Source: an uncultured Spirochaetales bacterium (GTDB lineage Bacteria > Myxococcota_A > UBA9160 > UBA6930). Taken from it: a stretch of DNA of 64,000 bases. The stretch lies in assembly GCA_964501435.1 (NCBI GenBank), contig CAZCTH010000008.1, forward strand, positions 2,978-66,977. Direction: 5' to 3'. The notes beneath the pieces were generated by a model. The model ran no database searches. It saw only the letters and a list, made by a program, of their open reading frames with translations, and was not told the origin of the DNA. A program made the translations under genes and the position numbers. Of this stretch, positions 1 through 64,000 are shown in pieces; positions within the stretch are counted from its first letter, which is position 1, and the number at the start of each line of letters is the position of its first letter.

Positions 1-564
1 GCCGTTGAGCAGCTTCGCCGCGAAGCCGACGCCGAGGCCGGTGAACACGGTCTTCGCGCTGGTGCCGCCCTTCTCGCCGGCGATGAGCACCTCGGCGCAG
101 GCGGTGCCTTCGGGGAAGGCGAGCTTGCCGTGCTCGAGCGCGACCAGGCCGCGGCGCAGCGGGATCATCATCAGGATGCCGAGCAGCCCGCCGAGCAGCG
201 CGATCGTCATGATGCGCGGCAGCTCCATGTCGAAGCCGAGCGTCATCAGCGCGGGCATCGTCACCGCGACGCCGAACGCGATCGACTCGCCGGCCGAGCC
301 CGCGGTCTGCACGACGTTGTTCTCGAGGATCGTCGCGCGCCGGAGTCCGAACGCGCCCTGCAGCCAGCGGAAGATCGAGATCGACATCACCGCGACGGGG
401 ATCGACGCGCTCACCGTGAGGCCCGTCTTCAACGCGAGATAGAGCGACGCGGTGCCGAACAGGATGCCGAGCACGGTGCCGAGCAGGATCGGCAGCAGCG
501 TGAGCTCGGCGACCGAGCGCTCCGCGGGGACGAAGGGGTGGTGCGTCGGCAGGGGCTCGCTCAT
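1..564 (-). CDS. OPT family oligopeptide transporter, N-terminal part (gene runs out of the window start)
   Basis: The reverse strand from ATG at 564-562 reads MSEPLPTHHPFVPAERSVAELTLLPILLGTVLGILFGTASLYLALKTGLTVSASIPVAVMSISIFRWL... It is a multi-TM hydrophobic sequence typical of OPT transporter N-termini and stays open to position 1. It is missing from the ORF track because no stop lies in the window. Plus-strand ORFs 5..442 and 130..1032 are Arg-rich antisense artefacts. Confidence 0.7.
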   Translation of the reverse strand, partial: MSEPLPTHHPFVPAERSVAELTLLPILLGTVLGILFGTASLYLALKTGLTVSASIPVAVMSISIFRWLQGAFGLRRATILENNVVQTAGSAGESIAFGVAVTMPALMTLGFDMELPRIMTIALLGGLLGILMMIPLRRGLVALEHGKLAFPEGTACAEVLIAGEKGGTSAKTVFTGLGVGFAAKLLNG

Positions 565-643
565 GTCGCATCGGCTCCGTGGGGCCGGCGCACTCTACCC
601 GCGTCGCATGCTTCCCGGGCGCGGAATCGCGCGCGGCGCCGCG

Positions 644-1768
644 TCAGGCGGCCTGGCGCGCGCGCCAACGCGCGAGCGCGAGGCGCTGCTGCGCGAGCCC
701 GAGGACGGCGCCGGCGTCGTGCGCCTCGCGCGGCAGCGCGGCGAGGCCGAAGACGATGCGCAGGGCGACCGGCTCGCGGATGCCGCCGCGGCTCAGCGCG
801 ATCGTGTCGAGCTCGTCGCGAATGCGCTCGAGCCGGCGCTCTACGCCGGGATGGTCGGTGTCGAGCAGCGCCAGCGAGAACTCGTCGGGCCCCGTGCGGC
901 CGAGCAAGTCGGTCGCGCGGAAGCGGTCGACCAGCACGCTCGCGAGCCAGCGCATCAGCGCGTCGGCGAACGCGGGGCCGTGTACGTCGCGGATCACGCG
1001 CAAGGCGGAGAACTCGATCTTGGCGAGCATGATCGGGCGCGTCGGGCCGCGCCCCTTCTGCTGCGCGCCGCGCAGGCAGCGCTCGAACGCGAGGGCGTGC
1101 AGCGCGCCGCTCGCGCCGTCGAGGATGGCGAGGCGCTGGATGTGCTGGCCGCGCGCGGCGGCGAGCGTGCTCGCGACGCCCGCACCGGCGGTCGCGACGA
1201 GCGCGGGCGCGGCGCCTGCGGCTGCGTTTCCGCCGAACGCGTAGAGGCTGCCGATCGAGAACAGGGCGACGCCGCTCGCCCCAGCGCACAGCCTCGGATC
1301 GGAGCGCGTCGCGAGCGCGGCGAGGATCGCGATCACGACCGCGAGCGCGTGCAGCGGGTCGACGCGCAGCGCGGCGGGTCCGAGCGTCTCCCAGGCGACG
1401 CCGCTCAGCGCGATCGCGTAGAGCGCGCAGGCGCCGAGCACCGCCAGCGGATGCGCGCGGGCGTCTTCGCCGGACTCGAGCCGCGCGGCGACGATCAGGC
1501 CGGCGAGCAGCGAGCTGAAGATCGCCCAGCGCGCGATGGCGCCGGCGGGCAGCCACGCGAAGCAGAGCGGCAGCGTGAGCAGCGCGATCACCGCGACGTG
1601 GGCCTGGCTGCGGTCCGCGGTCGCGGCGGCGAGCAGCGCGTCTTCGGGCGATCCGGTGAGGAAGCGCTTGAGCGCGCGCTGCGTTCGCGCCCATAATGCG
1701 CGCGGCCGCTCGGCCGTCGCGAGTGCGAAGTCCCAGCTCGAGTTCAGTCGGTCGGCCACCGGCGTCAT
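644..1768 (-). CDS. membrane-anchored protein with a degenerate GGDEF (diguanylate-cyclase-like) domain
   Basis: This is the C-terminal 374 codons of ORF 644..4162 (-), with the start at ATG 1768 (in frame; 4162-1768 is divisible by 3). The N-terminal ~200 aa are hydrophobic, with several TM helices. The C-terminus reads ...DLLGRTGPDEFSLALLDTD..., a GGDEF-like fold with GPDEF in place of GGDEF. Confidence 0.6.
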   Translation of the reverse strand: MTPVADRLNSSWDFALATAERPRALWARTQRALKRFLTGSPEDALLAAATADRSQAHVAVIALLTLPLCFAWLPAGAIARWAIFSSLLAGLIVAARLESGEDARAHPLAVLGACALYAIALSGVAWETLGPAALRVDPLHALAVVIAILAALATRSDPRLCAGASGVALFSIGSLYAFGGNAAAGAAPALVATAGAGVASTLAAARGQHIQRLAILDGASGALHALAFERCLRGAQQKGRGPTRPIMLAKIEFSALRVIRDVHGPAFADALMRWLASVLVDRFRATDLLGRTGPDEFSLALLDTDHPGVERRLERIRDELDTIALSRGGIREPVALRIVFGLAALPREAHDAGAVLGLAQQRLALARWRARQAA

Positions 1769-1846
1769 GCCCCACTTTCGGTCGGCCCGGCGGGCGGCTT
1801 GACGCGAGCGCTCGGCGCTTGGCGCCCGGGCGAGAGGAGAGCTGCG

Positions 1847-4120
1847 TTGAAGCGAATCGGCGGATGGGTGCTGGCGGTCGTGCTCGGGGTCGCGGCGGTG
1901 CTGTTCGTGGCGGGCAAGGGCTGGCTCGGCAGTCCCGAGAAGCCCGGGACGCCGCGCGGAGCCGCGCGCGGCGCCGCGCAGGTGGTGGCGGAGGAGGCGC
2001 GCGTCGCGAGCGCGGCCGAGGCCCTCGCGGTGCCGGAGGCGAAGCAGATCCTGTTCGGCGACCTCCACGTCCACACGACGTTCTCGTTCGACGCCTTCAT
2101 GCTCAGCATGCCCGCCATGGTGGGCGAGGGCGCGCACCCTCCGGCCGACGCCTGCGACTTCGCGCGCCACTGCTCGGCGCTCGACTTCTGGTCGATCAAC
2201 GACCACGCCGAGGGGCTGACGCGGTCGAACTGGCTCGACACCGTCGCGTCGGTGCGGCAGTGCAACGCGATCGCGGGCGAGGGCGCGCGGCCCGACACGG
2301 TCGCGTTCCTCGGCTGGGAGTGGACGCAGATCGGCGGCACGCCCGCCGATCACTACGGGCACAAGAACGTGGTGCTGCGCGGGCTCGGCGAGGGCGAAGT
2401 CCCCACGCGCCCGATCGCGGCGGGCGGCCGCGCGCTGCAGATCCGGCAGAGCGGCGGCCCGTCCTTCTTGCAGCGCAGCGTCGCCGCGCTCACGGGCGGC
2501 CACTCGCGCTACCGCGACCTCGCGCGCTACTTCGCGGACCGCGACGCGAGCGCGTTCTGCCCGAAGGGCGTGGCCGTGCGCGACCTGCCCGCGGACTGCG
2601 TCGAGGTCGCGGACACGCCGGCGGAGCTGTTCGACAAGCTCGACGACTGGGGCTTCGACTCGATCGTGATCCCGCACGGCACCACGTGGGGGTTCTACAC
2701 GCCGCCGGGCTCCCAGTGGGACAAGCAGCTCGCGGGCCGCATGCACGATGAGGATCGTCAGACGCTCCTCGAGATCTTCTCGGGGCACGGCGACTCGGAG
2801 AAGTACCGCGACTTCCGCGACGTCGAATTCGACGCGGAGGGGAACGCCGTCTGTCCGCCCGAGCAGCCGGACTACCTGCCGACCTGCGTGCGTGCGGGCG
2901 AGATCATCCGCGAGCGCTGCCTCGCGGAAGGCGCGAGCGCGGAGGCGTGCGACGAGCGCGCCGCGAAGACGCGCGCGCTCGCGGCCGCGGCCGGCGGCGC
3001 GGCGCACCTCGTGGTCGACGGCGAGTCTGCCGCGGAGTGGCGCGACGCCGGGCAGTGCCGCGATTGCGACCAGCCCGCATTCAACTACCGGCCCGGCGGC
3101 GCGGCGCAGTACATCGCCGCGCTCGGCAACTTCGACGACGACCCGACGCATCCGCGCCGCTTCCGCTTCGGTTTCATAGCGGCGAGCGACAATCACTTCG
3201 CGCGCCCGGGCACGGGCTTCAAGCAGAAGAATCGCCGCGGCAACACCGAGTCGAACGGCGAGCCGGTGACCGGGATCCTCGCCGCGCAGCAGACGGCCGC
3301 ACCGCGGGCGCCCTCGGCGCAGCCGCGGCCCTTCGACCCCGCCGGCTACTCCGGCTTCCAGCTCACCGAGTTCGAGCGTCAGGCGTCCTACTTCATGATG
3401 GGCGGCCTCACCGCGGTGCACGCGGAAGGCCGCGACCGCGATGCGGTGTGGGCTGCGCTCGAGCGCCGCGAGGTGTACGGCACGACGGGGCAACGCACGC
3501 TGCTGTGGTTCGACCTCGTGAACGCGCCGGGCGGCCCCGCGCCGATGGGCGCGCAGCGCACGCTGTCCGAGGCGCCGCAGTTCCGCGTGCGCGCCGCGGG
3601 CGCGTTCGAGCAGAAGCCCGGCTGCCCCGAAGAATCCGTCTCGGCGCTGGGCCCCGACGGCGTCGAGCGGCTGTGCAAGGGGGAGTGCCACAACCCGAGC
3701 GACGTGCGGCGCCCGATCACGCGCGTCGAGATCGTTCGCATCCGCCCGCAGCGCGCGCCGGGCGAAGCGGTCGCCGGTCTGATCGACGATCCGTTCCTCG
3801 TGCTTCCGTGCAGCGGAGATCCTGCCGGCTGCAGCGTCGAGTTCTCGGATCCGGAGTTCCCGACACTCGGGCGCGAGGCGCTCTACTACGCGCGCGTGTA
3901 CGAGGCGCCGGACGAAGCCATCAACGCGGGGGGCATCCGCTGCGAGCGCGATGAGTCGGGCCAGTGCAAGAAGGCGCAGCTCTGCCCCGGCCCCGACGGC
4001 GTAATGGACGACTGCCTCGCGCCGCGCGAGCCGCGCGCGTGGTCGTCCCCCATCTACTTGACCTGGGCGCCCCCGGTCGCGGGGCAGACGACCGCAGTCG
4101 CTGCGGCGACTGCGGACTGA
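1847..4120 (+). CDS. DUF3604-type protein (PHP-like metal-dependent phosphoesterase fold), membrane-anchored or periplasmic; paralog 1
   Basis: ORF 1799..4120. The likely start is TTG 1847, preceded by AGGAGA, giving the TM/signal segment KRIGGWVLAVVLGVAAVLFVAG. Motifs include ILFGDLHVHTTFSFDA, FWSINDHAE and IPHGTTWG, and the C-terminal half is Cys-rich. It is collinear with 6999..9221. Confidence 0.8.
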   Translation: MKRIGGWVLAVVLGVAAVLFVAGKGWLGSPEKPGTPRGAARGAAQVVAEEARVASAAEALAVPEAKQILFGDLHVHTTFSFDAFMLSMPAMVGEGAHPPADACDFARHCSALDFWSINDHAEGLTRSNWLDTVASVRQCNAIAGEGARPDTVAFLGWEWTQIGGTPADHYGHKNVVLRGLGEGEVPTRPIAAGGRALQIRQSGGPSFLQRSVAALTGGHSRYRDLARYFADRDASAFCPKGVAVRDLPADCVEVADTPAELFDKLDDWGFDSIVIPHGTTWGFYTPPGSQWDKQLAGRMHDEDRQTLLEIFSGHGDSEKYRDFRDVEFDAEGNAVCPPEQPDYLPTCVRAGEIIRERCLAEGASAEACDERAAKTRALAAAAGGAAHLVVDGESAAEWRDAGQCRDCDQPAFNYRPGGAAQYIAALGNFDDDPTHPRRFRFGFIAASDNHFARPGTGFKQKNRRGNTESNGEPVTGILAAQQTAAPRAPSAQPRPFDPAGYSGFQLTEFERQASYFMMGGLTAVHAEGRDRDAVWAALERREVYGTTGQRTLLWFDLVNAPGGPAPMGAQRTLSEAPQFRVRAAGAFEQKPGCPEESVSALGPDGVERLCKGECHNPSDVRRPITRVEIVRIRPQRAPGEAVAGLIDDPFLVLPCSGDPAGCSVEFSDPEFPTLGREALYYARVYEAPDEAINAGGIRCERDESGQCKKAQLCPGPDGVMDDCLAPREPRAWSSPIYLTWAPPVAGQTTAVAAATAD

Positions 4121-4260
4121 CGCGGAGTCAACGCCCACCCCGAGCGTTTTCCCCCTTCCCACGCGAAACGAGTGCGCTCACAATGGCACGCCCTCGCGAG
4201 GCCCGCGGTCCGCCCGCGCGTCGCGAGGTCGAGTTCGGTGCCGCTCACAAGGAGACCTGC

Positions 4261-6882
4261 ATGCTCGCGCCCCACACGTCCTCGCGCTTCGTCTGCGCGC
4301 TCGCGCTCTGCGCCGCGCTGGCCTCTCCGCTGTCCGCGCAGGAGACCGCGCCGGCCGCCGAGGAGCCGGCTGCCGCGGGCGGGACCGGCAGCTTCGAGGA
4401 AGAGATCGTCATCACGGCGACCAAGCGCTCGCAGAGCGTGCAGGAGGTTCCGATCGCGGTCACCGCGATCACGGCGGAAGGCCTCCAGGCGCGCGGCATC
4501 GCGGACGTAAAGGACATCCAGCAGGCTGCGCCGAGCCTCGTCGTCACCGACTCGAACAGCACGACCAACGGCGGCGTGATCCGCATTCGCGGCGTCGGCA
4601 CGTCCGGCAACAACCCCGGCCTCGAGTCCGCGGTGGGCTCGTTCATCGACGGCGTCTACCGCAGCCGCGCCGGCCTCGCGATGCAGGACCTGATCGACGT
4701 CGAACGCGTCGAGATCCTGCGCGGCCCGCAGGGCACGTTGTTCGGCAAGAACACGTCCGCGGGCCTCGTGCACATCATCACGAAGCAGCCCGAGTTCGAG
4801 TGGGGCGGCCACCTGCAGGCCACCGTCGGCAACTACGACATGCGCAAGGTGCAGGGCAGCGTGACGGGCCCGATCCTCGACGGCGTGCTCGCCTTCCGGC
4901 TCGCCGGCTCGACCCACGTGCGCGACGGTTATTACGACGACATCGACACGAAGGACACCTTCGCGGATCGCGACCGCTGGGCGCTGAAGGGGCAGTTCCT
5001 CTGGACCCCCACCGAAGCCTTCGACGTCCGCTTCATCGCCGACTACACGAAGATGCGCGAGCACTGCTGCCCGGCGGTACAGACGCTGGTGGGCGCGAAC
5101 GGCAACTTGCTGCAGGGCCTCGGCGCGACCTTCCCCGGCGCGACGATCTGGAACGGCTCGGCGCTGGTCGGCAAGCAGGACCGCGACGAGCTCAGCGTCG
5201 GCACGAACGACGACCCGGTCGAGGACGTGGACGACTGGGGTCTCTCCGCCGAAGCAAACTGGGATCTCGACGTGGTGAAGGTGAAGTCGATCCTCGCGCA
5301 CCGGCAGACAGACATCTTCCGCACCCAGGACATCGACTTCACGAACGTCGACGTGCTCTCGCCCGGCGACACCGACGAGAAGTGGGAGAACTGGAGCCTC
5401 GAGTTCCAGGTGGGCGGCACGCTCGAGCAGGCGTTCGACCTCGACTGGCTGATCGGCTGGTACGGCTACTCGGAAGACCTCCGCAATGCGAGCGAGGTGC
5501 TCCTCGGCTCGGCGGCCGGCCAGTACATCGACCTCCAGGTCCGGCGCCAAGCAACGATCCCGGGCTACGCCTCGCGCTTCGGCGACGGGGAGGGTCGCTC
5601 CTCGGTCCACAGCCAGGACTCGAAGGGCTGGTCGATCTTCACCCACAACATCTTCCACCCGACCGATCGGCTCTCGCTCACCCTCGGCGCGCGCTACGGC
5701 TGGGAGCGCAAGGAAGGCTCCGGCATCCACCTCGGCGCCGCGCCGGGACAGCTCTCGAGTGCGCCGTACTGCGATCGCTCGACGACGTTTCCGAACACGC
5801 CGCTCGGCGGCGCGCTCGCGACGGCGCTCGCGCAGTCGCTGCGCCAGAACCTCACGAACACCTGCGACAACTTCAGCTGGGCCGGCGCGTTCGAAAAGCG
5901 CAACTGGAGCGGGACGGTGCAGCTAGGGTACGCGTTCACCGACGACATCAACGCCTACGGGAGCGTGTCGCGCGGCTACAAGGCCGGCGGCTTCAATCTC
6001 GACGCCGATGCATTCAATTGCGAAGTCGTCGACGCCGCGCGCGTCGCACAGCCGGTGGGCACGGTGCTGTCGGGGTCTGCGGCGAACGGCGTGTGGTGCC
6101 GCCCGAAGGACCTGACCACGTTCGATCCGGAAGAGTCGTGGAACTACGAGCTCGGCCTGAAGACGCAGGTCTTCGACGGGCGTGTCACCGCGAACCTCGC
6201 GCTCTTCTGGACCAACTTCGGCGACTTCCAGCTGAACACTTTTACTGGGCTCGGCTTCATCATCGACAACGTCGAGGAAGTGATCTCGCGTGGAGCAGAG
6301 CTCGAGGTGACCGCGTACCCGTGGGACGGCGTGATCTCCACGCTCTCGTTCACCTACGCTGACACGAAGTACGGCGACGGCATCGATTCCTGCTTCCAGC
6401 TCCAGTATCCGGACCTGTCGGTAAACCGCTGCCCGGACTGGGCTGCGACGGGCGGGCTCGACACGTTGCCCGGCGGAACCGGCAGCGGCGCTTTTTTCCC
6501 GAACGACAACCTCGCTGCCGGCCGCCGCATTCCGCAGGCCTCCGACTGGACGGCGAGCCTCAGCGTCAACGTGATGAAGCCGCTCTTCGACACGGGCTGG
6601 TCCTGGTACACCGGCGGCAACTTTTACTACCGCGGCGACTACGAGAGCAGCTCCGACCTCGATCCGCGCAAGTCGCAGGACGCGTACATCAAGCTGAACC
6701 TGCAGGCCGGCGTGCGCTCACCGGGCGACCGCTTCGACATCCAGGCGTGGGCCAACAACGTGACGAATGAGATCGTCACGACTGGCTACTTCGACTCGGT
6801 GTTCCAGGGCGGGAGCATCAGCGCCTTCCGCCAGCCGCCGCGCATGTACGGCGTGACGGCCACCTACCACTTCGGCGAGTAG
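4261..6882 (+). CDS. TonB-dependent receptor
   Basis: ORF 3964..6882 trimmed to ATG 4261, which follows AAGGAGA. The signal peptide is MLAPHTSSRFVCALALCAALASPLSAQE. A plug domain (EEEIVITATKRSQSVQEVPIAVTAI...VIRIRGVGTSG) is followed by a long beta-barrel region with aromatic-rich alternating strands running to the C-terminus. Confidence 0.9.
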   Translation: MLAPHTSSRFVCALALCAALASPLSAQETAPAAEEPAAAGGTGSFEEEIVITATKRSQSVQEVPIAVTAITAEGLQARGIADVKDIQQAAPSLVVTDSNSTTNGGVIRIRGVGTSGNNPGLESAVGSFIDGVYRSRAGLAMQDLIDVERVEILRGPQGTLFGKNTSAGLVHIITKQPEFEWGGHLQATVGNYDMRKVQGSVTGPILDGVLAFRLAGSTHVRDGYYDDIDTKDTFADRDRWALKGQFLWTPTEAFDVRFIADYTKMREHCCPAVQTLVGANGNLLQGLGATFPGATIWNGSALVGKQDRDELSVGTNDDPVEDVDDWGLSAEANWDLDVVKVKSILAHRQTDIFRTQDIDFTNVDVLSPGDTDEKWENWSLEFQVGGTLEQAFDLDWLIGWYGYSEDLRNASEVLLGSAAGQYIDLQVRRQATIPGYASRFGDGEGRSSVHSQDSKGWSIFTHNIFHPTDRLSLTLGARYGWERKEGSGIHLGAAPGQLSSAPYCDRSTTFPNTPLGGALATALAQSLRQNLTNTCDNFSWAGAFEKRNWSGTVQLGYAFTDDINAYGSVSRGYKAGGFNLDADAFNCEVVDAARVAQPVGTVLSGSAANGVWCRPKDLTTFDPEESWNYELGLKTQVFDGRVTANLALFWTNFGDFQLNTFTGLGFIIDNVEEVISRGAELEVTAYPWDGVISTLSFTYADTKYGDGIDSCFQLQYPDLSVNRCPDWAATGGLDTLPGGTGSGAFFPNDNLAAGRRIPQASDWTASLSVNVMKPLFDTGWSWYTGGNFYYRGDYESSSDLDPRKSQDAYIKLNLQAGVRSPGDRFDIQAWANNVTNEIVTTGYFDSVFQGGSISAFRQPPRMYGVTATYHFGE

Positions 6883-6885
6883 CGA

Positions 6886-6902
6886 GCGCCGCGAAGCGGC
6901 GC
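6886..6902 (+). terminator. GC-rich stem-loop directly after the TonB-dependent receptor stop codon
   Basis: GCGCCGC-GAA-GCGGCGC, a 7-bp perfect stem with a 3-nt loop, starts 4 nt after TAG 6880-6882. There is no U-tract, which is common in GC-rich genomes. Confidence 0.35.
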
Positions 6903-6998
6903 ATGGGAATCGATTCGACCTGCGGCGGTTTCGTGCGCTCGTTCGCTGTCGCGCGCAGCGTGCGAGCCGTGGCACGCTAGCCGCGCTCGAGGAGCCCC

Positions 6999-9221
6999 AT
7001 GCGCAAGCTCGTCATCGCGTTGCTCTCCGTCGTCGTGGTGGCCGCGCTCGCCGGGCTCGTCGTGCGCGAGGCCGGGCTCGGGCGCTTCGGGGCGCGCGAG
7101 CAAGCCGGCACGCCGCGCACGGCGCGCCGTGCCGTAGCGCCGCCGGCGACGCCCGGTGCGAAGCAGATCCTGTTCGGCGACCTCCACGTCCACACGACGT
7201 TCTCCGACGACGCGTTCACGTTCAGCCTGCCCGCCCTGGGCGGCGAGGGCGCGCATCCTCCGGCGGACGCCTGCGACTTCGCCCGCTTCTGCTCGGCGCT
7301 CGACTTCTGGTCGATCAACGACCACGCCGAGCGGCTGACGCCCCACCACTGGACCGAGATCGTGGGCTCGATCCGCGCGTGCAACGCGTCGACCGACCCC
7401 GTGAACCCCGACACGGTCGCGTTCCTCGGCTGGGAGTGGACGCAGATCGGCGACACGCCCGAGAACCACTACGGGCACAAGAACGTGGTGCTCGCGCACC
7501 TCGACGACGCGCGGATTCCCGCGCGCCCGATCGGCGCCGAGCGGCCCGCGTCGCGGCAGCTCGTGGCGGCGCCGGTGCTCGCGCGCGGCGTCGCCGCGCT
7601 CAGCGAGGGCGGCCGCTTCCACGACTTCGCGCGCTATCAGGCCGACGTCGAGGCGACTGCAATCTGCAAGAAGGGCGTGCCCGAGCGCGAGCTGCCGCAG
7701 GACTGCATCGAGCTCGCGGCGACGCCCGCGGAGCTGTTCGCGAAGCTCGACGACTGGGGGCACGACGCGATCGTGATCCCGCACGGCACCACGTGGGGCA
7801 TGTACACGCCGCCGGGCTCGAAGTGGGACAAGCAGCTCGTGGGCGCGCAGCACGACGAGCAGCGCCAGACCCTGATCGAGGTGTTCTCGGGCCACGGCGA
7901 CTCCGAGGTCTACCGCGATTGGCAGGAGATCGACTGGGACGCCGACGGCAAGCCCGTGTGCCCGCCCGCACGCGACGACTACTTGCCCTCGTGTCAGCGC
8001 GCCGCCGAGATCGTGCGCGAGCGCTGCACCGCGGCGGGCGAGGGCGCCGAGGAGTGCGAGCGCCGCGCGCAGGAGGCGCGCGCGAACTTCGTCGCCGCGG
8101 GCCTCTCGGGGCATCTCACCGTCCCCGGTGCGACGGCCGAAGACTGGCTCGACGCCGGGCAGTGTCGCGACTGCAAGACGCCGGCGTTCAACTACCGACC
8201 GCGCAGCGCGATGCAGTACATCCTCGCGCTCGGCAACTTCGACGACCCCGCGCATCCGCGCCGCTTCCGGTTCGGCGTGATCGCGGCGAGCGACAACCAC
8301 TTCGCGCGCCCCGGCACCGGCTACAAGCCGATCCGCCTCGGCCACAGCGAGGCGATGAACGGCGCCGCGCGCCCGTCGACCACGGGCATCGTCGCCAGCA
8401 CGATGGCGCCGCCGCAGGTCGCGCCGCAGCCGCGCTCGGTGCCGCTCGATCCCACGGGCCTCAGCGGCTTCCAGCTCTTCGAGACCGAGCGCCAGCAGTC
8501 CTATCTCACGACCGGCGGCCTGACCGCGGTCCACGCCGACGGCCGCGATCGCGACGCGATCTGGCGCGCGCTCCAGCGCCGCGAGGTCTACGGCACGAGC
8601 GGTCACCGCATGCAGCTCTGGTTCGACCTCGTGAATCCGCCCGGCGCCGCGCCCGGCAGTACGCGGCCGATGGGCAGCGAGGTCGTGCTGGCGGACGCCC
8701 CCGTCTTCCAGGTGCGCGCGCTCGGCTCGTTCGAGCAGAAGCCCGGCTGCCCCGACGAGAGCGTCGACGCGCTCGGGCCGGAGGACGTCGCGCGGCTGTG
8801 CCGCGGCGAGTGCCACAACCCGAGCGACGTGCGGCGTCCGATCACGCGGATCGAGATCGTGCGCATCCGCCCGCAGCAGGTGCGCGGCGAGGCGATGGCG
8901 AAGCTGATCGAGGATCCCTGGCTCACCATCGCGTGCGCGCCGAGCGCCGAGGGCTGCACCGCGACCGTGAGCGACCCGGACTTCGCGGGCGTGGGCCGCG
9001 AGACGCTCTACTACGCGCGCGCCTTCGAGGCGCCCACGCCGACGGTGAACGGCGGCGGCGTGCGCTGCGAGCGCGACGCCCAGGGCCGCTGCACCGGCGT
9101 GAGACTCTGCGCCCGCGACGATCCGAGCGAGCAGTGCACGTCGCCGGAGGAGCCGCGCGCGTGGTCGTCGCCGATCTGGGTGAGCCCCGCGCCCGCAGAG
9201 ACCGCCGTCGCCAGCAATTGA
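6999..9221 (+). CDS. DUF3604-type protein (PHP-like fold), paralog 2
   Basis: ORF 6999..9221. The N-terminal TM/signal segment is MRKLVIALLSVVVVAALAGLVV. It carries the same motifs as paralog 1 (ILFGDLHVHTTFSDDA, FWSINDHAE, IPHGTTWG, CRDC..PAFNYRP, GECHNPSDVRRPITR). Confidence 0.85.
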   Translation: MRKLVIALLSVVVVAALAGLVVREAGLGRFGAREQAGTPRTARRAVAPPATPGAKQILFGDLHVHTTFSDDAFTFSLPALGGEGAHPPADACDFARFCSALDFWSINDHAERLTPHHWTEIVGSIRACNASTDPVNPDTVAFLGWEWTQIGDTPENHYGHKNVVLAHLDDARIPARPIGAERPASRQLVAAPVLARGVAALSEGGRFHDFARYQADVEATAICKKGVPERELPQDCIELAATPAELFAKLDDWGHDAIVIPHGTTWGMYTPPGSKWDKQLVGAQHDEQRQTLIEVFSGHGDSEVYRDWQEIDWDADGKPVCPPARDDYLPSCQRAAEIVRERCTAAGEGAEECERRAQEARANFVAAGLSGHLTVPGATAEDWLDAGQCRDCKTPAFNYRPRSAMQYILALGNFDDPAHPRRFRFGVIAASDNHFARPGTGYKPIRLGHSEAMNGAARPSTTGIVASTMAPPQVAPQPRSVPLDPTGLSGFQLFETERQQSYLTTGGLTAVHADGRDRDAIWRALQRREVYGTSGHRMQLWFDLVNPPGAAPGSTRPMGSEVVLADAPVFQVRALGSFEQKPGCPDESVDALGPEDVARLCRGECHNPSDVRRPITRIEIVRIRPQQVRGEAMAKLIEDPWLTIACAPSAEGCTATVSDPDFAGVGRETLYYARAFEAPTPTVNGGGVRCERDAQGRCTGVRLCARDDPSEQCTSPEEPRAWSSPIWVSPAPAETAVASN

Positions 9222-9247
9222 GTCCCAACCCGAGCGAGGAACACCCG

Positions 9248-10027
9248 ATGAGCGCCATCCTGTACGACGTCGCCGACGGCATCGCGACGATCACCATCAA
9301 CCGCCCCGAGAAGCGCAACGCGATGTCGTTCGCGGTGCTCGGCGAGTTCCTCGAGGCGACGAAGCGCGCCGGCGAGGACGCGAGCGCGCGCGTCGTGATC
9401 GTGACGGGCGCCGGCGGCGCGTTCTGCGCGGGCACCGACCTCTCGGACCTCGCGAGCCGCCCGCCCGAGAACCGCGGCCTGCGCGGCCGAGCCGACGAGA
9501 CCGAGCGCTGGTGGCCGCTCGTGGTGTGCCCGAAGCCCGTGATCGCGGCGGTGGACGGCGCCGCAGTGGGCATGGGCGCCGAGTTCACGAGCCAGTGCGA
9601 CGTGCGCATCGCGACTCCGCGCGCGCGCTTCGCCTGGAACTTCTCGCACCGCGGCCTCGTGCCCGACACGGGGGCCGGCACCTGGATCCTGCCGCGCCTG
9701 CTCGGCCACGCGCGCGCGCTCGAGCTGCTCTATTCGGGGCGCTTCGTGGACGCGCAGGAGGCCCTCGCGCTCGGCTACGTGCTGAAGGTGGTGGAGCCCG
9801 AGAAGCTGCTCGGCGAGGCGCGCTCGCTCGCCACGAGCTTCCTCGCCGGCTCGCCGCTCTCGCACCGGCTCCTCAAGGACCTCGTCTACCAGGGCGAGTC
9901 GCGCGACTTCGCCGCGCACATGGAGGCCCACACCGAGGCGATGAAGACGTGCTTCGCCTCCGAGGACCACCGCGAGGGCGTCGCCTCGTTCCTCGAGCGC
10001 CGCGCCGCCAAGTTCGTCGGCCGCTGA
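9248..10027 (+). CDS. enoyl-CoA hydratase/isomerase family protein
   Basis: ATG 9248 lies in the frame of ORF 7379..10027. The protein reads MSAILYDVADGIATITINRPEKRNAMS...VIVTGAGGAFCAGTDL...AAVDGAAVGMGAEF, the classic crotonase fold signature. Confidence 0.9.
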   Translation: MSAILYDVADGIATITINRPEKRNAMSFAVLGEFLEATKRAGEDASARVVIVTGAGGAFCAGTDLSDLASRPPENRGLRGRADETERWWPLVVCPKPVIAAVDGAAVGMGAEFTSQCDVRIATPRARFAWNFSHRGLVPDTGAGTWILPRLLGHARALELLYSGRFVDAQEALALGYVLKVVEPEKLLGEARSLATSFLAGSPLSHRLLKDLVYQGESRDFAAHMEAHTEAMKTCFASEDHREGVASFLERRAAKFVGR

Positions 10028-10109
10028 GCGGCGGGCAACGGTTCGCGCGCCCGGGGCTGCGCGCCGAGCGCGGGGTGCGGTAGAACCCGCGCCGCGCGGA
10101 GGTACGCAC

Positions 10110-10553
10110 ATGGATCTCGCTGCTCTACTCACGGGCCCGCTGTTCGCGGGCGCGGCCGACCTCGCGCTGCTCGTCGGGCGCCTCGCGATCGGGGTGTGCT
10201 TCGTGATCCACGCGCTCGGCAAGCTCGGCGTGGTGGGCACGGGCAACATGGAGGGCTTCACCGCGTGGCTGCGCAGCCTCGGCGTGCCGATGCCCGAGCT
10301 GAACGCGCGCATGGCCATGCTGTCGGAGCTGCTCGGCGGCGGCGCACTCGCGCTCGGCTTGCTCACGCGGCCCGCGTGCCTCGTGCTGATCGGCACGATG
10401 GCCGTCGCGGGCGTGCTCGGGCACAAGGGCGCCGGGTACTTGATCACGAACGAGCCGCCCGGGGCGGAGTACACGATCAACCTCGCCGTCGTGTGCGGGA
10501 TGTTTCTCCTGATCGGGCCCGGCGCGTACTCGCTCGACGCGCTCCTGTTCTAG
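10110..10553 (+). CDS. DoxX family membrane protein
   Basis: The 147-aa ORF has 4 predicted TM segments and the pattern LLVGRLAIGVCFVIHALGKL...MLSELLGGGALALGLLTR typical of DoxX. Confidence 0.75.
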   Translation: MDLAALLTGPLFAGAADLALLVGRLAIGVCFVIHALGKLGVVGTGNMEGFTAWLRSLGVPMPELNARMAMLSELLGGGALALGLLTRPACLVLIGTMAVAGVLGHKGAGYLITNEPPGAEYTINLAVVCGMFLLIGPGAYSLDALLF

Positions 10554-10564
10554 CGGCGGGCGGC

Positions 10565-12010
10565 ATGCGCACGGGGATTCGCTCGCTCTCGGAGATCGCG
10601 CGCTTCGACGAAACCTGCGACGTGCTCGTCGTAGGCCTCGGCTGTGCGGGGGCGAGCGCGGCGATCGCCGCGCGCGACGCCGGCGCCGACGTGGTCGTGC
10701 TCGAGCGCTCGAGCGGCGGCGGCGGCACGTCGGCGATGTCCGGCGGTGTGATCTACCTGGGCGGCGGCACGAAGCTGCAGCGCGCGTGCGGCTTCGACGA
10801 CTCGCCCGACGAGATGTTCAAGTACCTGATGGCCTCGGTCGGGAAGTTCCCCGACGAGGCGAAGATTCGCGCCTACTGCGACGGCAGCGTCGCGCACTAC
10901 GACTGGCTGTGTGCGCAGGGGATCCCGTTCAAGGAGACGTTCTACTACGGCTGCTCGGGCGAGCCGCCGACGGACGACGGCCTGGTGTGGTCGGGCTCGG
11001 AGAAGACGCACCCGTTCAAGGAGATCGCGAAGCCCGCGCCGCGCGGCCACGTGCCGAAGCATCCGCACCAGACCGGTCACGTGATCATGAAGCACCTGAT
11101 CGCGAGCGCGCGAGCCAAGGGCGCGCGCATCCAGGGAGACTCGCGCGTCATCGCGCTCGTGCTCGATGCGGAGGGCGAGGTCGTGGGCGCCGTCGCGGAG
11201 CGCTACGGCCAGGCGCGCACGCTGCGCGCGCGCGGCGGCGTGGTGATCGCTACCGGCGGCTTCGTGCTGAACGACGCGATGCTGCGCCGCTGGGTTCCCG
11301 ATGGCCTGCGCTGCTCGATGCGCGTCGCGGCCGACGGCGACGACGGCAGCGGCATCCGGCTCGGCATGGCCGCGGGCGCCGACGTCGCGCACATGGACAA
11401 GGCCTCCGTCTCGCTGCCGGTGACGCAGCCCTGGGGCCTGAAGCGCGGCGTGATCGTGAACGCCCAGGGCCAGCGCTTCATCAACGAGGACACCTATTAC
11501 GGCCGGCTCGGGGAGCACGCGCTGTTCCACCAGGGCGGCAAGGCGTGGATGATCGTCGACGACGAGATCTTCGAGAAGGCGGAGTATCCGAACACGGGCA
11601 ACGTGGCGGCGGCGGGCGAGACGATCGAGGAGCTCGAGGCCGAGCTCGGCTTCGCCAAGGGGGCGCTGCAGGGCACGCTCGCCGTCTACAACGAGTTCGC
11701 CGCGCGCGGCGAGGATCCGATGTTCGGGAAGAACGCGGAGTGGTTGAAGCCGCTCGCGAAGCCGCCCTTCGGCGCCTTCCACTGCTCCACCGAGAACTGC
11801 CTCTACGCGGTGTTCACGCTCGGCGGTCTCGTCACCGACGTGGACGGGCGCGTGCTCGACCCGGGCGGGCGCGCGATCCCGGGCCTCTACGGCGCCGGCC
11901 GCGCCACCTGGGGCGTCTCGGCGGGCAGCTACTCGAGCGGGCTCTCGCTCGGCGACGGCACGGTCTTCGGGCGGCGCGCGGGCGAGGCGGCGGCGGGCGC
12001 ACGCCGCTGA
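10565..12010 (+). CDS. FAD-binding dehydrogenase (3-ketosteroid dehydrogenase / fumarate reductase flavoprotein-like)
   Basis: ATG 10565 lies in the frame of ORF 10196..12010. It has the N-terminal dinucleotide fold DVLVVGLGCAGASAAIAARDAGADVVVLER..GGGGTSAMSGGVIY and the C-terminal motif IPGLYGAGR. Confidence 0.85.
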   Translation: MRTGIRSLSEIARFDETCDVLVVGLGCAGASAAIAARDAGADVVVLERSSGGGGTSAMSGGVIYLGGGTKLQRACGFDDSPDEMFKYLMASVGKFPDEAKIRAYCDGSVAHYDWLCAQGIPFKETFYYGCSGEPPTDDGLVWSGSEKTHPFKEIAKPAPRGHVPKHPHQTGHVIMKHLIASARAKGARIQGDSRVIALVLDAEGEVVGAVAERYGQARTLRARGGVVIATGGFVLNDAMLRRWVPDGLRCSMRVAADGDDGSGIRLGMAAGADVAHMDKASVSLPVTQPWGLKRGVIVNAQGQRFINEDTYYGRLGEHALFHQGGKAWMIVDDEIFEKAEYPNTGNVAAAGETIEELEAELGFAKGALQGTLAVYNEFAARGEDPMFGKNAEWLKPLAKPPFGAFHCSTENCLYAVFTLGGLVTDVDGRVLDPGGRAIPGLYGAGRATWGVSAGSYSSGLSLGDGTVFGRRAGEAAAGARR

Positions 12011-12020
12011 AGCCTCGCGC

Positions 12021-12656
12021 TCAGAGCAGCGCGTCGAGGGCCGCGAGCGCGTCCGCGAGGTCGCTCTTCACGAGCACGCCGCGGATGCCGAGCTTCTCCG
12101 CCGCCTCGACGTTGCTCGCGGCGTCGTCGAGGAACAGGCACTCCTCGGGCGCCACGTCGCCGAGCTGCGCGAGCGTGTGGAGGAAGATCGCGGGGTTCGG
12201 CTTGCGCATGCGCACCTCGCTCGAGTCCACGATCACCTGGAACAGCTCGTCGGCCGGCACCATCTTCCGCCACGACTCGCGGAACTCGACGATGTTGTTC
12301 GTGACGAGCGCCGTGCGGTAGCCGCAGCCGACGACGGCCCGCGCGCGCGAGACCATCGCGTCGTAGGCGCCGCGCGGGCCGTTCGCCATCGACGCGAACA
12401 GCTTGAACGGGTCGGCGTCCACGCCCTCCGCGCGGCCGAGCTCGACGATCGCGTTGCGCGCGTCCACGAGCGCGATCTCGCCGCGCTCGAGGCGATGCCA
12501 CGGGTGGTCCGTGTCCTCGTGATAGGGCCCGAAGACGAGCTCGAGCACGCGCTCGGGGCTGGCGCCGATCTGCGCGCCGTAGTTGCGGGCTCCGTCGAAC
12601 GGGCTGGGGGTGAAGACGCCGCCAAAATCGAAGAGGACGGCGCGGATGCGCTTCAC
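12021..12656 (-). CDS. HAD family hydrolase
   Basis: GTG start at 12656 in the frame of ORF 12021..13682 (-). HAD motif I is AVLFDFGGV and the late motif is CLFLDDAASNVEAA. It overlaps the upstream gene's stop by 4 nt. Confidence 0.85.
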   Translation of the reverse strand: MKRIRAVLFDFGGVFTPSPFDGARNYGAQIGASPERVLELVFGPYHEDTDHPWHRLERGEIALVDARNAIVELGRAEGVDADPFKLFASMANGPRGAYDAMVSRARAVVGCGYRTALVTNNIVEFRESWRKMVPADELFQVIVDSSEVRMRKPNPAIFLHTLAQLGDVAPEECLFLDDAASNVEAAEKLGIRGVLVKSDLADALAALDALL

Positions 12657-13705
12657 GACGCCGGCCTCAGCTCGGCGATCTCCGCCATCACCTCGAGTGC
12701 CCGCTCCTGCTCCGTGTGCAGCGTGAGGCCCGTCAGGCCCTCGAGGTCGCGCCACGCCTTGAAGCGCTCGCGGATGCGCGCGGGCGGGCCGATCAGTGCG
12801 CCCTGGTCCACGTATTCGTCGGGCACCGCGGCGAACGCCTCCGCCTTCTTGCCCGCGAGAAAGAGCTCCTGGATGCGCTCGGCGGCCTCGGGGAAGCCGC
12901 GCAGCTTCATCATCTCCTTGTGGAAGTTCTTGCTCTTCGCGCCCATGCCGCCGACGTAGAGGCCGATGAACGGCTTCTGCGCGTCGAGCGCGCCGCGCAC
13001 GTCGTCGGTGACGTTCACCTGGCAGCCGCCCTGGATCTCGAAGCCGCGGCCGAGGCGCTTGCCGCCGCCCGCGCGCGCGAAGCCCTGCTCGAGCCACGGC
13101 TTGAAGATGTGCCGCGTCTCGGGGTTGTATCCCATGGGCAGCCAGCCGTCGGCGAGCTCGGCCGTGAGCGCCACGTTCGCAGGCTGGCCCGTGCCGAGAA
13201 AGATCTTCGTCGCCGGATCCGTGTGCAGCACGCTCTTCAGCGGCTTGCCGAGCCCCGACGCGCCGGCGCCGCGATACGGCAGCTGGATCTCCGGACCATC
13301 GTGCGCGACGGGGCCTTCGCGCCGGAGCACCTTGCGCACGATCTCGACGTAGTCGCGCAGGCGTGCGTTCGGCTTGCCCCAGGGCGTGCCGTACCAGCCT
13401 TCGACGATCTGCGGGCCCGAGAGGCCGAGACCGATGATGACGCGCCCGCCGCCCGCCATCTGGTCGACGGTCGCCATGGCGAGCGCGGTCGCCGCCGGCG
13501 TGCGCGCCGCCGTCTGGATCACCGCGGTGCCGAGGCGGATGCGCTTGGTGTGGGCGGCGAGGAAGGCGAGGGGCGTGATCGCGTCCTGCCCGTAGATCTC
13601 GGCAGTCCACACGGAGTCGTAGCCGAGCTGCTCGGCGCGAACGACGCGGGCGACCGGCACCGTCACCTGCGGGTTCGCCCACTGCAATGCGAGACCGAGC
13701 TTCAT
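12653..13705 (-). CDS. LLM-class (luciferase-like) flavin/F420-dependent oxidoreductase
   Basis: The 350-aa ORF reads MKLGLALQWANP...AEQLGYDSVWTAEIYGQDAITPLAFLAAHTKRIRLGTAV..., the luciferase-like monooxygenase TIM-barrel pattern. Confidence 0.85.
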   Translation of the reverse strand: MKLGLALQWANPQVTVPVARVVRAEQLGYDSVWTAEIYGQDAITPLAFLAAHTKRIRLGTAVIQTAARTPAATALAMATVDQMAGGGRVIIGLGLSGPQIVEGWYGTPWGKPNARLRDYVEIVRKVLRREGPVAHDGPEIQLPYRGAGASGLGKPLKSVLHTDPATKIFLGTGQPANVALTAELADGWLPMGYNPETRHIFKPWLEQGFARAGGGKRLGRGFEIQGGCQVNVTDDVRGALDAQKPFIGLYVGGMGAKSKNFHKEMMKLRGFPEAAERIQELFLAGKKAEAFAAVPDEYVDQGALIGPPARIRERFKAWRDLEGLTGLTLHTEQERALEVMAEIAELRPAS

Positions 13706-13793
13706 GCGCGCCTCCTCGCGAGCGGCGGGGCCTGGCCCAGCCGTCGCACCGGGGGGAGGGGTAGCGCGCTCGCGCGCGGAATTGGAGGCGCGC

Positions 13794-15917
13794 TCAGTCG
13801 GCGAGCTCGAAGACGTAGATCTCGTTGCCGCCGTTCGGTTGGTGGATCTGCGGGCTCTGCTCGGCGGTCATCAGCTTGAAGACGCCGAGCCCCGTCGTGA
13901 CGGCGACGTACTGCTTGCCGTTCACGGCGAACGAGATCGGGAAGCCGTGCAGGCCTGCGCCGAGGCGCGTCTTCCACAGCGACTCGCCCGTCTGCGCGTC
14001 GAAGGCGTGGAACCAGCGGTCGAGGTCGCCGACGAACGCGATCCCACCCGCGGTGGTGAGCACGCCGGTCAGGAACATCGCCGGCTGCGCGACGCTCCAG
14101 CGCGGCTTCAGCGTGCGCACGTCGAACGCGCTCAGCCGGCCGAGCGCGCCTTCCGCGCCGGGCATCGGGAACACGCGCGACTCGCCGCCGTAGCCGCCGC
14201 CGCCGAGCGCCGGGTCGACGGCGCGCCCAGTCATCTCCGCGCAGAGCTGATGGAGCGGCACGATCAGCGCGCCCGCTTCCGGCGCATACGCGCTCGCCTG
14301 CCAGTTGTGCCCGCCGTAGATGCCCGGACACACCGAGACGGTGTCGCCGAGCTTCGCGTCGCGGATGTCCTTGCGCAGCACGAGCTTGCCGCGGCGCCGA
14401 TCCACCGTTTCGTACAGGTTCTGCGGCAGCGTCTCCGCGAGCCCGGCGAACTTTCCGTCGCGCCGGCCGAGCTTCCAGAGGATGCCGTCCTTGCCGACGG
14501 TGAAGACGTAGGGCTCTCCGTCCACGTCGATCGCAACGCGCTCGAAGCCGGTCTCCATGTCGAGCGTCTCGCCGCCGAGGTGCTGGAAGAACCAGCGCAG
14601 GCGGCCCGTCTTCGGCTCGAGCGCGAGCGTCGCGTTGGTGTAGAGCGCCGCGTCGGCGACGCGCATGCCGCGGCTCGCCGCGACCCACGGCTTCGCCTGC
14701 GAGGTGCCGAGCAGCACGAGCTTCAGCGCGGGGTCGTAGCTGCCCGCGATCCACACGTCGCCGCCGGCGCGCCGCTCGGGCGGAAGGCCGCCCCAGCTCC
14801 GGTCGTGCGGATCCCCGGGCAGCGCGATCGTCGACGTGCGCCACAGCTCGCGGCCCGTCGCCGGGTCGTGGCCCGTGACGAAGCAGCCGCCCCGCTTGTA
14901 GCGCTCGCAGCCGTTGATGCCGCTGATCACGACGCCGTCCGCGACGATCGGGCCCGCGGTGTGGGTGTAGCCGTCGCGGAAGTCCGCCTTCACGGTGCGC
15001 CAGCGCAGCGCGCCGGTGCGCGCGTCGAGCGCGACGAGCGCGGCGTCGTAAGTCGCGAGGAAGAGCTGATCGCCGTAGAGCGCGAGGTTGCGCGTCGGGC
15101 CGCCGAGCGTCTTCGATTCCGCCGCGTACGGCACGGTGGTCTCCCACAGCAGCTCGCCGGTCGCGGCCTCGAGCGCCTGGATCACGTGGCCGGGGTGCGC
15201 GAGATAGAGGACGCCGTCGTGGACGAGCGGCGTCGGCTGGTTGCTGCCCTCGCGCATCGTCAGCGACCACGCGAGGCGCAGCGTGCGCACGTTCGTGCGA
15301 TCGATCTGGCGCAGTGGGCTGTAGCCCCAGCCCTCCGCGTTCCCGCGCCAGTTGAGCCAGTCCTCCGGCGGCGGGCTCGCGAGCATGGCGTCGCTGACCG
15401 GCGTGCGGAACGGCGCTTCGCGGTTCGTCCAGCGGCCCGCGCGCAGTGCGGCGTCCGCGATCGTCGTCGCCGACGACCAGGCCTGCTTCGCGCCGGGCTC
15501 CTGGCCCGCGGGCTGAGTGCTCGCTCCGGCCGCCGAAGCAGCCGCCGGCGCGGGACCCGCGGCGAGCGGCGTGCCGTCGGCCGCCACGCCGTTGCGCGCG
15601 AGCAGGTGCGCCGCGATCGCGAGGAACGCGTCGTCGCCGAGCGACGCGGGCGCGGCCATCGCCATCTGGGTACGGACGTAGGCGTAGAGCGCGGCGGCGC
15701 CGCGCGCGTTCCACTTCGCCGCGAATTCGGTGCCGACGAGCGGCGGACCGTGACCCGTGCCGCGCAAGGTCGCGTGATGGCAGTCGGCGCAGTAGGCGGC
15801 GAACGGCGTCGCGCCGGCCTCGGCCTGTTCCGGCGTGAACGCCCCCGCGGCGCGCGCACCGAGCAGCGCGAGGCACAGCAACGAGGCTCCGGCGCGGCCG
15901 AGGCTCGAACGAATCAT
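13794..15917 (-). CDS. PQQ-dependent dehydrogenase with an N-terminal cytochrome c domain (quinohemoprotein)
   Basis: ATG 15917 lies in the frame of ORF 13794..16154 (-). The signal peptide is [26 protein letters not shown]. The heme-binding CADCH motif follows, then repeated beta-propeller W-motifs ([59 protein letters not shown]). Confidence 0.85.
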
Positions 15918-15978
15918 CGGGTTTCCTCTCTCTGCGCGGCGCGCCGCGCGGACGTCCACTGTATGGCAGGCCGCGGGC

Positions 15979-16060
15979 CGCGGGGCGCACGGAATCCCCG
16001 CACGCGGGGCGCACGGAATGCCCGCACGCGGGGCGCACGGAATCCCCGCACGCGGGGCGC
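15979..16060. repeat. tandem repeat, 24-bp unit x 3.4, each unit containing a GCGGGG...CCCCGC hairpin
   Basis: The unit is CGCGGGGCGCACGGAATCCCCGCA, at 15979-16002, 16003-16026 (1 mismatch) and 16027-16050, with a partial copy at 16051-16060. It sits at the centre of the 202-bp divergent intergenic region between the PQQ dehydrogenase and sulfatase genes. Confidence 0.95.
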
Positions 16061-16119
16061 GCAGCACTCCCACGTGAGCGGATTGCGCATACAGTGGGGC
16101 GATCGCAGGAGGTCCTCCG

Positions 16120-17577
16120 TTGCGTCGCTTGTTGGGCGCGCTCGGCGCGCTCACCGCCCTCGTGTTGCTCGCCGCGCTCGGCTTCGCGGCCTGGCTCGCG
16201 ATCCGCGACGCGCGCTACGCGCAGCGCGACGACGCCGCGTCGCTCGCGAGCAAGCGCGCCGAGCTCACCTGGATGGCCGAGCAGGCGAAGGCGGCGAGCG
16301 CTGCGCCGCGGCCGAACGTCGTGCTCGTGCTCTTCGACGACCTCGGGCTCGGCGACCTCGGCGCCTACGACGCCCACGCGCCCGCGACGCCGCGCATCGA
16401 CGCGCTCGCGCGAGAGGGCGCCGTCTTCGACGCGTTCTACGCGCCGGCGCCGTACTGCACGCCGTCGCGCGCGGGCTTCCTGACCGGGCGCTGGCCGATC
16501 CGCACGACGCTCACGCAGGTCGTTTTTCCGAAGGGCCACGCGGTGAATCACGTGCACCGCATGACGGGGCGCCCGATCCGTCTGCCGGCCGACGAGATCC
16601 TGCTGCCCGAGGCGCTGAAGGCCGCGGGCTACGCGACGGCGATGGTCGGCAAGTGGCACCTCGGCGACGAGGCGCCGAGCCTGCCGAACGACCTCGGCTT
16701 CGATCACTACTTCGGCGTGCTGCACAGCAACGACATGACGCCGCTGCCGCTCTGGCGGAACCGCGCCGTGGCCGAGCCGCACCCGGTGGACCAGCGCTTC
16801 CTCACGCCGCGCTACACGGACGAGGCGATCGCCTGGATCGAGCGGCAGCGCGGGCCCTTCTTCCTGCACTTCGCGCACAACTTTCCCCACATCCCCTTGC
16901 ATGCGACGCCCGAGCAGGCGGGGAAGAGCGACGTCGGCCTCTACGGGGACGTGATCGCCGACCTCGACGCGAGCGTCGGGCGCATCGTCGACGCGCTCGC
17001 GCGCCTCGGCCTCGCCGAGAACACGCTCGTGCTCGTCACGAGCGACAACGGCCCGTGGTACCAGGGCAGCGCCGCCGGCGTCCGCGGCCGCAAGAACGAC
17101 AGCTTCGAGGGGGGCATGCGCGTCCCGTTCATCGCCTGGTGGCCGGGCCGCATCAAGCCGCGGCGCATCGCGCAGCCGGTGGCGGGCGTGGACGTGCTTC
17201 CGACGGTGCTGGGCTTCGCCGGCGTGCCGCTGCCGCGCGATCGCGCGATCGACGGCGAGGACCTCGGCCCCGAGCTGCTCGCCGGAGTGGAGCTGTCGGA
17301 GCGACCGATCTATTACTACTCGGACCGCGAGCTCCAGGCCGTCCGCCTCGGCGACTGGAAGCTCCACGCGCGGCACGGCGTCTTCGGCGGCGCGCCGTGG
17401 TCCTACCCGCTCGTCCCACTCGCGCCGCAGGGGCCGTGGCTCTTCGACTTGCGCCGCGATCCCGCGGAGGCGTACGACGTGCACGAGAAGTTCCCGGAGG
17501 ACTTCGCGCGCCTCGACGCGCTGCGCGCCGCTTTCGAGCGCGAGGTCGCGGAGAATCCGCGCGGGTGGAAGCGGTGA
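16120..17577 (+). CDS. sulfatase (arylsulfatase family, Cys-type)
   Basis: The 485-aa ORF has a TTG start and an N-terminal TM/signal segment. The metal site is [14 protein letters not shown] and the formylglycine target motif is [12 protein letters not shown]. Confidence 0.9.
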
Positions 17578-17620
17578 GGGGCGCCGGGCTCGCGCGCTCG
17601 CTCCACACGAGGAGAACGCC

Positions 17621-18466
17621 ATGAAGGAAACCGCCGCCCTGGTCGGCCCCGTGATCTTCGCGCTGTTCGGCCTCGGGCTGCTCGCAGAGGTCGTCGGCGG
17701 GCGCGTGACGTGGGGCCGCGGCACCGCCAAGGGACTCCTGTTCGCGGTGTGCGGCGTGGCCGGGCACGCGCTGCTGGCCGCTCCGGTGATCGGCTTCTCG
17801 CTCGGGCTCGCCTTCCAGCACGGGTTCCCGAACAGTGCCGAGAGTCTCGTCGACGCACCCTTCTGGCTGGTCTTTCCGCCGTATTTCTTGGCCGAGGAGC
17901 TCGCCCACTATTGGCTGCACCGCTGGTCGCACGAGAAGCGCTGGCTGTGGAAGCTGCACCGCACGCACCACAGCGCCGAGCGCCTGAACACGCTGGTGCT
18001 CTATCGCTACGACGTGTTCTGGACCGTGCTGCTGCCCCAGTCGTGGTTCGCCGCCGCGGCCGTTCACCTCGGCCTCTACGAGGTGTTCGCCGTCAGCACC
18101 CTGATCACGTTCTCGGTGAACGCGCTCACGCACACCGCCTATCGCTGGGACCTCGCGCTGCGGCGCCTGCCGGGCATGGAGCCGGTGTTTCGCGTGCTCG
18201 AGCGCTGGATCACGCTGCCGGACACGCACCACGCCCACCACGGCCTCGGCCGCCACGCGCACGTGAAGGGAAACTATGCGGTGACGGTATTCGCCTTCGA
18301 CGTGTGGTTCGGGACGGCCCGGATCCCGCACGCGCGTCAGGAGCGCTTCGGCTTGCCCGGCCGCTTCGACTGGAAGGAAGAGCTGTTCTGGCCGCTGTTC
18401 CGGGCCGCGCCGGCGCTGCAGGCGGAGGTGGCCGTTCCGCCGGGCGAGGGCGGAAGCCAGGGCTGA
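17621..18466 (+). CDS. fatty acid hydroxylase / sterol desaturase family protein
   Basis: The ORF is 281 aa and membrane-embedded. The three His boxes are HYWLHRWSH, HRTHH and HHAHH. Confidence 0.85.
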   Translation: MKETAALVGPVIFALFGLGLLAEVVGGRVTWGRGTAKGLLFAVCGVAGHALLAAPVIGFSLGLAFQHGFPNSAESLVDAPFWLVFPPYFLAEELAHYWLHRWSHEKRWLWKLHRTHHSAERLNTLVLYRYDVFWTVLLPQSWFAAAAVHLGLYEVFAVSTLITFSVNALTHTAYRWDLALRRLPGMEPVFRVLERWITLPDTHHAHHGLGRHAHVKGNYAVTVFAFDVWFGTARIPHARQERFGLPGRFDWKEELFWPLFRAAPALQAEVAVPPGEGGSQG

Positions 18467-18479
18467 CGCCGGTCCGCGT

Positions 18480-19448
18480 TCACGGCACGAGCACGATCTT
18501 CCCGACCGCGCGTCTCCCCAACAACTCCGCCAGCACCGCGCCCGCCTCGTCGAGCCTGCGCTCGAACGGCGCCACCGGCTTCAGCTCGCCGCCCGCGATG
18601 GCGGCGACGATCTCGCCGATCATCGCGCGGTTGCGCTCCTGGTTTCGCGGGACCCAGCCGCCCCACTCGACGCCTACCAGCGTGCGGTTGTTGAGCAGCA
18701 CGAGGTTCATCGGGATCTTCGCGATGCCCGCCGTGAAGCCGATCACGCAGTAGCGCCCGTCGAAGCCGAGCGCGCGCAGCGCCTGCTCGGCCACCGGCCC
18801 GCCCGTGACGTCGTACACGACGTCGAGGCCCTTGCCGCCCGTGAGCTCGCGCGCGCGCGTCTTCACGTCCTCGGCGGGGTCGAGGGCCGCGAACGCGCCC
18901 GCGGCGAGCGCGAGCTCGCGCTTCTCCTCGCTCGAGGCGACGGCGATCACGCGCGCGCCGAGCGAACGTGCGACGTCGATGGCCGCGAGTCCCACGCCGC
19001 CGCCGGCTCCCGTGACGAGCACCGTCTCGCCGGCCTCCACGCGCGTGCGGATCTTCAGCGCGAACCAGGCCGTGCCGTAGACCTGCAGGAAGCTCGCGCC
19101 GCGCGCGAAGTCGATCGCGTCCGGCAGCCGCGTGAGCTGGCGCGGCTTCGCGACCAGCACGTCGGCGAAGGCGCCGACGCCGGTCGAGGCGAACACGCGG
19201 TCGCCCGGCGCGAAGTCGCTCACGCCTGCGCCGACGGCGTCTACGACGCCCGCACATTCGCCGCCGGGCGTATACGGCGGCTTCAGCGGGAACTGGTACT
19301 TGCCCGCCGCCGTGAGCGCGTCGACGAAGCTCGCGCCCGCGGCCTTCACCGCGACGCGCACTTCGCCGGGCGCGGGTGCGGGCGTGGGCAGATCCTCGAG
19401 CGCAAGGGCTTCGACCGATCCGAGTTGGTGGCAACGCACGGCTCTCAT
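18480..19448 (-). CDS. NADPH:quinone oxidoreductase / zinc-type alcohol dehydrogenase-like (MDR) protein
   Basis: The 322-aa ORF begins MRAVRCHQLGSVEALALEDLPTP..GEVRV. It also has GGECAGVV and the Rossmann motif VLVTGAGGGVGLAAI. Confidence 0.9.
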   Translation of the reverse strand: MRAVRCHQLGSVEALALEDLPTPAPAPGEVRVAVKAAGASFVDALTAAGKYQFPLKPPYTPGGECAGVVDAVGAGVSDFAPGDRVFASTGVGAFADVLVAKPRQLTRLPDAIDFARGASFLQVYGTAWFALKIRTRVEAGETVLVTGAGGGVGLAAIDVARSLGARVIAVASSEEKRELALAAGAFAALDPAEDVKTRARELTGGKGLDVVYDVTGGPVAEQALRALGFDGRYCVIGFTAGIAKIPMNLVLLNNRTLVGVEWGGWVPRNQERNRAMIGEIVAAIAGGELKPVAPFERRLDEAGAVLAELLGRRAVGKIVLVP

Positions 19449-19490
19449 GGCGCGGCACGGTAGGCCAACCGGATGCGACGCGCGTCGCGC

Positions 19491-21641
19491 TCAGAGCGGC
19501 GGGATCGCCTCGCTGCCGAGCACGGCCCGCGCCGCGCCGCGCACGGCGCCCTCGATGTAGCCGACCCCCGTGCAGTCGCCGGCCTCGCGCACCGTGAAGC
19601 CCGCGGCGCGCAGCGCGTCCGCGAGGCGCGCGTCGCCGCGCGCGCCCTTCGCCACGATCACGTGGTCCGCCGCCACGCGCTGCGGCGAGCCGTCCGGCGC
19701 CGTGAAGAGCACCGCCTCGGGGGTGATGCGCAGGTCCTTCGCGCCCGCGTGAAGGCCGACGCCGTGCTCGCGCAGCTCGGTGAGCAGGCGCATGCGCAGC
19801 ACCACCGTGAGCCCGCGGCCGAGCTTCGTGCCCTCTTCGATCACGTGCACCGCGCGCCCGCGCTCGGCGAGGAACTCCGCCAGCTCGAGGCCGACGAGCT
19901 CGCCGCCGACGATCGCGACGCGCTCGCCGAGCGGCATCCACTGGCGCGTCGCCTTGCGCACGAAGTCGAGGTTCGCCGTCGCGCCCGTCGCCGCGCCGAG
20001 CTTCGTCGCGAGCCGCGTCGCGAGGCCGGTCTTGCGCTTCAGCGCCTCGGAGCTCTTGCCGAGCATCAGCTCGCGCATCTCGTCGCCGCTGAACACGTGA
20101 TCGAGCTCCGCGCCGGGGATGGGCGGGAGGTCGCGCACCGCGCCGGTCGCGACGATCACCTCGTCGGGCGCGAGCGCGCGCAACAGCTCCGGCGTCGCCT
20201 CGGTCTCGAGCCGCACCTCGACCCGCGACTGCGCGAGCTGGCGTTCGAGCCACTGGAGCAATCGCTCGTTCGCTTCGTAGGTGAGCGACGCGATGCGCAG
20301 CGTGCCGCCGAGCCGTTCGCCCCGCTCGAGCAGCACGACGCGGTTGCCGGCGGCGTCGAGGCGCCGCGCGGCCTCCATGCCGGCGGGGCCGCCGCCGATC
20401 ACGACGAAGCGCTTGCCGCTCGGCGCCTTGGCGGCCGCCTGGAGGTGCTCGACGCCGAGCGTCGGATTGACGGCGCAGCGCGTCGGCACGCGCACGTAGA
20501 TGTTGCTGACGCACGTGTAGCAGTAGACGCACGGCCGCACGTCGTCGGGCTTGCCCTCGGCGAGCTTGCGCGGCAGATGGGGATCGGCGAGCAGCTTGCG
20601 CCCCATCGCGAGGAAGTCGAAGCCGCCGCTCGCGATGCGCGCGTCCGCGCGCTCCGGCTCGACGCGGCCGGAGGCGATCACGGGGATCTTCACCTGCGCC
20701 TTGATCGCCGCCGCGTTCGGGAGGTTGAGCTCCGGCGCGTGGGGAATGTTCGAGCCGGAGTGGAGCTTGGCGTCGCCGGTGTCGTGGTAGGACGTGACGG
20801 TGATCGCGTCGGCGCCGGCCTGCTCGAGCCAGCGCGCCACCGTCTTCGCGTCCTCGAGGGTGGTGCCGACGGCCTTGCCGTGCTCCACCGAATCGAGCTT
20901 CATCCACAGCGCGAAGTCGGGGCCGACCGCGGCGCGCGCGGCGCGCAGCACCTCGAGCATGAAGCGCGCGCGATTCTCGAGCGAGCCGCCATAGGCGTCG
21001 CTGCGGCGGTTCGACGAGGGCGAGAGGAACGACGAGATCAGGTAGCCGTGGCCGCCGTGGATCTCGCAGCCGTCGAAGCCCGCCGCCTTCGCGCGGCGCG
21101 CGGCGGCGGCGTACTCGCCGACCACCCGCGCGATGTCTGCGGGCGCGAGCACCTCGATGCGCGGCATGCCGCCGCCGCCGAAGGCCGCGAGCTCTTCGGG
21201 CAGGAAGAACTCGACGAAGCCGCCCTCGGCCTTCGCGGGGGGTGAAGGCGCGAGCAGCGGATGGCCCGCGACCGCGGAGTACATCGCGACGAGCCCGCCG
21301 TGGTGCAGTTGCGCCGCGATCTTCGCGCCGTGCGCGTGCACCGCGGCGGCGACGCGCTTCAGGCCGGGCAGGAAGCGATCGTCGGAGATCGCGAGCTGCC
21401 CGGGGATCACGCCTCCGACGGGCCAGGCGACGCCGGAAACGCCCGTGAGCACGAGGCCGGCGCCGCCGCGCGCCTGCTCCTCGTGATACGCGACGATGCG
21501 ATCGCCGGCGGTGCCGTCGGCCTCGGCGAGGCTCACGCCCATCGAGGTCAGGATGATGCGGTTGCGCAGCGTCATCGCGCCGATGCGGCCGGGCGAGAGC
21601 AGATGCGAGAACGCCGAGGGGGGCTGCGCTTCGTTCGCCAT
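19491..21641 (-). CDS. NADH:flavin oxidoreductase (Old Yellow Enzyme domain) fused to an FAD/NAD(P)-binding domain, 2,4-dienoyl-CoA reductase-like
   Basis: The ORF is 716 aa. The N-terminal OYE TIM barrel shows LRNRIILTSMG, HEEQARGGAGLV and HGGHGYL. The Fe-S Cys cluster is RPCVYCYTCVSNIYVRVPTRC, followed by FVVIGGGPAGMEAA. Confidence 0.9.
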   Translation of the reverse strand: MANEAQPPSAFSHLLSPGRIGAMTLRNRIILTSMGVSLAEADGTAGDRIVAYHEEQARGGAGLVLTGVSGVAWPVGGVIPGQLAISDDRFLPGLKRVAAAVHAHGAKIAAQLHHGGLVAMYSAVAGHPLLAPSPPAKAEGGFVEFFLPEELAAFGGGGMPRIEVLAPADIARVVGEYAAAARRAKAAGFDGCEIHGGHGYLISSFLSPSSNRRSDAYGGSLENRARFMLEVLRAARAAVGPDFALWMKLDSVEHGKAVGTTLEDAKTVARWLEQAGADAITVTSYHDTGDAKLHSGSNIPHAPELNLPNAAAIKAQVKIPVIASGRVEPERADARIASGGFDFLAMGRKLLADPHLPRKLAEGKPDDVRPCVYCYTCVSNIYVRVPTRCAVNPTLGVEHLQAAAKAPSGKRFVVIGGGPAGMEAARRLDAAGNRVVLLERGERLGGTLRIASLTYEANERLLQWLERQLAQSRVEVRLETEATPELLRALAPDEVIVATGAVRDLPPIPGAELDHVFSGDEMRELMLGKSSEALKRKTGLATRLATKLGAATGATANLDFVRKATRQWMPLGERVAIVGGELVGLELAEFLAERGRAVHVIEEGTKLGRGLTVVLRMRLLTELREHGVGLHAGAKDLRITPEAVLFTAPDGSPQRVAADHVIVAKGARGDARLADALRAAGFTVREAGDCTGVGYIEGAVRGAARAVLGSEAIPPL

Positions 21642-21826
21642 GGGGCCTCCGGGTGGGATCGGCTGCGCCGCGCGGGCTGCGCACGACGCATTCGTACCGC
21701 AGAGCGGGGCCCGGTGAGAAGGAGCGCGTGCGCGCGGGAGCGTTCCGCCTGCGTTGGCACGCCGCGTCCGCGCGCGGAATCATCGCGCGACCCACCCGCG
21801 CGCTCGCCGCGCCCCGAGGAGCCTCG

Positions 21827-22717
21827 ATGAAGATCGGCTGCGTGTTCCCGACCTGCGAAATCGGCACCGACCCCGTCGCGATCCGCGACTTCGCCCAGGC
21901 GGCCGAGTCGCTCGGCTACGCGCACCTGATCACCTACGACCACGTGCTCGGCGCGGTGCACGCGGGCCGCGAGCCGAAGCTCTCGGGGCCTTACGACGAG
22001 CACAACGCGTTCCACGAGCCGCTCGTGCTGTTCGGCTACCTCGCGGCGCTGACGAAGAAGATCGAGCTCGTCACCGGCGTCGTGATCCTGCCCCAGCGCC
22101 AGACCGCGCTGGTCGCGAAGCAGTGCGCCGAGCTCGCGATCTTGTCCGGCAATCGTCTGAAGCTCGGCGTCGGCACCGGCTGGAACTACGTCGAGTACGA
22201 GGCGCTGAACGAATCCTTCGCCACGCGCGGCAAGCGCTTCGACGAGCAGGTCGAGTTGTTGCGGAAGCTGTGGTCGACCCCCGTGCTCGACTACGAGGGC
22301 CGCTATCACCGCGTCGACCGCGCGGGCATCCTGCCGCTACCCACGAAGCCGATCCCGATCTGGTTCGGCGGCTTCTCCGGCCCCGCGATCCAGCGCGCCG
22401 CGAAGACTGGCGACGGCTTCCTGTTCGGCGCGTCGAACGCGGTGATGCTGAATTTCTGCGGCCAGCTGCGCGAGGCGCTCGCGAAGACCGGCCGCGCGGC
22501 CGGCTTCGAGATCGACGCGATCACCGGCTTCGGCGACGGCCCCGACGGCTGGCGCAAGGCGGCCGAGGCGTGGAAGGCCGCGGGCGCGACGCACTTCTCG
22601 ATGCGCGCGATGAGCACGGGGGCGTCGCTGATCGGCGACAAGGACCCGGGGTTCAAGACGCCGCAACAGCACATCGACGCGCTCGCGAAGTTCATCGAGG
22701 TGGTGCGGGACGTGTAA
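21827..22717 (+). CDS. LLM-class (luciferase-like) flavin/F420-dependent oxidoreductase
   Basis: ATG 21827 lies in the frame of ORF 21653..22717. The protein reads MKIGCVFPTCEIGTDPVAIRDFAQAAESLGYAHLITYDHVLG...LVTGVVILPQRQTALVAKQ... Confidence 0.85.
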   Translation: MKIGCVFPTCEIGTDPVAIRDFAQAAESLGYAHLITYDHVLGAVHAGREPKLSGPYDEHNAFHEPLVLFGYLAALTKKIELVTGVVILPQRQTALVAKQCAELAILSGNRLKLGVGTGWNYVEYEALNESFATRGKRFDEQVELLRKLWSTPVLDYEGRYHRVDRAGILPLPTKPIPIWFGGFSGPAIQRAAKTGDGFLFGASNAVMLNFCGQLREALAKTGRAAGFEIDAITGFGDGPDGWRKAAEAWKAAGATHFSMRAMSTGASLIGDKDPGFKTPQQHIDALAKFIEVVRDV

Positions 22718-22764
22718 GAAAGATTTCGCGCCGTCGAGGACTCGGCGCGCTCGGAGCATCGAGG

Positions 22765-22965
22765 CGGCGCAGGGGCGGGCGGGCCGGGGGGCGGGACTCC
22801 GGGGCCTTGGCCGAGTGGCGTGCGGGGTTGGGTGGAGGCGACGCGCGGCGTTCGGGCGTGCTTGCGCGCTCGCGGCCGCGGTTGCGTGGCATCGGAGCGT
22901 GCGGCGGTGTGGGCGAGATCCGGCCCCTCCGCTGCCGCCTCCCCGGCCCGCCCGCCCCTGCGCCG
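22765..22965. repeat. long inverted repeat: perfect 25-bp arms separated by 151 bp (hairpin-forming or MITE-like element)
   Basis: The left arm CGGCGCAGGGGCGGGCGGGCCGGGG (22765-22789) is the exact reverse complement of the right arm 22941-22965. Imperfect complementarity (GGCGG, GGGGCC blocks) extends inward from both arms. Confidence 0.9.
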
Positions 22966-23004
22966 GCGGGGTGTCGTGGAACCCGTTTGCGGCGGTCTGT
23001 GGTG

Positions 23005-23028
23005 GAGAGAGAGAGAGAGAGAGAGAGA
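23005..23028. repeat. (GA)12 dinucleotide microsatellite
   Basis: There are 12 uninterrupted GA units, in intergenic DNA about 140 bp upstream of the CDS starting at 23169. Confidence 0.95.
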
Positions 23029-23030
23029 GG

Positions 23031-23065
23031 CGAAGCGCGAGCGCCTTCGAGGCGCTCGCGCTTCG
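23031..23065. repeat. perfect 15-bp-arm palindrome or stem-loop
   Basis: The sequence is CGAAGCGCGAGCGCC-TTCGA-GGCGCTCGCGCTTCG and it directly follows the (GA)12 tract. Confidence 0.9.
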
Positions 23066-23110
23066 TTGGCACGGGGGTGTGCGGGGCGCGGTAGCGTCGC
23101 GGTTTAGGGG

Positions 23111-23157
23111 CTCGTCGGAGTCTCGTTGGCCTCGTTGGTCTCGTGCATCTCGTCGGA
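23111..23157. repeat. periodic CTCGT-N4 repeats (5 copies) directly upstream of a start codon
   Basis: The copies are CTCGTCGGA(gt)CTCGTTGGC CTCGTTGGT CTCGTGCAT CTCGTCGGA. They end 11 nt before ATG 23169 and run into the GGAGGA ribosome-binding motif. Confidence 0.8.
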
Positions 23158-23168
23158 GGATCGGAGCC

Positions 23169-24179
23169 ATGGCGGACAATGCGCAGATCTTGTTGATGGA
23201 GCGGCCGCGGGGTGCGCTCGCGGAGTCGCACTTTGCGTCGCGCAGTGCGCCGGTGCCGACGCCGGGCGACGGGCAGGTGCTGGTGCGGACGGTGCTGCTG
23301 TCGCTCGACGCGGCGAATCGCGCGTGGATGCAGGGGGCGACCTATCGCGCGGCGCTGAACGCGGGCGAGCTGATGAGCGGCTACGGCGTCGGCGAGGTGG
23401 TCGAGTCGCGCTCGCCGCGATTCGCGCGCGGCGACGTCGTGCTCGGCGAGCTCGGCTGGCAGGAGTGGTGTGCCGCGGATGCGAAGGGCTTCGTGCGCGC
23501 GAGTGCGCATCGCCCGCTCTCGCACCAGCTCTCGGTGCTCGGCGTGACGGGCAAGACGGCCTATCACGGGCTGCTCCACGTGCCGGGCATCGCGGCCGGC
23601 GAGACGTTGCTCGTCTCCGCCGCGGGCGGCGCGGTGGGCTCGATCGTCGGGCAGATCGGCAAGATCAAGGGCGCGAGGGTGGTGGGCGTCGCCGGCGGAG
23701 CCGAGAAGTGCGCGTGGGTCGTGCGCGAGCTCGGCTTCGACGCCTGCATCGACTACAAGGGCGGCGACCTCGCCGCGGCGCTGAAGCGCGCAGCGCCCGA
23801 AGGCGTGGACGTGTACTTCGACAACACCGGCGGGCCGATCCTTCAGGCCGCGCTGTTCGCGATGAAGATGCGCGGGCGCATCTCGTGCTGCGGAGCGGTC
23901 TCGCAGTACGACGTCGCGGCGCCGAAGAGCCCGGCCGGCGTACCGGGCCTGCTCGTGGTGAAGCGCCTGCGCATGGAGGGCTTCATCGTGATGGACTTCG
24001 CCGACAAGGACGCCGAGGCCGAGCGCGACCTCTCGGCCTGGGCGAAGAGCGGGCGCCTCAAGGTGATCGAAGACGTGATCGACGGCCTCGAGAACGCGCC
24101 GCGCGGCCTGATCGGACTCCTCGCGGGAGAGAATCGCGGCAAGCGCATGATCCGCGTCGCCGCCGACCCAGCGGCCTGA
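23169..24179 (+). CDS. NADP-dependent oxidoreductase (MDR family, alkenal/prostaglandin reductase-like)
   Basis: ATG 23169 lies in the frame of ORF 22815..24179. The protein begins MADNAQILLMERPRGALAESHF and has the Rossmann motif LLVSAAGGAVGSIVGQIGK and a C-terminal GENRGKRMIRV. Confidence 0.9.
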   Translation: MADNAQILLMERPRGALAESHFASRSAPVPTPGDGQVLVRTVLLSLDAANRAWMQGATYRAALNAGELMSGYGVGEVVESRSPRFARGDVVLGELGWQEWCAADAKGFVRASAHRPLSHQLSVLGVTGKTAYHGLLHVPGIAAGETLLVSAAGGAVGSIVGQIGKIKGARVVGVAGGAEKCAWVVRELGFDACIDYKGGDLAAALKRAAPEGVDVYFDNTGGPILQAALFAMKMRGRISCCGAVSQYDVAAPKSPAGVPGLLVVKRLRMEGFIVMDFADKDAEAERDLSAWAKSGRLKVIEDVIDGLENAPRGLIGLLAGENRGKRMIRVAADPAA

Positions 24180-24215
24180 CGGCGCGCGCCGGGCGGCGAC
24201 GGACCGCGCGCTCGG

Positions 24216-25634
24216 TCAGCGCGTGCCGAGCACGCGCGCCGCGGCCTCCGCGACGCGGGTGCCCTCGAAGAACTTCGCGTTCGTCCCGCCGAAGAGGCGC
24301 ACCACGTTCTCGAACGCGAACTGGCGGAAGCCGGCCTCGTCCACGAGCCCGTGCTCGACGAGCTCCCACGCTTCGGGCAGGACCTCGCGGAAGTCCGGCA
24401 CGTCCCAGTGCCCGATGTCGCTGGCGAACATCGCGTTGATGCGCGCGCCGAGCGGGTTCACGCGAGCATCGAAGGCGAACGCGTTGGTGGGGTCGTCGGC
24501 CTCGCAGCCGAAGAAGTACTGGCGCGTGAACACGTCGCGCACGTCTTCGGCGCGCGCGATGCCGCTCGCCGCGAAGTCGTCGAGCGCCGCGCGGTCCTCG
24601 CTCGGGTCGGAGAGGAAGGCGAGCGCCTCGTCGAGGCGGCCGAGCCGCTCGCGGAACGCCGGCGGCGCCTCGCGCTCGATCCAGCCCACGAGCTCCGCGC
24701 GATCGAGGTTCGCGGGGTCGTAATGCGCGATCGCCGCGCGGTTGCGCTTCGCGAAGTGGCCGAGGATGTCGGCATACAGCGTGCAGCCCCAAGCGACGCC
24801 GCCCTCGAGGAACGCGAAGCGCAGCTCCGGGAAGCGCCGCGGCACGCCGCCGAAGAAGAGCGAGCGCGCGACCGCCTCGTTGCCCGCGGCGAAGTTGCCG
24901 ACGTGGTTAGCGACGTAGTTGGTGGGCGAGTTGCGCGAGCCGAAGCCGATGCCCGTCGAGTGGAAGGTGGGCGAGACGCCGAGCTCCGCGCAGCGTCGCC
25001 AGAGCGGGTCGTAGTCGTGGGCGCTGTCGAGGCCGAGCCCGTCCACCCAGCGAGCGGCGCGCACGGCCTCGTGGCCAGGCACCGGGCGCAGCACGAGCCC
25101 GCCCATCAGGAAGCCGCGCAGGCCGAGCGTGCCGGTCGCGTAGTCGAGCTCCGCGATGGCCTCCTCGGGCGTGAAGGTGGGGACGATCCCGACGGGCAGG
25201 AGGCGGTCGCGGTACTCGCCATAACACTCGGCGTAGTAGCGGTTGCAGGCGCGGGCGAGGGCGCGGCGCAGCTCGTCGTCGTCGAGCGCCATCGGCACGA
25301 GGCCGAGCGTCGGGTAGAGGATCGCGACGTCGAGGCCGATCTCGTCCATGCGGCCGTGCAGCAGCTTCGGGATCGTGGCGGTCGCGCGGTCGAGGGTGTT
25401 GCGCGCGGGCAGGCCCCACCAGCCGTGGCGCGCGAGCCCGAGCGAGCGCCGGGTGCGGACGTCGAGCGCGCGCGTCAGCGCCGAGCCGCGCGTGACCCCG
25501 TCGAAGCGCTTCGCGACGCCCTCGCCCGCGAGCTCGGCGAGGAAGTCGCGCACGAGCGGAACGAACTCGAGCAGGTGGCCGTCGGCGTCCACGACGGGAT
25601 GCGTGAGGCGGGCGCGGATCTGCGCGGTGTTCAT
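24216..25634 (-). CDS. amidohydrolase family protein (amidohydrolase_2 / ACMSD-like)
   Basis: ATG 25634 is residue 56 of ORF 24216..25799 (-). The protein reads MNTAQIRARLTHPVVDADGHLLEF...LDVAILYPT...FHSTG...FASDIGHWD. Confidence 0.8.
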   Translation of the reverse strand: MNTAQIRARLTHPVVDADGHLLEFVPLVRDFLAELAGEGVAKRFDGVTRGSALTRALDVRTRRSLGLARHGWWGLPARNTLDRATATIPKLLHGRMDEIGLDVAILYPTLGLVPMALDDDELRRALARACNRYYAECYGEYRDRLLPVGIVPTFTPEEAIAELDYATGTLGLRGFLMGGLVLRPVPGHEAVRAARWVDGLGLDSAHDYDPLWRRCAELGVSPTFHSTGIGFGSRNSPTNYVANHVGNFAAGNEAVARSLFFGGVPRRFPELRFAFLEGGVAWGCTLYADILGHFAKRNRAAIAHYDPANLDRAELVGWIEREAPPAFRERLGRLDEALAFLSDPSEDRAALDDFAASGIARAEDVRDVFTRQYFFGCEADDPTNAFAFDARVNPLGARINAMFASDIGHWDVPDFREVLPEAWELVEHGLVDEAGFRQFAFENVVRLFGGTNAKFFEGTRVAEAAARVLGTR

Positions 25635-25737
25635 GGCGGGCTCCGGGCGCGCGTTCGCGGCGCGTCGCGATGCTGCGCGAGTGCGGCGTCCGTCGCCAGA
25701 CGGCGCGCTAGCGTCGCGCGCTCTCGAGGAGGGTTCC

Positions 25738-26511
25738 ATGAGTCTCGCAGGACGCGTCGCGCTCGTGACCGGCGGCAGCCGCGGCATCGGGCGCGCCATC
25801 GCGCTCGGCCTCGCCGAGGACGGCGCCGACGTCGCGGTGAACTACCGCAAGGACGAAGCGGCCGCGCGCGAGACGGTCGCGGCGATCGAGAAGCTCGGGC
25901 GTCGCGCGCGCATGTACGCCGCCTCGGTGGACCGCTACGACGAGGACCAGCGCATGGTCGAGGCGATCGTGCGCGACTTCGGCCACGTGGACATCCTCGT
26001 CAACAACGCGGGCATCGCGAGCCGCGGCAACACGGTCGAGAAGACCGATCCCGCGGAGATGGAGCGCGTCGTCCGCACCCACGCGTTCGGCGCGCACCAT
26101 CTGTGCCAGCTCGTGCTGCCGAGCATGAAGGCGCGCCCGCGCGGCGACATCGTGATGATCTCGAGCGCTGCGACGATCAGCCACGGTGCGTCCGGCGCGC
26201 CCTACAACATGGCCAAGGCCGCGCTCGAGGCGCTCGCCTTCACGCTCGCGAAAGAGGTCCGCCACAAGAACGTGCACGTGAACGTGGTGGCGCCGGGCCT
26301 GGTGGAGACCGAGATGGGTCGGCGGCTCGCGAAGGCGGCCGCCGGCGTGCAGGACATCCACGAGCTCGATCGCACGATGCCGTTCGGGCGCGTGTGTCAG
26401 CCCGAGGACGTCGCGAACGCGGTGCGCTTCTTCGTCTCGGACAAGGCGTCCTACGTGACGGGCGAGCGCCTCTACGTGTACGGCGGCGGCCAGGAGATGC
26501 GGCGCGCCTGA
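25738..26511 (+). CDS. SDR family oxidoreductase
   Basis: ATG 25738 lies in the frame of ORF 25348..26511. Motifs: VTGGSRGIGRA, NNAG, YNMAKAA. Confidence 0.9.
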   Translation: MSLAGRVALVTGGSRGIGRAIALGLAEDGADVAVNYRKDEAAARETVAAIEKLGRRARMYAASVDRYDEDQRMVEAIVRDFGHVDILVNNAGIASRGNTVEKTDPAEMERVVRTHAFGAHHLCQLVLPSMKARPRGDIVMISSAATISHGASGAPYNMAKAALEALAFTLAKEVRHKNVHVNVVAPGLVETEMGRRLAKAAAGVQDIHELDRTMPFGRVCQPEDVANAVRFFVSDKASYVTGERLYVYGGGQEMRRA

Positions 26512-26523
26512 CGCGCGTCGCCG

Positions 26524-27771
26524 CTAGGCGGGCTCGAAGCGCACCGGCATCGACTCGATGCCGAGCACGAACGTGCCGCGCCGGCGCGGAAGCGGCCGCG
26601 CGGGCTCGGCGAGCTCCACGTGCCGCCAGGCGGCCAGCAGCTCCTCGAACAGCACCCGCAGCTCGAGGCGAGCGAGCTGCGCGCCGAGGCAGTGGTGGCG
26701 GCCGAAGCCACCGAAGGCGACGTGGTCGTTCGGGCTGCGCTCGACGTCGAAGCGGAACGGATCGGCGAAGGCGCGCGCGTCGCGGTTCGCGGACGGGTAG
26801 AGCAGCAGCAGGCGGTCGCCGCTGCGGATGCGCTGGCCGCGCAGCTCCGTGTCCCGCGTTGCGGTGCGGTTCATGTTCTGGATTGGCGTCACCCAGCGCA
26901 GCATCTCTTCCACGGCGCTCGGCACGAGGGCGGGGTTCGCGCGCAGCTTCGCGAGCTCGGCGGGGTGCTCGAGCAACGCGGCGAGTCCGCCGGAGATCAC
27001 GTGGCGCGTGGTCTCGTCGCCGCCCACGAGCACGAGCATCGTCTCGAAGATCAAGTCGTCTTCGCTGAGCCGCTCTCCGTCGACGACGGCGTTGACCGCG
27101 AGGCTCACGAGATCCTCGCCGTTCCCGCCGCGCCGTTCGGCGATCACGCGCTGGATGTAGCCTGCATACGCGATCACGGCGTCGCGCACCTGATCGGCGA
27201 TCTCCGCGTTGCCGGTCGCGAACAGGTCCGACCAATGCAGCAGCGTCGCGTGGTCCGCCTCGGGCAGGCCCATCAGCTCGCCGATCATGTACATCGGCAG
27301 CGGCGTCGCGACGTCGCGCACGAAGTCGCACGCGCCGCGCTCCGCGACGCCCGCGAGCAACTCGCGCACCTTGCGGCGCAGGAACGGCTCGTGGTCCTGA
27401 ACGCGGCGCTGCGTGAAACCCGCGGAGATGATGCGGCGCCGCAGCACGTGCTGCGGCGGATCCATGTTGATCATGCTCGGCACCGAGCTGTCCGGTCGCG
27501 AGCCCTCGCCCGAGCAGAACGTCTCCCAGTCGCGCGCGACGGTCATCAGGTCGTCGTAGCGGGCGACCCCCCAGATCCCGGTGGCGTCGTCCCAGTAGAC
27601 GGGCGCGTGTTCCCGCATCCACGCCATGCGCTCGTGCGGGTCGGCGTAGAAGTCCGGCGAGAGCAGCCGCACGTCCTCGCGCGTCGGGTGAGCCGACGCG
27701 CGCGTGCCCGGCCGCAGCGTGCGCGTGTAGCGCCCGTCGTCGGCTTGGGTCGGGGCAGAGTTCTCGGCCAT
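26524..27771 (-). CDS. cytochrome P450
   Basis: ATG 27771 is residue 64 of ORF 26524..27960 (-). The I-helix is VLVGGDETT, the ExxR motif is EEMLRW, and the heme loop is FGGFGRHHCLGAQLA. Confidence 0.9.
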   Translation of the reverse strand: MAENSAPTQADDGRYTRTLRPGTRASAHPTREDVRLLSPDFYADPHERMAWMREHAPVYWDDATGIWGVARYDDLMTVARDWETFCSGEGSRPDSSVPSMINMDPPQHVLRRRIISAGFTQRRVQDHEPFLRRKVRELLAGVAERGACDFVRDVATPLPMYMIGELMGLPEADHATLLHWSDLFATGNAEIADQVRDAVIAYAGYIQRVIAERRGGNGEDLVSLAVNAVVDGERLSEDDLIFETMLVLVGGDETTRHVISGGLAALLEHPAELAKLRANPALVPSAVEEMLRWVTPIQNMNRTATRDTELRGQRIRSGDRLLLLYPSANRDARAFADPFRFDVERSPNDHVAFGGFGRHHCLGAQLARLELRVLFEELLAAWRHVELAEPARPLPRRRGTFVLGIESMPVRFEPA

Positions 27772-27805
27772 TGCGGTCTCCTGGCGCGCGCATCGATAGC
27801 CCAGC

Positions 27806-27950
27806 CGAGCCGCGAGCGTCCGCGGCTCGCCCGAAACCCCTCGGCGGTGCGCATCCGATCGCGCAACCGCGCGATCGGCCGAGGGTTTCGCACGCGCGCG
27901 GCGGGCTCCGCGCAACGCCGAGGTCTCGCAGGCGCCTCGCAGATGCGAGG
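27806..27950. promoter_or_regulatory. hairpin/palindrome-dense divergent control region (candidate operators or 5'-UTR structures)
   Basis: There are three elements. CGAGCCGCG-N6-CGCGGCTCG lies at 27806-27829. CCGATCGCGC-AACC-GCGCGATCGG at 27855-27878 is nested in the imperfect outer repeat GAAACCCCTCGGC...GCCGAGGGTTTC (27833-27889). CCTCGCA-GA-TGCGAGG lies at 27935-27950. All sit between P450 start 27771 (-) and operon start 28007 (+). Confidence 0.4.
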
Positions 27951-28006
27951 CGTGAGCCACGCAGTTTGTCGTTCAAAGCCCCAGTCGTTCTGACGAATCC
28001 CTCTGC

Positions 28007-29839
28007 GTGAAAATGCGTAGCTCCAATTCTGGGGAAGCGCGCGCCCGTGCGCGCGCGAATCCCCAACAACTCGCGCGGCGCGCCGCGGCGGCGATCGCGC
28101 TCGCGTGCGCGCTGTTCGCCGCCGCACCCGCGCTCGCGGCGACGCCGATCGCGCTCTTCCGCAGCTACGCGGGCAACATCCAGTTCACCGGCACTGCGGG
28201 CACGCTGCGCGCGAGCTCCAACACGGTGAACGCGTGCAACCTGAACGCGTCCGGCGCGGGCGTGCTGAGCGGGCTGCCCGCGGGCGCGACCGTCGTCGCC
28301 GCCCATCTCTATTGGGCGGGTTCCGGCACCACGGTCGACTCGCAGGTGACGCTCGCGCGCTCTGGCGGCGGCGGCAGCACCACCGTCACCGCCAGCCGCA
28401 CCTTCACGGAGACGTACCTCAACGGCGCCACGCTGCTGAGCTTCTTCTCCGGCTACGCCGACGTCACCTCGTTCGTCACCGGCAACGCAACGTACACGCT
28501 CTCGAACCTCGCCGTGAACAGCGGCAACCCGTACTGCTCGTCCGCGGCGGTCGTCTCGGGGTGGAGCCTCGTCGTCGTCTACCGCCTCGCCTCGGCGCCG
28601 CTGCGCGTGGTGAACATCTCGGACGGCTTCCAGGGCTTCCGCGGCGCGCAGCTCTCGATCGTCGACAACAACTTCGAGGTTCCCCCCTCGGGCATCGACG
28701 CGTTCGTCTCCCACGTCACCTGGGAAGGCGACACGGAGAACTCGACGGCGCTCGGCGGCTTCACCGAGAACCTGCGATTCCAGGGGACCGCGCTCACCGA
28801 CGCGCTCAATCCGCTCAACAACCAATTCAACTCGGCGAGCAACATCACCGGCAGCGCGACCACCTGGGGCGTCGACTTCGACCGGTACAACGTCACGTCG
28901 CTCGTGACGGCCGGCCAGACCTCCGCGACCACGCAGTACTCGAGCGGCGGCGACCTCGTGCTGCTCAGCGCCGAGGTCTTCAGCGTCACCAACGTCCCGA
29001 TCGCGGACCTCTCGATCGCGAAGAGCCACGCGGGGACGTTCACGACCGGCCAGAACGGCGCCTACACCCTCACGGTCTCGAACGCGGGTCCGAGCGCCTC
29101 TTCCGGCACGACGACCGTCACGGACACGCTGCCCGTCGGGCTCTCGTTCGTGTCCGCGAGCGGGACGGGCTGGACCTGCGGTGCGGTCGGCCAGGTCGTG
29201 ACCTGCACGCATGGGGGCGCGATCGCGAGCGGCGCGTCGCTCCCGGCGATCACCCTCACCGTCGCCGTCGCGGCGAACGCGCCGGCCTCGGTCACGAACA
29301 CGGCGACGGTCGCCAACCCCACCTTCGACAACGTCGCCGCCAACGACACCGCGAGCGACGTCACCGCGATCTCGCAGTTGCCCGACGTGCTCGTGATCAA
29401 GAGCGCGGTCGTGACGGGCGACCCCGTGAACGGCGCGACCAACCCGAAGGCGATCCCTGGCGCGAGCATCCGCTACGCCGTCGCCGTCACCAATCAGGGC
29501 TCCGGAACGCCCACCGCCGACTCCGTGCTCGTCGAGGATCCGCTGCCCGCCGAGCTCGAGCTGTTCGTGAACGGCTTCGGCGGCCCGAGCCCCGTCGCGT
29601 TCGTCGACGGCGCGACGGCGAGCGGCCTCGCGCTGGTGTTCGCCGGACTCGGCAGCGCGGCCGACGACCTCGAGTTCGACGACGGGTCGAACGCCTTCAC
29701 CTACGTGCCGGTGCCCGACGCGGACGGATACGACGCGGCCGTGCGCGCGATCCGCGTGCGCCCGAGCGGGACGTTCGCCGGCGCGAGCGTCGCCGGCGCG
29801 CCGAGCTTCGAGCTGCGCTTCCAGGCGCGCGTGAAATGA
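28007..29839 (+). CDS. secreted DUF11-type ('conserved repeat domain') protein with an unassigned ~330-aa N-terminal beta-rich domain; operon gene 1
   Basis: The ORF is 610 aa, starting at GTG 28007 or ATG 28013. The signal peptide is ...AAAAIALACALFAAAPALA|ATP. A canonical DUF11 module is present (ADLSIAKSHAGTFTTGQNGAYTLTVSNAGPSASSGTTTVTDTLPVGLSFVSASGTGWTC...VTCT). A second Ig-like module follows (VIKSAVVTGDPVNGATNPKAIPGASIRYAVAVTNQG). Confidence 0.8.
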   Translation: MKMRSSNSGEARARARANPQQLARRAAAAIALACALFAAAPALAATPIALFRSYAGNIQFTGTAGTLRASSNTVNACNLNASGAGVLSGLPAGATVVAAHLYWAGSGTTVDSQVTLARSGGGGSTTVTASRTFTETYLNGATLLSFFSGYADVTSFVTGNATYTLSNLAVNSGNPYCSSAAVVSGWSLVVVYRLASAPLRVVNISDGFQGFRGAQLSIVDNNFEVPPSGIDAFVSHVTWEGDTENSTALGGFTENLRFQGTALTDALNPLNNQFNSASNITGSATTWGVDFDRYNVTSLVTAGQTSATTQYSSGGDLVLLSAEVFSVTNVPIADLSIAKSHAGTFTTGQNGAYTLTVSNAGPSASSGTTTVTDTLPVGLSFVSASGTGWTCGAVGQVVTCTHGGAIASGASLPAITLTVAVAANAPASVTNTATVANPTFDNVAANDTASDVTAISQLPDVLVIKSAVVTGDPVNGATNPKAIPGASIRYAVAVTNQGSGTPTADSVLVEDPLPAELELFVNGFGGPSPVAFVDGATASGLALVFAGLGSAADDLEFDDGSNAFTYVPVPDADGYDAAVRAIRVRPSGTFAGASVAGAPSFELRFQARVK

Positions 29840-29853
29840 CACCCCGAGGAGCC

Positions 29854-30885
29854 ATGGCCATGCACCGACACCGCTTCCCCCGCACCCGCGCGCTGCGCGC
29901 GCTCGCGCTCGCGACGTCGGTCGTCGCGCTTTGCGGCGCCGCAGCGCACGCGGTCGGCACCGCGGCCGGCACCGACATCACGAACACCGCGAGCGTCACC
30001 GCCGACGTCGGCGGGTCGCCGGTCACGGCGACCAGCAACCCCAACGTGATCCGCGTCGCCGAGGTGATCGACGTCGACGTCACGCTGCTGTCGGTCGGCA
30101 ACGTGCTCGTCAACTCGCCGTCGAGCGGGCAGGTGCTCACGTTCCGCGTCACCAACACCGGAAACGGCGTGGACCGCTTCGCGCTCACGGTGAACGACGC
30201 GCTCGTCGGCGACGCGTTCGACCCGGTTTTCGCGAGCCTCTGGTTCGACGCGAACGGAAACGCCCTCTACGACGCAGGCGTCGACACGCTCTACACGCCG
30301 GGCCTGAACGACCCGCTGCTCGACGCCAACGCGCCCGCGGCCGACGACGTGGTCGTGTTCGTGCTGAACGACGTGCCGGCCGGCCTCGCGAGCGGCGACC
30401 TCGGCGACAGCGAGCTGCTCGCCGCGTCCGCCACCGGCGTGGGCGCGCCCGGCACGGTGATCGCCGGCGCGGGCGAGGCGGGCACCGACGCGATCGTGGG
30501 GACGAGCGGTGGCGACGACCTCGCGCAGGGGACTTATCAAGTCTCGTCGGTCGCGCTCGCGATCGCCAAGACCTCCACCGTGGCGGATCCGTTCGGCGGG
30601 TCGCAGCCGATCCCGGGCGCGACCATCACCTACTCGCTCGTCGTGACGGTCGCCGGCGCGGGCAGCGCCGACGCCGCGACGCTCAGCGACGCGATCCCGG
30701 CCAACACGACCTACGTCGCCGGCTCGATGACGCGCAACGCGGCCGCGCTCACGGACGCGAGCGACTCGCCCGTGGACGAGGCGGACTTCGGGGTGACGAC
30801 CGCCGGGGCCATCACGGTCGGTCTCGGAAATCTGCCGGCGGGCGGTCCGCCGGAAACGATCACGTTCCAAGTGACGATCAATTAG
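29854..30885 (+). CDS. secreted DUF11-like repeat protein; operon gene 2
   Basis: ATG 29854 (or 29860) follows GAGGAG, in the frame of ORF 28105..30885. The signal peptide is RALALATSVVALCGAAAHA|VG. The mature N-terminus reads GTAAGTDITNTASVTADVGG. Other motifs are VTNTGNGVDRFAL, WFDANGNALYDAGVD and the C-terminal module AIAKTSTVADPFGGSQPIPGATITYSLVV. Confidence 0.75.
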   Translation: MAMHRHRFPRTRALRALALATSVVALCGAAAHAVGTAAGTDITNTASVTADVGGSPVTATSNPNVIRVAEVIDVDVTLLSVGNVLVNSPSSGQVLTFRVTNTGNGVDRFALTVNDALVGDAFDPVFASLWFDANGNALYDAGVDTLYTPGLNDPLLDANAPAADDVVVFVLNDVPAGLASGDLGDSELLAASATGVGAPGTVIAGAGEAGTDAIVGTSGGDDLAQGTYQVSSVALAIAKTSTVADPFGGSQPIPGATITYSLVVTVAGAGSADAATLSDAIPANTTYVAGSMTRNAAALTDASDSPVDEADFGVTTAGAITVGLGNLPAGGPPETITFQVTIN

Positions 30886-30896
30886 GGAGGGAAGCC

Positions 30897-31391
30897 ATGA
30901 AACGAGCTTCGATTCGATTCGGTGCGGCGACGGTCGCCGCGCTGGCTCTGGCGAGCGCGGCGCTCGGCGAGGCGGGCAGCATCGAGCTGCGCGCGCGCGC
31001 CGAGAAGCGGCTCTTCGTGCAGCAGCCCGACGGCACGGCGAGCGAGCAGTTCGTGCCGGTCGGGAAGGTCGTGCCGGGCGACGTCGTCGCCTACACGATC
31101 GAGGCGCGCAACGTCTCGACGTCGGGCGCGGATCGCGTGGTGATCACGGATCCGATCCCGGCCGAGATGAAGTACGTCGAGGGCAGCGCCGCGGCGACGG
31201 GCGCGCAGCTGCTCTTTTCCGTCGACGGCGGCTTCCGCTTCGGCTCGCCCGACGAGCTGACCGTCGCGAACGAGGACGGCACCCGCCGCCCTGCGGTCGC
31301 CAGCGACTACACGCACGTGCGCTGGGTGTTCGCGACCCCCCTCGCCCCGGCCGAGCAGCGGTCGGTGCGCTTCCTGGCGCAGCTCGAGTAG
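30897..31391 (+). CDS. small secreted single-domain DUF11-like protein; operon gene 3
   Basis: ATG 30897 follows GGGAGGG, in the frame of ORF 29931..31391. The protein reads MKRASIRFGAATVAALALASAALGEAG...VVPGDVVAYTIEARNVSTSGADRVVITDPIPAEMKYVEGS. Confidence 0.75.
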   Translation: MKRASIRFGAATVAALALASAALGEAGSIELRARAEKRLFVQQPDGTASEQFVPVGKVVPGDVVAYTIEARNVSTSGADRVVITDPIPAEMKYVEGSAAATGAQLLFSVDGGFRFGSPDELTVANEDGTRRPAVASDYTHVRWVFATPLAPAEQRSVRFLAQLE

Positions 31392-31436
31392 CGCGCCGGC
31401 CTTTCGGTTCTCGTGATCCTCAACAAGGAGAAAGTC

Positions 31437-32591
31437 ATGCAACGGGATTGGAAACGCAGCGTTCGAGCCGGGGTGGTCCTGGCGTCGTTCGCAATCGCGG
31501 CCGCGCAGGGTGCGCAGGCCGCCGGGACGGCCTCGGGCACGTCCGTCGACAACCGCGCCACCGTGTCGTACGCGGTCGGCGCCACCGCGCAGCCGGTGAT
31601 CGAGTCGTCGCCCACGGGCAACTCGACCTCCGGCGCCGGCAACGGAACCGACACGAGCTTCGTGGTGGACAACCGCATCGACCTCACCGTCGCGGAGCTG
31701 TCCGGCAGCTACACGACGGTGGCGGCTGGCGGCACGAACGAGGTTCTCGTCTACACGGTGACCAACACCGGCAACGGGACGCAGGACTACTCGCTCGCCG
31801 CGGCCGACAACGCGACGGATCCGTTCGGCGGGACCGACAACTTCGACGCGACGCCGGTGGGCGTGTTCGTCGACGCGAACGCCAACGGCACCTACGACGC
31901 GGGTGTCGATCTCGCGACGTTCGTGGACGAGCTGGCGGCGGACGCAGCGGCCACGGTGTTCGTGGTGCGCAACATTCCGGGCGGCCAGGCGAACGGCGAC
32001 ATCTCGGCCGTGACGCTGACTGCGCAGGTCGCGCAGGGCGGCGGCGTGGGCGCGCAGGGCGCCGACATCCTGACCGACGACTCGGCGATCGCCGACGACC
32101 CGGCCACGGTGCAGATCGTGTTCGCGGACGCGGCGGGCGACACCGACGCGGCCAACGACGGCGCGCACTCCGACAGCGATGCCTATCGCGTGGGTGCGGC
32201 GCAGATCACCGTGTCGAAGAGCTCGGCGGTGGTGAGCGACCCGATCAACGGGGCGACGAATCCGAAGGCGATCCCCGGCGCGACGGTCGAGTACACCGTC
32301 GTGGTCAGCAACGCGGTCGGCGCGAGCGCGACCGCGACGAACGTGCAGGTGGCGGACAGCCTGAACGCGGAGATCACGGCCGGTACGGTCGCGTACGACG
32401 CGAACGGCTACGCGGCCGGCGCGGGCATGCAGGTGACGGCGCCGAACATCGCGGGCGGCGCTCCGACCGCGCTGTCGAACGGAGTGGACGCCGACTCCGG
32501 CGACTTCTCCGCGAACGTCGTGACCGTGGGCGGCATCTCGCTCAACCCGGGCGAGTCGGCCACGGTCCGCTTCCGAGTCGTCATTCAGTAA
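31437..32591 (+). CDS. secreted DUF11-like repeat protein, paralog of gene 2; operon gene 4
   Basis: ATG 31437 follows AAGGAGA, in the frame of ORF 31413..32591. The signal peptide is VVLASFAIAAAQGAQA|AG. The mature N-terminus reads GTASGTSVDNRATVSYAVGA. Other motifs are VTNTGNGTQDYSL, FVDANANGTYDAGVD and TVSKSSAVVSDPINGATNPKAIPGATVEYTVVVSN. Confidence 0.75.
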   Translation: MQRDWKRSVRAGVVLASFAIAAAQGAQAAGTASGTSVDNRATVSYAVGATAQPVIESSPTGNSTSGAGNGTDTSFVVDNRIDLTVAELSGSYTTVAAGGTNEVLVYTVTNTGNGTQDYSLAAADNATDPFGGTDNFDATPVGVFVDANANGTYDAGVDLATFVDELAADAAATVFVVRNIPGGQANGDISAVTLTAQVAQGGGVGAQGADILTDDSAIADDPATVQIVFADAAGDTDAANDGAHSDSDAYRVGAAQITVSKSSAVVSDPINGATNPKAIPGATVEYTVVVSNAVGASATATNVQVADSLNAEITAGTVAYDANGYAAGAGMQVTAPNIAGGAPTALSNGVDADSGDFSANVVTVGGISLNPGESATVRFRVVIQ

Positions 32592-32597
32592 CGACTC

Positions 32598-35500
32598 GTG
32601 AGCGCTCGGCTTCCGATCCCGATGCACGAGCCCCGGCGGGCCCGCGCGGAGTCCTCGCGACTCCGCGCGCGGCCCGTTCGGGGCGCCGTGCGTTCGCGCA
32701 TCGGAAGCTGGCTCTGCGCGTGGCTGGTCGCGCTCTTCGCGCTCGCCAGCCACGCGCAGACGCCCGCCGGCACGGTCATCGCGAACACCGCCCAGGGCGT
32801 CTACACGCCGCCCAGCGGCATCCCGACGACGGTGCTCTCCAACACGGACGCGATCACGACGGCGGCGCTGCGCACGCCGTCCGCGACCGAGATCTTCCAC
32901 TTCGCGCCCGGCGCGCCCGGTTCGTTCGCGACGAACGTCGGGCCCGCGCAATGCAGCGCGTCCGGCAGCGCGGCCGGCCCGTTCGCCGCCGCGCCGAACC
33001 CCACCGATTTCTCGGGCGCTCCGATCAATCTCGGCGCGCCCGTCGACCTGCTCGCAGGCGGCGCCTACCACCAGGGCGAAGCGCTGTTCCTGCGCGTCGT
33101 GGACGCCGATCAGAACGCGAACCCGCTCGTCGCCGAGACCGCAGTGATTACGGTCGCGTCGCTCACGACGGGCGACGTCGAAGTGCTCCTCGCCGCAGAG
33201 ACGGGCCCGAGCACTGGCGTCTTCGTCGCCTACCTGATGAGCGGGGCGCCGCCTCCGGTGAGCGGCGACTGCCGCCTCGCGGTGAGCGCGGGGGAAACCT
33301 TCGTCGCGAGCTACCTCGACCCCGCCGACGGCACCGACAGCTCGTCGAGCGGCGCGCTCGTCGATCCCCTCGGCGTCGTGTTCGACAGCGCCACCGGCGC
33401 GCCGGTGAGCGGCGCGGTCGTCACGCTGATCGACGCGGCGAGCGGCCTGCCCGCGACGGTCTTCGGCGACGACGGCGTGTCGAGCTACCCCGCGAGCGTC
33501 ACGAGCGGGGGCACCGTCACGGATTCCGGCGGAACGACCTACGCGTTCGCGCCGGGGCGCTTCCGCTTCCCGTTCGTCGCGCCCGGGACGTATCGCCTGC
33601 AAGTTGTGCCGCCGCCCAGCCATGCGTTTCCTTCGCTCGTCGCCGACGCTGCCCTCCAGCTCCTTCCGGGCGCACCGTATGCGCTGGGCCCGGGCTCGCG
33701 CGGCAACGACTTCGTCGTCCCGCTCGGGCCGATCTTCCAGGTCGACGTGCCGCTCGACTCCGCAGCTCCCGGCGGAGCGCTCACCCTCGCGAAGCGCGCG
33801 AATCGCGCGACCGCGGGGGTCGGCGAGTTCGTGCAGTACGTGCTCCTCGTTTCGGCGCCGAGCGGCAGCGCGGGCCAGCCCGCGACGCTCGAGGATCGGC
33901 TCCCGCGCGGCTTCCGCTTCGAGCGCGGCTCGCTGCGCATCGGCGGCGCGCCGGCGCCCGATCCCGCGATCGCGCAGGACGCGCGCACGCTCGCGATCCC
34001 GCTCGGCGTGCTCGCGCCCGGCGCGCAGGTCGAGGTGCGCTACGTGGCGCGGCTCGGGCCGGAAGCACGCGGCGGACGCGCGGTGAACGAGGCGATCGTG
34101 CGCGCGGGCGCGCTCGCCTCGAACCCGGCGCGCGCCGTCGTACTGGTCACGCGCGATCTCTTGAACGAGCGCGCGACACTGGTCGGCCGCGTGATGGAAG
34201 GCGACTGCGGCGCGGACCTGCGCGACGAGCATGCCGGCGTCGCGGGCGTGCGCGTCTACCTCGAGGACGGCACGCACGTCGTGACGGACGAGCAGGGCCG
34301 CTTCCACTTCCCGGTCGTCGCCGCGGACACCCACGTCGTCCAGCTCGACACGCAGACGCTGCCCGAGGGCTTCATGCCGCGCGCCTGCGCCGGCAACCGC
34401 TTCGCGGGCCGCTCGTACTCGCAGTTCGTCGAGCCGCAGCGCGGCTCGCTGTGGCGCAGCGACTTTTTCCTCGAGCGGACACCGAGCGGCCGTGGACTCC
34501 ACCAACGGCTCACCGTCACGCCGGCCGGCGATCGCCAGGACGTCGAGCTGAACGTCACGGTGGTCGGTGCGACGCTGAACGCCGTCTCCGGCCTCGTGCT
34601 GCTGCCGAGCGGGCTCGCGCCGCTGCCGGGCAGCGTCGAGGTCGCCGGCCCCGGCGCACGCTTCGACGCGGAGAGCCCGGCGCCGACGGTCCGCGCGGCC
34701 GCCCTCGCGCCCGGCGACGTCGTGACGCTGCGCTTCGCGTTGGCCGCGCCGGGCGACACGCAATTGAATGCGCTCGCACGCGGGAAGCGCGACACCGGCG
34801 AGCCCGTCCAGACGCCCGTGGTGAAGAGCGAGCTCGCCGAGCCGCGCACCTACACGCAGAGCGCGACCTGGGAGGACGCGCCCGCCGCGGCCTCGCCACC
34901 GGCCGAGCCCGCACCGCCCGAAGCCGCATTCGGCGACGCCTGGCTGGCGACCGCCACGCCCGCGAACGCGTGGCTGTACCCCGAGGCGGGCTTCGTTCCG
35001 AAGATCCCGTCGGTGAAGCTCGGTGTGCAGCACGACCCCGCGCTGCGCGTACGCCTGTTCCGCAACGGCGAGCTGGTGAGCCCGCTCAACTTCGACGGCG
35101 TGCAGAAGAACGCGGCGAAGACGGTCGCGGTGAGCCGCTGGCGCGGCGTCGATCTCGCCGAGGGCCCCAACAAATTCGTGGTCGAGCTGCTGAACGCGGA
35201 CGGCGCGGTCGTCGAACGCCTCGAGCAGCGCGTCCACTCCTCGGGCCCGCCGGTGCGCGGCGAGCTGATGCCGACGCTCTCGACCCTCGTCGCGGACGGC
35301 CGCACCGCGCCGGTCGTCGCGGTGCGGCTCTTCGACCGCTGGGGCCAGCCCGTGCGCGAGGGCATGAGCGGACCGCTCCAGGTCGCGTCGCCGCACCGCG
35401 CGCGCGAGTCGGTGGAGCGCGCGCGCGAGCGGCAGCTCGCCGTGCCGAATCTCGGTGCGACGAGCTTCGTGGTCGGCGCGGGCGGCCTCGCGCGCATCGC

Positions 35501-38156
35501 GCTCGAGCCCACCACGACGATGGGCCGCTTCGCGCTCACGCTTCAGCTCGCGGACGACCGCCGCGAGGAGATCGAGGGCTGGCTCTCGCCGGGCCGCCGC
35601 GAGCTCACGCTCGTGGGCGTCGGCAGCGGCACGCGCGGCTTCGGCGACACGCGGGGCAACGGCTCCGCCGCCCGAGCGGCGGGCCTCGACGCCAGCGGAC
35701 GGGACGGACGCGTCGCGCTGTTCGCGACCGGCACGGTGCGCGGCGAGTGGCAGGTGACCGCGGCCTACGACTCGCGCCCGAGCCAGGCGTCGCCGGGCGA
35801 TCGCTTGCAGCGCACGCTCGACACCCAGGAGCACTTCGCGCTCTACGGCGACGACACGCAGGAGGGCTACGAGGCCCCGACTTCCGACGGCGTGTTCCTG
35901 AAGCTCCAGCGCGATCGCTTCTATGCGCTCTACGGCGACTACACCACGGCGCTCGGCGAGACCGAGCTCGCGCGCTACGACCGCATCGTCACCGGCCTGA
36001 AGAGCGAGTACTACGGCGAGGCGCTGCGCTGGAACGCGTTCGCGACCGACACCGGGCAGGCGTTCGCGCGCGACGAGATTCGCGGCAACGGCACCTCGGG
36101 CCTGTACCGCCTCTCGCAGGCGCCGATCGTGATCGGCAGCGAGCGCGTGCGGATCGAGGTGCGCGATCGCTTCCGGCCGGGCCGCGTGGTCGAGGCGCGG
36201 CCGCTCGTCGCGCAGATCGACTACGACGTGGATCCGTTCGCGGGCACGCTCCACTTCCGCGAGCCGGTGGCCGGCCGCGACGAGCGCTTCAACCCCGTCT
36301 TCATCGTCGTCGAGTACGAGACCGCGGGCGGCGGCGACGCGCTCTCCGGCGGCGGTCGCGTCGCCGGACGCTGGCTCGGAGGCGCCCTCGAGCTCGGCGC
36401 GACCGGCGTCCACGAGGGGCGGGGTGCACAGTCGGGCGACCTGGTCGGCCTGGATGCCACTTATCAATGGGACGAGGCGACGAAGCTGCGCGCCGAGTGG
36501 GCGGGTAGCGATGGCGACAGCTTCGCGGGCCCGCGGCGCGGGCTCGGCTGGCTCGTCTCTGCGGAGCACCGCACGCAGGCGCTCGAGCTGGTGGCGAGCG
36601 CGCGCGAGCAAGAGGGCGGCTTCGGGCTCGGGCAGCTCTCGGCGATCGACCAGGGCGCGCGGCGCATCGGCGTGGACGGGCGCTGGCGCTTCCGCGAGCA
36701 CTGGTCGCTCGTGGGCAGCGGCTTCCACGAGCAGAACCTCGCCACGAACGACGACCGTCAGATCGCCGAGTCGATCGTCGAGTGGGACGACACGCACCGC
36801 GGGCTGCACGCGGGCGCGCGCTACGTGCGCGATTCGGCGCCGCTCGCCGCCGCGAACACGGCGCAACTGCTGCTCGGCGGCCACCACGGTTTCTTCGGCG
36901 AGCGGCTCACGCTGCGCGCGGGAACCGAGATCGGCTTCGGCTCGGAAGGGCCGCACGGCGACTACTCGGATCGCGTGGCGGTGGGCGCCGACTTCAAGGC
37001 GACCGACTGGCTGCGGCTCTTCGCCGAGCACGAGCTGACGTTCGGCGACGTGCATTCCGGGCAGGACACGCGGGTCGGCGCGGCCGTGACGCCCTGGGAG
37101 GGCGGCCAAGTCACCGCGAGCCTCGGGCAGCAGGCGCTACCGAGCGCGACGGCCGGGACCGCGCTCTCGCCCGAGAGCGCGCCGGCGGCGGGCCGCGAGT
37201 ACGGGCCGCGCACCTACGCGAACCTCGGCGTGGCGCAGCACTGGAACCTCGCTCAGTACTGGGGCTTCGACCTCGCGGTGGACCGCTCGCAGACGCTGAA
37301 GGGCGCCGGGGTCGCGCCGTTCGACGCGAGCGTGCCAGCCTACTCAGGCGTCGGCGCCACCACCGACGACTACACCGCGGTGTCGCTCGGCGCGGGCTAC
37401 AGCCGCGACGGCGTCGCGTTCACGAGCCGCGCGGAGACGCGCTTCGGCGAGCTCGAGGACCTGTGGAGCTTCACGCTCGGTGCGCTCAGCGACCAGGACC
37501 GCACGTCCTACGCCGGCCACGTCGAGCTGTTCCTCAGCGACCGCGCGGGCGCGAGCCCCGTCACGGAAGACATCTACGCCACGCGCTTCTCGCTCGCGCA
37601 TCGGCCGCTCGACACGCGCTTCATCGTGCTCGAGCAGGTCGAGTACGAGCACGGCCTCACCGAGGGCGGCGGCCTGAACACCCGCGGCGACCGCGTGCTG
37701 AACCACCTGAAGCTCAACTACACCCTCGACGACCGCACGCAGCTCTCCTGGCAGTACTCGGCGAAGTGGGTCTCCGAGCGCATCGACGGCGAGCGCTACG
37801 CGTCGATCGGCCACCTGTTCGGCGTCGAGGCGCGCGTCGACGTCGCCGACGGCTGGGACTTCGCGGTGGCGGCGCGCGCGCGCCAGCTCAGCTCGGGCCG
37901 CGCCGACGACGGCAACTACTCGGTCGGCGCGAGCGTCGGTCGGCTGCTGATGAAGAACGTGTGGGCGAGCGCCGGCTACAACGCGGTCGGCTTCCGCGAC
38001 GAGGACTTCTCGCGGGCGGACTACACCGCCAAGGGCCCGTTCGTGCGCCTGCGCGTGAAGGTGGACCAGGACTCGATCCGCGAGTGGCTCGAGTTCTCGC
38101 CGCGCCTCGCCGGCCGCATGCGCGGCGCCTTCGCCGCGAACGGCGCGCAGCGCTGA
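32598..38156 (+). CDS. giant (1852 aa) multidomain surface protein: DUF11-like, CnaB/SdrD-B-like and Big-like modules followed by an ~850-aa putative outer-membrane beta-barrel region; operon gene 5
   Basis: ORF 32598..38156 starts at GTG, with an alternative ATG at 32622. The signal peptide is IGSWLCAWLVALFALASHA|QTPAGTVIANTAQGVYTPPSG. Prealbumin-like modules include VVFDSATGAPVSGAVVTLID...GTYRLQVVPP and VAGVRVYLEDGTHVVTDEQGRFHFPVV. There is a DUF11 module (LTLAKRANRATAGVGEFVQYVLLVSAP...LEDRLPRGFRFERGSLRIGG) and an Ig-like module (STLVADGRTAPVVAVRLFDRWGQPV). From about 35600 onward the sequence has alternating hydrophobic/polar strands rich in G, Y, D and R, down to ...WASAGYNAVGFRDEDFSRADYTAKGPFVRLRVKVD. 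Confidence 0.8.
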   Translation: MSARLPIPMHEPRRARAESSRLRARPVRGAVRSRIGSWLCAWLVALFALASHAQTPAGTVIANTAQGVYTPPSGIPTTVLSNTDAITTAALRTPSATEIFHFAPGAPGSFATNVGPAQCSASGSAAGPFAAAPNPTDFSGAPINLGAPVDLLAGGAYHQGEALFLRVVDADQNANPLVAETAVITVASLTTGDVEVLLAAETGPSTGVFVAYLMSGAPPPVSGDCRLAVSAGETFVASYLDPADGTDSSSSGALVDPLGVVFDSATGAPVSGAVVTLIDAASGLPATVFGDDGVSSYPASVTSGGTVTDSGGTTYAFAPGRFRFPFVAPGTYRLQVVPPPSHAFPSLVADAALQLLPGAPYALGPGSRGNDFVVPLGPIFQVDVPLDSAAPGGALTLAKRANRATAGVGEFVQYVLLVSAPSGSAGQPATLEDRLPRGFRFERGSLRIGGAPAPDPAIAQDARTLAIPLGVLAPGAQVEVRYVARLGPEARGGRAVNEAIVRAGALASNPARAVVLVTRDLLNERATLVGRVMEGDCGADLRDEHAGVAGVRVYLEDGTHVVTDEQGRFHFPVVAADTHVVQLDTQTLPEGFMPRACAGNRFAGRSYSQFVEPQRGSLWRSDFFLERTPSGRGLHQRLTVTPAGDRQDVELNVTVVGATLNAVSGLVLLPSGLAPLPGSVEVAGPGARFDAESPAPTVRAAALAPGDVVTLRFALAAPGDTQLNALARGKRDTGEPVQTPVVKSELAEPRTYTQSATWEDAPAAASPPAEPAPPEAAFGDAWLATATPANAWLYPEAGFVPKIPSVKLGVQHDPALRVRLFRNGELVSPLNFDGVQKNAAKTVAVSRWRGVDLAEGPNKFVVELLNADGAVVERLEQRVHSSGPPVRGELMPTLSTLVADGRTAPVVAVRLFDRWGQPVREGMSGPLQVASPHRARESVERARERQLAVPNLGATSFVVGAGGLARIALEPTTTMGRFALTLQLADDRREEIEGWLSPGRRELTLVGVGSGTRGFGDTRGNGSAARAAGLDASGRDGRVALFATGTVRGEWQVTAAYDSRPSQASPGDRLQRTLDTQEHFALYGDDTQEGYEAPTSDGVFLKLQRDRFYALYGDYTTALGETELARYDRIVTGLKSEYYGEALRWNAFATDTGQAFARDEIRGNGTSGLYRLSQAPIVIGSERVRIEVRDRFRPGRVVEARPLVAQIDYDVDPFAGTLHFREPVAGRDERFNPVFIVVEYETAGGGDALSGGGRVAGRWLGGALELGATGVHEGRGAQSGDLVGLDATYQWDEATKLRAEWAGSDGDSFAGPRRGLGWLVSAEHRTQALELVASAREQEGGFGLGQLSAIDQGARRIGVDGRWRFREHWSLVGSGFHEQNLATNDDRQIAESIVEWDDTHRGLHAGARYVRDSAPLAAANTAQLLLGGHHGFFGERLTLRAGTEIGFGSEGPHGDYSDRVAVGADFKATDWLRLFAEHELTFGDVHSGQDTRVGAAVTPWEGGQVTASLGQQALPSATAGTALSPESAPAAGREYGPRTYANLGVAQHWNLAQYWGFDLAVDRSQTLKGAGVAPFDASVPAYSGVGATTDDYTAVSLGAGYSRDGVAFTSRAETRFGELEDLWSFTLGALSDQDRTSYAGHVELFLSDRAGASPVTEDIYATRFSLAHRPLDTRFIVLEQVEYEHGLTEGGGLNTRGDRVLNHLKLNYTLDDRTQLSWQYSAKWVSERIDGERYASIGHLFGVEARVDVADGWDFAVAARARQLSSGRADDGNYSVGASVGRLLMKNVWASAGYNAVGFRDEDFSRADYTAKGPFVRLRVKVDQDSIREWLEFSPRLAGRMRGAFAANGAQR

Positions 38157-38172
38157 AGACGTTCGCCCGCGC

Positions 38173-38937
38173 TCAGTCCTCGTAGCGCTCGCGCAGCTTC
38201 TGCATGCCGCGGATCCAGCGGTCGTAGTCGCCCGCCTTGCGCTGGATGTACTGCTCCACCACCGGGTGCGGCAGCACGAGGAAGCGTTCCTCGTCGAGCG
38301 CCTGGGTCACCACCTCGGCGACCTGCTCGGGCTCGATCATGCCGTCCACGCTCGCGACGCCGTCCGGGTTGCTCGCGGTCATCGCGGTGCGCACCGCCTG
38401 CGGGCACAGCACGGAGACCTTGATGCCTTCGCGGCCGTGGGTGATCGCGATCCATTCGGCGAACGACACCGCGGCGTGCTTCGTCACCGCGTACGGCGCG
38501 GAGCCGATCTGCGAGAGCAGGCCCGCCGCGGAGGCGGTGTTCAGCAGGTAGCCGCCGCCACGCTTCGCCATGCGGGGCACGAGGTGCCGCGCGGCGTAGA
38601 TGTGGGACATCACGTTGATCTCCCAGATGCGCTGCCACTCGGAATCCGCGACCTCCGCGCCGCCCGCGATGCCGATGCCCGCGTTCGAGCAGAAGAGGGC
38701 GATCGGGCCGTGGCTGGCCTCGGTGTGCTCGATCAGGGCGACGAGGTCGGCTTCGCGCGCGACGTCCACCTGCCGGCCATCCCCGCCGATCTCCTGGGCG
38801 ACCCGGCGCGCGCCGTCGCCGTCGCGGTCCGCGACCACCACCTTGCGCGCGCCGTCCGCCGCGAAGCGCCGGCACATCGCCCGCCCGATTCCGCTCGCGC
38901 CGCCGGTGACGACGACGACCTGGTCCTTCACGCGCAT
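38173..38937 (-). CDS. SDR family oxidoreductase
   Basis: The ORF is 254 aa. Motifs: VVTGGASGIGRA, SNAG, YAVTKHA. Confidence 0.9.
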   Translation of the reverse strand: MRVKDQVVVVTGGASGIGRAMCRRFAADGARKVVVADRDGDGARRVAQEIGGDGRQVDVAREADLVALIEHTEASHGPIALFCSNAGIGIAGGAEVADSEWQRIWEINVMSHIYAARHLVPRMAKRGGGYLLNTASAAGLLSQIGSAPYAVTKHAAVSFAEWIAITHGREGIKVSVLCPQAVRTAMTASNPDGVASVDGMIEPEQVAEVVTQALDEERFLVLPHPVVEQYIQRKAGDYDRWIRGMQKLRERYED

Positions 38938-39004
38938 GGTCTTCTCCCGGAGCGGCGTTTCTGCCGAGCTCGCGGGCGCACGCTATCAGAGAAGCGCGTG
39001 CGCT

Positions 39005-40771
39005 CTAGACCCACACCGCGGGAGCCGGCAGGCCCGCGATCGCGACGCCGGGGCAGCGCGAGGAGAGCACGCGCGCCGCGTGGCCGACGTCGTCGGCGGC
39101 GGTCGGATAGGCGAGCAGGTGCCGTACCGCGAAGCCTTCCTCGGCTTCGGGCGTGCAGTGGCTGAACAGCACCCGGCGCGGGGCGAGCCGCGCGACGGCC
39201 GCGGCGGACTCGCTCGGGTCGGGCACGATCGTGCCGGCGTCGCCCAGCCACGCCGCTGGGACGCCGAGCGGGCGCATCTGCGTCGTGTGGACGCCGAGGC
39301 AGAGCGTGTCCACGAGCCGGCCGTCCTCGCGCGGCGCGAACTGCCAGCGAAACACGTCGGCCGCGTTGCGCGCGAGCCAGCGCGCGTTCAGGCCGTGCTG
39401 CGCGAAGCAGACGCGCTCGTCCGTGCGGTCGTCGCGCAGCACGATCGCGAGGTTGCGCCCGTAGCCCGCGAGCGGCAGAGCGCTCACCGCGTCGCCGAGC
39501 ACCTCGCAAGGAACGCCGGGTCGCAGCGCGGTGACGCTCGCGAAGCCCGCGCGCTCCGCGATCGGCACTGCGGCCTCGGCGGCGAACACGGGGACGCGCG
39601 GGTCGAGCCGCGCCAGCGTCGCCGGGTGAGCGTGGTCCTGCTCCGGGCTCGACAGCACGATCGCGTCGAGCGCCGGCAGATCGTCCGCACGGAGATGCGG
39701 CGACTCGAGGCGCTTGCCCGAGAAGAAGCGCGCGGAGCCCGAGACGTACGGGTCGTCGAGCCACGCGTCGAACAGGATCGTCCGGCCGCCGATCACGGCG
39801 AGCCACACCGACGCGCCGCGGTCGCACGCCATCAAGCGGATCGAGTCGTGCACCGTCGGCATCAGCGGCTTCCTTCGCTCGGCGCGCGCGGCACGCGGGA
39901 TGTCGTCGCGCTCGAGCGTGCGGGCGGCGAGCACGATCGCCGCGGTGGTGGGGTGCGCGCTCCAGCCTTGCGCGTGCAGGCGCCTCGCGAGCGCTGCGGA
40001 TTCCGCGATGGGCAGGCCGCGCTCGGCGGAGAGCCCTGCGCGCTGCGCCGCATTGAAGAACCAGCTGTTCACGAGCCGGAACGGCAGGCCGGCGCTGAAC
40101 TCCGACAGGTACCCGAGCAGCATCGGCCAGACGAGCCGCAGGTCGCGCGGCGCGTCGGCGAGCGCGAGGAAGCGGCGGTTCCCGACGATACCGGGCGGCA
40201 GCGGCTCGACCCAGTGTCCGGTGAAGCGCCAGAAGCCGAGCGCGACGAGGCCGAGCTGCGCGGCCGCGACGAGCGGCGCGCCGAAGCCGTGCAGCGCAGC
40301 CGCGGCGCTCGCGGCGAACGCGGCCCACAGCCCGCACAGCCCGAACGCCAGGCGGCGCTCGCCGAAGCTGAAGGCCTGCCACGCGAGCAGGCCCGCGAGC
40401 GCGGCGACGAGCGGCGCGCCGCCGAGCTCGGCGGCGATCACGAACCAGAGCCACGCCTCGACCGGGAACGCCGCGTGGGTTGCGTGGTTGTACCAGTGCG
40501 TGTGGTAGGCGGCGTAGGTGACGTTCTGCAGGTCGAAGCCGCGCACGCCGAAGTTGTTGGCGACCTGATAGGTGTACGGCATCGACTGGAGCCGGAAGAG
40601 CGCGCCCGGCGCCACGTGCACGAGCGCGTAGAAGACCGCCATCGCGACGAGCGTCCCGCGCCACAGCGCGGGCGCGGCGCCGCTCGTCGCGAGCGCCGCG
40701 AAGATCGCGCCGAGCGATCCCACGATCACTGCGCCGCGCACGGCGCGTGACGGCGTCTGCGCGATCTGCAT
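39005..40771 (-). CDS. fusion protein: N-terminal polytopic membrane domain (possibly Mpo1/DUF962-like) plus C-terminal MBL-fold (beta-lactamase-like) domain with a degenerate metal motif
   Basis: The ORF is 588 aa. The first ~280 aa contain several TM helices and the His-rich stretch YHTHWYNHATHAAFPVEAW. The C-terminal half reads GGRTILFDAWLDDPYV...LDAIVLSSPEQDHAHPATL. This matches the L-x-DPW...DH pattern of Lactamase_B_2/3 proteins, but SSPEQDH replaces SHxHxDH. Confidence 0.6.
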   Translation of the reverse strand: MQIAQTPSRAVRGAVIVGSLGAIFAALATSGAAPALWRGTLVAMAVFYALVHVAPGALFRLQSMPYTYQVANNFGVRGFDLQNVTYAAYHTHWYNHATHAAFPVEAWLWFVIAAELGGAPLVAALAGLLAWQAFSFGERRLAFGLCGLWAAFAASAAAALHGFGAPLVAAAQLGLVALGFWRFTGHWVEPLPPGIVGNRRFLALADAPRDLRLVWPMLLGYLSEFSAGLPFRLVNSWFFNAAQRAGLSAERGLPIAESAALARRLHAQGWSAHPTTAAIVLAARTLERDDIPRAARAERRKPLMPTVHDSIRLMACDRGASVWLAVIGGRTILFDAWLDDPYVSGSARFFSGKRLESPHLRADDLPALDAIVLSSPEQDHAHPATLARLDPRVPVFAAEAAVPIAERAGFASVTALRPGVPCEVLGDAVSALPLAGYGRNLAIVLRDDRTDERVCFAQHGLNARWLARNAADVFRWQFAPREDGRLVDTLCLGVHTTQMRPLGVPAAWLGDAGTIVPDPSESAAAVARLAPRRVLFSHCTPEAEEGFAVRHLLAYPTAADDVGHAARVLSSRCPGVAIAGLPAPAVWV

Positions 40772-40897
40772 GGACCCTCCCGCACGGCGACGAATCTGGC
40801 GCCTCTACGCAGTTCCGTCAGTGCAACTTCGCTTGCTGGCCGATGGCGGGTGAGGCATCTCCGTGGCGCGACGAAGGAAAAAGGGAGGGAAGCGACG

Positions 40898-41647
40898 ATG
40901 GATCTCGGCATTCGTGGCAAGCGCGCGGCGGTGGCCGGCGCCTCGGCGGGGCTCGGTTTCGCGACGGCGAAGGCGCTCGCCGCCGACGGCGTGCGCGTCG
41001 CGATCTGCGGCCGCGACCGCGCGCGCATCGAGTCGGCGGCCCGCGCGATCGGAGAGAACGCCGTGCCGATCCTGGCCGACGTGAGCGCGCCGGCCGGCGC
41101 GGCGAAGTTCGTGCGCGACGCGCGGGGGGCGCTCGGCGGCCTCGACATCCTCGTCACGAACGCGGGCGGCCCGCCGCCCGGCACCTTCGCGAGCACGCCG
41201 CTCGAGGCGTATCCCGCGGCGATCGACCTCAACCTGATGAGCGTCGTCGCGATGTGCAAAGAGGCGGTCCCCGCGTTCCAGGCGCAGCGCTGGGGGCGAG
41301 TCGTCGCGATCACGTCGATCGCGGTCGCGACGCCGCTGCCGCACCTGATCCTCTCGAACACGGCGCGCGCCGGAGCGACCGGCTTCCTGAAGACGCTCGC
41401 GCGCGAAGTGGCGAAGGACGGCGTGACGGTGAATTCGGTGCTGCCGGGCGTGCACGACACCGAGCGCATCAAGGCGCTCGGCGGCGACGGCCGACTCTCC
41501 GACATGGCGCGCGGCATCCCGGTCGGCCGACTCGGGACGGCCGACGAGTTCGGCCACGTGGTCGCGTTCCTGTGCTCGCACCACGCCGCCTTCATCACCG
41601 GCGTCGCCGTGCCGGTGGACGGCGGCGCCGACCCCCATCTCTTGTAG
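40898..41647 (+). CDS. SDR family oxidoreductase
   Basis: ATG 40898 is residue 17 of ORF 40850..41647 and follows AAAGGGAGGGA. The protein reads MDLGIRGKRAAVAGASAGLGFATAKALAADGVRVAICGR, and also has TNAGGPPPG and ITGVAVPVDGG. Confidence 0.85.
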   Translation: MDLGIRGKRAAVAGASAGLGFATAKALAADGVRVAICGRDRARIESAARAIGENAVPILADVSAPAGAAKFVRDARGALGGLDILVTNAGGPPPGTFASTPLEAYPAAIDLNLMSVVAMCKEAVPAFQAQRWGRVVAITSIAVATPLPHLILSNTARAGATGFLKTLAREVAKDGVTVNSVLPGVHDTERIKALGGDGRLSDMARGIPVGRLGTADEFGHVVAFLCSHHAAFITGVAVPVDGGADPHLL

Positions 41648-41796
41648 GGGCCCCGGCGCGCGTCCCGCGCAGCTCCGCGGCATTCCTCCGGCAACTCCGG
41701 CCCGCGCGGACGGCGCGGGCGCGGCATCGGGCGCGCGTGCCCCTTTCGCCCGGGCCGCTCGCCGTGAGACCATCGCGGCGCGAGGAGACGAGCGGC

Positions 41797-42696
41797 ATGC
41801 GGCGGTCCGAAGCGGGACGGTTGGGATTCGGCGCGGTCGCGGCGCTGCTGCTCCTCGCGGGCGGCGGGCTCGCCTACGCACAGCGCGACCGCTTGCCGCT
41901 CGCGCTGTTGCACACGGAGGCGAAGCCCGCGCTGCCGGACGTCGCGCTCGCGCCGCCCGCCGCGCACGGAGACCGCGTCGCCGCCCTCGGGCGGCTTCAG
42001 CCGAAGGACGGCGTGCGCGTGATTGCCGGCCCCGCGCAGCCCGTGGCGGTGGTGGGCGAGCTGCTCGTGGACGAGGGCGACGCGGTGCGCGCCGGCCAGG
42101 TGATCGCGCGGCTCGACGACGCGGAGCTGCGCGAGGCCGCGGTGCAGCGCGCCGAGGCGCGCGTCGCGAACGCGAAGGCCGAGCTCGCGCGCAACGCGCA
42201 GCTGCGCGAGGGCGCGGTGATTTCCGTGTCGCTCCACGAGAAGCTGAAGCTCGAGCACGACGTCGCGGTCGCCGATCTGCGCCTCGCCCGCGCGGAGCTC
42301 GCGCGGGTGCAGGTGCGCTCGCCGATCGACGGCCAGGTGATCGACGTGCACGCGCGCGCCGGCGAGCGCGTCGGGCCCGAGGGCATCGTCGAGCTCGGCG
42401 AGACGCAGGCGATGTACGCGGTGGCGGAGGTCTACGAGACGGAGGTCGGCGGAATCGCGCTCGGGGACGAGGCCGAGGTGGCGAGCCCCGCGCTGCCGCG
42501 TGTGCTGCACGGCCGCGTCGACCGCATCGCGATGCGCGTGCGCAAGCAGGACGTGCTCGGCACCGACCCCGCAGCGCGCACCGACGCGCGCGTGGTCGAG
42601 GTCGAGGTGCGCCTCGACGCCGCCGACGCCGCGCTCGCGGCGCCGCTCACGCATCTGCAGGTCGAAGTCTCGATCCGCAGGCGAAGCGCGCAGTGA
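41797..42696 (+). CDS. HlyD-family membrane fusion protein, DevB-type (ABC exporter adaptor)
   Basis: ATG 41797 lies in the frame of ORF 40747..42696. There is an N-terminal TM segment (GFGAVAALLLLAGGGLAYA), a lipoyl-like segment VDEGDAVRAGQVIARLDD, a coiled coil, and VRSPIDGQVIDVHARAGERV. Confidence 0.85.
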   Translation: MRRSEAGRLGFGAVAALLLLAGGGLAYAQRDRLPLALLHTEAKPALPDVALAPPAAHGDRVAALGRLQPKDGVRVIAGPAQPVAVVGELLVDEGDAVRAGQVIARLDDAELREAAVQRAEARVANAKAELARNAQLREGAVISVSLHEKLKLEHDVAVADLRLARAELARVQVRSPIDGQVIDVHARAGERVGPEGIVELGETQAMYAVAEVYETEVGGIALGDEAEVASPALPRVLHGRVDRIAMRVRKQDVLGTDPAARTDARVVEVEVRLDAADAALAAPLTHLQVEVSIRRRSAQ

Positions 42697-42757
42697 GCCG
42701 CAGGCGACCGGAGTCGCGCCCGGGCTCGCGCTGCCCTCGCACGGCGCCGTAGCCCCG

Positions 42758-43908
42758 ATGTTCGGGATCCCGATCGGATGGCTCCAGCTGAAGCGCGAGA
42801 AGCTGCGCTTCGCGGTGGCGCTGCTCGGGGTCGCCTTCGCGGTCGTGCTGATCCTGATGCAGCTCGGCTTCCGCGAGGCGCTGTTCAACAGCGCCGTGCG
42901 CTTCCACGACGCGCTCGACTGCGACGTCGTGCTGATCTCGAACGAGCTCTCCTACATCGTGGACCCGCGGGCTTTCTCGCAGCGCCGGCTGCTGCAGGCG
43001 CGCGGCGCCCCCGGCGTCGCCTCGGTGACGCCGGTGTATCTCGGCATGGCGTCGTGGGAGAACCCCGATACCCACGTCGCGCGCGGCATCTTCGCCGTCG
43101 GCATCGATCCGGCCGGGCGGCCCCTCGCGCTGCCCGAGGTGAACGCGCAGCTGGACGCGATCGTGCGCGAGGACGCCGCGCTCTACGACGCGCTGTCGCG
43201 GCCCGAGTTCGGTCCGATCGCGGCGCGCGTGCGCGCGGGCGAGACGCTGATCGCCGAGGTGAACCACCGCGAGATCCGCATCCCCGCGCTCTTTCGCCTC
43301 GGCACCTCGTTCGGCATGGACGGCAGCCTCGTCACCAGCGAGACGAACTTCCTGCGCCTGTTCCCGAATCGCGAGCGCGGCCTGATCGACATCGGCCTCG
43401 TGCGCGCGCAGCCGGGCGTCAGCCCCGCCGCAGTGCGCGACGCGATCCGCGCGCGCGTGGGCGGGGACGTGGTCGTGCTGACGCTCGCCGAGTTCCGCGC
43501 GAAGGAGATCGCGTTCTGGGACTCGACGACGCCGATCGGGTACGTGTTCAGCTTCGGCGTCGTGGTCGGGCTCGTGGTCGGCGGCATCATCGTCTACCAG
43601 ATCCTGTTCGCCGACGTGAACGACCACCTGCCCGAGTACGCGACGCTGAAGGCGATGGGCTACTCGAACGCGTTCCTCGCCGGCGTGGTCGTGCAGCAGG
43701 CGGTGATCCTCGCCGCGTTCGGCTTCGTGCCCGCGATGGCGCTCTCGGTCGTGCTCTATCGCGTATCCGGCGACGCGACGCTCCTGCCGCTCGAGATGAC
43801 CACCGAGCGCGCGGTCACGGTCTTCGGGCTCACCGTCGGGATGTGCGTGCTCTCGGCGCTGATGGCGCTGCGCAAGGTGCGCTCCGCCGACCCCGCGGAG
43901 ATCTTCTG

Positions 43909-43909
<1 letters not shown>
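42758..43909 (+). CDS. ABC exporter permease, DevC/FtsX-like family
   Basis: ATG 42758 is residue 87 of ORF 42500..43909. The protein begins MFGIPIGWLQLKREKLRFAVALLGVAFAVVLILMQLGF, has a large periplasmic loop, and ends with the FtsX-like TM bundle LKAMGYSNAFLAGVVVQQAVILAAFGFVPA. Confidence 0.85.
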
Positions 43910-45240
<1,331 letters not shown>

Positions 45241-45332
45241 GGCCCGCGATCGCGCGCGCCGACGAGAAACCGCGTGACGGCGGCGCGGGTGCAGGGAATG
45301 ATCTGGGGGCGCCCCGCGCGCGAGGAGTCCGC

Positions 45333-46238
45333 ATGCCCGTGATCGTTCTCGGCATCCTGTTGATCGCCATCTCGTTCGTGCTCGGCGGGGTCGCGAGCCG
45401 CGCCGGAGGGGGTGGCCCCGGGCCCGTCCGCGCGGCCTGGATCACGCGCTCGCTCGGCGTGCTGTTCGTCGTGGGCGGCACCGTCGTCAGCAGCGCGGTG
45501 ATCGTGCCCGCCGGCCATCGCGGCGTGCTGCTCCAGTGGGGCGCGGCGATCCGCTCCCTCGACGAGGGCTTCCACATCGTCGCGCCGGTGATGAACCAAG
45601 TCGTGTTGCTCGAGGTCCGCACGCAGAAGGAGGAGAGCCAGGCGACCGCGGCCTCTCGCGACCTCCAGACCGTGACGACCTCGCTGGCGCTCAACTTTCG
45701 AGTCGACTCGAGCCGCGTGGTCGAGCTCTACCGGGACGTCGGCGGCGACTACAAGGCGCGCGTGATCGACCCCGCGGTGCAGGAGTCGCTGAAGACCGTG
45801 ACGGCGAAGTTCACCGCGGAAGAGCTGATCAAGTTCCGCCCGAAGGTGAAGTCCGAGGTCGAGGAGGAGATCACGCGACGGCTCGCGAACTACAACATCC
45901 TCGTCGAGCCGTCCGGCCTGTCGATCACGAACTTCGCCTTCTCCGAGGAGTTCAACCGCGCGATCGAGGCGAAGCAGGTGGCCCAGCAGCAGGCGGAGCA
46001 ACAGCGCTACGTGCTCCAGAAGGCGGAGCTCGAGAAGCAGACGGCGATCATGATCGCGCAGGGCAAGAGCGAGGCGGCCAAGCTGAACGCCGAGGCGCTG
46101 AAGGTCCAGGGCGGCTCGCTCGTGATCTCGCGCGAGTGGATCGAGAAGTGGGACGGCCGGCTGCCGAGCGTCTACGGTGGCGGGCAGGGCATGATCATCG
46201 ACCTCGGCTCGCTGATGAAGGACGACGCGGCGCGCTGA
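45333..46238 (+). CDS. SPFH/band-7 (prohibitin-like) domain protein
   Basis: ATG 45333 is residue 90 of ORF 45066..46238. An N-terminal TM segment is followed by VPAGHRGVLLQWGA...FHIVAPVMNQVVLLEVRTQ...DLQTVTTSLALNFRV and a coiled-coil tail. Confidence 0.9.
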   Translation: MPVIVLGILLIAISFVLGGVASRAGGGGPGPVRAAWITRSLGVLFVVGGTVVSSAVIVPAGHRGVLLQWGAAIRSLDEGFHIVAPVMNQVVLLEVRTQKEESQATAASRDLQTVTTSLALNFRVDSSRVVELYRDVGGDYKARVIDPAVQESLKTVTAKFTAEELIKFRPKVKSEVEEEITRRLANYNILVEPSGLSITNFAFSEEFNRAIEAKQVAQQQAEQQRYVLQKAELEKQTAIMIAQGKSEAAKLNAEALKVQGGSLVISREWIEKWDGRLPSVYGGGQGMIIDLGSLMKDDAAR

Positions 46239-46266
46239 GCCGGTCGGCGAAAGGCGGGAGGCGCGG

Positions 46267-47262
46267 ATGCGCGCGATCGACGTGCACGCGCACGTGGTGC
46301 TCGAGGAGACGTTCGGCACGGCCGGCGTCCACGGGCCCACGCTCTCCGACGAAGACGGCGTGCCGGTGTTCCGCGTCGGCGGCTACTGCCTGCGCGGCGT
46401 GCGTTATCGCGGCAGCCCGTTCATGGATCCGGAGAAGCGGCTCGCGGCGATGGACGCCGCGCAGATCGGCGTGCAGGTGCTGTCGCCGAATCCGCTCACG
46501 TACTTCCACCACGTCGCGGCGAAGGACGCGATCGCGTTCTGCCGCCGGCACAACGACGCGCTCGCAAGGCTCGTGAAGGCGCGCGCGCCGCGGCTGCTCG
46601 GCTTCGCGGCGCTGCCGATGCAGGACGTCTCCGCCGCGCTCGACGAGCTCGACCGCGCGCGCGCGCTGGGCCTGCTCGCGGGCTACGTCGGCACCGAGTT
46701 CGGCACGTGGCTCGACGCGCCCGCGCTCGACCGCTTCTACGCCGGCTGCGTCGCGCGCGACGTCCCGCTCTTCCTCCACCCCGCGCCTGCGGGCATCGAC
46801 GGCCCGCCCGGCGATCCGCGGCTCGCGCGCTTCGACCTCGACCTCGTGCTCGGCTTCGCGGCCGAAGAGACACTCGCCGTCGCGACGCTGATCTACGGCG
46901 GCGTGCTCGATCGCCACCCACGACTCGACGTGTGCATCAGCCACGGCGGCGGCGCGATGCCGTATCTCGTGGGCCGCATGGCCGCCGCCGCGCGCAAGCG
47001 CGCCTGGGCGCCGGCCGCGATCAAGCCCGACGGCGCCTTCGAGGAGCGCCTCGCGCGGCTCTGGTACGACGTGCACGTGCACGACGCGCGCTCGCTCCAG
47101 TCGTTGCGGGGCGTCGTGGGCGACGAGCGCCTCGTGTACGGCACCAATTTCGCGGGCTGGGATCAGGCCGAGCCGCAGCCGCTCGGCGAGCTCGGCGCCA
47201 CGCTCACGCGCAACGCGGCGCGGCTGCTGCGCCGCCCGGCGCTCGCGGAGGGCGCGCGATGA
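46267..47262 (+). CDS. amidohydrolase family protein (amidohydrolase_2 / ACMSD-like)
   Basis: The 331-aa ORF begins MRAIDVHAHVV (the HxH metal site). It also has VQVLSPNP, LFLHPAP and CISHGGGAMPY. Confidence 0.85.
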   Translation: MRAIDVHAHVVLEETFGTAGVHGPTLSDEDGVPVFRVGGYCLRGVRYRGSPFMDPEKRLAAMDAAQIGVQVLSPNPLTYFHHVAAKDAIAFCRRHNDALARLVKARAPRLLGFAALPMQDVSAALDELDRARALGLLAGYVGTEFGTWLDAPALDRFYAGCVARDVPLFLHPAPAGIDGPPGDPRLARFDLDLVLGFAAEETLAVATLIYGGVLDRHPRLDVCISHGGGAMPYLVGRMAAAARKRAWAPAAIKPDGAFEERLARLWYDVHVHDARSLQSLRGVVGDERLVYGTNFAGWDQAEPQPLGELGATLTRNAARLLRRPALAEGAR

Positions 47263-48479
47263 AGCCGCTGATCTACGACCCGACCGACCCCGAGCAGCTC
47301 GAGAACATCAACGACGTCTATCGCCGCCTGCGCGAGGAGTCGCCCGTCCACTACGCCGAGAAGTTCGACATCTACGTCGTGTCGCGGCACGCCGACGTCG
47401 AGCGCATCCTGAAGGACACCGACCGCTTCTCGTCGCGCGCCGCCAACACCGCGCTCGCCTACACGCCGCCGGAGGTCGCGGCGGTGCTCGCCGAGGGGCG
47501 CCCCGAGGCCGAGGCGCTGTTGACTGCGGACCCGCCGCGCCACGCGCGCCACCGCGCGCTGATCAACCGCGCGCTCACCCAGCGGCGCGTCGACCAGAAG
47601 CGCCCGCGCATGGTCGAGCTCGCTCACGCGCTGATCGACGCGTTCGCGGAGCGCGGCAACGCCGACCTGATCGCGGCCTTCGCCGTCCCGTATCCGCTGA
47701 ACGTGATCGCGGACGTGATGGGGATTCCGGAAGGCGATCGCCCCCAACTGAAGATCTGGTCCGACGACTTCGTGGCGCGCTTCTCGCCCGATCTCTCGAT
47801 CGAAGACCGCAAGCAGCGCGCGCGCGGCTTCGTCGCGCTCCAGCGCTACTTCGAGCGCCTGATCCTCGCCGCCCGCGAGGACGGCCGCGACGACTTCATG
47901 GGCGACTTCGCCCGCGCCGCGTTCTCCGAGCCGCCCGTCTCGATGGAGGACCAGCTGACGACGCTGATGCAGACGCTCGTCGCCGGCCACGAGACGACGA
48001 CGAACCTGATCGGCGCCGCGCTCGTGCACCTGCTGACGAACGCGCCGGTGCGCGAGCGCCTGGCGCGCGACGCCTCGCTCTGGCCCGCCTTCGTCGAGGA
48101 GGTGCTGCGGCTCGAGACGCCGACGCAGGCGCTGTTTCGCACGGCCAAGGAAGACGTGACGCTGCACGGCGTCACGATCCCGGCCGGCAAGCACGTGCAG
48201 GTCTTGTACGGCTCGGCGAACCGCGACCCCGAGGCGTTCCCGAACCCCGACGCGATCGACCTCGAGCGCGAGAATCTGCGCGGCCATCTCGCGTTCGGCC
48301 TCGGCATCCACTTCTGCGTCGGCGCGCCGCTCGCGCGCACCGACAGCGTCGTCGCGCTCGAGGCGCTCGTGCAGCGGCTGCCGAGCCTGCGGCTCGCGCC
48401 CGGAGCGCCGCTCGTGCACACGCCGCATTTCTTCCTGCGCGGCTATCAGGCCGTCCACTGCCAATGGGGTCGCTCGTGA
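47259..48479 (+). CDS. cytochrome P450
   Basis: ATG 47259 overlaps the upstream stop (ATGA) and lies in the frame of ORF 46707..48479. The I-helix is LVAGHETTTN, the ExxR motif is VEEVLRL, and the heme loop is FGLGIHFCVGAPLA. Confidence 0.9.
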   Translation: MKPLIYDPTDPEQLENINDVYRRLREESPVHYAEKFDIYVVSRHADVERILKDTDRFSSRAANTALAYTPPEVAAVLAEGRPEAEALLTADPPRHARHRALINRALTQRRVDQKRPRMVELAHALIDAFAERGNADLIAAFAVPYPLNVIADVMGIPEGDRPQLKIWSDDFVARFSPDLSIEDRKQRARGFVALQRYFERLILAAREDGRDDFMGDFARAAFSEPPVSMEDQLTTLMQTLVAGHETTTNLIGAALVHLLTNAPVRERLARDASLWPAFVEEVLRLETPTQALFRTAKEDVTLHGVTIPAGKHVQVLYGSANRDPEAFPNPDAIDLERENLRGHLAFGLGIHFCVGAPLARTDSVVALEALVQRLPSLRLAPGAPLVHTPHFFLRGYQAVHCQWGRS

Positions 48480-49165
48480 GACACCGCGAGAGCCATCGCT
48501 CCCATCGAGGCGGCTGGCTGCGCGCAGCCGTGCTCGGTGCGAACGACGGCATCGTCAGCACCGCGAGCCTGCTGCTCGGCGTCGCGGCGGCCGACGCGTC
48601 GCCGGTGGCGATCCTGACGGCGGGCATCGCCGGCCTCGCGGGCGGCTCGCTCTCGATGGCCGCGGGCGAGTACGTCTCGGTCAGCTCACAGCGCGACGTC
48701 GAGACGGCGGATCTCGCGCGCGAGCGTGCCGAGCTCGCCGACGAGCCCGCCCGCGAGCTCGACGAGCTGGCGGGCATCTACGCCGCGAAGGGGCTCGCCC
48801 CGGATCTCGCGCGGGAGGTCGCGGTGAGCCTCAGCGCGAAGGACGCGCTCGCGGTGCACGCGCGCGAGGAGCTCGCGATCGACATCGAGAACCTCGCGCG
48901 CCCCATCCAGGCCGCGTGGTCGAGCGCCGTCTCGTTCGCGCTGGGCGCGGCGCTGCCGCTCGCCGCGATGACGCTCTCGCCCCCCGCCGCGCAGGTCGCC
49001 GTCACGCTCGGGGCAGCGACGACGGCGCTCGCGATTCTCGGCGGCTGGAGCGCGCGGCTCGGGGGAGCGCCGGTGCGGCCCGCGGTGGTGCGCGTGGTGC
49101 TCGGCGGAGGAGTCGCGATGGGGCTCACGATGGGGATCGGGAAGCTGTTCGGCGTTGCGGTCTGA
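48476..49165 (+). CDS. VIT1/CCC1 family (iron/manganese transporter-like) membrane protein
   Basis: ORF 48464..49165. I prefer GTG 48476, a GTGA overlap with the P450 stop, but ATG 48464 is also possible. Motifs: VLGANDGIVSTASLLLGVA, MAAGEYVSVSSQRD, and C-terminal TM helices. Confidence 0.8.
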   Translation: MRHRESHRSHRGGWLRAAVLGANDGIVSTASLLLGVAAADASPVAILTAGIAGLAGGSLSMAAGEYVSVSSQRDVETADLARERAELADEPARELDELAGIYAAKGLAPDLAREVAVSLSAKDALAVHAREELAIDIENLARPIQAAWSSAVSFALGAALPLAAMTLSPPAAQVAVTLGAATTALAILGGWSARLGGAPVRPAVVRVVLGGGVAMGLTMGIGKLFGVAV

Positions 49166-49325
49166 CGGGAAGGCTGCGCTCGCGGGGGTACGCGCGTGGC
49201 GCGCTCGCGGCGCAACGCGTGCGGCGCAAGCGACGCCGCGGCACCGATCCCCTGATCGTTGAGCCGCGGAACACCCGGCCGTAGAGTGGCGAAGGGGCCG
49301 ATTCTTCACAGTCCGGAGGCCTCCC

Positions 49326-50681
49326 GTGCGCCATCGATCTCGACTGCTCATGCCATCCGCTCCGGCGCGCCGTCGCAGCGGATCGAGGCGCGCCGGCCCG
49401 CTGCGCGCGGCGACGGCGCTGGCGGTGCTGCTGCTGGCCTTCGAGGCCCAGGCCGATGCGAACGCCGACCTGCATCAGGCGGCGCGGTCGGGTGATCTCG
49501 AGGCCGTTCGTTCGCTGCTGGCCGCGAAGGCAAGGCCCAACTCCAAACACGGGGAGCTGCGCACCACGCCGCTCATGGAGGCCGCGCGCGGCGGACACGC
49601 GGACGTCGCGCAGGCGCTGCTCCGGGCGGGCGCCAAGGTCGATGCGAAGTCGCGCGCCAAGGAGACGGCCCTCCTGATCGCAGCGGCGAACGGGCATCTC
49701 GCCGTGATCCAGGCGTTGCAAGCCGCGGGTGCCGACGGCGACGTCCGTCTCGAGAACGGAGACATGGCGCCCGCCGTCGCCGCCCAGGCGGGGCACGCGG
49801 AGGTCGTGATGCCGTTGCTGGCGGCCCTCGAGCGACCCGCCGTCCGGGCGGACCAGACGGCGATTGCATTCGTCCGCGCCGCGGAGTTCGGCCGATTGGA
49901 AGTCATCCGCGCGATGCTCCAGGCGGGCGTCGCAGTCGACGTCCGGTTCCCGGGCAATGATGCGTCGACGGCGCTGACGATGGCCTCCGAGCGGGGCCAT
50001 GTCCCCGTCGTCCGGGCACTGCTCGAGGCCGGCGCCGACGTCGAAGCCGCGACGGCTCCTGGCTCCACGTCGCTCATGTACGCCGCCCAGGCGGGGCGCA
50101 TCGAGGTCGCGGAAGTGCTGCTCGCGGCCGGTGCGAAGCTCGAAGCCCGAAACCGGAACGGCTCGACGGCGCTGCACCATGCCGCCGGCGCGGGCCAGGC
50201 GGCCATGGTCACCCGGCTGCTCGCGGCGGGAGCGGACGTGAATGCCCCGCTCAACGGGGGCTACTCGCCGATCATGGGGGCCGCAAACAACGGGCGGGTC
50301 GAGGTGACGGCACTCCTGCGGCAGGCGAACGGGCGCGTGAACCGCGAGCGCTTCCCGGACGCCGCCGTGCTGACCGTGCAGTCCGCCGCCGGTGCGGACG
50401 AGGCCGTCTTCCTGCTTGAATCCCTCGGTGCGGCATGGGACGCAGTCCGCAGCGCCGATCCGCTGGCGCCCGTGCCCGCGACCGTCCCCGAGCACGTGAC
50501 GCTGCGCATCGGTGGGCCGGCCAGCGAGGCGATGGCGATCGCCTGCCCGATGGCAACGGGCCCCTTGATGCTGGCGGCGGTGGGTTCGGCGGGAAGCAAC
50601 TTCACGATGGCATGTGGAAACCTCGAGATCGTGTTGGAGGGCGGGGTCCTGAAGGAGGTGCGCCGGCCCTCGGGCTACTGA
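49326..50681 (+). CDS. ankyrin-repeat protein with an N-terminal signal peptide
   Basis: The 451-aa ORF starts at GTG after GGAGG. The signal-like segment is LRAATALAVLLLAFEAQADA. About 8-9 ankyrin-like units follow (e.g. LHQAARSGDLEAVRSLLAAKARPN, TPLMEAARGGHADVAQALLRAGAKVDA, TALHHAAGAGQAAMVTRLLAAGADVNA), then a non-repeat C-terminal ~100 aa. Confidence 0.8.
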   Translation: MRHRSRLLMPSAPARRRSGSRRAGPLRAATALAVLLLAFEAQADANADLHQAARSGDLEAVRSLLAAKARPNSKHGELRTTPLMEAARGGHADVAQALLRAGAKVDAKSRAKETALLIAAANGHLAVIQALQAAGADGDVRLENGDMAPAVAAQAGHAEVVMPLLAALERPAVRADQTAIAFVRAAEFGRLEVIRAMLQAGVAVDVRFPGNDASTALTMASERGHVPVVRALLEAGADVEAATAPGSTSLMYAAQAGRIEVAEVLLAAGAKLEARNRNGSTALHHAAGAGQAAMVTRLLAAGADVNAPLNGGYSPIMGAANNGRVEVTALLRQANGRVNRERFPDAAVLTVQSAAGADEAVFLLESLGAAWDAVRSADPLAPVPATVPEHVTLRIGGPASEAMAIACPMATGPLMLAAVGSAGSNFTMACGNLEIVLEGGVLKEVRRPSGY

Positions 50682-50688
50682 CACGAGG

Positions 50689-50708
50689 GCTCGGCCCCGG
50701 CGCCGAGC
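50689..50708 (+). terminator. GC-rich stem-loop after the ankyrin gene stop
   Basis: GCTCGGC-CCCGGC-GCCGAGC, a 7-bp stem, starts 8 nt after TGA 50679-50681. There is no U-tract. Confidence 0.3.
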
Positions 50709-50820
50709 GCAACGGCGCGGCGGGGATCTGGGCTGTCGAAGCCGCCATCCGTCGCCCGATCTCGCCTCGCGCCGGTGTCGCGGCCTGGCGAGGTCTTCCG
50801 CGCTCGCCATCCTGCTCCCG

Positions 50821-51675
50821 GTGGATCTCACCGTCGCCGCCATCCCCGCCTTCCTCGCGCTGCTGGCGCTCGAGTACGGCGTCGCGCACGTGCGGGGTCG
50901 CGAGATCCAGGAGGCGCGCGACACCGCGACGAGCCTCTCCCTGGGCGTCGGCAGCGTGCTGCTCGGCATTCCGTACAAGGCGGCGACCGCGGGCCTCTAC
51001 TTCTGGGTGCACGCGCATCGCGCCGTCGATCTGGGCGACGGCCCGTGGGCGTTCGCGGGCGCGCTGCTCGCGGTGGACTTCGCTTATTATTGGTTCCACC
51101 GGCTGCACCACGAGGTGCGCGTGCTCTGGGCCTCGCACGTGCCGCACCACTCGAGCCGGCGTTACAACCTCTCGACGGCGCTGCGCCAGCCGTGGACGCC
51201 GTTCACCGGCCTGCCGTTCTACCTGCCGCTCGCGCTCGTCTTCACGCCGGCGCAGATCGGCGCCGCGTTCGGGATCAACCTGCTCTACCAGTTCTGGATC
51301 CACACCGAGCTGATCGGCCGGCTCGGCCCGCTCGAGGCGGTGCTGAACACACCGTCGCACCACCGCGTGCACCATGGCGCGAACGTGCAGTACCTCGACC
51401 GCAACTACGCCGGCATCCTGATCCTGTGGGATCGCTGGTTCGGCACCTTCGAGCCCGAGCGCGAAGCGGTGCGCTACGGGCTCACGAAGAATCTCGAGAG
51501 CTTCAACCCGTTCCGTGCGGCGTTCGGCGAGTTCTGGGCGACCTTCCGCGACGCCGCCGGCGCGGGCTCGTGGCGCGACGCGCTCGGCTACCTGCTGCGC
51601 CCGCCCGGCTGGAAGCCGCGCGGCGCGGGCGCGACGGCGGGCGACCTGAAACGGATGTCGGGGCTCGCGGCCTGA
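50821..51675 (+). CDS. fatty acid hydroxylase / sterol desaturase family protein
   Basis: The 284-aa ORF starts at GTG. The His boxes are YYWFHRLHH, HVPHHSS and HHRVHHG. Confidence 0.85.
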   Translation: MDLTVAAIPAFLALLALEYGVAHVRGREIQEARDTATSLSLGVGSVLLGIPYKAATAGLYFWVHAHRAVDLGDGPWAFAGALLAVDFAYYWFHRLHHEVRVLWASHVPHHSSRRYNLSTALRQPWTPFTGLPFYLPLALVFTPAQIGAAFGINLLYQFWIHTELIGRLGPLEAVLNTPSHHRVHHGANVQYLDRNYAGILILWDRWFGTFEPEREAVRYGLTKNLESFNPFRAAFGEFWATFRDAAGAGSWRDALGYLLRPPGWKPRGAGATAGDLKRMSGLAA

Positions 51676-51698
51676 GCGCCTCGCAGAGGAGTACGAAG

Positions 51699-52493
51699 GT
51701 GGATCGACTCGAGGGAAAGGTCGCGCTCGTGACCGGCGCCGCGCGCGGCACCGGCGAACAGATCGCGCGCATGTTCGCGGCGGAGGGCGCCCGCGTGGTG
51801 GTCGCCGACGTCGCGGAGGAGGCGGGCCGCGCCGTCGCGGCGTCGATCGGCGCGAGCGCGGCGTTCGCGCGCCTCGACGTGAGCGACGAGGCGAGCTGGC
51901 AGCGCGCCGTCGCCGAGGCCAGCGCGCGCTTCGGCAAGCTGAACGTGCTGGTGAACAACGCGGGCTTGCTCCACATGGAGGCGCTGCTCGACACCACCCA
52001 GGAGGCGTTCGAGCGCCTGTTCCGCGTGAACCAGTTGGGCCCGTTCCTCGGGATGAAGACGGCGGCACCCGCGCTGAAGGCCGCGGGCGGCGGCTCGATC
52101 GTGAACATCGCCTCGATCGACGCGCTCACCGCGAAGAACGGCATCGTCGCCTACGCCGGCACCAAGTGGGCGCTGCGCGGCATGACGCGCGTCGCGGCGC
52201 TCGAGCTCGGCAAGCACGGCATCCGCGTGAACACGGTCTGCCCAGAGGTCGGCGGGCCCGCGATGCGCGCGCCCTACGTGCCCGCCGGCATCGACCCCGA
52301 GAAGATTCTCGCGGCCATGCACGGCGTGATCCCGTACAACCGCAAGCGCGAGCCGGTCGAGCTGATCCGCGACGTCGCGCGCATGGCGCTCTTCCTCGCT
52401 TCGGACGAGAGCCTCTCGTGCACGGGCGCCGACTACCCGGTGGACGCCGGCGGCACCGCCGGCGCGCTCTCGAAGTTCGGGCCGGGCGCGTGA
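51699..52493 (+). CDS. SDR family oxidoreductase (hydroxysteroid dehydrogenase-like)
   Basis: GTG 51699 follows GAGGAG, in the frame of ORF 50775..52493. Motifs: VTGAARGTGEQ, NNAG, YAGTKWA. Confidence 0.9.
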   Translation: MDRLEGKVALVTGAARGTGEQIARMFAAEGARVVVADVAEEAGRAVAASIGASAAFARLDVSDEASWQRAVAEASARFGKLNVLVNNAGLLHMEALLDTTQEAFERLFRVNQLGPFLGMKTAAPALKAAGGGSIVNIASIDALTAKNGIVAYAGTKWALRGMTRVAALELGKHGIRVNTVCPEVGGPAMRAPYVPAGIDPEKILAAMHGVIPYNRKREPVELIRDVARMALFLASDESLSCTGADYPVDAGGTAGALSKFGPGA

Positions 52494-52753
52494 GCGACGA
52501 CGACTTCAGCCAGCTCGCGCCAGAAGACGACGCGCCGCCGGAGCCGATCGTCGTGCCGCTGGGCTCGCTCAGCGAGGATGCGCTGCGCGGGCTGATCGAG
52601 AGCTTCGTGCTGCGCGAGGGCACCGACTACGGCGAGGTCGAGCGCAGCCACGAGCAGAAGGTCGCCGACGTGCGCCGCCAGCTCGAGCGCGGCGAGGCGC
52701 GCATCGAGTTCGATCCGCAGACGGAGAGCGTGAACCTGGTGCCCGTGCGCTGA
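52490..52753 (+). CDS. yheU: YheU family protein (UPF0270)
   Basis: GTG 52490 overlaps the SDR stop (GTGA) and lies in the frame of ORF 52166..52753. The sequence ...LRGLIESFVLREGTDYGEVERSHEQKVADVRRQLERGEA... closely matches the conserved YheU core as I remember it. Confidence 0.75.
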   Translation: MSDDDFSQLAPEDDAPPEPIVVPLGSLSEDALRGLIESFVLREGTDYGEVERSHEQKVADVRRQLERGEARIEFDPQTESVNLVPVR

Positions 52754-52762
52754 GCGCGCGCC

Positions 52763-53536
52763 TCAGCGTCCCCCGGTCACGTCGAGCAGCGCGCCCGTCA
52801 CGTAGGATGCCGCGGGCGACATCAGCCACACCACTGACTCCGCGATCTCCTCCGGCGTGCCCGCACGCTGCATCGGGATCGTCGGCGCGATGCGCGCGGG
52901 CCGGCCCGGTTCGCCGGTGCTCGCGTGGATGTCCGTGATCACGAGCCCGGCGCGCACCGCGTTCACGCGGACACCCTCGCTCGCCGTCTCGCGCGCGAGC
53001 CCGAGCGTGAACGTGTCGATCGCGCCCTTCGTGGCCGCGTAGTCCACGAACTCGCTCGGCGAGCCGAGCCGCGACGCGCCCGACGAGAGATTCACGATGG
53101 CGCCGCCGCGGCCGCCGTGGCGCGTGGACATTCGTTTCACCGCCTCGCGCGCGCACAGGAACGAGCCGATCACGTTCACGCCGAACACCCACGCGAGCCG
53201 CTCCGCGTCCATCGCTTCGACGCGCGCCTGCACCGCGCAGACGCCCGCGTTGTTCACGAGCGCGGTGACGCGACCGAGGCGAGCGTCCACCTCGGCGAAG
53301 AGGCGCACGACGTCGGCCTCGCGCGCGACGTCGGCCTGCACCGCGATCGCCCGCCCGCCCGCGCGCTCGATCTCGGCGACCACGCCGCGCGCAGCGCCCT
53401 CGTCGCGCGCGTAGTTCACGCACACGGCGAAGCCGCGCGCCGCCGCGAGCTTCGCGGTGGCGGCGCCGATGCCGCGCGATGCACCGGTGACGAGGGCGAC
53501 TTCTGGGCGTTCCGCGCCCGCCGTTCTCTGCTGCAT
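52763..53536 (-). CDS. SDR family oxidoreductase
   Basis: ATG 53536 is residue 25 of ORF 52763..53608 (-). Motifs: VTGASRGIGAA, NNAG, YAATKGA, YVTGALLDVTGG. Confidence 0.9.
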   Translation of the reverse strand: MQQRTAGAERPEVALVTGASRGIGAATAKLAAARGFAVCVNYARDEGAARGVVAEIERAGGRAIAVQADVAREADVVRLFAEVDARLGRVTALVNNAGVCAVQARVEAMDAERLAWVFGVNVIGSFLCAREAVKRMSTRHGGRGGAIVNLSSGASRLGSPSEFVDYAATKGAIDTFTLGLARETASEGVRVNAVRAGLVITDIHASTGEPGRPARIAPTIPMQRAGTPEEIAESVVWLMSPAASYVTGALLDVTGGR

Positions 53537-53730
53537 GCCGCTCCATCCCCTGGTTTTTCCGAAGCCCGAGGTTGGCATAGCGTTCGGTCGCAGCGTCGCG
53601 TTCCCCAACCGAGAAGGTCCATTCCATGGCGAGCTCGATCCTGGCCGTCACCCGCACGATCTCAGATCGACGCGAAGCGGGTGGTGAAACAGCGCCGTTC
53701 CTCTGCGGACGATCCGCTGCCCGCGGTCGC

Positions 53731-54402
53731 GTGAACGCATGCGCGAAGCTCCTCGCGCTCTTCGCGGTCTGGGCTCTCGCAGGGGGCGCGCTCGCCGACG
53801 CGCCCCCCGCCGATTGGCGGACGGCCGTGCACGAGCTCGCGGAACGGCACTTCCGCCATCCCGCATGGGGCCTCTCCCATTGCGAGCGCGACTACGCGCT
53901 CGCGCGGGAGCTCGCCGCGCGAGATCACGTCGCAATCGACGACGACGTGCTCTACGCCGCGGCGTTCCTCCACGACATGGCAGCCTTCGCGCCTTGGGAG
54001 AAGCCGGCGGAGGACCACGCCGACGTCGCGGCAGGCCTAGTTGGCGACTTCTTGAAGCGCGCGGGATTCCCCATGAAGAAGCTCGGGGCCGTACAGGGTG
54101 CGATCCGCACCCACATGTTCGACCGCGAGCCCGAGGGACCGGAAGCGCTCTATCTGCACGACGCCGACGCGCTCGACTGGCTCGGCGCGATCGGCATCGC
54201 GCGGATCGTGGCCCTCGTCGACCCGAACGGCGGCTCACCCACCGGCCCCGAGGTGATCCCGATGCTCGAGGAGAATCTCGCGAAGGTGCCGGCCCGCGTG
54301 CTCTCACCCGCCGGACGCGCGCTCGTGCCGGACCGACGGCACTCGCTCGAGACGTTCCTGGGCGAGCTGCGCGCGCAGTCCGGGGATCTGAAGCGGCTCT
54401 GA
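53731..54402 (+). CDS. HD-domain protein with an apparent N-terminal signal peptide
   Basis: GTG 53731 lies in the frame of ORF 53626..54402. The N-terminus is (M)NACAKLLALFAVWALAGGALADA, followed by HD-like metal residues ...WGLSHCERD...AAFLHDMA...LHDADALD. Confidence 0.65.
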   Translation: MNACAKLLALFAVWALAGGALADAPPADWRTAVHELAERHFRHPAWGLSHCERDYALARELAARDHVAIDDDVLYAAAFLHDMAAFAPWEKPAEDHADVAAGLVGDFLKRAGFPMKKLGAVQGAIRTHMFDREPEGPEALYLHDADALDWLGAIGIARIVALVDPNGGSPTGPEVIPMLEENLAKVPARVLSPAGRALVPDRRHSLETFLGELRAQSGDLKRL

Positions 54403-54483
54403 TCGCGAGATCTCAGCCGCTCGGCGGGACGATCCAACGCGGGTCCACACGCGTCGCTCGATCGGATTCGGCACGAGCGAAGC

Positions 54484-55239
54484 TCACTGAATCACCGTCC
54501 CGCCATCCGCCGTCACGATCGCACCCGTCATGAACTTGCACGCGTCCGAGGCGAGCCAGACGGCGACCTCGGCGATCTCCTCCGGACGACCGAGCCGGCC
54601 CATCGGGATCGGCGCGACGAAGGCGGCCTCGCCGCCGGTGGCGGCCATGATCTCCTCGACGCCGGGCGTGCGGCAGACGCCGGGCGCGATCGCGTTCACA
54701 CGGATGTTCTGCGTGGCGTAGTCCAGCGCGGCGACCTTCGTGAGCCCCGCGACGCCGTGCTTCGTGGACGAGTAGGCCACGAAGCCGCCGAGGCCGATCA
54801 GGCCGAGCGTCGAGCAGGTGTTCACGATCGTGCCGCCGCCTTGCTTCAGCATTTGCGCGATCTCGTGCTTCATCGCGACGAACGTGCCGCGCAGGTTCAC
54901 GTTCGCGATGGCGTCGAACTCTTCGAGCGTCCACTCGTGCAGCGGGTGGGCGCTGCCGACGATGCCGGCGTTGTTGAAGGCGCAGTCGAGCCGGCCGAGC
55001 CTCGCGATCGCGGTCGCCACGACGCGCTCCACTTCGGCGGGCTGGCCGAGATCCGCCGCGAGGAAGTGCGCCTCGCCGCCGAGGCCGCGGATCTGCTCGG
55101 CGACGGCCTCGCCCTTCGGATTCAAGTCGGCGAGCACGACGCGCGCGCCTTCCTGCGCGAACGCCAGCGCCGCCGCCTTGCCGATGCCCTGCGCCGTCGC
55201 CGTGATCAGCGCCGCCTTGCCTGCGAGTCGTCCTGCCAC
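54484..55239 (-). CDS. SDR family oxidoreductase
   Basis: This is the C-terminal part of ORF 54484..56178 (-). I prefer GTG 55239, which lies 7 nt after GGGAGGA; ATG 55269 is the alternative. Motifs: ITATAQGIGKA, NNAG, YSSTKHG. Confidence 0.85.
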   Translation of the reverse strand: MAGRLAGKAALITATAQGIGKAAALAFAQEGARVVLADLNPKGEAVAEQIRGLGGEAHFLAADLGQPAEVERVVATAIARLGRLDCAFNNAGIVGSAHPLHEWTLEEFDAIANVNLRGTFVAMKHEIAQMLKQGGGTIVNTCSTLGLIGLGGFVAYSSTKHGVAGLTKVAALDYATQNIRVNAIAPGVCRTPGVEEIMAATGGEAAFVAPIPMGRLGRPEEIAEVAVWLASDACKFMTGAIVTADGGTVIQ

Positions 55240-55338
55240 GGATGCATCCTCCCGAGGAGCGCGCAGCATAAGCGAGGCTTGGGGTAGCCTGCGCCGTTCA
55301 GTCGCCGAGTGACGGACCCCGAGCGCGGGAGACGCGAG

Positions 55339-56664
55339 ATGAGCCTCACCCTGTTCACCGGAGCGAACCTGATCGACGGCACCGGCGCCGCGCCGCGCCG
55401 CGAGGCGGTGCTGGTCGACGGCGAGCGCATCGCCGCGCTCGGCGCCGACGCCGAGCGGCGCGCGGCGGCGGCGCACGCAGCGCGCGTCGACCTCGCCGGC
55501 CTCACGCTCATGCCCGGCCTGATCGACGCGCACTGTCACGTCACTTTCGACGAGCCCGTCAGCAACGACGAGCTGTTCTTCCACCGCCGCCCCGGGCTCG
55601 CGGCGCTGATCGCCGCGTTCCACGTGCGCAAGCTGCTGCTCGCGGGAGTGACGAGCTTCCTCGACGCCGACACCATCTTCGACCTCGGCATCGACCTGCG
55701 CGACGCGATCGAGAGCGGCGCCGTGCTCGGCCCGCGCATGAGCACCGGCGCGCACGCGCTGCTCACTTCGGTGGGCGGCACCGCGGGGCGCCTCTTCCCC
55801 GACGAAGGCGAGCGCGGCTACGCGCGCATCGTCGGCACCAAGGACGAGATCGTGCGCGAGGTGCGGCGCCAGATCAAAGCGGGCGTCGACTGGATCAAGG
55901 TGCATGCGACGGGGCTCTACCCGCGCCAGCGCGAGCAGGGCGAGATCCAGGTGTGGAACCTCGAGGAGCTGCGCACCGTCACGGGGGCCGCTCACGACCT
56001 CGGCGTGCCGGTGGTCGCGCACTGCCGCAACAGTTCGAGCACGCGCGACTGCGCGATCGCCGGCGTCGACCTGATCCTCCACGCGACGTTCATGCAGGAG
56101 GACGCGCTCGAGGCGGTCGTCGCGCGCAAGGTGCCGCTCGTGCCCACGCTGACGTTCCAGGCGAACCTCGCCGACCACGGCGCGAAGGTGGGCAGCGACC
56201 CCGCGCTGATGGAGCTCTTCCGCCGCGAGATCTCTGGCAGCGCCGGCGCGCTGCGCCGCGCCTACGACGCCGGCGTGCCGCTGCTCTCGGGCAGCGAGAG
56301 CGGCTTCTCCCTAACACCGTACGGGCACTGGCACTGGCGCGAGATGGAAGTCTTCGTGAAGCACCTCGGGCTCTCGCCGCTCGAAGCCATCCGCACCGCC
56401 ACGGCCAACGGCGCGATCGCCATGCGCAAGCCCGGCGAAGTGGGCGTCGTGAAGCCCGGCGCCTACGCCGACCTGCTCGCCGTGGACGGCGACCCGAGCG
56501 CCGACGTCGCCGTGCTCGGTCGCCGCGAGAAGCTGCGCGGCGTGTGGAAGGGCGGCGTGGCGGTGGATCTGACGCAGCCGTGGCCGACGCGCGCGCCGAT
56601 CTCGGGAGAGCGTGTGAGTCATTATTCGCGGCAGGTGCTGACGCGGGAAGTGGCGGAAGGTTGA
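55339..56664 (+). CDS. amidohydrolase family protein (metal-dependent hydrolase, imidazolonepropionase/prolidase-like)
   Basis: ATG 55339 follows GGGAGA, in the frame of ORF 55309..56664. The protein reads MSLTLFTGANLIDGTG...LMPGLIDAHCHV...VHATG...AHC...ADLLAVDGDP. Confidence 0.85.
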   Translation: MSLTLFTGANLIDGTGAAPRREAVLVDGERIAALGADAERRAAAAHAARVDLAGLTLMPGLIDAHCHVTFDEPVSNDELFFHRRPGLAALIAAFHVRKLLLAGVTSFLDADTIFDLGIDLRDAIESGAVLGPRMSTGAHALLTSVGGTAGRLFPDEGERGYARIVGTKDEIVREVRRQIKAGVDWIKVHATGLYPRQREQGEIQVWNLEELRTVTGAAHDLGVPVVAHCRNSSSTRDCAIAGVDLILHATFMQEDALEAVVARKVPLVPTLTFQANLADHGAKVGSDPALMELFRREISGSAGALRRAYDAGVPLLSGSESGFSLTPYGHWHWREMEVFVKHLGLSPLEAIRTATANGAIAMRKPGEVGVVKPGAYADLLAVDGDPSADVAVLGRREKLRGVWKGGVAVDLTQPWPTRAPISGERVSHYSRQVLTREVAEG

Positions 56665-56667
56665 CGA

Positions 56668-57054
56668 ATGACTGCTGCATCGAAGCGGGCTCGTGGCCTG
56701 GTTCTCTTGCTCGGCCTGCCCGCTGGGATCGCTCTCTCGATCGCCTACCGCGTGGAACTGAGAAACGACCTGAGCTCCACCGTTTCCGTCGAGCTCCGAC
56801 AATACTGGCTCCTGGAAGATGAAGTCGTGCGTCCATCCAGCTGGACCGCGGAGCACCTGGTTCGCTCCGTGACCGGTCAACTCGTTCCCGGCGAAGAGGA
56901 CGAGACGGAGTTCGAGGGAGGCGGCTGGGTCGTTTGGCAGGTGACCGACTACGGGACTGGGCGCGTCCGGTGTCAGGGCGAGATCGATTTCGAGACGGGT
57001 GCACACCACCGACGGGTCGCCATCGGCCGAGACAACTGCCTGAAGATCGAGTGA
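56668..57054 (+). CDS. hypothetical small protein with an N-terminal signal/anchor segment (orphan)
   Basis: The 128-aa ORF starts 4 nt after the amidohydrolase stop and ends 8 nt before the P450 start. Its composition is not Arg/Ala-biased (MTAASKRARGLVLLLGLPAGIALSIAYRVELRNDLSS...). Its third codon positions are visibly less G/C-rich than in neighbouring genes. I recognise no family. Confidence 0.5.
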   Translation: MTAASKRARGLVLLLGLPAGIALSIAYRVELRNDLSSTVSVELRQYWLLEDEVVRPSSWTAEHLVRSVTGQLVPGEEDETEFEGGGWVVWQVTDYGTGRVRCQGEIDFETGAHHRRVAIGRDNCLKIE

Positions 57055-57062
57055 GAATCGCC

Positions 57063-58250
57063 ATGACCCAATTCACCCTCTCCCGCTTCGAAGACGTCGA
57101 AGCCGCCTTCCGCCACCCCGCGCTGCGGCAGGCGCTCTACGACGAAGGCGCCGTCGTCACTGAGGGCGTTCTGCTCACTCTGCACGGCGAGGCGCACCTG
57201 CAGCGCCGGCGCCTCGAATCGCGCGTGCTGAAGGCGGAGGTGTTCCGCGAGTACGAGCGCGAGCTCGTGCCGCTCGCGATCGCGGATGCGCTGGCGCGCT
57301 GCGTCGCGAGCGGCCGCGTGGACGCGGTGCAGTTCGGGCGGCGCACGGCCTTTCACCTGACGGCGCGCATCACCGGCATCGACGTCGCGCCGGAGCAGTA
57401 CGACGACCTGCTGCGGCTCGTGACGAAATTCGGCGAGGGCGCGACGCTCGTGCACTCGAAGCGCGACAAGGAAGAGGTGCGCGCGGAGGTGCGCGCCGCG
57501 CTCGCGGAGCTCGACGCGAAGTTCCTGCTCGCGTCGATGGCGCGCCGGCGTGCGCTGCTGGAGCGCTTCGCGGCCGGCGCGCTCGCCGAGCGCGAGCTGC
57601 CGCGCGACGTGCTCACCGTGCTGCTGCGCAACGAGGATCGCCTCGAGCTGCCCCCCGACTTGTTGCGGCGCGAGGTCGCGTTCTTCCTGCAGGCCGGCGC
57701 GCACTCCACCTCGAATGCGCTCGCGCACTCGCTGCACGCGCTGTTCGAGCACGGCGCGCGCGCGCCCGCGGACCTCGCCCGCGCGCGCACCGACCTGCCG
57801 TACTTGCAGCGCTGCCTGCACGAGGCGCTGCGGCTGCACCCCGCGAGCCCGGTGGCGTGGCGCCGCGCGGTGGAGCCGTGCGTCGTGGCGGGCGTCGCGC
57901 TCACGCCCGACGATCTGCTCGTGCTCGACATGGACGCCGCCAATCGCGATCCGCGCGTATTCGGCGCCGACGCGAAGGCGTTCGTGCCCGAGCGGGCGCT
58001 GCCGCCCGGCGTGCTGCCCTTCGGCGTCACGTTCGGGCCGGGGCTGCACGCGTGCATGGGCCGCGATCTCGCGGCGGGCACCGTCACGCGCGGCGAGGGC
58101 GAGCGCCTGCTCGGGAGCCTCACGCTGTTCGCCCACGCGCTGCTCTCGCGCGGCGCGCGGCGCGACCCGGGCGATCCGCCGGAGCCCGACGCGAACACGG
58201 CGCGCAAGAACTGGGCGAGGGTTCCCCTCGTGCTCGAGGGCACGGCGTGA
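57063..58250 (+). CDS. cytochrome P450 (divergent)
   Basis: ATG 57063 is residue 44 of ORF 56934..58250. The I-helix is FLQAGAHSTSN, the ExxR motif is LHEALRL, and the heme loop is FGPGLHACMGRDLA. Confidence 0.85.
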   Translation: MTQFTLSRFEDVEAAFRHPALRQALYDEGAVVTEGVLLTLHGEAHLQRRRLESRVLKAEVFREYERELVPLAIADALARCVASGRVDAVQFGRRTAFHLTARITGIDVAPEQYDDLLRLVTKFGEGATLVHSKRDKEEVRAEVRAALAELDAKFLLASMARRRALLERFAAGALAERELPRDVLTVLLRNEDRLELPPDLLRREVAFFLQAGAHSTSNALAHSLHALFEHGARAPADLARARTDLPYLQRCLHEALRLHPASPVAWRRAVEPCVVAGVALTPDDLLVLDMDAANRDPRVFGADAKAFVPERALPPGVLPFGVTFGPGLHACMGRDLAAGTVTRGEGERLLGSLTLFAHALLSRGARRDPGDPPEPDANTARKNWARVPLVLEGTA

Positions 58251-59008
58251 AGTCTCTGGTCGTCACGGGCGCGGGCGGCGGCATCGGACGGGCGATCGCG
58301 GAGCACGCGGCGCGCGCGGGCTATCGCGTCGGCTCGCTCGACGCGAACGCGGACACGGCGCGGGCGACGGCGGCGGGGATTCCGAACGCCGTGGCGCTCG
58401 TCGCGAGCGTCACCGACGAAGCGCAGGTCGAGGCCGCGCTCGACTCCTTCGGCACGCCCGACGTGTGGGTCAGCAACGCCGGCATCGTGCGCTTCGGTCC
58501 CCTCGCCGACATCGCGCTCGCGGACTTCCGCGCCGTGGTGGACGTGAACCTCGTCGGCACGTTCGTCGGCGCGCGCGCAGCCGCGAAGCGCATGATCGCG
58601 CGGGGGCAGGGCGGCGCGATCGTCAACATCACCTCGATGAACGGCGTGATGCCGGGCCCGAACGCCGGCGCCTACGCCGCGACGAAGGCCGGCGCCGCGC
58701 TGCTCACGCAGCAGATGGCCCTCGAGTGGGGGCGCTTCGGCATTCGCGTCAACGCCGTCGCGCCGGGCCTCGTGGCCGCTGGCATGGGCGCGCCGATCCT
58801 CGCCGACCCGGTGGCGCGCCGCGCGCGCGAGGGCGCCGTGCCGCTCGGGCGGCTGGCGGAGGCCGACGACATCGCGCGCGCCGTGCTGTTCCTCGCGGGC
58901 GACGACGCGGCCTACGTCACGGGGCAGAACCTGCTCGTCGACGGCGGCGTGACCCACAGCATCATCGCCCACTTGCCGCGGCCGGCGAGCGTCGAGAAGA
59001 CGAAGTGA
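58247..59008 (+). CDS. SDR family oxidoreductase
   Basis: GTG 58247 overlaps the P450 stop (GTGA) and lies in the frame of ORF 57857..59008. Motifs: VTGAGGGIGRA, SNAG, YAATKAG. Confidence 0.9.
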   Translation: MKSLVVTGAGGGIGRAIAEHAARAGYRVGSLDANADTARATAAGIPNAVALVASVTDEAQVEAALDSFGTPDVWVSNAGIVRFGPLADIALADFRAVVDVNLVGTFVGARAAAKRMIARGQGGAIVNITSMNGVMPGPNAGAYAATKAGAALLTQQMALEWGRFGIRVNAVAPGLVAAGMGAPILADPVARRAREGAVPLGRLAEADDIARAVLFLAGDDAAYVTGQNLLVDGGVTHSIIAHLPRPASVEKTK

Positions 59009-59018
59009 GGCGCACCTG

Positions 59019-59780
59019 ATGCGCGACGTGCGCGGCATGGGCGTGCTCGTCACGGGCGGCGGCTCCGGGCTCGGCGCCGACGCCGCGCGGCACTTCGCGG
59101 CGCGCGGGGCGCGCGTCGCGATCGCGGGGCGGCGCGCCGAGAAGCTGGGCGCGGTGGCGCGCGAGCTCGGCGGCGCGTGCGCCGCGGTGGTCGGCGACGT
59201 CACGCGCGCCGCGGATCGCGCGCGCATGCGCGAGGCGGCGCTCGCCCACGCCGGGAAGCTCGACGCGCTGGTGTGCGCGGCGGGCAACATGCTGCGCGGC
59301 CCGGTCGAGACGCTGAGCGAAGCCGCGATCCTCGAGCTGTTCCACACCAACGTGGTCGGCCACATGGCGCTGGTGGGCGAGTGCGTCGAGGCGCTCGCCG
59401 CCGCGCGCGGCGCGATCGTGTTCTTCGGCTCCGTGCACACGCGCCGGGCGTTCCCCGGCGCGTCGCCCTACGCCGCGACGAAGGGCGCGCTCGAGGCGCT
59501 GACGCGCGTGCTCGCCGCGGAGCTGGGCCCGCGCGGCATCCGCGTGAACTGCGTCGTGCCGGGCGCGGTGCCCACCGAGCTGAACGTGCGCGCGGGCCTG
59601 ATGAGCGCCGCCGAGTCGCGCGCGCGCCTCGAGGGCATGGCGCCACTGCACGCGCTCGGGCGCATCGGCAGCGGGGCCGAGGTGGCGGAGGCGGTGGAGC
59701 ACCTCGTGTGCGCGGAGTGGACCACCGGCGCCGTGCTCGACGTCGACGGCGGGCTCGGGCTCGGGCTCACGCGCGAATGA
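59019..59780 (+). CDS. SDR family oxidoreductase
   Basis: The ORF is 253 aa. Motifs: VTGGGSGLGAD, YAATKGA, TGAVLDVDGG. Confidence 0.9.
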   Translation: MRDVRGMGVLVTGGGSGLGADAARHFAARGARVAIAGRRAEKLGAVARELGGACAAVVGDVTRAADRARMREAALAHAGKLDALVCAAGNMLRGPVETLSEAAILELFHTNVVGHMALVGECVEALAAARGAIVFFGSVHTRRAFPGASPYAATKGALEALTRVLAAELGPRGIRVNCVVPGAVPTELNVRAGLMSAAESRARLEGMAPLHALGRIGSGAEVAEAVEHLVCAEWTTGAVLDVDGGLGLGLTRE

Positions 59781-59805
59781 CCGATTGGGGTCTGACCCCG
59801 ATCGG

Positions 59806-60900
59806 TCAACGCAGCGTCTGCATCAACTCCGCGAGGCACACGGTCGCGGGGTTCTCGAGCCAGATGCGCTGGTCCGCCGGCATCTCGCCGCGCGCGACGC
59901 TGCGGTTCATCACGCGCACGACGATCGCGCAGTAGCGCGCGGCGGCCAGTACCTCGTAGTAGGTCGTGTCGCCCAGCGCAGCGCCCGCGTGCTTCTCGTA
60001 GAGCGCGCGCTGCGCCTCGCGCGTGGGCTCGCCGGGGAGGCGCGGAACGCCGCCCATCGACTCGTGGCTCCAGCGGTCGAACATCAGCCACCAGCCGAGG
60101 TCGAAGGCGCGCGGCGCGATCGCGACGTTCTCGAAGTCCGTGACGCAGGCGCAGCGGAAGTCGCTCCAGATCATGTTGCCGATGCGCGAGTCGCCCCACG
60201 AGAGCACGAGGTCGGCCTCGCGCTCTTGCGGCAGGTTCGCGCGCAGCCACGCGAAGGCGTCGCGCATCAGGGGATGCTCCCGGCCCGCGAGCTCGCGCTC
60301 GGCGTACTGCTGCCACAGGTCGAGCTGTCGCAGCGTCCCCGGCGTCGTGCCCGCGGGCGAGAGCCAGCCGAAGCCCGCGGCGCGCCAATCCACCGCGTGG
60401 ATCTGCGCGAGCACGCGCAGGCCGTCCTCGACGAGGCGCGCGCGCTCCTCGGGCTTCGCCTCGGCGAAGAATCCCTGGGCCGCGTAGGGCGGCGCGACGC
60501 CGGGCACGACGCCATCCACGAAGCCCATCACGAAGAACGGCGAGCCGAGCACGGCGGTGTCGCGCTCGAAGCCCACCAGCGGCGCCAGCGGCACGCGCGA
60601 GTGGCGTGCGAGCGCGTCCATCGTGCGCCACTGGATCTCGATCTCGACGTCGAGGCCGGGCGCCTGCACCGGGTAGACGGCGGGCTCCGGCATCTCGCGG
60701 CGCAGCACGTACTTCTCGGCGCCCTCCGCGCCGGCGCGTCGCACGCGCGCTTCGACGAGCAGCGTCTCGGCCGAGTAGCCGCCCGACAGCCGGCGCGGCG
60801 GCGCGATGCGCACCGCCTCCGCCCCGGCGAGGCGCGCCCCGAGCCAGTGCTCCAGGTTCGCGATGCTGCCCTCCGCGATGCTCGACTGTGCCTCCGCCAC
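59806..60900 (-). CDS. phosphotransferase family protein (APH/choline-kinase-like fold)
   Basis: The ORF is 364 aa. It has the Brenner-like motif LVLSWGDSRIGNMIW and the metal-binding motif VTDFENV. The overall pattern resembles the phosphotransferases often found next to acyl-CoA metabolism genes. Confidence 0.8.
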   Translation of the reverse strand: MAEAQSSIAEGSIANLEHWLGARLAGAEAVRIAPPRRLSGGYSAETLLVEARVRRAGAEGAEKYVLRREMPEPAVYPVQAPGLDVEIEIQWRTMDALARHSRVPLAPLVGFERDTAVLGSPFFVMGFVDGVVPGVAPPYAAQGFFAEAKPEERARLVEDGLRVLAQIHAVDWRAAGFGWLSPAGTTPGTLRQLDLWQQYAERELAGREHPLMRDAFAWLRANLPQEREADLVLSWGDSRIGNMIWSDFRCACVTDFENVAIAPRAFDLGWWLMFDRWSHESMGGVPRLPGEPTREAQRALYEKHAGAALGDTTYYEVLAAARYCAIVVRVMNRSVARGEMPADQRIWLENPATVCLAELMQTLR

Positions 60901-61043
60901 GGCTCCTCGCCCCCTCCGCGTAACTTTTGCGCCCGCTCGCGCGTCTGGCGTCGTAGCTTATGCGAGCGCCGTCACAGATCGCCTGCGCGGAGTCGAGTGA
61001 CCCTGCGCCCCGCAGCTCACCGCACGCTCGGGCTCCCTTCGGA

Positions 61044-61454
61044 ATGGCCACCGCCTATCGCATCCTCTCGGGAATCGTCGGCACCGCCTTCGTGGCGGGA
61101 GGCCTGGTGCTGTTCGCGGCCTTCTTCGCCTACCAGCGCCCCGGCAGCGAGGCGCCGCTGCCGGGCGGCCCGTTCGCGCACTACTTCGCAGCGACGGCCG
61201 GCTGCGCGCTCGTCGGCTGGGGCGGCGCCCTCGCCGCAGGCGCCGTCCGCGGCGATCTCGCGCGCTCGCTCGGCACCGCCACGGCCGTCGCCCTCGCGAT
61301 GCTCGCGCTGATGCGCATGCTCGCCTGGTTCAGCGGCGACTACTACGCGGTCGCCGGGAACGCGCCGCGCATCGAGGCGGGCGTGTTCCTCGCCGCGGCG
61401 CTCGGCTTCGTGTGGCTGCGCCCGCGCAGCGGCACGCGGAAGATCTGGTCGTGA
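61044..61454 (+). CDS. hypothetical integral membrane protein
   Basis: ATG 61044 is residue 29 of ORF 60960..61454. It has four hydrophobic segments (MATAYRILSGIVGTAFVAGGLVLFAAFFAY...). Its stop overlaps the next gene's GTG (GTGA). Confidence 0.55.
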   Translation: MATAYRILSGIVGTAFVAGGLVLFAAFFAYQRPGSEAPLPGGPFAHYFAATAGCALVGWGGALAAGAVRGDLARSLGTATAVALAMLALMRMLAWFSGDYYAVAGNAPRIEAGVFLAAALGFVWLRPRSGTRKIWS

Positions 61455-62050
61455 CGCGCTGGCTCGCCTCCGCGGCGCTCGCGCTGCTGTTCGCGCTGAA
61501 CGCGGCGCTGCCGCACATCCCGTTCGCGCGCCGCGGCAGCGAGCGCAGCGTGCGCGCGCACGTGGCGGCGGCTTCCCAGCTCGTCGGCCAAGCGCTGCCC
61601 GCGCTCACGTTCGAGGACGGCGCCGGCCGCGCGGTGCGCCTCGGCGACCTCGTGGACCGACCGATCCTGTTGATCTTCGAACGCAGCGTGGATTGGTGAC
61701 CCTTCACCAAGGCGCGGCTCGTGGAGCTGCGGAACGCGCTGGCCGGCGAGCCCGAGCTCGAGATCGTGTGGGTGATGGCGAAGGGCCAGTACAACGCGCG
61801 CTCGGATCGCTTCATCGACGAGTACGGGCTGCGCGGCCGCATCCACTTCTGGCGCGACCCCGATTCGCGCGCGATCGACGCGCTCGGCCTGCGCCGCCCG
61901 AACCCCGAGCCGATCGAGGCGGGCGTGCCGCATCCGACGTCGCTCTTGCTCGATCGCACGGGCGTCGTGCGCTTCGTCGACGTGCGCGAGGACTACCGCC
62001 TGTGGCTCGACCCCGCGACGCTGCGCGAGGCGCTCGCGACGCTGCGCTGA
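61451..62050 (+). CDS. thioredoxin-fold Prx-like (AhpC/TSA, PRX_like2-type) protein with an in-frame TGA at 61697-61699; probable selenocysteine-containing protein
   Basis: ORFs 61412..61699 and 61721..62050 share one frame and are separated only by that TGA. Read-through gives ...DRPILLIFERSVDW[TGA]PFTKARLVELRNAL... followed later by ...GVPHPTSLLLDRTGVVRF. The TGA therefore sits at the Cys position of the W-C-P-x-C redox motif. The N-terminal signal/anchor is VTRWLASAALALLFALNAAL. Confidence 0.6.
61713..61731 (+). promoter_or_regulatory. candidate bacterial SECIS stem-loop
   Basis: The structure is C GCGGCU [CGUGG] AGCUGC G, a 7-bp stem (one G-U pair) with a 5-nt loop containing GU. The stem begins 13-14 nt after TGA 61697-61699. 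Confidence 0.45.
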
Positions 62051-62074
62051 GCGCCCCGACCGCCCCCCGGCCTC

Positions 62075-63709
62075 TCAAGCCTTCGCGTTCGCCGCCTCGT
62101 ACAGCTTCTTCGCCGCCGGATAGTCCGCCTTGCCGTTCGGCGCGCGCGGCACGCGCGGCACGAGCACGAGATCCTTCGGCAGCTTGTAGGACGAGAGGCG
62201 CCGCTTCGCGTCGGCGATCACGTCCTCCGCCGACGCGCTTGCGCCCTGCGCGAGCGAGGCCACGCCCACGACGCGGTTGCCGAAGCGGTCGTCCGGCACG
62301 CCGAACACGAGCGCGTCTTCGACGGCGTCGTGCTTCTTGAGCGCTTCCTCCACCTCTTCGGGGAAGACCTTCTCGCCGCCCGTGTTGATGCAGTTCGAGC
62401 CGCGCCCGAGCAGCGTGATCGTGCCGTCGGCTTCGACCGTGGCCATGTCGCCCGGGAACGAGTACCGCACGCCGTTGACGGTGCGGAACGTGCGCGCCGA
62501 CTTCTCAGGGTCCTTGTAGTAGGCGAGGGGCACCATGCCGCCGTTGGCGATCATGCCGATCTCGCCGGAGCCGGGCGCGACCTCGCTGCCGTCGTCCTTG
62601 AACACGCGCGTGGTCGGGTTCAGCTTGAACTTGGCGGTCTCGGCCGTGGCGCCCTTCTTCGCGAAGGACATGCCCATGCCGCCCTCCGTCGAACCGAGCA
62701 CGTCGGCGATCGTGAGGCCGGGCAGATGCTTCGTGAGCGCCTGCTTCACCTCGAGTGAGAACATCGCGCCGCTCGAGACCATCAGGGAGAGACAGGAGGC
62801 GTCCCAGCGCCCCGGGTGCTCTTCGAGCGCGCGCAGCATCGGCTTCGCGAACGCGTCGCCGACGACGACGAGCAGGTTCACGCGGTTGCGCGCCACGACG
62901 TCCCACAGCTCGAGCGCGTCGAGGCCGCGCTTCTCGAGCAGCACCGCGGTGCCGCCGAGCATGTGCGGCACCATCATGCCGAGCCAGCAGCCGGTGCCGT
63001 GCATCAGCGGCGGGCCGGACATCGACACGGTGGCCTTGCCCGCGTCGCGCAGCTCCTTCGCGAGCGCCGGCAGCGTCGCGACGTCCTTCACCCGCGGCAG
63101 CCCCACCATCTGCGGGTAGGTGCTCAGGAAGAAATCGGTGAACCCGGACAGCGGGTACATCACGCCCTTCGGCATGCCCGTCGTGCCGCCGGTGTAGAAC
63201 ATGTAGACCTCGTCGCCCTGCGGAGCGATGCGCGCGGCCGGCGAGAGCTGGCGCTGGAGGTCCTCGTAGCGGACGGCGCGCGGTACACCGTGGGTGCCGT
63301 CGGCCGCGGGGCCGTCGTCCACCTCCACGAGCAGCTTCAGCTTCGGCATGCGCGGCGCGACGCGCGCCACGCGGTCGCCGAGCGAGCTGTGGAAGACGAG
63401 CGCCTCGGCGTCGGCGTTGTCGAGTAGGTACGCGAGCTCGTCCTCGAGGTAGCGGTAGTTCACGTTGACGGGGATGCCGCGGATCTTCAGCGCGGCGAAG
63501 TTCGTCTCGCAGTACTCCGGCGCGTTGTAGAGGTACATGCCCACCTTCGCGTGGGCGCCGAGGCCCGCGTCGAGGAAGGCCTGGGCAAGCCGGCCGGCGC
63601 GGGCGTCGTAGTCGCGCCACGAGACGGTCCGTGCGCCTTGGACCACGGCCGGCGCGTCGGGGGTCGCGTCGGCCACCTGTTCCCAGAGGAAGCTGAAGTG
63701 GGTGTGCAT
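62075..63709 (-). CDS. acyl-CoA synthetase (AMP-binding / adenylate-forming enzyme)
   Basis: ATG 63709 lies in the frame of ORF 62075..63997 (-). The protein begins MHTHFSFLWEQVADATPDAPAVV. The AMP-binding signature is MFYTGGTTGMPKGV, and the C-terminal segment reads GDMATVEADGTITLLGRGSNCINTGGEKV. Confidence 0.9.
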   Translation of the reverse strand: MHTHFSFLWEQVADATPDAPAVVQGARTVSWRDYDARAGRLAQAFLDAGLGAHAKVGMYLYNAPEYCETNFAALKIRGIPVNVNYRYLEDELAYLLDNADAEALVFHSSLGDRVARVAPRMPKLKLLVEVDDGPAADGTHGVPRAVRYEDLQRQLSPAARIAPQGDEVYMFYTGGTTGMPKGVMYPLSGFTDFFLSTYPQMVGLPRVKDVATLPALAKELRDAGKATVSMSGPPLMHGTGCWLGMMVPHMLGGTAVLLEKRGLDALELWDVVARNRVNLLVVVGDAFAKPMLRALEEHPGRWDASCLSLMVSSGAMFSLEVKQALTKHLPGLTIADVLGSTEGGMGMSFAKKGATAETAKFKLNPTTRVFKDDGSEVAPGSGEIGMIANGGMVPLAYYKDPEKSARTFRTVNGVRYSFPGDMATVEADGTITLLGRGSNCINTGGEKVFPEEVEEALKKHDAVEDALVFGVPDDRFGNRVVGVASLAQGASASAEDVIADAKRRLSSYKLPKDLVLVPRVPRAPNGKADYPAAKKLYEAANAKA

Positions 63710-63863
63710 AGGGCTAGGGAGCTTCGCACAGCCCGACTCCGAGTCAGCACAGAAAGTGCTGGCGGTCACGGATTTGCCTCGGTAGAAGGGCGGCTTCAGT
63801 CGGCCCTGGGGCACCGGCGCTCTCGCGTCCCGCCCCGGCGGCCACACGACAAGGGGACCCTCC

Positions 63864-64000
63864 ATGACCACGAACCGTTGGGCTCGCACGCTCCTGGCTG
63901 CGCCGATCGCGGCCGCCCTGGGAATGCCGCTCGCCGCCGCCGCGCAGGACGCTCCCGCCGCTCCCGCCGCCGCCGCGGACGAGACCGAAGAGATCATCGT
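63864..64000 (+). CDS. probable TonB-dependent receptor, N-terminal fragment (runs out of the window end)
   Basis: ATG 63864 gives MTTNRWARTLLAAPIAAALGMPLAAAAQDAPAAPAAAADETEEIIV. That is a signal peptide, a Pro/Ala/acidic linker and the start of a plug motif. It parallels the receptor at 4261 (..SAQETAPAAEEPAAAGGTGSFEEEIVITATKR). It is missing from the ORF track because it is truncated. Confidence 0.5.
   Translation, partial: MTTNRWARTLLAAPIAAALGMPLAAAAQDAPAAPAAAADETEEII

Follow-up and report, generated by a model that had tools for sequence, protein, structure and literature searches.

What does a compact operon of five secreted repeat proteins, the last of them a giant, build at the cell surface, and how are its products exported and held there when no known assembly gene lies beside them? 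We addressed this question for five genes, g1 to g5, in a 64,000-nucleotide stretch of DNA from an uncultured Spirochaetales bacterium, hereafter the window. All five lie on the + strand and are supported by the GC3 frame plot (third-position GC of 0.9-0.97 in the coding frame) and by ORF lists, indicating that the operon is real and compact (Table 1). The intergenic gaps of 14, 11, 45 and 6 nt reported in a first-pass annotation are correct when the longest starts are taken; on identical contigs, gene callers placed the starts of g1, g2 and g5 at ATGs further downstream, which gives gaps of 20, 11, 45 and 30 nt. That annotation had also seen Shine-Dalgarno motifs before four of the genes. We recovered three, GAGGAG at g2, GGGAGG at g3 and AAGGAG at g4, and found no clear motif 5' of g1 or g5. 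Scans for promoters and terminators and a search of Rfam returned nothing.

Table 1. Features of the g1-g5 operon, in window positions.
Feature	Position (nt)	Strand	Residues	Basis or remarks
g1	28007-29839	+	610 aa	likely start ATG 28013 (608 aa gene call)
g1 acceptor domain	29369-29836	+	455-610	Lys465 (nt 29399), Asp511 (nt 29537)
g2	29854-30885	+	343 aa	gene caller start 29860 (341 aa)
g2 donor segment	29953-30063	+	34-70	VGTAAGTDITN44TASVTAD...; Asn44 nt 29983
g2 acceptor domain	30538-30882	+	229-343	Lys239 (nt 30568), Asp279 (nt 30688)
g3	30897-31391	+	164 aa	
g4	31437-32591	+	384 aa	
g4 donor segment	31521-31622	+	29-62	AGTASGTSVDN39RATVSYAVG...; Asn39 nt 31551
g4 acceptor domain	32193-32588	+	253-384	Lys261 (nt 32217), Asp307 (nt 32355)
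g5	32598-38156	+	1852 aa	likely start ATG 32622 (1844 aa gene call)
g5 donor segment	32754-32873	+	53-92	AQTPAGTVIAN63TAQGVYT...; Asn63 nt 32784
g5 stalk	32874-34907	+		Pfam and family profile alignments
g5 S-layer-like Ig repeat		+	~139-225	in stalk
g5 CarboxypepD_reg	33372-33605	+	259-336	Pfam
g5 complete CLIPPER domain	33780-34106	+	395-503	K399/D433/N497
g5 second prealbumin-like module		+	~544-592	in stalk
g5 Pro/Ala linker		+	~760-785	in stalk
g5 region before barrel	34935-36293	+	780-1232	Ig-like domains, strands, beta-sandwich (AlphaFold2; alignment of family)
g5 barrel (predicted)	36294-38066	+	1233-1823	last strand GPFVRLRVKV (AlphaFold2)
g5 C-terminal helical tail	38067-38153	+	1824-1852	helices 1045-1072 of AlphaFold2 model

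Signal peptides had been proposed for all five products, and on inspection each has an n-region, a hydrophobic core and an AxA-like site. In g2 the AHA cleavage site lies downstream of a cysteine, the only one in any of the signal peptides, which follows ...VAL and is off consensus; the other four have AxA sites. Lipoprotein or LPXTG sorting was rejected on a sequence motif check, as there is no convincing lipobox and LPXTG is absent from all five proteins. We also rejected the idea that the locus is one broken giant gene, since every ORF encodes a signal peptide, a separate Shine-Dalgarno motif stands before three of them and the arrangement is kept in dozens of genomes. The flanking genes are unrelated and metabolic. 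A check of the window neighbours agreed with the earlier statement that genes for a chaperone, usher, sortase, T1SS/T2SS or TPS are missing from the window. A genuine TonB-dependent receptor at 3955-6882 is unrelated to the operon, and a link to a neighbouring MacB/FtsX-type transporter was discarded because the transporter is not co-conserved across loci.

Co-conservation of the genes, on which the first-pass annotation had made its proposal depend, is strong: about 55 loci share the order g2-g3-g4-g5, in hosts from the Myxococcota, the Gamma-, Beta-, Delta- and Zetaproteobacteria, the Nitrospirota and the Lentisphaeria (at least six phyla or classes). The g2 gene holds the same position in about 50 loci, g3 always lies between g2 and g4 (57 loci), the place of g4 directly upstream of g5 is conserved, and a g1-type protein is encoded nearby in 29 loci. 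The recurrence of the same gene order in dozens of distant genomes is not chance. No further gene, whether chaperone, usher, sortase, ATPase or other, is co-conserved across the related loci. We counted 966 homologues of g4 and at least 530 loci related to g5 in contigs representing one genome per species; an exhaustive phmmer search with g3 was swamped by giant tandem-DUF11 proteins and gave no usable count of systems. Cluster members are named only 'OmpA family protein' or 'uncharacterized repeat protein'. Long g4-like ORFs were considered as fused or tandem natural variants and dismissed, their extra length being due to over-extended starts. The hosts include iron oxidisers, metal reducers, nitrifier relatives and soil and sediment Gammaproteobacteria, for which adhesion to minerals and polymers matters ecologically, and one of them, Povalibacter uvarum DSM 26723, is a cultured, testable host of the system.

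To which domain family do the products belong? The first-pass annotation had assigned a DUF11 (CLIPPER) module to all five, and this is confirmed. Against TIGR01451 (cut-off 24 bits) g1 to g4 score 47.5, 34.9, 43.4 and 25.3 bits and g5 falls just below at 20 bits; the threshold of PF01345 is passed by g1 (73 bits, residues 334-451) and g3 (29 bits). Among the other modules of g5, only CarboxypepD_reg passes in Pfam (38.4 bits); SdrD_B stays below threshold (17 bits) and Big_1 is unmatched. Searched against the PDB, a profile of the g5 family matched the solved CLIPPER domain 9IFR (E 4.5e-6), whose K/D/N isopeptide triad has been verified crystallographically (PMC12617251), and the g5-family triad aligns with it in register. 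In this triad the Lys lies in the first strand, the Asp in DxLP and the Asn in the penultimate strand; complete triads within one domain occur in g1 (K339/D373/N431) and g5. The one other PDB match of the g5 profile, by a repeat of the stalk, was to an Ig-like repeat in 8c8k, leaving the barrel unmatched, and neither the g5 sequence, the g4 family profile nor a phmmer search with the g1 CLIPPER domain found any PDB match. Foldseek related a g4 model to generic tandem Ig-like proteins at a TM of about 0.25 (integrin legs, AgI/II, Saf, CFA/I pilins), which is uninformative. As the first reading had supposed, profile, sequence and fold searches assign the operon to none of the characterised pilus, autotransporter, TPS, TonB or S-layer families.

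The main mechanistic clue, unnoticed in the first-pass annotation, is that different polypeptides, judging from sequence, conservation and profile alignment, carry the parts of one CLIPPER isopeptide triad. In g1, g2 and g4 the C-terminal domain keeps the Lys and the catalytic Asp and ends just before the Asn strand, at FELRFQARVK, ETITFQVTIN and ATVRFRVVIQ, respectively, each followed by the stop codon; we read these domains as split CLIPPER variants. The Asn-bearing strand (GTxIxNxAxVxY), adjoined by one more strand, is found as the mature N-terminus of g2, g4 and g5. The g1 acceptor is always the extreme C-terminus in an alignment of 30 proteins (window g1 and 29 orthologues), with K, DP, PKxIPG and D..P conserved at 90% consensus and no conserved Asn near the end, and none of the 29 g1-like proteins has the donor motif. 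In g2, K239 and D279 of the acceptor are each present in 50 of 50 orthologues, and the donor residue, in a segment that starts right after the AHA site, is Asn in 35 of 47 and Ser in 9. K261, D307 and N39 of g4 are invariant in 85 homologues, with N39 kept in 64 of 67 locus orthologues. The g5 homologues sampled carry a PPGTxIxNTA motif after the signal peptide, and its Asn is present in at least 93 of 119 full-length homologues (over 1600 aa). We found no Lys-bearing acceptor without its own Asn in g5, whose sole Lys-bearing CLIPPER domain is complete. Donors on g2, g4 and g5 and none on g1 is a pattern of sequence alone; insertion in trans is inferred.

Profile alignments bear on whether the two halves fit. 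By hhalign the g4 acceptor profile ends at column 95 of the 130 columns of a complete CLIPPER profile, before the Asn strand; with its own N-terminal strand added, the alignment runs gapless through the junction and places N39 on the isopeptide Asn. Similarly, the g2 acceptor aligns with columns 7-94 of 132 of Pfam DUF7927 alone and with columns 7-122 when the donor strand is appended. Single-sequence chimeras of the g2 C-terminal domain and of g3 with the g2 and g4 donors scored mostly above shuffled controls. The gains were modest, with none for the g1 C-terminal domain and little for that of g4. No pattern emerged when residues of g3 were searched for covariation with the donor residue of g2. 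Additionally, N359 of g4 was tried as an intramolecular partner of K261 and rejected, being conserved in fewer than 50% of sequences.

The small proteins differ in which of these halves they carry. Behind its signal peptide, g1 has a variable head (residues ~45-332), the complete CLIPPER domain (334-451) and the C-terminal acceptor, without a donor. The heads of the 29 g1-like proteins vary among L-type lectin, beta-helix/NosD, Laminin_G_3, DUF3344 and DUF7933, and because such swappable heads are typical of tip adhesins, g1 is a candidate tip adhesin. The paralogues g2 and g4 (30-35% identity) both consist of a signal peptide, a donor strand, a middle beta domain and a C-terminal acceptor, which makes g2 a candidate shaft or adaptor and g4 a candidate main shaft subunit. 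The AlphaFold2 model of g4 is all-beta (pLDDT 93, pTM 0.77), and its N-terminal strand is ordered (pLDDT 95), a feature also of self-complemented pilin models; a monomer model cannot tell cis from trans docking of that strand. The g3 protein is a signal peptide and a stand-alone acceptor-type domain with no donor strand. Only 11 of 59 orthologues have Lys37 and position 85 is Asn in 51 of 59, while the clade of the window has both K37 and D85. It is a second acceptor-only protein, usually without Lys and Asp, and a misfit with a simple linear chain.

The g5 protein joins a signal peptide, a donor strand and an Ig-like stalk to a very large C-terminal outer-membrane barrel. The barrel-like strand alternation first noticed in this region is matched by the AlphaFold2 model (pLDDT 80, pTM 0.71), which predicts about 32 long antiparallel strands; hydrophobic and polar residues alternate in many, not all, of them. 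Further upstream, about four barrel-like strands are predicted at residues 988-1058, and residues ~1099-1220 (GDGTSGLYRLS...FIVVEYE) form a beta-sandwich which, by its invariant columns, is the most conserved part of the family. This sandwich could be a plug-like insert, by inference only. Foldseek matched the barrel to outer-membrane barrels only, all at low TM-score: the best were Deinococcus SlpA/SDBC (8agd, 7zgx, 8ae1; TMq 0.20-0.21), FimD/PapC reached only 0.13-0.19, and TonB-dependent receptors and SusC were also among the matches. As modelled, the barrel resembles no solved family closely. In most homologues of 1900-2100 aa an OmpA peptidoglycan-binding domain (PF00691) stands last in the protein, in place of the helical tail.

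What could these parts assemble into? We favour, by a narrow balance and from in silico evidence only, a donor-strand-complemented, isopeptide-locked surface fibre with g1 at the tip, g2/g4 in the shaft and g5 at the base. All five proteins would be exported by Sec, given the signal peptides seen in their sequences. In silico, g5 would form a barrel of about 32 or more strands in the outer membrane and turn its C-terminus to the periplasm, where many homologues carry the OmpA domain. The N-terminal strand of one subunit is inferred to complete the domain of the subunit ahead, and a spontaneous intermolecular Lys-Asn isopeptide bond would make the joint covalent, with a polarity like that of chaperone-usher assembly. 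Because g1 has only an acceptor and a variable lectin or beta-helix head, it would form the tip; with both donor and acceptor, g2 and g4 would serve as adaptor and shaft; and g5, with only a donor, would end the fibre as its covalent anchor. We infer that the wide barrel of g5 lets the subunits through the outer membrane, the tip leading, and that the g5 N-terminal stalk comes after them. Passage through g5 appears most likely because no other secretion gene is co-conserved. Thus the earlier idea that the giant is both anchor and export platform becomes, by inference, g5 as anchor and probable conduit. Export through g5 is argued solely from the lack of other candidates, and general systems encoded elsewhere (e.g. 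T2SS) are not excluded. Speculatively, g3 may be a cap or a chaperone-like factor to which donor strands bind without a covalent link.

We propose that the fibre gives environmental diderm bacteria a robust hold on surfaces or polysaccharides, although there is no experimental evidence for this operon family. A wider claim, to which we give not quite an even chance, is that the operon represents an undescribed class of diderm pilus: one without chaperone, sortase or ATP, in which the CLIPPER domain is split between consecutive polypeptides, the fibre is fully covalent, the giant g5 is at once usher-like conduit, terminator and anchor, and g3 is an 'inverse chaperone'. Under this wider claim g5 would be the covalent anchor of the fibre in the outer membrane and often at the peptidoglycan, and g3 would be a Lys-less acceptor that holds donor strands. 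The weak points of the favoured fibre are the incomplete conservation of the g2 donor Asn, the misfit of g3, the modest profile gains, and the fact that docking in trans and the proximity of N39 to K261 and D307 are inferred.

A close parallel in organisation is with chaperone-usher pili (type 1 / P pili: FimH-FimG-FimF-FimA-FimI with FimC/FimD), which likewise combine one operon, several Ig-like subunits and one large outer-membrane barrel, use an N-terminal donor strand to fill in the fold that the preceding subunit leaves unfinished (in trans, which is inferred here), have a tip adhesin with a variable lectin head and a pilin domain but no donor, have a base with a donor, and need no ATPase. 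The g5 barrel may even hold, behind its first strands, a beta-sandwich insert like the usher plug. However, no Pfam match to the usher (PF00577 and its N- and C-terminal domains) was found in g5 or its neighbours at E <= 0.1, and a PapD-like chaperone (PF00345/PF02753) is absent from the operon, the window and the co-conserved genes of related loci. Usher barrels have 24 strands against about 32 or more predicted for g5, which in addition is fused to a roughly 1200-aa donor-bearing stalk, so that usher and anchor would be one protein, and the subunits are CLIPPER/CnaA-like with an isopeptide triad and predicted covalent joints. Autotransporters and other type V systems also are single proteins that begin with a passenger and end in an outer-membrane barrel, and the passenger presumably crosses through or beside its own barrel. 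Their barrels have 12-16 strands, whereas that of g5 is about three times larger and has partner subunits, and Pfam detects no autotransporter (PF03797), POTRA/TpsB or intimin barrel domain in g5. For type V (Bacteroidota) pili, there is no FimA/Mfa Pfam match and no convincing lipobox in the five proteins.

The predicted chemistry has other relatives. Sortase pili of Gram-positive bacteria (SpaA, RrgB, Spy0128) share CnaA/CnaB-type Ig-like pilins, Lys-Asn isopeptides and a covalent fibre with tip and base; here the cell is diderm, no sortase is found in the window or related loci, and the predicted inter-subunit bond arises from split-domain autocatalysis, not transpeptidation. Split isopeptide domains have reportedly been engineered as SpyTag/SpyCatcher and isopeptag/pilin-C (Zakeri and Howarth). 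These also divide a CnaA/CnaB-type domain into a fragment with Lys and catalytic acid and a strand with the partner residue, which bond spontaneously, but they are laboratory constructs, whereas the split in the operon would be natural, would recur in several paralogues and would serve the polymerisation of a fibre. Strand exchange with an isopeptide lock is reported for archaeal Sulfolobus threads, Saci_0406 (PMC9715654), and for BsaA of C. perfringens, of the TasA family (10.1101/2024.11.04.621531). There, too, an N-terminal strand enters the beta-sheet of a neighbour and an intermolecular isopeptide follows, as we infer here from the conserved split triad. Their fold family is different, their archaeal or monoderm hosts have no outer membrane, a SipW-type peptidase or unknown machinery is involved, and in the threads the bond is formed by the alpha-amino group and joins subunit n to subunit n+2. 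For TasA/SipW fibres, no peptidase gene is present in the operon or co-conserved, and the sole trace is a weak, sub-threshold match of g3 to TIGR04089 (15.6 bits, cut-off 60).

A comparison that bears on other explanations is Acinetobacter silvestris B9T28_05395, the source of 9IFR, a 2129-aa protein with CLIPPER repeats and an OmpA-like C-terminal domain that has been interpreted as a single-chain fibrillar adhesin (PMC12617251). An architecture like that of g5 has thus already been drawn for this protein, although the giant barrel is not discussed there (PMC12617251) and full-length homology to g5 is not established. It shares the verified K/D/N isopeptide and the OmpA-like C-terminus with the operon and is described as one polypeptide with an N-terminal adhesive domain, whereas in the operon the distal parts are separate products with orphan halves. 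Such a precedent lends support to a reading in which each product is a CLIPPER protein on its own: in g2 and g4 the N-terminal strand would complete the C-terminal domain of the same molecule, as a circularly permuted fold with an intramolecular cross-link, g5 would be a self-contained fibrillar adhesin anchored in the outer membrane, and the small proteins would be surface or periplasmic accessories that bind g5 non-covalently or use general export. The compact, confident g4 monomer with its ordered N-terminal strand fits cis docking, and the g2 donor Asn is not invariant. We nevertheless consider this unlikely, though not to be dismissed. It accounts neither for the conserved orphan Lys and Asp of g1, with 29 orthologues that have no donor, nor for the orphan Asn strand that g5 conserves; every paralogue would have to share one circular permutation, whereas a trans arrangement simply restores the strand order of ordinary tandem CLIPPER arrays; and the strict co-conservation and fixed gene order favour a physical complex.

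Two further readings were weighed. The g5 protein might tether the outer membrane to peptidoglycan like Deinococcus SlpA, with the small Ig-like proteins as a coat or S-layer-like array. SlpA/SDBC indeed gave the best Foldseek TM-scores, most g5 homologues end in an OmpA domain and one stalk repeat matches 8c8k, deposited as 'Cell surface protein'. We hold such an envelope-structural role to be quite improbable, as the TM-scores are low and generic, Pfam finds no SLH domain in g5, the variable lectin or beta-helix heads of g1 point to ligand binding, the donor/acceptor logic predicts linear chains and not a lattice, and the system is a dispensable-looking island among metabolic genes. Least credible to us is an uptake or export channel resembling SusC/SusD or TonB-dependent systems, in which the small proteins capture substrates for the g5 pore. 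CarboxypepD_reg modules do occur in g5 as in SusC-type transporters, and Foldseek listed TonB-dependent receptors and SusC. However, g5 has no TonB box and no Pfam match to Plug (PF07715) or TonB_dep_Rec (PF00593), while the same search easily finds both in the receptor at 3955-6882; its predicted strands are far above 22; and isopeptide triads and a tandem Ig-like stalk are what characterises mechanical, adhesive proteins (PMC12617251).

Literature searches found no paper on the g1-g5 operon and, within the literature searched, such an assembly system is undescribed in double-membraned bacteria. On a conservative reading alone, the locus belongs to a widespread, uncharacterised four- to five-gene surface-protein system. 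If the proposed covalent fibre is real, diderm bacteria would build covalently linked surface fibres without sortases, by a chemistry that until now is known solely from intramolecular staples and engineered protein glue. They would do so with a new outer-membrane assembly machine, whose giant barrel has no sequence relative or close structural relative among solved proteins. The donor and acceptor pairs would be natural, orthogonal tags and catchers for protein engineering, and a role would be given to a family present in at least 530 species-level genomes.

Because the G+C content of the window is ~72%, raw ORF lists are crowded with shadow ORFs, and we separated coding frames from these by a third-position GC plot. 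Five consecutive + strand genes, g1 to g5, show GC3 values of 0.9-0.97, and the plot together with the ORFs indicates that the five co-directional genes proposed in the first-pass annotation are real. The gaps proposed with them, 14, 11, 45 and 6 nt, hold when the longest starts are used. Gene-caller starts on identical public contigs (ATG at 28013 for g1, 29860 for g2 and 32622 for g5) give products of 608, 341 and 1844 aa, respectively, and gaps of 20, 11, 45 and 30 nt. Shine-Dalgarno motifs, previously claimed for four genes, are clear only for g2, g3 and g4. By inspection, an AxA-like site does end the signal peptide of all five products, and no convincing lipobox or LPXTG motif was found in any of them. 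The g1 leader (window 28007-28138) is long and contains QQLARRAAAAIAL, with an Arg-Arg pair ahead of the hydrophobic core; judged from the sequence alone, export of g1 by Tat instead of Sec cannot be excluded.

Coordinates of the operon genes and of two conserved features in their products
Feature	Window position	Strand	Residues	Basis or motif
g1	28007-29839	+		GC3 plot
g2	29854-30885	+		GC3 plot
g3	30897-31391	+		GC3 plot
g4	31437-32591	+		GC3 plot
g5	32598-38156	+		GC3 plot
g5 8c8k-like module	33012-33272		~139-225	DxDxNxDPxxxExVxV...ETGxxTGxFxG
DPxNGxxNPKAIPGA loop, g4	32217-32300		261-282	sequence conservation
DPxNGxxNPKAIPGA loop, g1	29399-29480		465-486	sequence conservation

The DUF11 repeat model TIGR01451 scores above cut-off in g1-g4 and narrowly below it in g5. 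The Pfam DUF11 match is strong in g1. Overall, the earlier observation holds; the starts, the Shine-Dalgarno count and the sub-threshold domain calls need minor correction. DUF11 is now called CLIPPER in Pfam, a CnaA-like Ig fold with an intramolecular, Asp-catalysed Lys-Asn isopeptide that was verified in PDB 9IFR (PMC12617251).

In the operon, some of these domains have the residues of this bond on separate segments. The C-terminal domains of g1, g2 and g4 (acceptors; g1C, g2C and g4C) retain the first-strand Lys and a DxLP-type Asp. In g4, K261 and D307 do not vary across 85 homologues and occur in 68/68 and 65/68 locus orthologues, respectively; in g2, K239 and D279 are each present in 50/50. 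All three proteins end immediately after a strand F-x-[VL]-x-[FV]-x-V, with no conserved Asn following it (g4 N359 is less than 50% conserved). An Asn-bearing motif, (A/P)GTxIxNxAxVxY, instead lies at the start of mature g2, g4 and g5 (donor), no more than a few residues past the cleavage site. Its Asn is invariant in the 85 g4 homologues (N39; 64/67 locus orthologues) and present in at least 93 of the 119 full-length g5 homologues (over 1600 aa), while g2 N44 is kept in 35/47 orthologues and is Ser in 9.

For profile-profile alignment we built a complete CLIPPER profile from the domain in the g5 stalk, in which Asn, Lys and Asp correspond in the alignment to N806, K715 and D748 of 9IFR (PMC12617251). 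The g4 acceptor family aligns to it only to column 95 of 130, the strand preceding the Asn strand. When its own N-terminal segment was appended, the alignment crossed the junction without a gap (FRVVIQ|AGTASGTSVDNRATV versus YV.eV.AGa..G.avNeA), N39 fell on the isopeptide Asn of the template and the score rose from 42.3 to 47.0. In Pfam scans, acceptor-donor chimeras extended the coverage and gained 3-8 bits in 4/5 cases; g4C with the g5 donor gained none. In single-sequence hhalign runs, g2C and g3 with g2 or g4 donors gained 5-10 units, mostly above shuffled-donor controls, the g5 donor gave a smaller gain, and g1C and g4C chimeras gained little or nothing.

Separately, the loop after the Lys strand listed in the table is near-invariant in g1 and g4 acceptors (D268, P269, K277 and P280 in g4), but g2 lacks it; a further invariant residue of g4 is D353. 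A metal site or a second cross-link is conceivable here, from conservation only.

The inventory of donors and acceptors would give a chain with chaperone-usher polarity. At the tip we place g1, which combines a variable head and a conserved acceptor domain in the manner of FimH. Found in 29 loci (upstream, downstream or divergent), g1-type proteins range from 400-2600 aa and carry an L-type lectin, right-handed beta-helix/NosD, Laminin_G_3 with DUF2341, DUF3344 or DUF7933 head. The same ~155-aa domain always lies at their extreme C-terminus, with Lys, DP, PKxIPG and D..P conserved at the 90% consensus level (30 sequences), and no donor motif was found among the 29 orthologues. The paralogues g2 and g4 (30-35% identity), each consisting of donor, middle domain and acceptor, would be adaptor and shaft, and g5, with a donor only, would be the base.

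The misfit in this chain is g3, a stand-alone acceptor-type domain (mature part 140 aa) always located between g2 and g4. Its Lys position is V, I or T in most orthologues (K in 11/59) and its catalytic position is Asn in 51/59; an E-x-E motif is conserved, and the clade of the window has K37 and D85. A cap, or a factor that holds donor strands as a chaperone would, is the most we can propose for g3. About one third of g3 orthologues, mostly from Steroidobacteraceae and other Gammaproteobacteria, begin the first strand with a Cys (L028:5815-6306, L020:5771-6262 and L034:5374-5886, for example), with a second Cys ~45 residues on (..NICD/NVCD..) in those inspected; this pair may be a disulfide staple in place of the isopeptide.

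Residues 53-770 of g5 comprise the donor strand and an Ig-like stalk. The stalk holds a repeat matching the Ig-like domains repeated in 8c8k, a solved chain deposited as 'Cell surface protein' (family profile, E 3e-9), a CarboxypepD_reg module, a complete CLIPPER domain and a second prealbumin-like module. An AlphaFold2 model of residues 780-1852 (51 sequences, pLDDT 80, pTM 0.71) predicts Ig-like domains, approximately four long strands, a highly conserved beta-sandwich (~1099-1220), ~32 long antiparallel strands (1233-1823) and short helices. The C-terminal barrel proposed earlier is supported by these strands and by Foldseek, which finds outer-membrane barrels only: Deinococcus SlpA, MtrB, FimD/PapC, SprA, LptD and TonB-dependent receptors. 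Because all TM-scores are ≤0.21, the fold class is clear but family membership is not implied, and the region has no Pfam or PDB-sequence match. Hydrophobic/polar alternation is seen in many, not all, strands; the last is GPFVRLRVKV, and the matching family consensus ends with an aromatic residue. Most homologues add a C-terminal OmpA domain, which places the g5 C-terminus in the periplasm. From standard barrel geometry, we estimate that at least 32 strands would enclose a lumen of several nanometres, passable for folded Ig-like domains.

Whether donors and acceptors pair within or between proteins is not decided by the g4 monomer model. It is confident (pLDDT 93), and its N-terminal strand is ordered (residues 31-60 at pLDDT 95), but a monomer cannot separate self-complementation from strand exchange. 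Independent, cis-stapled proteins around a stand-alone adhesin are the main rival, which we rate as less likely than exchange in trans. Cis pairing would require every paralogue to have the same circular permutation. Pairing in trans recreates the normal strand order, as in tandem CLIPPER arrays the Asn strand comes after strands 1-7 of the preceding unit. Additionally, trans docking is favored because g1 is an orphan acceptor, with conserved Lys and Asp and no donor, and because g5 is an orphan on the donor side: the one CLIPPER domain in it that bears a Lys is already supplied with an Asn, and no second conserved Lys strand shows in the stalk consensus.

The most likely mechanism is therefore complementation in trans, sealed by an intermolecular isopeptide; this is an inference. 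In the simplest model, given that no other export component is co-conserved, the growing chain would leave tip-first through g5. It would end once the N-terminal strand of g5 joins, and the stalk would then follow, threading the pore in the way of an autotransporter linker. Toward this covalent model, with g5 as conduit, we lean only slightly.

The g5 family is broad, with at least 584 proteins matched in a clustered database and at least 530 loci in one-genome-per-species contigs. The closest relatives are from Myxococcota (76-82% identity). Other hosts include Gammaproteobacteria (Steroidobacteraceae, including the cultured Povalibacter uvarum DSM 26723, Woeseiaceae, Lysobacter, Arenimonas and Methylococcaceae), Gallionella, Nitrotoga, Sulfuritalea, Zetaproteobacteria, Geobacter, Desulfuromonadales, Desulfatitalea, Nitrospirota and Lentisphaeria. 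The genes are co-conserved: the order g2-g3-g4-g5 is kept in ~55 loci with enough flank, and also in a subfamily with g5 proteins of 2300-2400 aa. All-against-all ORF clustering of 80 genome-scan loci found no other widely shared gene family.

Some loci deviate. Two from Desulfuromonadales (L048:103-13087 and L078:2397-13096) lack g2, a g1-like protein being followed directly by g3, g4 and g5; in L048 a further g5-like gene ends immediately upstream, which suggests tandem systems. A g4-like gene occupies the g2 position in L011, L037 and L065. In the long-g5 subfamily, a divergent response regulator and a ~2100-aa hybrid kinase (Pkinase, GAF and HisKA domains) adjoin the core operon, and a sigma-54 activator lies upstream in the Desulfatitalea locus. 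These genes (L085:1-5259, L086:1-5126 and L002:2725-4158) are possible dedicated regulators, of which the window has none.

In line with the first-pass annotation, genes for a chaperone, an usher, a sortase, a secretion ATPase or two-partner secretion are absent from the whole window. Unrelated metabolic genes flank the operon on both sides, a dense oxidoreductase/catabolic set (12653-27972 and 38173-64000) with two P450s, two luciferase-like monooxygenases, an Old Yellow Enzyme-type reductase, a PQQ dehydrogenase, a sulfatase, several SDRs and amidohydrolases and an acyl-CoA ligase. Because an 81%-identical locus (L001) shares these flanks, the operon seems to have been inserted into a metabolic neighbourhood. 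Elsewhere, paralogous DUF3604 proteins (1697-4120 and 6981-9221) lie on either side of a TonB-dependent receptor (3955-6882; Plug and TonB_dep_Rec barrel), a group that may take up or degrade some unknown substrate. A 472-aa protein (49263-50681), adjoined by a fatty-acid hydroxylase gene, consists almost wholly of ankyrin repeats (Ank_2, 155 bits); such proteins are uncommon in free-living bacteria.

Defining components of the compared assembly families are missing: the system has no usher or PapD-like chaperone, no sortase or LPXTG motif, no lipoprotein-type signals or FimA/Mfa pilin fold, no SipW, no autotransporter or TpsB domain and no TonB modules. On the inferred mechanism it is akin to donor-strand pili and isopeptide-locked fibres. 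Chaperone-usher pili are most alike in working (inferred polarity, tip architecture and single barrel), while Sulfolobus filaments (PMC9715654) and C. perfringens BsaA (10.1101/2024.11.04.621531) are alike in the inferred bonding, with strand exchange and an isopeptide lock, and engineered split isopeptide pairs in chemistry. A 2129-aa Acinetobacter protein that combines CLIPPER repeats and an OmpA-like domain appears in the CLIPPER survey, drawn there as a fibrillar adhesin of a single chain (PMC12617251); its architecture resembles g5, but full-length homology is not shown. In a full-text, non-exhaustive literature search, neither the operon nor the split domain nor the barrel turned up as described before.

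All of the evidence is computational. We are largely confident that the operon encodes a surface fibre or adhesin system of several subunits, with g5 as its anchor. The earlier interpretation, that a giant protein may be both anchor and export platform for the four smaller ones, without described precedent, survives the known-system, co-conservation and barrel-fold tests, although the platform role stays inferred, and we propose natural split-CLIPPER polymerisation as a specific, testable mechanism. If this mechanism and the fused usher-anchor are confirmed, the system would merit its own class.

Follow-up and report, generated by a model that had tools for sequence, protein, structure and literature searches.

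The C-terminal region of G5, a gene encoded together with G1–G4 in one operon, very probably forms an outer-membrane beta-barrel of about 36–38 strands, as judged from a structure model and residue coevolution, and it belongs to a large, undescribed barrel family. We propose that this giant barrel serves as the conduit for the CLIPPER subunits G1–G4 and as the terminator and anchor of a strand-complemented fibre, a reading to which we give an even chance. The operon lies in a window of 64,000 nucleotides from an uncultured Spirochaetales bacterium, and its features are listed in the table.

Features of the G1–G5 operon in the window, numbered from the first nucleotide of the window
Feature	Position	Strand	Extent	Content or basis
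G1	28007..29839	+	610 aa	Signal peptide, ~330-aa N-terminal domain without family assignment, one complete CLIPPER domain, truncated CLIPPER-like domain at the C-terminus
G2	29836..30885	+	349 aa	N-terminal motif GTDITNTASV, C-terminal truncated CLIPPER-like domain
G3	30897..31391	+	164 aa	Signal peptide and single DUF11-like domain
G4	31413..32591	+	392 aa (384 aa from Met9, nt 31437)	N-terminal motif GTSVDNRATVSY, three Ig-like domains
G5	32598..38156	+	1852 aa	Signal peptide, N-terminal motif, CarboxypepD_reg, complete CLIPPER/DUF11, SdrD_B-like, Ig-like domains, giant barrel, in this order
Candidate donor Asn strand GTVIANTAQGVY	32769..32804	+	G5 residues 58–69	
Complete CLIPPER (DUF11) domain	33780..34136	+	G5 residues 395–513	
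Two Ig-like beta-sandwich domains	34965..35597	+	G5 residues ~790–1000	AF2 model
Barrel strands b1–b7	35607..36050	+	G5 residues 1004–1151	DSSP of AF2 model, DCA
Insert domain, b7–b8 loop	36051..36341	+	G5 residues 1152–1248	
Barrel strands b8–b38	36342..38063	+	G5 residues 1249–1822	AF2 model, DCA
C-terminal tail and stop codon	38064..38156	+	G5 residues 1823–1852	

Structure and topology of the probable G5 barrel

The G5 open reading frame had a GC3 of 0.94 in a 72% GC genome, which indicates a real gene; gene callers placed its probable start at Met9 (nt 32622). Nucleotide 35601 corresponds to residue 1002 (the first of ELTLVGVGSG), and 35601–38156 encodes residues 1002–1852. The AF2 model of residues 760–1852 (1093 residues; pLDDT 86, pTM 0.84) showed two Ig-like sandwiches and, after them, a stretch of about 820 aa with about 38 long strands in antiparallel order. 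This model, of the kind that the initial annotation had suggested for counting the strands, agreed with its view that the sequence changes character at about nt 35601, where the Ig-like sandwiches give way to a long beta-meander, and that a beta-barrel-type module far above type Va size follows. All of the peptides it quoted were present in the G5 translation. Its comparison with ushers or LptD (24 and 26 strands) underestimated the module, for which both AF2 and DCA gave about 36–38 strands.

DCA of the barrel family (315 sequences, Neff 285) showed that adjacent-strand pairs made up 19 of the top 50 pairs, against 1.6 expected. There were 30 consecutive adjacent-strand pairings, with z of about 2–12 apart from one at 0.1, and the meander was recovered across residues 1249 to 1797. 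Strand 1004–1014 was paired with 1035–1047 (z 5.6), which places the barrel start within a few residues of the annotated one, and 1143–1151 was paired with 1249–1259 (z 9.1), spanning the insert. When b1 was set at 1004–1014 in the AF2 model, 19 of 19 turns on one side were 2–6 aa long, and loops of 11–97 aa were all located on the opposite side. The strands of the region showed dyad hydrophobicity, and G5 carried further general traits of outer-membrane barrels: a Sec signal peptide, an even number of antiparallel amphipathic strands, short periplasmic turns and a beta-signal-like final strand.

Because many homologues have OmpA domains just upstream of the module, its N-terminal end is probably periplasmic, and so is its C-terminal end, since the protein P0316 has an OmpA domain downstream of the module. 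The loop lengths and these OmpA fusions agree with a barrel of 38 strands (minimum 36) whose two ends are periplasmic; in the model 38 is the best count, and 36 would apply if one hairpin were an excursion. To our knowledge, the largest solved outer-membrane beta-barrel has 36 strands. We infer a closed barrel from the pTM, the topology parity, the fold matches and weak wrap-around coevolution. Three wrap-around DCA pairs (b1/b2 with b37/b38) were found in the top 200, compared with 0.5 expected, and all three linked sites on the same membrane side; the strand-level score for b1–b38 was not significant.

Near-invariant columns were most frequent in the insert between b7 and b8 (at least 90% conservation in 27 of 97 columns), which contained the motifs GDGTSGLYRLS, EVRDRFR, DYxIDYxxGTLxFxxPV and FNPVFIVVEYE and had about 7 short strands in the AF2 model. 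The insert covaried with loop 1348–1356 and loop 1075–1086, and with strands that lie far from one another in the sheet. By loop-length and strand parity, the insert would be on the extracellular side. The annotated plug-like insert was thus borne out as a soluble-looking and highly conserved segment, but its predicted extracellular position past strand 7 is not that of an usher plug. This conserved domain of about 97 residues in extracellular loop 4 may contact the neighbouring loops and the wall, and so act as a cap or gate.

The last strand of the family followed the beta-signal-like consensus G-P-[YF]-x-x-[FL]-R-x-K-F-D-Q, and that of G5 (GPFVRLRVKV) had Val in place of the consensus Phe. 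The G5 tail extended 30 residues past this strand; D1823 and Q1824 were conserved, and the remainder was variable and modelled as low-confidence helices. A short tail was present in nearly all members, most homologues ended about 7–10 residues after the strand, and the family alignment stopped a median of 5 residues short of the homologue C-termini. The C-terminal end, for which the initial annotation had noted a non-aromatic last residue and a basic tail of ~25 aa, is a family trait consisting of a beta-signal-like strand and a short tail, and no oddity of G5.

Barrel family and comparison with known barrels

The barrel region had no sequence match in Pfam, NCBIfam or PDB, in accord with the expectation that it has no homology to a barrel family of defined function. 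The Foldseek comparison, also suggested beforehand, returned generic large barrels only (TM 0.29 or less). The leading outer-membrane matches were SlpA, SprA, LptD, MtrB, TonB-dependent receptors and ushers, and the non-barrel leaders were three very large, beta-rich assemblies of non-bacterial origin (ApoB100, a nuclear-pore chain and a sperm-axoneme chain). Homologues weakly matched the outer-membrane barrel families OMP_b-brl, Opacity, BBP2 and DUF5777. Clustering at 50% identity gave 5034 representatives that contain the region, and the family covers at least 592 species; the named lineages among the homologue matches were all diderm, and the hosts of related loci included Myxococcota, Pseudomonadota, Nitrospirota and others. 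A literature search found no paper on the family.

The conserved C-terminal module begins before the annotated start, at about residue 770–790 of G5, and takes in both Ig-like domains. In many homologues, a peptidoglycan-binding OmpA domain lies between the N-terminal modules and the barrel, which makes this junction periplasmic; a Pfam search found no OmpA or SLH domain in G5. The Ig-like domains at ~790–1000 are presumably periplasmic, and the label of "passenger" given to the N-terminal modules is doubtful in view of the OmpA domains at the junction.

Several known classes were compared with this region. A type Va autotransporter, which has a 12-strand C-terminal barrel of about 250–300 aa and a helical linker that threads the pore behind a passenger, did not fit: there was no PF03797 match at E up to 1, about 38 strands covered about 820 aa, and DSSP showed no helix before b1, where two Ig-like sandwiches were found instead and upstream of which homologues have a periplasmic OmpA domain. 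Type Ve inverse autotransporters (intimin/invasin) carry a 12-strand barrel at the N-terminus and an Ig-like passenger at the C-terminus; the much larger barrel at the C-terminal end of G5 excludes this class, in line with the initial annotation. LptD (PF04453) and Omp85-BamA-TamA (PF01103), known for a beta-jellyroll N-terminal domain or POTRA domains, gave no Pfam or NCBIfam match, and the Foldseek TM to LptD was 0.22 or less. Like PapC/FimD ushers (PF00577) with their PapH/FimI terminators, G5 apparently combines a barrel in the outer membrane with a soluble domain inside the barrel sequence. However, there was no Pfam match to the usher family, neither the sequence nor the family profile matched PapC/FimD PDB chains, and the Foldseek TM to 7LHI_C and 3RFZ_B was 0.21 or less. 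Furthermore, ushers have 24 strands, and their plug sits on the periplasmic side, after strand 6 and before strand 7.

The SprA/Sov translocon of T9SS (36 strands; PDB 6H3I, 8GL6) is formed by a single chain and has a similar, record size, and the proposed G5 barrel would share with it a width sufficient for folded substrates and an extracellular cap. The two had no sequence similarity, and the query-normalised Foldseek TM was 0.16–0.22. SprA/Sov occurs in Bacteroidota, whereas the G5 family was found in other phyla with no T9SS component conserved nearby, and only in G5 does the barrel follow an Ig/CLIPPER array as the C-terminal part of the same protein. Deinococcus SlpA (30 strands and an SLH domain; PDB 8AE1, 7ZGX) resembles the family in its very large barrel and in the cell-wall-binding domain that many members carry, but it has no sequence homology to G5 and another strand number, and G5 showed neither a coiled coil nor evidence of a trimer.

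Operon partners and the proposed split CLIPPER domain

Upstream DNA was long enough for the comparison in 42 related loci, and in 41 of them G2/G4-like and G3-like genes immediately preceded the barrel gene in the same orientation. These loci spanned Myxococcota, Desulfobacterota, Gamma-, Beta- and Zetaproteobacteria, Nitrospirota and Lentisphaeria. No other conserved partner gene was found near the barrel gene in 80 loci, and the position of G1 differed between related loci. Gene callers placed the G2 start at nt 29860.

CLIPPER domains (DUF11, PF01345) have a CnaA-like Ig fold with a Lys in the first strand, a catalytic Asp and an Asn in a late strand, and are typical as stalks of fibrillar adhesins (PMC12617251). 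In the CLIPPER domain of G5, the Lys (LTLAK), the Asp (LEDRLP) and the Asn strand (RAVNEAIV) were all in cis; this domain and the first CLIPPER domain of G1 were the ones with a Lys-Asp-Asn triad (Pfam, TIGR01451 matches). The K...D.LP...N.A pattern occurred in cis in 74 of 104 G5 homologues. In G1, the complete domain is followed by a C-terminal truncated CLIPPER-like domain. As far as the sequences indicate, G1, G2 and G4 each stop exactly one hairpin before a CLIPPER domain would be complete and lack the Asn-bearing beta8-beta9 hairpin. In the last, CLIPPER-like domain of G4, the Lys and Asp are invariant, and the protein stops right past the last modelled strand of this domain. In 209 non-redundant G2/G4-like proteins, the Lys was conserved in 100%, the Asp in 99% and the motif Asn in 93%; all 114 with the last alignment column filled terminated exactly there. 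The G5 N-terminal region aligned with G4 in hhalign (probability 88%, E 3e-6), with G4 stopping at the point where G5 runs on into its Asn strand.

G2, G4 and G5 open with the motif GTxIxNxAxVxY, which resembles the missing Asn hairpin; in G5, GTVIANTAQGVY begins directly past the predicted signal-peptide cleavage site SHA|QT. Of 121 G5 homologues, 59 had the strict motif, for which the background rate was 0.005 per 160 aa; the loose motif occurred in 94 of 104. Comparison of the G5 motif with the tail of its own CLIPPER domain gave an hhalign E of 0.0024, the short hhalign alignments being weak (E 0.002–0.03). When the N-terminus of the next subunit was appended to the C-terminal domain, the DUF7507, DUF7927 and DUF11 alignments extended across the junction of the chimera, with score gains of just 3–8 bits that stayed under Pfam thresholds; the shuffled control gave no such extension. 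In DCA of the G4 family (Neff 100), the N-terminal strand paired with residues 72–79 and the N-terminal domain, and no clear coupling to the C-terminal domain was observed. The AF2 monomer placed the G4 N-terminus confidently, so this N-terminus may belong to the first domain in cis, simply as its strand A. Neither G1 nor G3 has the N-terminal motif; in G3, the Lys and Asp are not conserved, and the protein may be a cap or chaperone.

Proposed fibre export and alternative explanations

In the proposed mechanism, the G5 barrel, the sole membrane component of the operon, would conduct folded Sec-exported CLIPPER (DUF11) subunits out of the periplasm through its lumen. Since the N-terminal motif resembles the missing hairpin, the N-terminus of each subunit would fill the last CLIPPER-like domain of the preceding subunit in trans. 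A predicted intermolecular Lys-Asn isopeptide bond may seal each joint, the C-terminal CLIPPER-like domains of G1, G2 and G4 apparently retaining the isopeptide Lys and the catalytic Asp. G1 would be an acceptor only and hence occupy the tip (putative tip adhesin), and G2 and G4, being donors and acceptors, would polymerise as putative fibre subunits, G4 as the major one. With a complete CLIPPER domain of its own, G5 would be a donor only; it would terminate the fibre and connect it with the barrel, in many homologues also with peptidoglycan via the OmpA domain. We are more hesitant about, and rather doubt, the broader reading of an unrecognised, widespread diderm surface-fibre pathway that combines a ~38-strand barrel, a split-CLIPPER polymer, isopeptide locking and the N-terminus of the barrel protein as the last link. 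If true, the barrel would exceed every solved single-chain barrel and pass folded multi-domain subunits, a covalent fibre would be fixed to the outer membrane, in many species also to peptidoglycan, and fibres would be built without sortase, chaperone or ATPase.

An unlikely alternative is that G5 is a self-contained giant adhesin, an autotransporter-like surface protein whose barrel exports and displays only its own Ig/CLIPPER array, with G1–G4 as separate proteins of the surface or periplasm that merely share the operon. G5 by itself combines a stalk of Ig-like and CLIPPER domains with a signal peptide and a barrel at the C-terminal end, CLIPPER domains are usual in fibrillar-adhesin stalks, and the folded domains of G5 could fit a wide lumen. 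This reading does not explain why G2 and G4 have the N-terminal motif in common with G5, nor their exact truncation at the C-terminus. It is also at odds with the conserved placement of G2-G3-G4 directly upstream and no alternative export route encoded nearby, with a barrel three times autotransporter size that has no helical linker, and with the segment between stalk and barrel being periplasmic by the homologue OmpA domains. We assign a similarly low probability to a structural envelope protein, in which a porin-like G5 barrel joins the outer membrane to peptidoglycan as SlpA does and G1–G4 form an associated layer, at the surface or in the periplasm, and no fibre. The OmpA domains of many homologues agree with this, SlpA structures were among the best Foldseek matches (E about 2e-7), and 38-strand barrels are predicted in Deinococcus. 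However, G5 itself lacks an OmpA/SLH domain, the TM to SlpA was just ~0.2 without sequence similarity, and the donor/acceptor pattern of the partners points to a linear, ordered assembly.

There is a slim chance that no closed transmembrane barrel is formed and that the region is an open amphipathic beta-sheet (an ApoB100/AsmA-like belt or taco) or a soluble beta-rich fold. The ApoB100 beta-belt was the top Foldseek match, b1–b38 strand-level coevolution was weak, and in the AF2 model loops were short on both faces along much of the sheet. Against these stand the pTM over 1093 residues, the perfect two-sided loop-length asymmetry with an even strand count, the enriched wrap-around pairs consistent in membrane side, the covariation of the insert with strands far from one another in the sheet, the barrel-family Pfam matches of homologues and the beta-signal-like last strand. 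Least probable of all, and hardly credible, is a nutrient-uptake channel akin to TonB-dependent or SusC/Oar-like receptors, even though these also have an N-terminal CarboxypepD_reg domain (residues 259–336 of G5 by Pfam) and TonB-dependent receptors appeared among the Foldseek matches. G5 had no Plug or TonB_dep_Rec match (PF00593/PF07715) at E up to 1, its insert lies inside the barrel sequence and not ahead of it, it has 36–38 strands versus 22, and the receptor-normalised TM was 0.27 or less.

The fibre proposed for G1–G5 can be compared with known assemblies. Chaperone-usher operons likewise encode Sec-exported Ig-like subunits and no ATPase, and their subunits form a series of acceptor-only tip, donor and acceptor polymer, and donor-only terminator like the one proposed for G1–G5. 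Unlike those systems, the G5 operon has no PapD-like chaperone (no chaperone-family match in G1–G4), its proposed terminator is fused to the barrel, and its subunits are multi-domain CLIPPER proteins in which the missing element would be a hairpin with a possible isopeptide bond. Donor-strand complementation together with intermolecular isopeptide bonds has been reported for Sulfolobus threads (PMC9715654) and the Clostridium perfringens BsaA fibre (bioRxiv 10.1101/2024.11.04.621531). In both, as in the proposed fibre, an N-terminal strand completes the Ig-like domain of the neighbour and a covalent lock is present. Their hosts are monoderm and they have no outer-membrane component, whereas in G1–G5 the CLIPPER/CnaA-like domain would be split at its last hairpin and the bond is predicted only. 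CLIPPER adhesins with an OmpA-like anchor, such as Acinetobacter silvestris B9T28_05395, are also long envelope-anchored Gram-negative CLIPPER proteins and share with G5 relatives that have OmpA domains; they are described as single polypeptides with tandem complete repeats and with no giant barrel or partner operon (PMC12617251).

Sequence family of the giant protein G5

The window has a GC content of 72% and contains abundant shadow ORFs, and real genes were distinguished from these by their third-position GC (GC3). Three very long ORFs lying over the real genes in other frames or on the other strand showed low GC3 contrast, which is typical of a genome with 72% GC, and were rejected as genes. 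Gene callers place the start of the giant protein G5 at Met9, as seen in identical public contigs. The initial annotation had described a large C-terminal beta-barrel-like region behind Ig-like modules; its first nucleotide, 35601, corresponds to residue 1002, and all peptides quoted from it are present in G5. Pfam and NCBIfam recognized only the N-terminal half of the protein, with zero matches past residue 600, and no PDB chain matched either the G5 sequence or the family profile.

Coordinates of the operon genes (G1 to G5), the domains and wall strands of G5, and neighboring features
Feature	Window position (nt)	G5 residues	Strand	Description
G1	28007-29839		+	signal peptide and DUF11-type repeats
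G2	29836-30885		+	signal peptide and DUF11-type repeats
G3	30897-31391		+	signal peptide, single DUF11-like domain
G4	31413-32591		+	signal peptide and DUF11-type repeats
G5	32598-38156		+	1852 aa, GC3 0.94
CarboxypepD_reg		259-336		Pfam/NCBIfam
DUF11/CLIPPER		395-503		Pfam/NCBIfam
SdrD_B-like domain		544-592		Pfam/NCBIfam
Wall strand b1		1004-1014		predicted
Wall strand b7		1143-1151		predicted
Wall strand b8		1249-1259		predicted
Wall strand b38		1813-1822		predicted
Flanking metabolic genes	22815-27960 and 38173-41647			zinc-ADH-like oxidoreductase, amidohydrolase, three short-chain dehydrogenases, cytochrome P450, MBL-fold protein
Shadow ORF	30882-37109		-	very long
Shadow ORF	26240-29842		-	very long
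Shadow ORF	31448-36508		+	very long

With residues 1002-1852 as query, 169 proteins were retrieved; their sources were environmental Proteobacteria, Nitrospirota and further diderm lineages, and they were labeled, for example, "hypothetical" or "OmpA family protein". BLAST against these matches delimited a conserved module from residue ~770-790 to ~1830. A profile made from a trimmed sequence set and searched against 1.84 billion representatives yielded 5034 members at E≤1e-3 and 2616 at E≤1e-30. Full-length members typically have 1600-2400 aa (up to ~3000), and the module is C-terminal. Homologues consisting of the barrel region alone, which the initial annotation had proposed to look for, did not emerge, as the short matches were contig fragments without signal peptides. 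The closest relatives of G5 came from MAGs of Myxococcota or "Deltaproteobacteria" (72-82% identity). The family comprises about 5000 representatives (at 50% identity), with a relative encoded in at least 592 species genomes from several diderm phyla, yet the barrel part has no representative in Pfam, NCBIfam or the PDB. In some homologues the barrel was followed by further domains, such as TPR repeats and a second, OMP_b-brl-type barrel (P0296) or a FlgD-Ig-like domain and an OmpA domain (P0316); these may be fusions or natural variants.

Predicted outer-membrane barrel and its insert

AlphaFold2 modeling of residues 760-1852 with a 104-sequence alignment (pLDDT 86, pTM 0.84) placed two Ig-like sandwiches at ~790-1000 and, after them, an extended series of antiparallel strands of 7-19 residues. 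Strands were counted from DSSP, loop-length parity and our own mean-field DCA, run with a reduced alphabet on 315 non-redundant module sequences (Neff 285). Adjacent-strand pairs made up 19 of the top 50 couplings (1.6 expected at random), and pairs between far-apart strands were strongly depleted. At the strand level, all consecutive pairings but one were recovered from 1249-1259 through 1788-1797, and b1 was coupled with 1035-1047 (z 5.6). Strand b7 was coupled with b8 (z 9.1), indicating that residues 1152-1248 form an insert and that the predicted wall is continuous across it.

When b1-b38 were taken as the wall, all 19 turns on one side had 2-6 residues, and the long loops (11, 13, 15, 15, 20, 25, 25 and 40 residues, and the 97-residue insert) all lay on the opposite side. 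Such asymmetry in loop length is classic for outer-membrane barrels, and it follows that both termini of the predicted barrel must be periplasmic. In accord with this, many homologues carry peptidoglycan-binding OmpA domains just N-terminal of the module, and one (P0316) carries its OmpA domain on the C-terminal side. The last strand has a consensus resembling a beta-signal, G-P-[YF]-x-x-[FL]-R-x-K-F, after which come a conserved D-Q and a short tail; G5 has Val in place of Phe and a tail of 30 residues. Weak matches to outer-membrane barrel families of Pfam were found among the homologues.

The model and couplings predict 38 strands; the number drops to 36 should hairpin 1504-1551, which has low confidence, be an excursion, since strand 1488-1497 was also coupled with 1555-1566 (z 3.0). 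Closure of the barrel is supported only indirectly, by the pTM and by three wrap-around couplings in the top 200 (1008-1830, 1020-1796 and 1026-1796; 0.5 expected), each of which links sites on the same membrane side; the strand-level b1-b38 score with 315 sequences was not significant. If confirmed, a closed barrel with 36-38 strands would be at least as large as SprA, whose 36 strands make it the largest single-chain outer-membrane barrel solved so far, and the folding of so large a protein by BAM would become a question. Solan et al. mentioned a barrel superfamily, itself unnamed, whose members have at least 40 strands, and 38-strand barrels were noted as predicted in a Deinococcus paper; no connection between these and the G5 family was found.

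Near-invariant columns are most concentrated in the insert, where 27 of 97 reach 90% conservation or more. Strong covariation linked it to loop 1348-1356 (1194-1356 at 11.9 sd and 1194-1351 at 10.5 sd), and further couplings reached loop 1075-1086 and positions on widely separated strands of the sheet, which suggests that it may act as a cap or gate in or over the lumen. The initial annotation had suggested that this segment could be a plug-like domain. The embedded domain stands, and likeness to an usher plug does not, as the b7-b8 pairing and strand parity would put the insert in extracellular loop 4, whereas the plug of ushers sits on the periplasmic side between b6 and b7.

A conserved operon with putatively split CLIPPER domains

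Upstream of G5, and in the same orientation, lie four genes (G1-G4) separated by short gaps or none. G2 shares its frame with a longer shadow ORF and was recognized in a GC3 frame plot; its longest ORF overlaps the G1 stop by 4 nt (29836-29839), and gene callers start it at 29860. The earliest possible start of G5 lies 7 nt past the G4 stop. This very tight spacing suggests that the operon is co-translated as a single unit. Unrelated metabolic genes flank the operon, none of which was kept beside it in other genomes.

Searches with the operon proteins against 80 related loci by tblastn showed that the order G2-like, G3-like, G4-like, G5 is kept across phyla. Among the 42 loci whose upstream sequence extended to at least 4.2 kb, G2/G3/G4-like genes were directly upstream on the same strand in 41, and a G1-like gene, variable in position, was present in 23. 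The 80 loci shared no other conserved gene, and hence no PapD-like chaperone, sortase or ATPase. In 11-14 of the 80 loci (e.g. L022 and L031) the operon had a response regulator and a PhoR-like sensor kinase nearby, and regulation by phosphate or envelope signals may occur there.

DUF11, renamed CLIPPER, is a CnaA-like Ig domain in which a first-strand Lys forms an Asp-catalyzed isopeptide bond with a late-strand Asn (PMC12617251). The CLIPPER domain of G5 (residues 395-513) is complete (LTLAK, LEDRLP and RAVNEAIV). G1, G2 and G4 carry truncated domains that keep the Lys and Asp, and each protein ends right after the strand preceding the Asn strand. In 209 non-redundant G2/G4-like proteins the Lys was 100% and the Asp 99% conserved, and all 114 proteins in which the last alignment column was occupied end exactly there. 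In their mature form, G2, G4 and G5 have in common an N-terminal motif, G-T-x-[IV]-x-N-x-A-[TS]-[VIL]-x-Y (Asn 93%, Ala 95% and Tyr 89% conserved), which G1 and G3 lack. In G4 the motif Asn is Asn39, the invariant Lys is Lys261 and the Asp is Asp307. Its strict form occurred in 59 of 121 G5 homologues (background 0.005 per 160 aa) and a loose form in 94 of 104.

Alignment of the G5 N-terminal region with G4 by hhalign (probability 88%, E 3e-6) placed the end of G4 at the point where G5 runs on into its Asn strand, and the N-terminal segment of G5 resembled the last hairpin of its own CLIPPER domain (E 0.0024). In chimeras with a partner N-terminus placed on a truncated domain, the DUF7507 (CLIPPER_2), DUF7927 and DUF11 alignments ran across the junction with a gain of 3-8 bits; a shuffled control gave no such extension. 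DCA on the G4 family (Neff 100) coupled the N-terminal strand with residues 72-79, a putative hairpin partner, and with the first domain, and did not couple it with the last domain. The key residues, being invariant, cannot covary. The AlphaFold2 model of G4 (three Ig-like domains, pLDDT 91) placed the N-terminus confidently within the monomer, a second point against its insertion into a neighboring subunit. A fold search with this model returned generic tandem Ig-like proteins alone, at low TM throughout (such as integrin legs, AgI/II, SdrG and Saf/CFA pilins).

Proposed fibre system and comparison with known systems

The motif, truncation, profile and chimera data suggest an ordered fibre. 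G1, with an acceptor (truncated domain) only, would form the tip; G2 and G4, with both donor (N-terminal Asn strand) and acceptor, would form the polymer; and G5, with a donor only, would be terminator and anchor. Completion would take place in trans at every junction, and a Lys-Asn isopeptide bond might lock it. Folded, multi-domain subunits would leave through the giant barrel, which would account for a pore far larger than that of an usher.

Type Va and Ve autotransporters, ushers, LptD/Omp85, TonB-dependent receptors and SprA differed from the system in sequence, strand number, domain order or partners, which bears out the earlier view that the C-terminal region is atypical for a classical or an inverse autotransporter. 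The closest functional likeness to the proposed system is a chaperone-usher pilus in which the terminator would be fused to the usher. The polymerization chemistry would be like that of archaeal threads and clostridial BsaA, the bond being a predicted one here. The operon is also distinct from the sfz (stalk-formation) cluster of iron oxidizers, which encodes BcsB-like proteins, a glycosyltransferase and a glycosyl hydrolase. The literature on DUF11, ushers, barrels and isopeptide bonds yielded no account of this system and no experimental work on any member. If confirmed, the system-level reading would be categorically new, providing a Gram-negative route for folded-protein export and pilus assembly and a natural split-domain, SpyTag-like ligation system; the predicted barrel itself would belong to a known kind, outer-membrane barrels. 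The carriers are environmentally abundant bacteria (iron oxidizers, sulfate reducers, Nitrospirota and Myxococcota) for which adhesion and matrix formation matter.

G3, secreted and conserved, is always encoded between the genes of the two subunits. Neither its Lys nor its Asp is conserved, which argues against an acceptor subunit, and it has invariant residues of its own (G46, P60, N72, D110, R142 and W143); it could be a cap or chaperone. G1 has an N-terminal domain of ~330 residues (residues ~45-330, window 28007-29000) with several Cys and no family match. This domain, 47-51% identical in three related loci (L059, L060 and L073), is a candidate adhesive tip domain.

Follow-up and report, generated by a model that had tools for sequence, protein, structure and literature searches.

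A probable TlpA-like selenoprotein gene, interrupted by an in-frame TGA and coupled to a four-helix membrane protein, in an uncultured bacterium

Introduction

Two open reading frames that lie in the same frame and are separated by a single TGA may represent two short proteins, the remains of one broken gene, or one protein in which the TGA is read as selenocysteine (Sec). Such a locus is present in a 64-kb stretch (64,000 nucleotides, called the window below) of contig CAZCTH010000008.1, which belongs to an uncultured bacterium placed in Myxococcota_A. An earlier note on this DNA had proposed a Sec-containing gene with a peroxiredoxin-like (Prx-like) thioredoxin fold. Our comparative analysis of sequences indicates that 61451..62050 is very probably one gene for a membrane-anchored selenoprotein, with Sec at codon 83 directed by a SECIS element and with translational coupling to a partner protein of four transmembrane (TM) helices; we put the probability of this reading at roughly 0.88.

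Results

One reading frame with a single interruption

The ORFs 61412..61699 and 61721..62050 lie in the same frame. One TGA (61697-61699) stands between them and is also the sole interruption of 61451..62050. Both the shared frame and the read-through peptide quoted in the earlier note (LLIFERSVDW, the TGA, and then PFTKARLVELRNAL) agree exactly with the sequence and its translation. The features of the locus are the following.

61044..61454, + strand: partner gene; its 136-aa product has four predicted transmembrane helices and belongs to no Pfam family
61451..62050, + strand: putative selenoprotein gene, 199 codons and a stop, for a predicted membrane-anchored TlpA-like thioredoxin-fold protein with the motif W-U-P-F-T
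61451..61454, + strand: GTGA overlap of the two genes
61460..61510, + strand: hydrophobic helix near the N-terminus (about aa 4-20, WLASAALALLFALNAAL), either a membrane anchor or a signal that is not cleaved
61697..61699, + strand: in-frame TGA, the probable Sec codon 83, directly before the active-site helix; TGA in relatives and an aligned Cys in others
61706..61708, + strand: Thr86 codon (ACC), aligned by HMMER with the second (resolving) Cys of CxxC in WCGPC, WCPYC and WCPDC proteins
61713..61731, + strand: candidate SECIS hairpin, with 5' arm 61713-61719, loop 61720-61724 (CGUGG) and 3' arm 61725-61731

The count of 199 codons runs from GTG 61451, and the stop codon is at 62048-62050; translation of this gene gives W-U-P-F-T, which contains the U-P-F-T motif that had been predicted for it. 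An SD-like GGAAGA lies at 61438-61443, and full-length 199-aa Cys homologues begin with M-(I)-L-R-x-L-A-S/T, in agreement with translation from 61451. The start codon (61451-61453) overlaps the TGA stop of the partner gene (61452-61454), as expected from the proposed GTGA coupling to the upstream membrane protein. The same 4-nt overlap is common to most related loci, where the stop codon of the partner likewise ends 243 nt upstream of the Sec codon. A promoter and terminator scan of 60700-62300 gave no sites. The wider neighbours (APH, SDR and AMP-ligase) are common to the closest relatives only, and the conserved unit is a two-gene module of the partner and the thioredoxin-fold gene.

Public gene callers split this gene, as the earlier note had anticipated, into products of 82 aa and 109 aa, and many such products are found across the protein collection. 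Read literally, this annotation describes an 82-aa anchored peptide that ends at the TGA and a separate 109-aa protein that begins at GTG 61721, a possible start codon. However, the seven codons from the TGA to this GTG (PFTKARL) are kept in frame in all members of the family, and the Pfam domain and the predicted fold require both halves (strand 71-76 and helix 84-96). In addition, the full-length Cys forms are single polypeptides, and GTG 61721 falls in the loop of the conserved hairpin. We consider the presence of two separate genes most improbable.

The TGA occupies the position of a redox cysteine

We compared 57 members of the family, including the window gene, with the relatives taken from species-representative genomes. 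At the column of codon 83, TGA is present in the window gene and in 43 relatives (46-86% identical), or 44/57, and the other 13 members have TGC or TGT (12) or TCC for Ser (one). The Cys homologues read FERSVDW-C-PFTKARL at this column, and all 19 aligned full-length homologues have DW-C-PF(T/S). The alignment of Cys and Sec in one column, which had been suggested as a check, supports a single gene with the TGA at the redox Cys position. Sec is the majority state in the family and looks ancestral. TGA ends 23 of the 30 long coding ORFs in the window and is therefore a normal stop here, not a reassigned codon.

The ratio dN/dS was 0.20-0.49 upstream of the TGA and 0.10-0.45 downstream of it, with dS of 0.3-1.2. 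These rates indicate purifying selection on the protein on either side of the TGA, and the downstream part, for which the earlier note had considered a loss of conservation, is conserved. If the TGA had arisen in a Cys gene by nonsense mutation, or through faulty sequencing or assembly, the locus would be a pseudogene or an artefact; this would agree with the existence of Cys-encoding homologues and with the annotation of mere fragments by gene callers and NCBI. Yet the identical gene with its TGA is present in three independent run assemblies, against the assembly error that had been considered, and the same TGA recurs in 43 other species-level genomes; in addition, purifying selection acts on both halves, and the hairpin that marks the TGA forms is conserved down to its synonymous sites. 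This explanation has almost no chance of being correct.

A hairpin conserved with the TGA

The SECIS-like hairpin that had been noticed downstream of the TGA is present as described, with a 7-bp stem and a CGUGG loop, and its conservation is tied to the TGA forms. Its sequence, CGCGGCU / CGUGG / AGCUGCG, forms a stem that includes one G-U pair and a loop of 5 nt; it begins 13 nt downstream of the TGA, and the distance from the UGA to the loop is 20 nt. Published criteria for bacterial SECIS (bSECIS) elements comprise a loop of 3-9 nt, a stem of 4-16 bp, G within the first two loop positions, a distance of 16-37 nt from the UGA and a minimum free energy (MFE) no higher than -7.5 kcal/mol (PMC13188914). 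The window hairpin passes all of them (loop pattern N1-G-U-N-N2, stem of 7-8 bp, MFE -11.8 kcal/mol), as do 44/44 TGA forms, with hairpin MFEs of -9 to -12 kcal/mol. The hairpin is missing in 11 of the 13 non-TGA (Cys/Ser) forms and is retained in two Cys forms, L030 and L038.

The block GCG CGG CTC GTS GAG CTG CG is about invariant across the 44 TGA forms. Its paired third-codon positions, including synonymous sites, are identical in 44/44 Sec forms, a count of forms related by descent and not of independent events, and only 1 of 21 other third positions nearby is invariant (hypergeometric probability about 4e-4 by our count). The synonymous sites of the stem are fixed in the Sec forms and free in the Cys forms (Fisher p from 1e-4 to 8e-8); for example, CGG encodes the Arg in 44/44 Sec forms versus 4/13 Cys forms (Fisher p = 8e-8). 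Six of the eight pairs never change, one compensatory change from C-G to G-C occurs at the loop-closing pair (L011), and 74 of 500 shuffles equalled the observed stem covariation. Because the stem shows essentially no covariation, the structure is backed by conservation and not by compensatory change. A generic fold of 61694-61760 is mildly better than shuffled sequences (z = -2.09), and the significance of the hairpin therefore rests on the comparative data, not on energy alone.

Rfam gave no SECIS or other family match at the TGA region when the whole window was searched at gathering thresholds, and no family match for 61660-61800 at E up to 10. The bacterial SECIS models of Rfam are lineage-specific, and for this reason the null result carries little weight. 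Two further structures were considered and set aside. The larger MFE structure of 61694-61760 draws its outer pairs from downstream sequence that varies freely among relatives, and a 6-bp hairpin at 61694-61709, in which the UGA itself is sequestered, is disrupted in many Sec forms by the changes TTC>TAC and ACC>ACG and is probably incidental.

Probable selenocysteine use in the lineage

Our search for the genes of Sec incorporation covered the window and about 1 Mb of related flanks, and its outcome bears on this DNA alone. ARAGORN detected no tRNA-Sec in the 64-kb window and 64 related loci (about 1 Mb), and tblastn with E. coli sequences as queries gave no match to SelA, SelB or SelD in the same DNA. 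In the related locus L013, a neighbouring PrdB-like gene (TIGR04483, E = 4.9e-19) is likewise interrupted by an in-frame TGA; it encodes a UxxC motif, carries the CGUGG loop as well, and belongs to a recognised selenoprotein family. The related genomes carry the class label Deltaproteobacteria, a group described as rich in selenoproteins (PMC5029168). A scan of the window for further Sec genes looked for an in-frame TGA with flanking open frames, high GC3 and a hairpin of bSECIS type. Only the TGA at 61697 came out as protein-like; the other matches were rejected as Arg/Ser/Ala-rich translations of the wrong frame.

The UGA could also be read through without Sec, by near-cognate insertion of Trp or Cys or by hairpin-stimulated read-through without SelB. 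Downstream structures can stimulate read-through in some systems, and the Sec machinery was not seen in the DNA that was searched. On the other hand, the aligned residue in non-TGA homologues is Cys and never Trp or Gly, the hairpin fits the SelB-type bSECIS model in both loop pattern and spacing, TGA is the main stop codon here, and the PrdB-like gene of L013, from a recognised selenoprotein family, has the same arrangement. We regard read-through without Sec as quite improbable, and insertion of Sec as the preferred reading.

Fold and active site

The Pfam family AhpC-TSA (PF00578) matches across the TGA, with residues 45-175 aligned to profile positions 1-123 of 124 (E = 3.6e-10, 40.3 bits versus a gathering cut-off of 26). 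PF00578 also matches TlpA-like thioredoxins. In the sequence-profile ranking, Etrx2 (4.7e-10) comes first, followed by 3hdc (1e-6), TlpA (2.3e-5) and ResA (2.3e-5), and HMMER places Sec83 on the first Cys of WCxxC in Etrx2, 3hdc, 5um7 and TlpA. Residue 86 is Thr, or Ser in a few members, and the WCxxC dithiol is absent from every member; the window protein is without any Cys, which leaves Sec83 as the sole redox residue. Pro162 is invariant and aligns with the cis-Pro of TlpA (...GMPTSVLVD...), its cis assignment being made by alignment. Q113, after the next beta-strand, and W185, near the C-terminus, are also invariant. Among NCBIfam selenoprotein models there was no match; the only NCBIfam match at E up to 1 was TlpA NF047696 (E = 4e-4, 20 bits versus a cut-off of 230).

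An AF2 model of the Cys homologue P0003 (pLDDT 87) has a helix at residues 2-20 and places Cys83 directly before helix 84-96, with strand 71-76 on the other side of the site. Among solved structures, the nearest relatives of the protein are extracytoplasmic thioredoxins with a membrane or lipid anchor. A conserved GRRG after the N-terminal helix makes the positive-inside rule ambiguous for the anchor.

The protein could instead be a genuine peroxiredoxin, that is, a thiol peroxidase of the AhpC, Tpx or BCP type with Sec as the peroxidatic residue. The AhpC-TSA match exceeds its cut-off, the JGI name for the relatives is "peroxiredoxin", and the top Foldseek matches are Tpx, AhpE and BCP at about 1e-9, but TlpA, ResA and CcmG score nearly as well. 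The PxxxT/SxxC signature of peroxiredoxins is absent: the sequence before Sec is F-E-R-S-V-D-W, with no Pro at -7 and with Val, Ile or Leu at -3. Sequence profiles put Etrx2, TlpA and ResA first, with Sec on the first Cys of WCxxC and not on the second, and Pro162 aligns with the cis-Pro, where peroxiredoxins would have their catalytic Arg; in the sequence alignment, the segment GVPHPT, the putative equivalent of this catalytic-Arg region, matches the cis-Pro segment of TlpA. A genuine peroxiredoxin is unlikely in our estimate. From the sequence comparisons, the closest class is the anchored thioredoxins of TlpA/ResA/Etrx type, not catalytic peroxiredoxins. The thioredoxin fold of the original Prx-like assignment stands and is refined here to the TlpA/ResA/Etrx type.

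The upstream membrane partner

A homologue of the partner lies directly upstream in every related locus for which the flank is available (55 loci), in Sec and Cys forms alike, and the two genes are fused in frame in L013, L057 and P0096. AF2 models the partner as a four-helix bundle (pLDDT 91). Comparison of this fold with the PDB, including VKOR and DsbB, gave no match (best E = 0.66), and the only Pfam hit was DUF4149 at E = 0.28. The partner proteins have neither CxxC nor paired loop cysteines; their loop W95-x-x-G-D-Y ... R109-x-E111 is invariant. Cys54 in TM2 is common and was considered as an obligatory resolving thiol, a role that we rejected on its absence from L012 and L020.

Discussion

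Relation to known selenoproteins and thioredoxins

Among bacterial selenoproteins, no kind is commoner than those with a thioredoxin fold and Cys homologues. The window gene is a well-supported addition to this familiar class and does not overturn the current understanding. It has no match among the NCBIfam selenoprotein models or the catalogued motifs. The catalogued Prx-like and Trx-like selenoproteins include a "Prx-like thiol:disulfide oxidoreductase" (PF00578, UxxC/UxxU), a "Redoxin family protein" (PF08534, UxxC), a "Thiol-disulfide isomerase-like" group (cd02966, UxxC), a "UGC-containing TlpA family" and a "Peroxiredoxin-like family" (cd02970, UxxS) (PMC2398784 Table 2, PMC13188914). 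They share with the window protein the fold superfamily and Sec in place of the N-terminal redox Cys, and with the window gene a SECIS directly 3' of the UGA, Cys homologues and systematic misannotation. In contrast, the window family has the motif U-P-F-T (Ser in a few members) without a second Cys or Sec, an obligatory adjacent or fused 4-TM partner, and the Sec form as the majority. The cd02970 UxxS group (MDX2448127.1), compared here by its description only, may be the same family.

The best sequence-profile matches to the window protein are TlpA, ResA, CcmG and Etrx1-2 (PDB 1jfu, 4txo, 1st9, 2b1k, 2yp6, 4hqz). They have in common with it an N-terminal anchor, the predicted fold, a W-C start at the helix N-terminus and an aligned cis-Pro loop, G-x-P-T-x-x-L-I/L-D-x-x-G. 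However, the proteins of this group carry Cys-x-x-Cys and are recycled by CcdA/DsbD, whereas the window protein has Sec first and Thr second, a two-residue insertion (V-D) before the Trp, and an unrelated 4-TM partner without a Cys pair.

Glutathione peroxidase (GPx; PF00255, U/C-x-x-T) resembles the window protein in its single selenol at the thioredoxin-fold nucleophile and in the Thr three residues later. In sequence, Q113 and W185 are reminiscent of the Sec-Gln-Trp arrangement of GPx. No natural GPx occurs among the profile matches, where only a de novo designed GPX4 appears (E = 0.43), and none is among the best 50 Foldseek matches. GPX-like proteins are given as UxxT in PMC13188914. The likeness to GPx is one of chemistry only, without a preference in sequence or fold.

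In architecture, the module resembles DsbB-DsbA and the bacterial VKOR-Trx fusions, which likewise combine a four-helix membrane protein, a linking TM helix and a thioredoxin-fold domain, encoded by separate coupled genes or as a fusion. Unlike VKOR and DsbB, the window partner has no CxxC or paired loop cysteines, and it matches them in neither Pfam nor fold; the analogy is architectural, not homologous.

Proposed mechanism and function

Following the established bacterial mechanism, SelB with GTP and Sec-tRNA(Sec) would bind the apical loop of the hairpin (G24, U25) and deliver selenocysteine as the ribosome reaches the UGA, and translation would run on to the stop at 62048-62050. Synthesis would proceed from a translationally coupled two-gene operon with the conserved 4-TM protein. 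The product would combine a membrane anchor at its N-terminus with a thioredoxin-fold domain of TlpA/ResA type, with Sec as the only redox residue at the nucleophile position and Thr in place of the resolving Cys.

We infer both the biochemical function and the membrane topology of this protein. With lower confidence than for the gene itself, the domain is probably located at the outer face of the inner membrane and docked to its 4-TM partner, and the probable activity of the protein is that of a one-selenol reductase or peroxidase. Attack of the selenolate on an oxidised substrate (a disulfide, sulfenate or peroxide) would give a Se-S or Se-OH intermediate, which an external thiol would need to resolve.

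Significance

Public data store this gene only as fragments of 82 aa and 109 aa, named "hypothetical" or "peroxiredoxin". Its recognition as a selenoprotein repairs the annotation in dozens of Myxococcota-type genomes and adds a family that lies outside the current NCBIfam selenoprotein models. The family also offers an unusually clean natural experiment, in which 44 species keep the same 19-nt hairpin unchanged amid saturated synonymous sites; the hairpin decays once TGA changes to TGC or TGT, apart from the two Cys forms noted above that still carry it. The strict pairing and occasional fusion with the 4-TM protein point to a two-component envelope redox system.

More tentatively, and with real doubt on our part, these genes may constitute an uncatalogued TlpA-like "DW-U-PFT" selenoprotein family, with ancestral and dominant Sec, a SECIS invariant across the phylum and an obligate 4-TM partner that is itself novel; together they would form a new, selenium-dependent redox module of the envelope in Myxococcota and their relatives. 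If this is true, one option would be a peroxidase or reductase with one selenol, linked to the membrane and independent of the CcdA/DsbD thiol relay.

A single gene across the in-frame TGA

The window has a G+C content of 72%, and its same-frame ORFs 61412..61699 and 61721..62050 are separated by one stop only, the TGA at 61697-61699. Read-through gives ...DRPILLIFERSVDW-U-PFTKARLVELRNAL...GVPHPTSLLLDRTGVVRFVDVRED... (U = TGA), identical to the peptide proposed in the earlier note. The start GTG 61451 shares bases with the stop TGA (61452-61454) of the upstream membrane protein gene, which is the GTGA coupling that had been proposed, and a single gene of 199 codons from this start agrees with the homologues, since its N-terminus V/M-T-R-W-L-A-S... 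corresponds to M-(I)-L-R-x-L-A-S/T in the full-length proteins. Because the shared frame, the TGA, the peptide, the GTG overlap and a 7-bp stem with loop CGUGG were all seen, the earlier observation was confirmed in every detail.

Features at the TGA
61044..61454, +, partner gene, 136 aa, four predicted TM helices (AF2 pLDDT 91)
61451..62050, +, candidate selenoprotein gene, in-frame TGA at codon 83
61713-61731, +, SECIS-like hairpin CGCGGCU-CGUGG-AGCUGCG, 7-bp stem and 5-nt loop, starting 13 nt after the TGA

With Cys replacing the stop, Pfam AhpC-TSA matched residues 45-175 (profile 1-123 of 124, E = 3.6e-10); the match crosses the TGA and scores well over the family cut-off. Among 5.8 billion proteins, two kinds of relatives were returned: about 35 full-length 199-aa proteins with 43-57% identity, all of which carry FERS(V/I/L)DW-C-PF(T/S)K at the TGA column, and about 80 distinct 109-aa proteins with 60-88% identity, starting at the residue equivalent to GTG 61721. 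When 1.84 billion cluster representatives were searched exhaustively with a profile, the same two kinds came back, together with many 82-aa proteins spanning profile positions 1-82, which are N-terminal halves terminating at the TGA. The 82-aa and 109-aa products in these public calls bear out the expectation that gene callers would split the gene, and the full-length Sec form was annotated in neither source. Both products were called in four independent Logan assemblies from different sequencing runs, and the DNA was identical to the window, TGA included, in 3/3 Logan assemblies covering the site.

Conservation of Sec and Cys among relatives

When 185,579 species were scanned, each represented by one genome, 64 loci emerged; nearly all lie in metagenome-assembled genomes that carry a Myxococcota or Deltaproteobacteria label, and two are from Binatia. 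The homologue alignment agrees with a selenoprotein: the column is TGA in 43 loci and the window, TGC/TGT in 12 and TCC in one, and every aligned locus preserves the protein sequence flanking this column on either side. Against the eight closest relatives (synonymous divergence 0.3-1.2), dN/dS was 0.20-0.49 across the 60 codons preceding the TGA and 0.10-0.45 across the 116 codons that follow, which indicates that both halves are translated and under purifying selection. An assembly error or a pseudogene is excluded by the single domain across the TGA, the identical TGA in independent assemblies, its retention across species, this selection on both sides and a hairpin linked to the TGA. The reading of two independent genes split at the TGA is contradicted, as the codons from the TGA to GTG 61721 are conserved in frame, both halves are required by the domain and predicted fold, and GTG 61721 falls inside the loop of the conserved hairpin.

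In a neighbour-joining tree, Cys forms appear at no fewer than three separate places among deep Sec branches, which suggests that Sec is ancestral in the family and was swapped for Cys several times. L032:10247 has Ser (TCC) at this column while its sister L036 has Cys; the Ser variant may be inactive or functionally shifted. The records of L005, L015, L027, L031, L034, L039, L042 and L047 carry 'Spirochaetaceae' or 'Spirochaetales' titles despite a Myxococcota-type module, and one 'Spirochaet-' titled MAG bears the isolate name HK-STAS-MYXO-51, suggesting that these MAGs are taxonomically mislabelled.

A hairpin tied to the TGA

The segment AAG GCG CGG CTC GTS GAG CTG CG (+12 to +34, numbered from the T of the TGA) shows almost no variation across the 44 TGA forms. 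The stem third-codon positions +17, +20, +29 and +32 are identical in 44/44, and the third positions showing variation are +26 (loop) and +35 (immediately past the stem); outside the stem, from -12 to +74, 1/21 third positions is invariant (hypergeometric probability ~4e-4 by our count). In the 13 non-TGA forms the same sites vary freely, as do the amino acids (ARLLGL, MRLLEL, ARIQEL). All 44 Sec forms use CGG for the Arg, versus 4/13 Cys forms (Fisher p = 8e-8), and the remaining three stem codons tested gave p values of 1e-4 to 4e-7.

The published model of bacterial SECIS elements calls for a loop of 3-9 nt with G within its first two positions, a stem of 4-16 bp, the loop pattern N1-G-[G/U]-N-N2 with N1 pairing N2, a UGA-to-loop distance of 16-37 nt and an MFE <= -7.5 kcal/mol (PMC13188914). 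The window hairpin fits on every point, with loop C-G-U-G-G, a stem of 7-8 bp, a distance of 20 nt and an MFE of -11.8 kcal/mol, and together with its conservation tied to the TGA this upholds the SECIS-like hairpin that had been proposed; on comparative grounds, the UGA-linked hairpin behaves as a SECIS. In all Sec forms the hairpin folds, with energies between -9.2 and -11.8 kcal/mol; 11/13 non-TGA forms have lost it. The two Cys forms in which it is intact, L030:10244 (TGT, -10.6 kcal/mol) and L038:868 (TGC, -11.8 kcal/mol), look like recent Sec-to-Cys conversions whose SECIS is yet to decay. With a stem this constant, covariation is unusable; the one double change, in L011, turns the loop-closing pair from C-G into G-C. 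No Rfam family matched the hairpin region. The MFE fold also contains a 6-bp hairpin, UGGUGA/UCACCA at 61694-61709, that sequesters the UGA; changes in many Sec forms (TTC>TAC, ACC>ACG) disrupt it, so it is probably incidental.

Fold and class of the protein

An AlphaFold2 model of the Cys homologue P0003 (57% identical; 31-sequence alignment; pLDDT 87) combines a thioredoxin fold with a helix at the N-terminus (2-20) and places Cys83 where the nucleophile canonically sits, after strand 71-76 and ahead of helix 84-96. Foldseek scored Tpx, AhpE, BCP, ResA, TlpA, CcmG and Etrx much alike (1e-8 to 1e-10), so Prx and TlpA-like proteins cannot be told apart by fold alone; sequence profiles do tell them apart, the best solved relatives being the pneumococcal surface thioredoxin Etrx2 (4.7e-10), the Geobacter thioredoxin-family protein 3hdc, TlpA and ResA. 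Of the proposed Prx-like thioredoxin-fold gene, the fold and the AhpC-TSA match stand, whereas the peroxiredoxin signature PxxxT/SxxC is absent from the protein and the profiles favour Etrx2/TlpA/ResA.

In these alignments the family Cys corresponds to the first Cys of WCGPC, WCPYC or WCPDC, which supports the placement of the TGA at the catalytic Cys and reveals a Sec/Cys pair at the active-site nucleophile. Thr86 aligns with the second Cys of WCxxC, and the invariant Pro162 with the TlpA cis-Pro. The window protein has zero Cys residues, so Sec83 would be its only redox residue. Glutathione peroxidases, listed as UxxT (PMC13188914), use the U-x-x-T arrangement at the nucleophile position of the thioredoxin fold; together with an invariant Gln113 and Trp185, it may point to a likeness of chemistry.

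The 4-TM partner and its neighbourhood

The partner matched no Pfam family and had no significant match among solved folds, and the only names attached to it are "hypothetical protein". A homologue lies directly upstream of the thioredoxin-fold gene in 55/55 loci with sufficient flank, in Sec and Cys forms alike, usually with the start/stop overlap seen in the window. Three in-frame fusions of the two occur naturally, two of them with the Sec TGA, and together with the gene order they show a 4-TM partner that is coupled or fused to the thioredoxin-fold protein.

Fusions and neighbouring genes
L013:9581-10597, fusion, 338 aa
L057:9461-10498, fusion, 345 aa
protein P0096, fusion, 336 aa
59019..59780, +, SDR, immediate neighbour
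59806..60900, -, APH-type phosphotransferase, immediate neighbour
62075..~63710, -, AMP-dependent ligase, convergent, 24 nt after the selenoprotein stop
just upstream of the neighbours (region 59019-63997), P450 and a further SDR, from calls in L065

The P450, two SDRs, APH-type kinase and AMP-dependent ligase are common only to the closest relatives. The most conserved features of the partner are W95-x-x-G-D-Y, R109-x-E111 and W124-L-R-P; a Cys in TM2 is common, though L012 and L020 lack it. The charge distribution points to a cytoplasmic location of both partner termini, from which we infer, with less than certainty, that the thioredoxin-fold domain of the fusions lies outside the cytoplasm, like TlpA, ResA and Etrx; a conserved GRRG after the anchor weakens this assignment.

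Decoding of the TGA

Reassignment of TGA is excluded, as TGA is the stop of 23/30 long coding-type ORFs in the window, and both the partner and the selenoprotein gene itself stop at TGA. Neither a tRNA-Sec nor any homologue of SelA, SelB or SelD turned up in the window or in roughly 1 Mb of flanking DNA from related loci; the only tRNA gene of the window is a tRNA-Ser (GCT) at 3234-3321 (-), not tRNA-Sec. Indirect support for Sec decoding comes from L013, which carries a second probable selenoprotein gene; this adjoins, upstream, the fused membrane-plus-Trx gene (Sec form).

L013:9036-9602, +, PrdB-like gene, in-frame TGA at 9144 (TIGR04483, D-proline reductase PrdB, E = 4.9e-19, score under the equivalog cut-off)

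Its motif is LLAPV-U-PDC (U-P-D-C), and an 11-bp hairpin, with loop CGUGG as in the window, starts 17 nt past the TGA. Such a gene was found neither in the window nor in loci other than L013. PrdB-like proteins are recognised as a UxxC family of selenoproteins (PMC2398784, PMC13188914), and Deltaproteobacteria, the label of these genomes, are described as rich in selenoproteins (PMC5029168).

By analogy with the established bacterial pathway, SelB with GTP and Sec-tRNA(Sec) would bind the hairpin loop, and the UGA would be decoded by this complex as the ribosome approaches. More tentatively, the anchored domain could be a one-selenol reductase or peroxidase on the outer face of the inner membrane, with a Se-S or Se-OH intermediate resolved by an external thiol, and the partner might be its docking or regeneration subunit, or its substrate.

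Among bacterial selenoproteins, the commonest class is that of thioredoxin-fold proteins with Cys homologues. The several catalogued AhpC-TSA, Redoxin and TlpA-type families have the motifs UxxC, UxxU, UGC or UxxS (PMC2398784 Table 2; PMC13188914); the present family fits none of these motifs, it may yet be the same family as the cd02970 UxxS example, and no NCBIfam selenoprotein model matched the window protein. While unsurprising to specialists, the finding provides an annotation correction, a neat pattern of SECIS conservation and an intriguing 4-TM partner.
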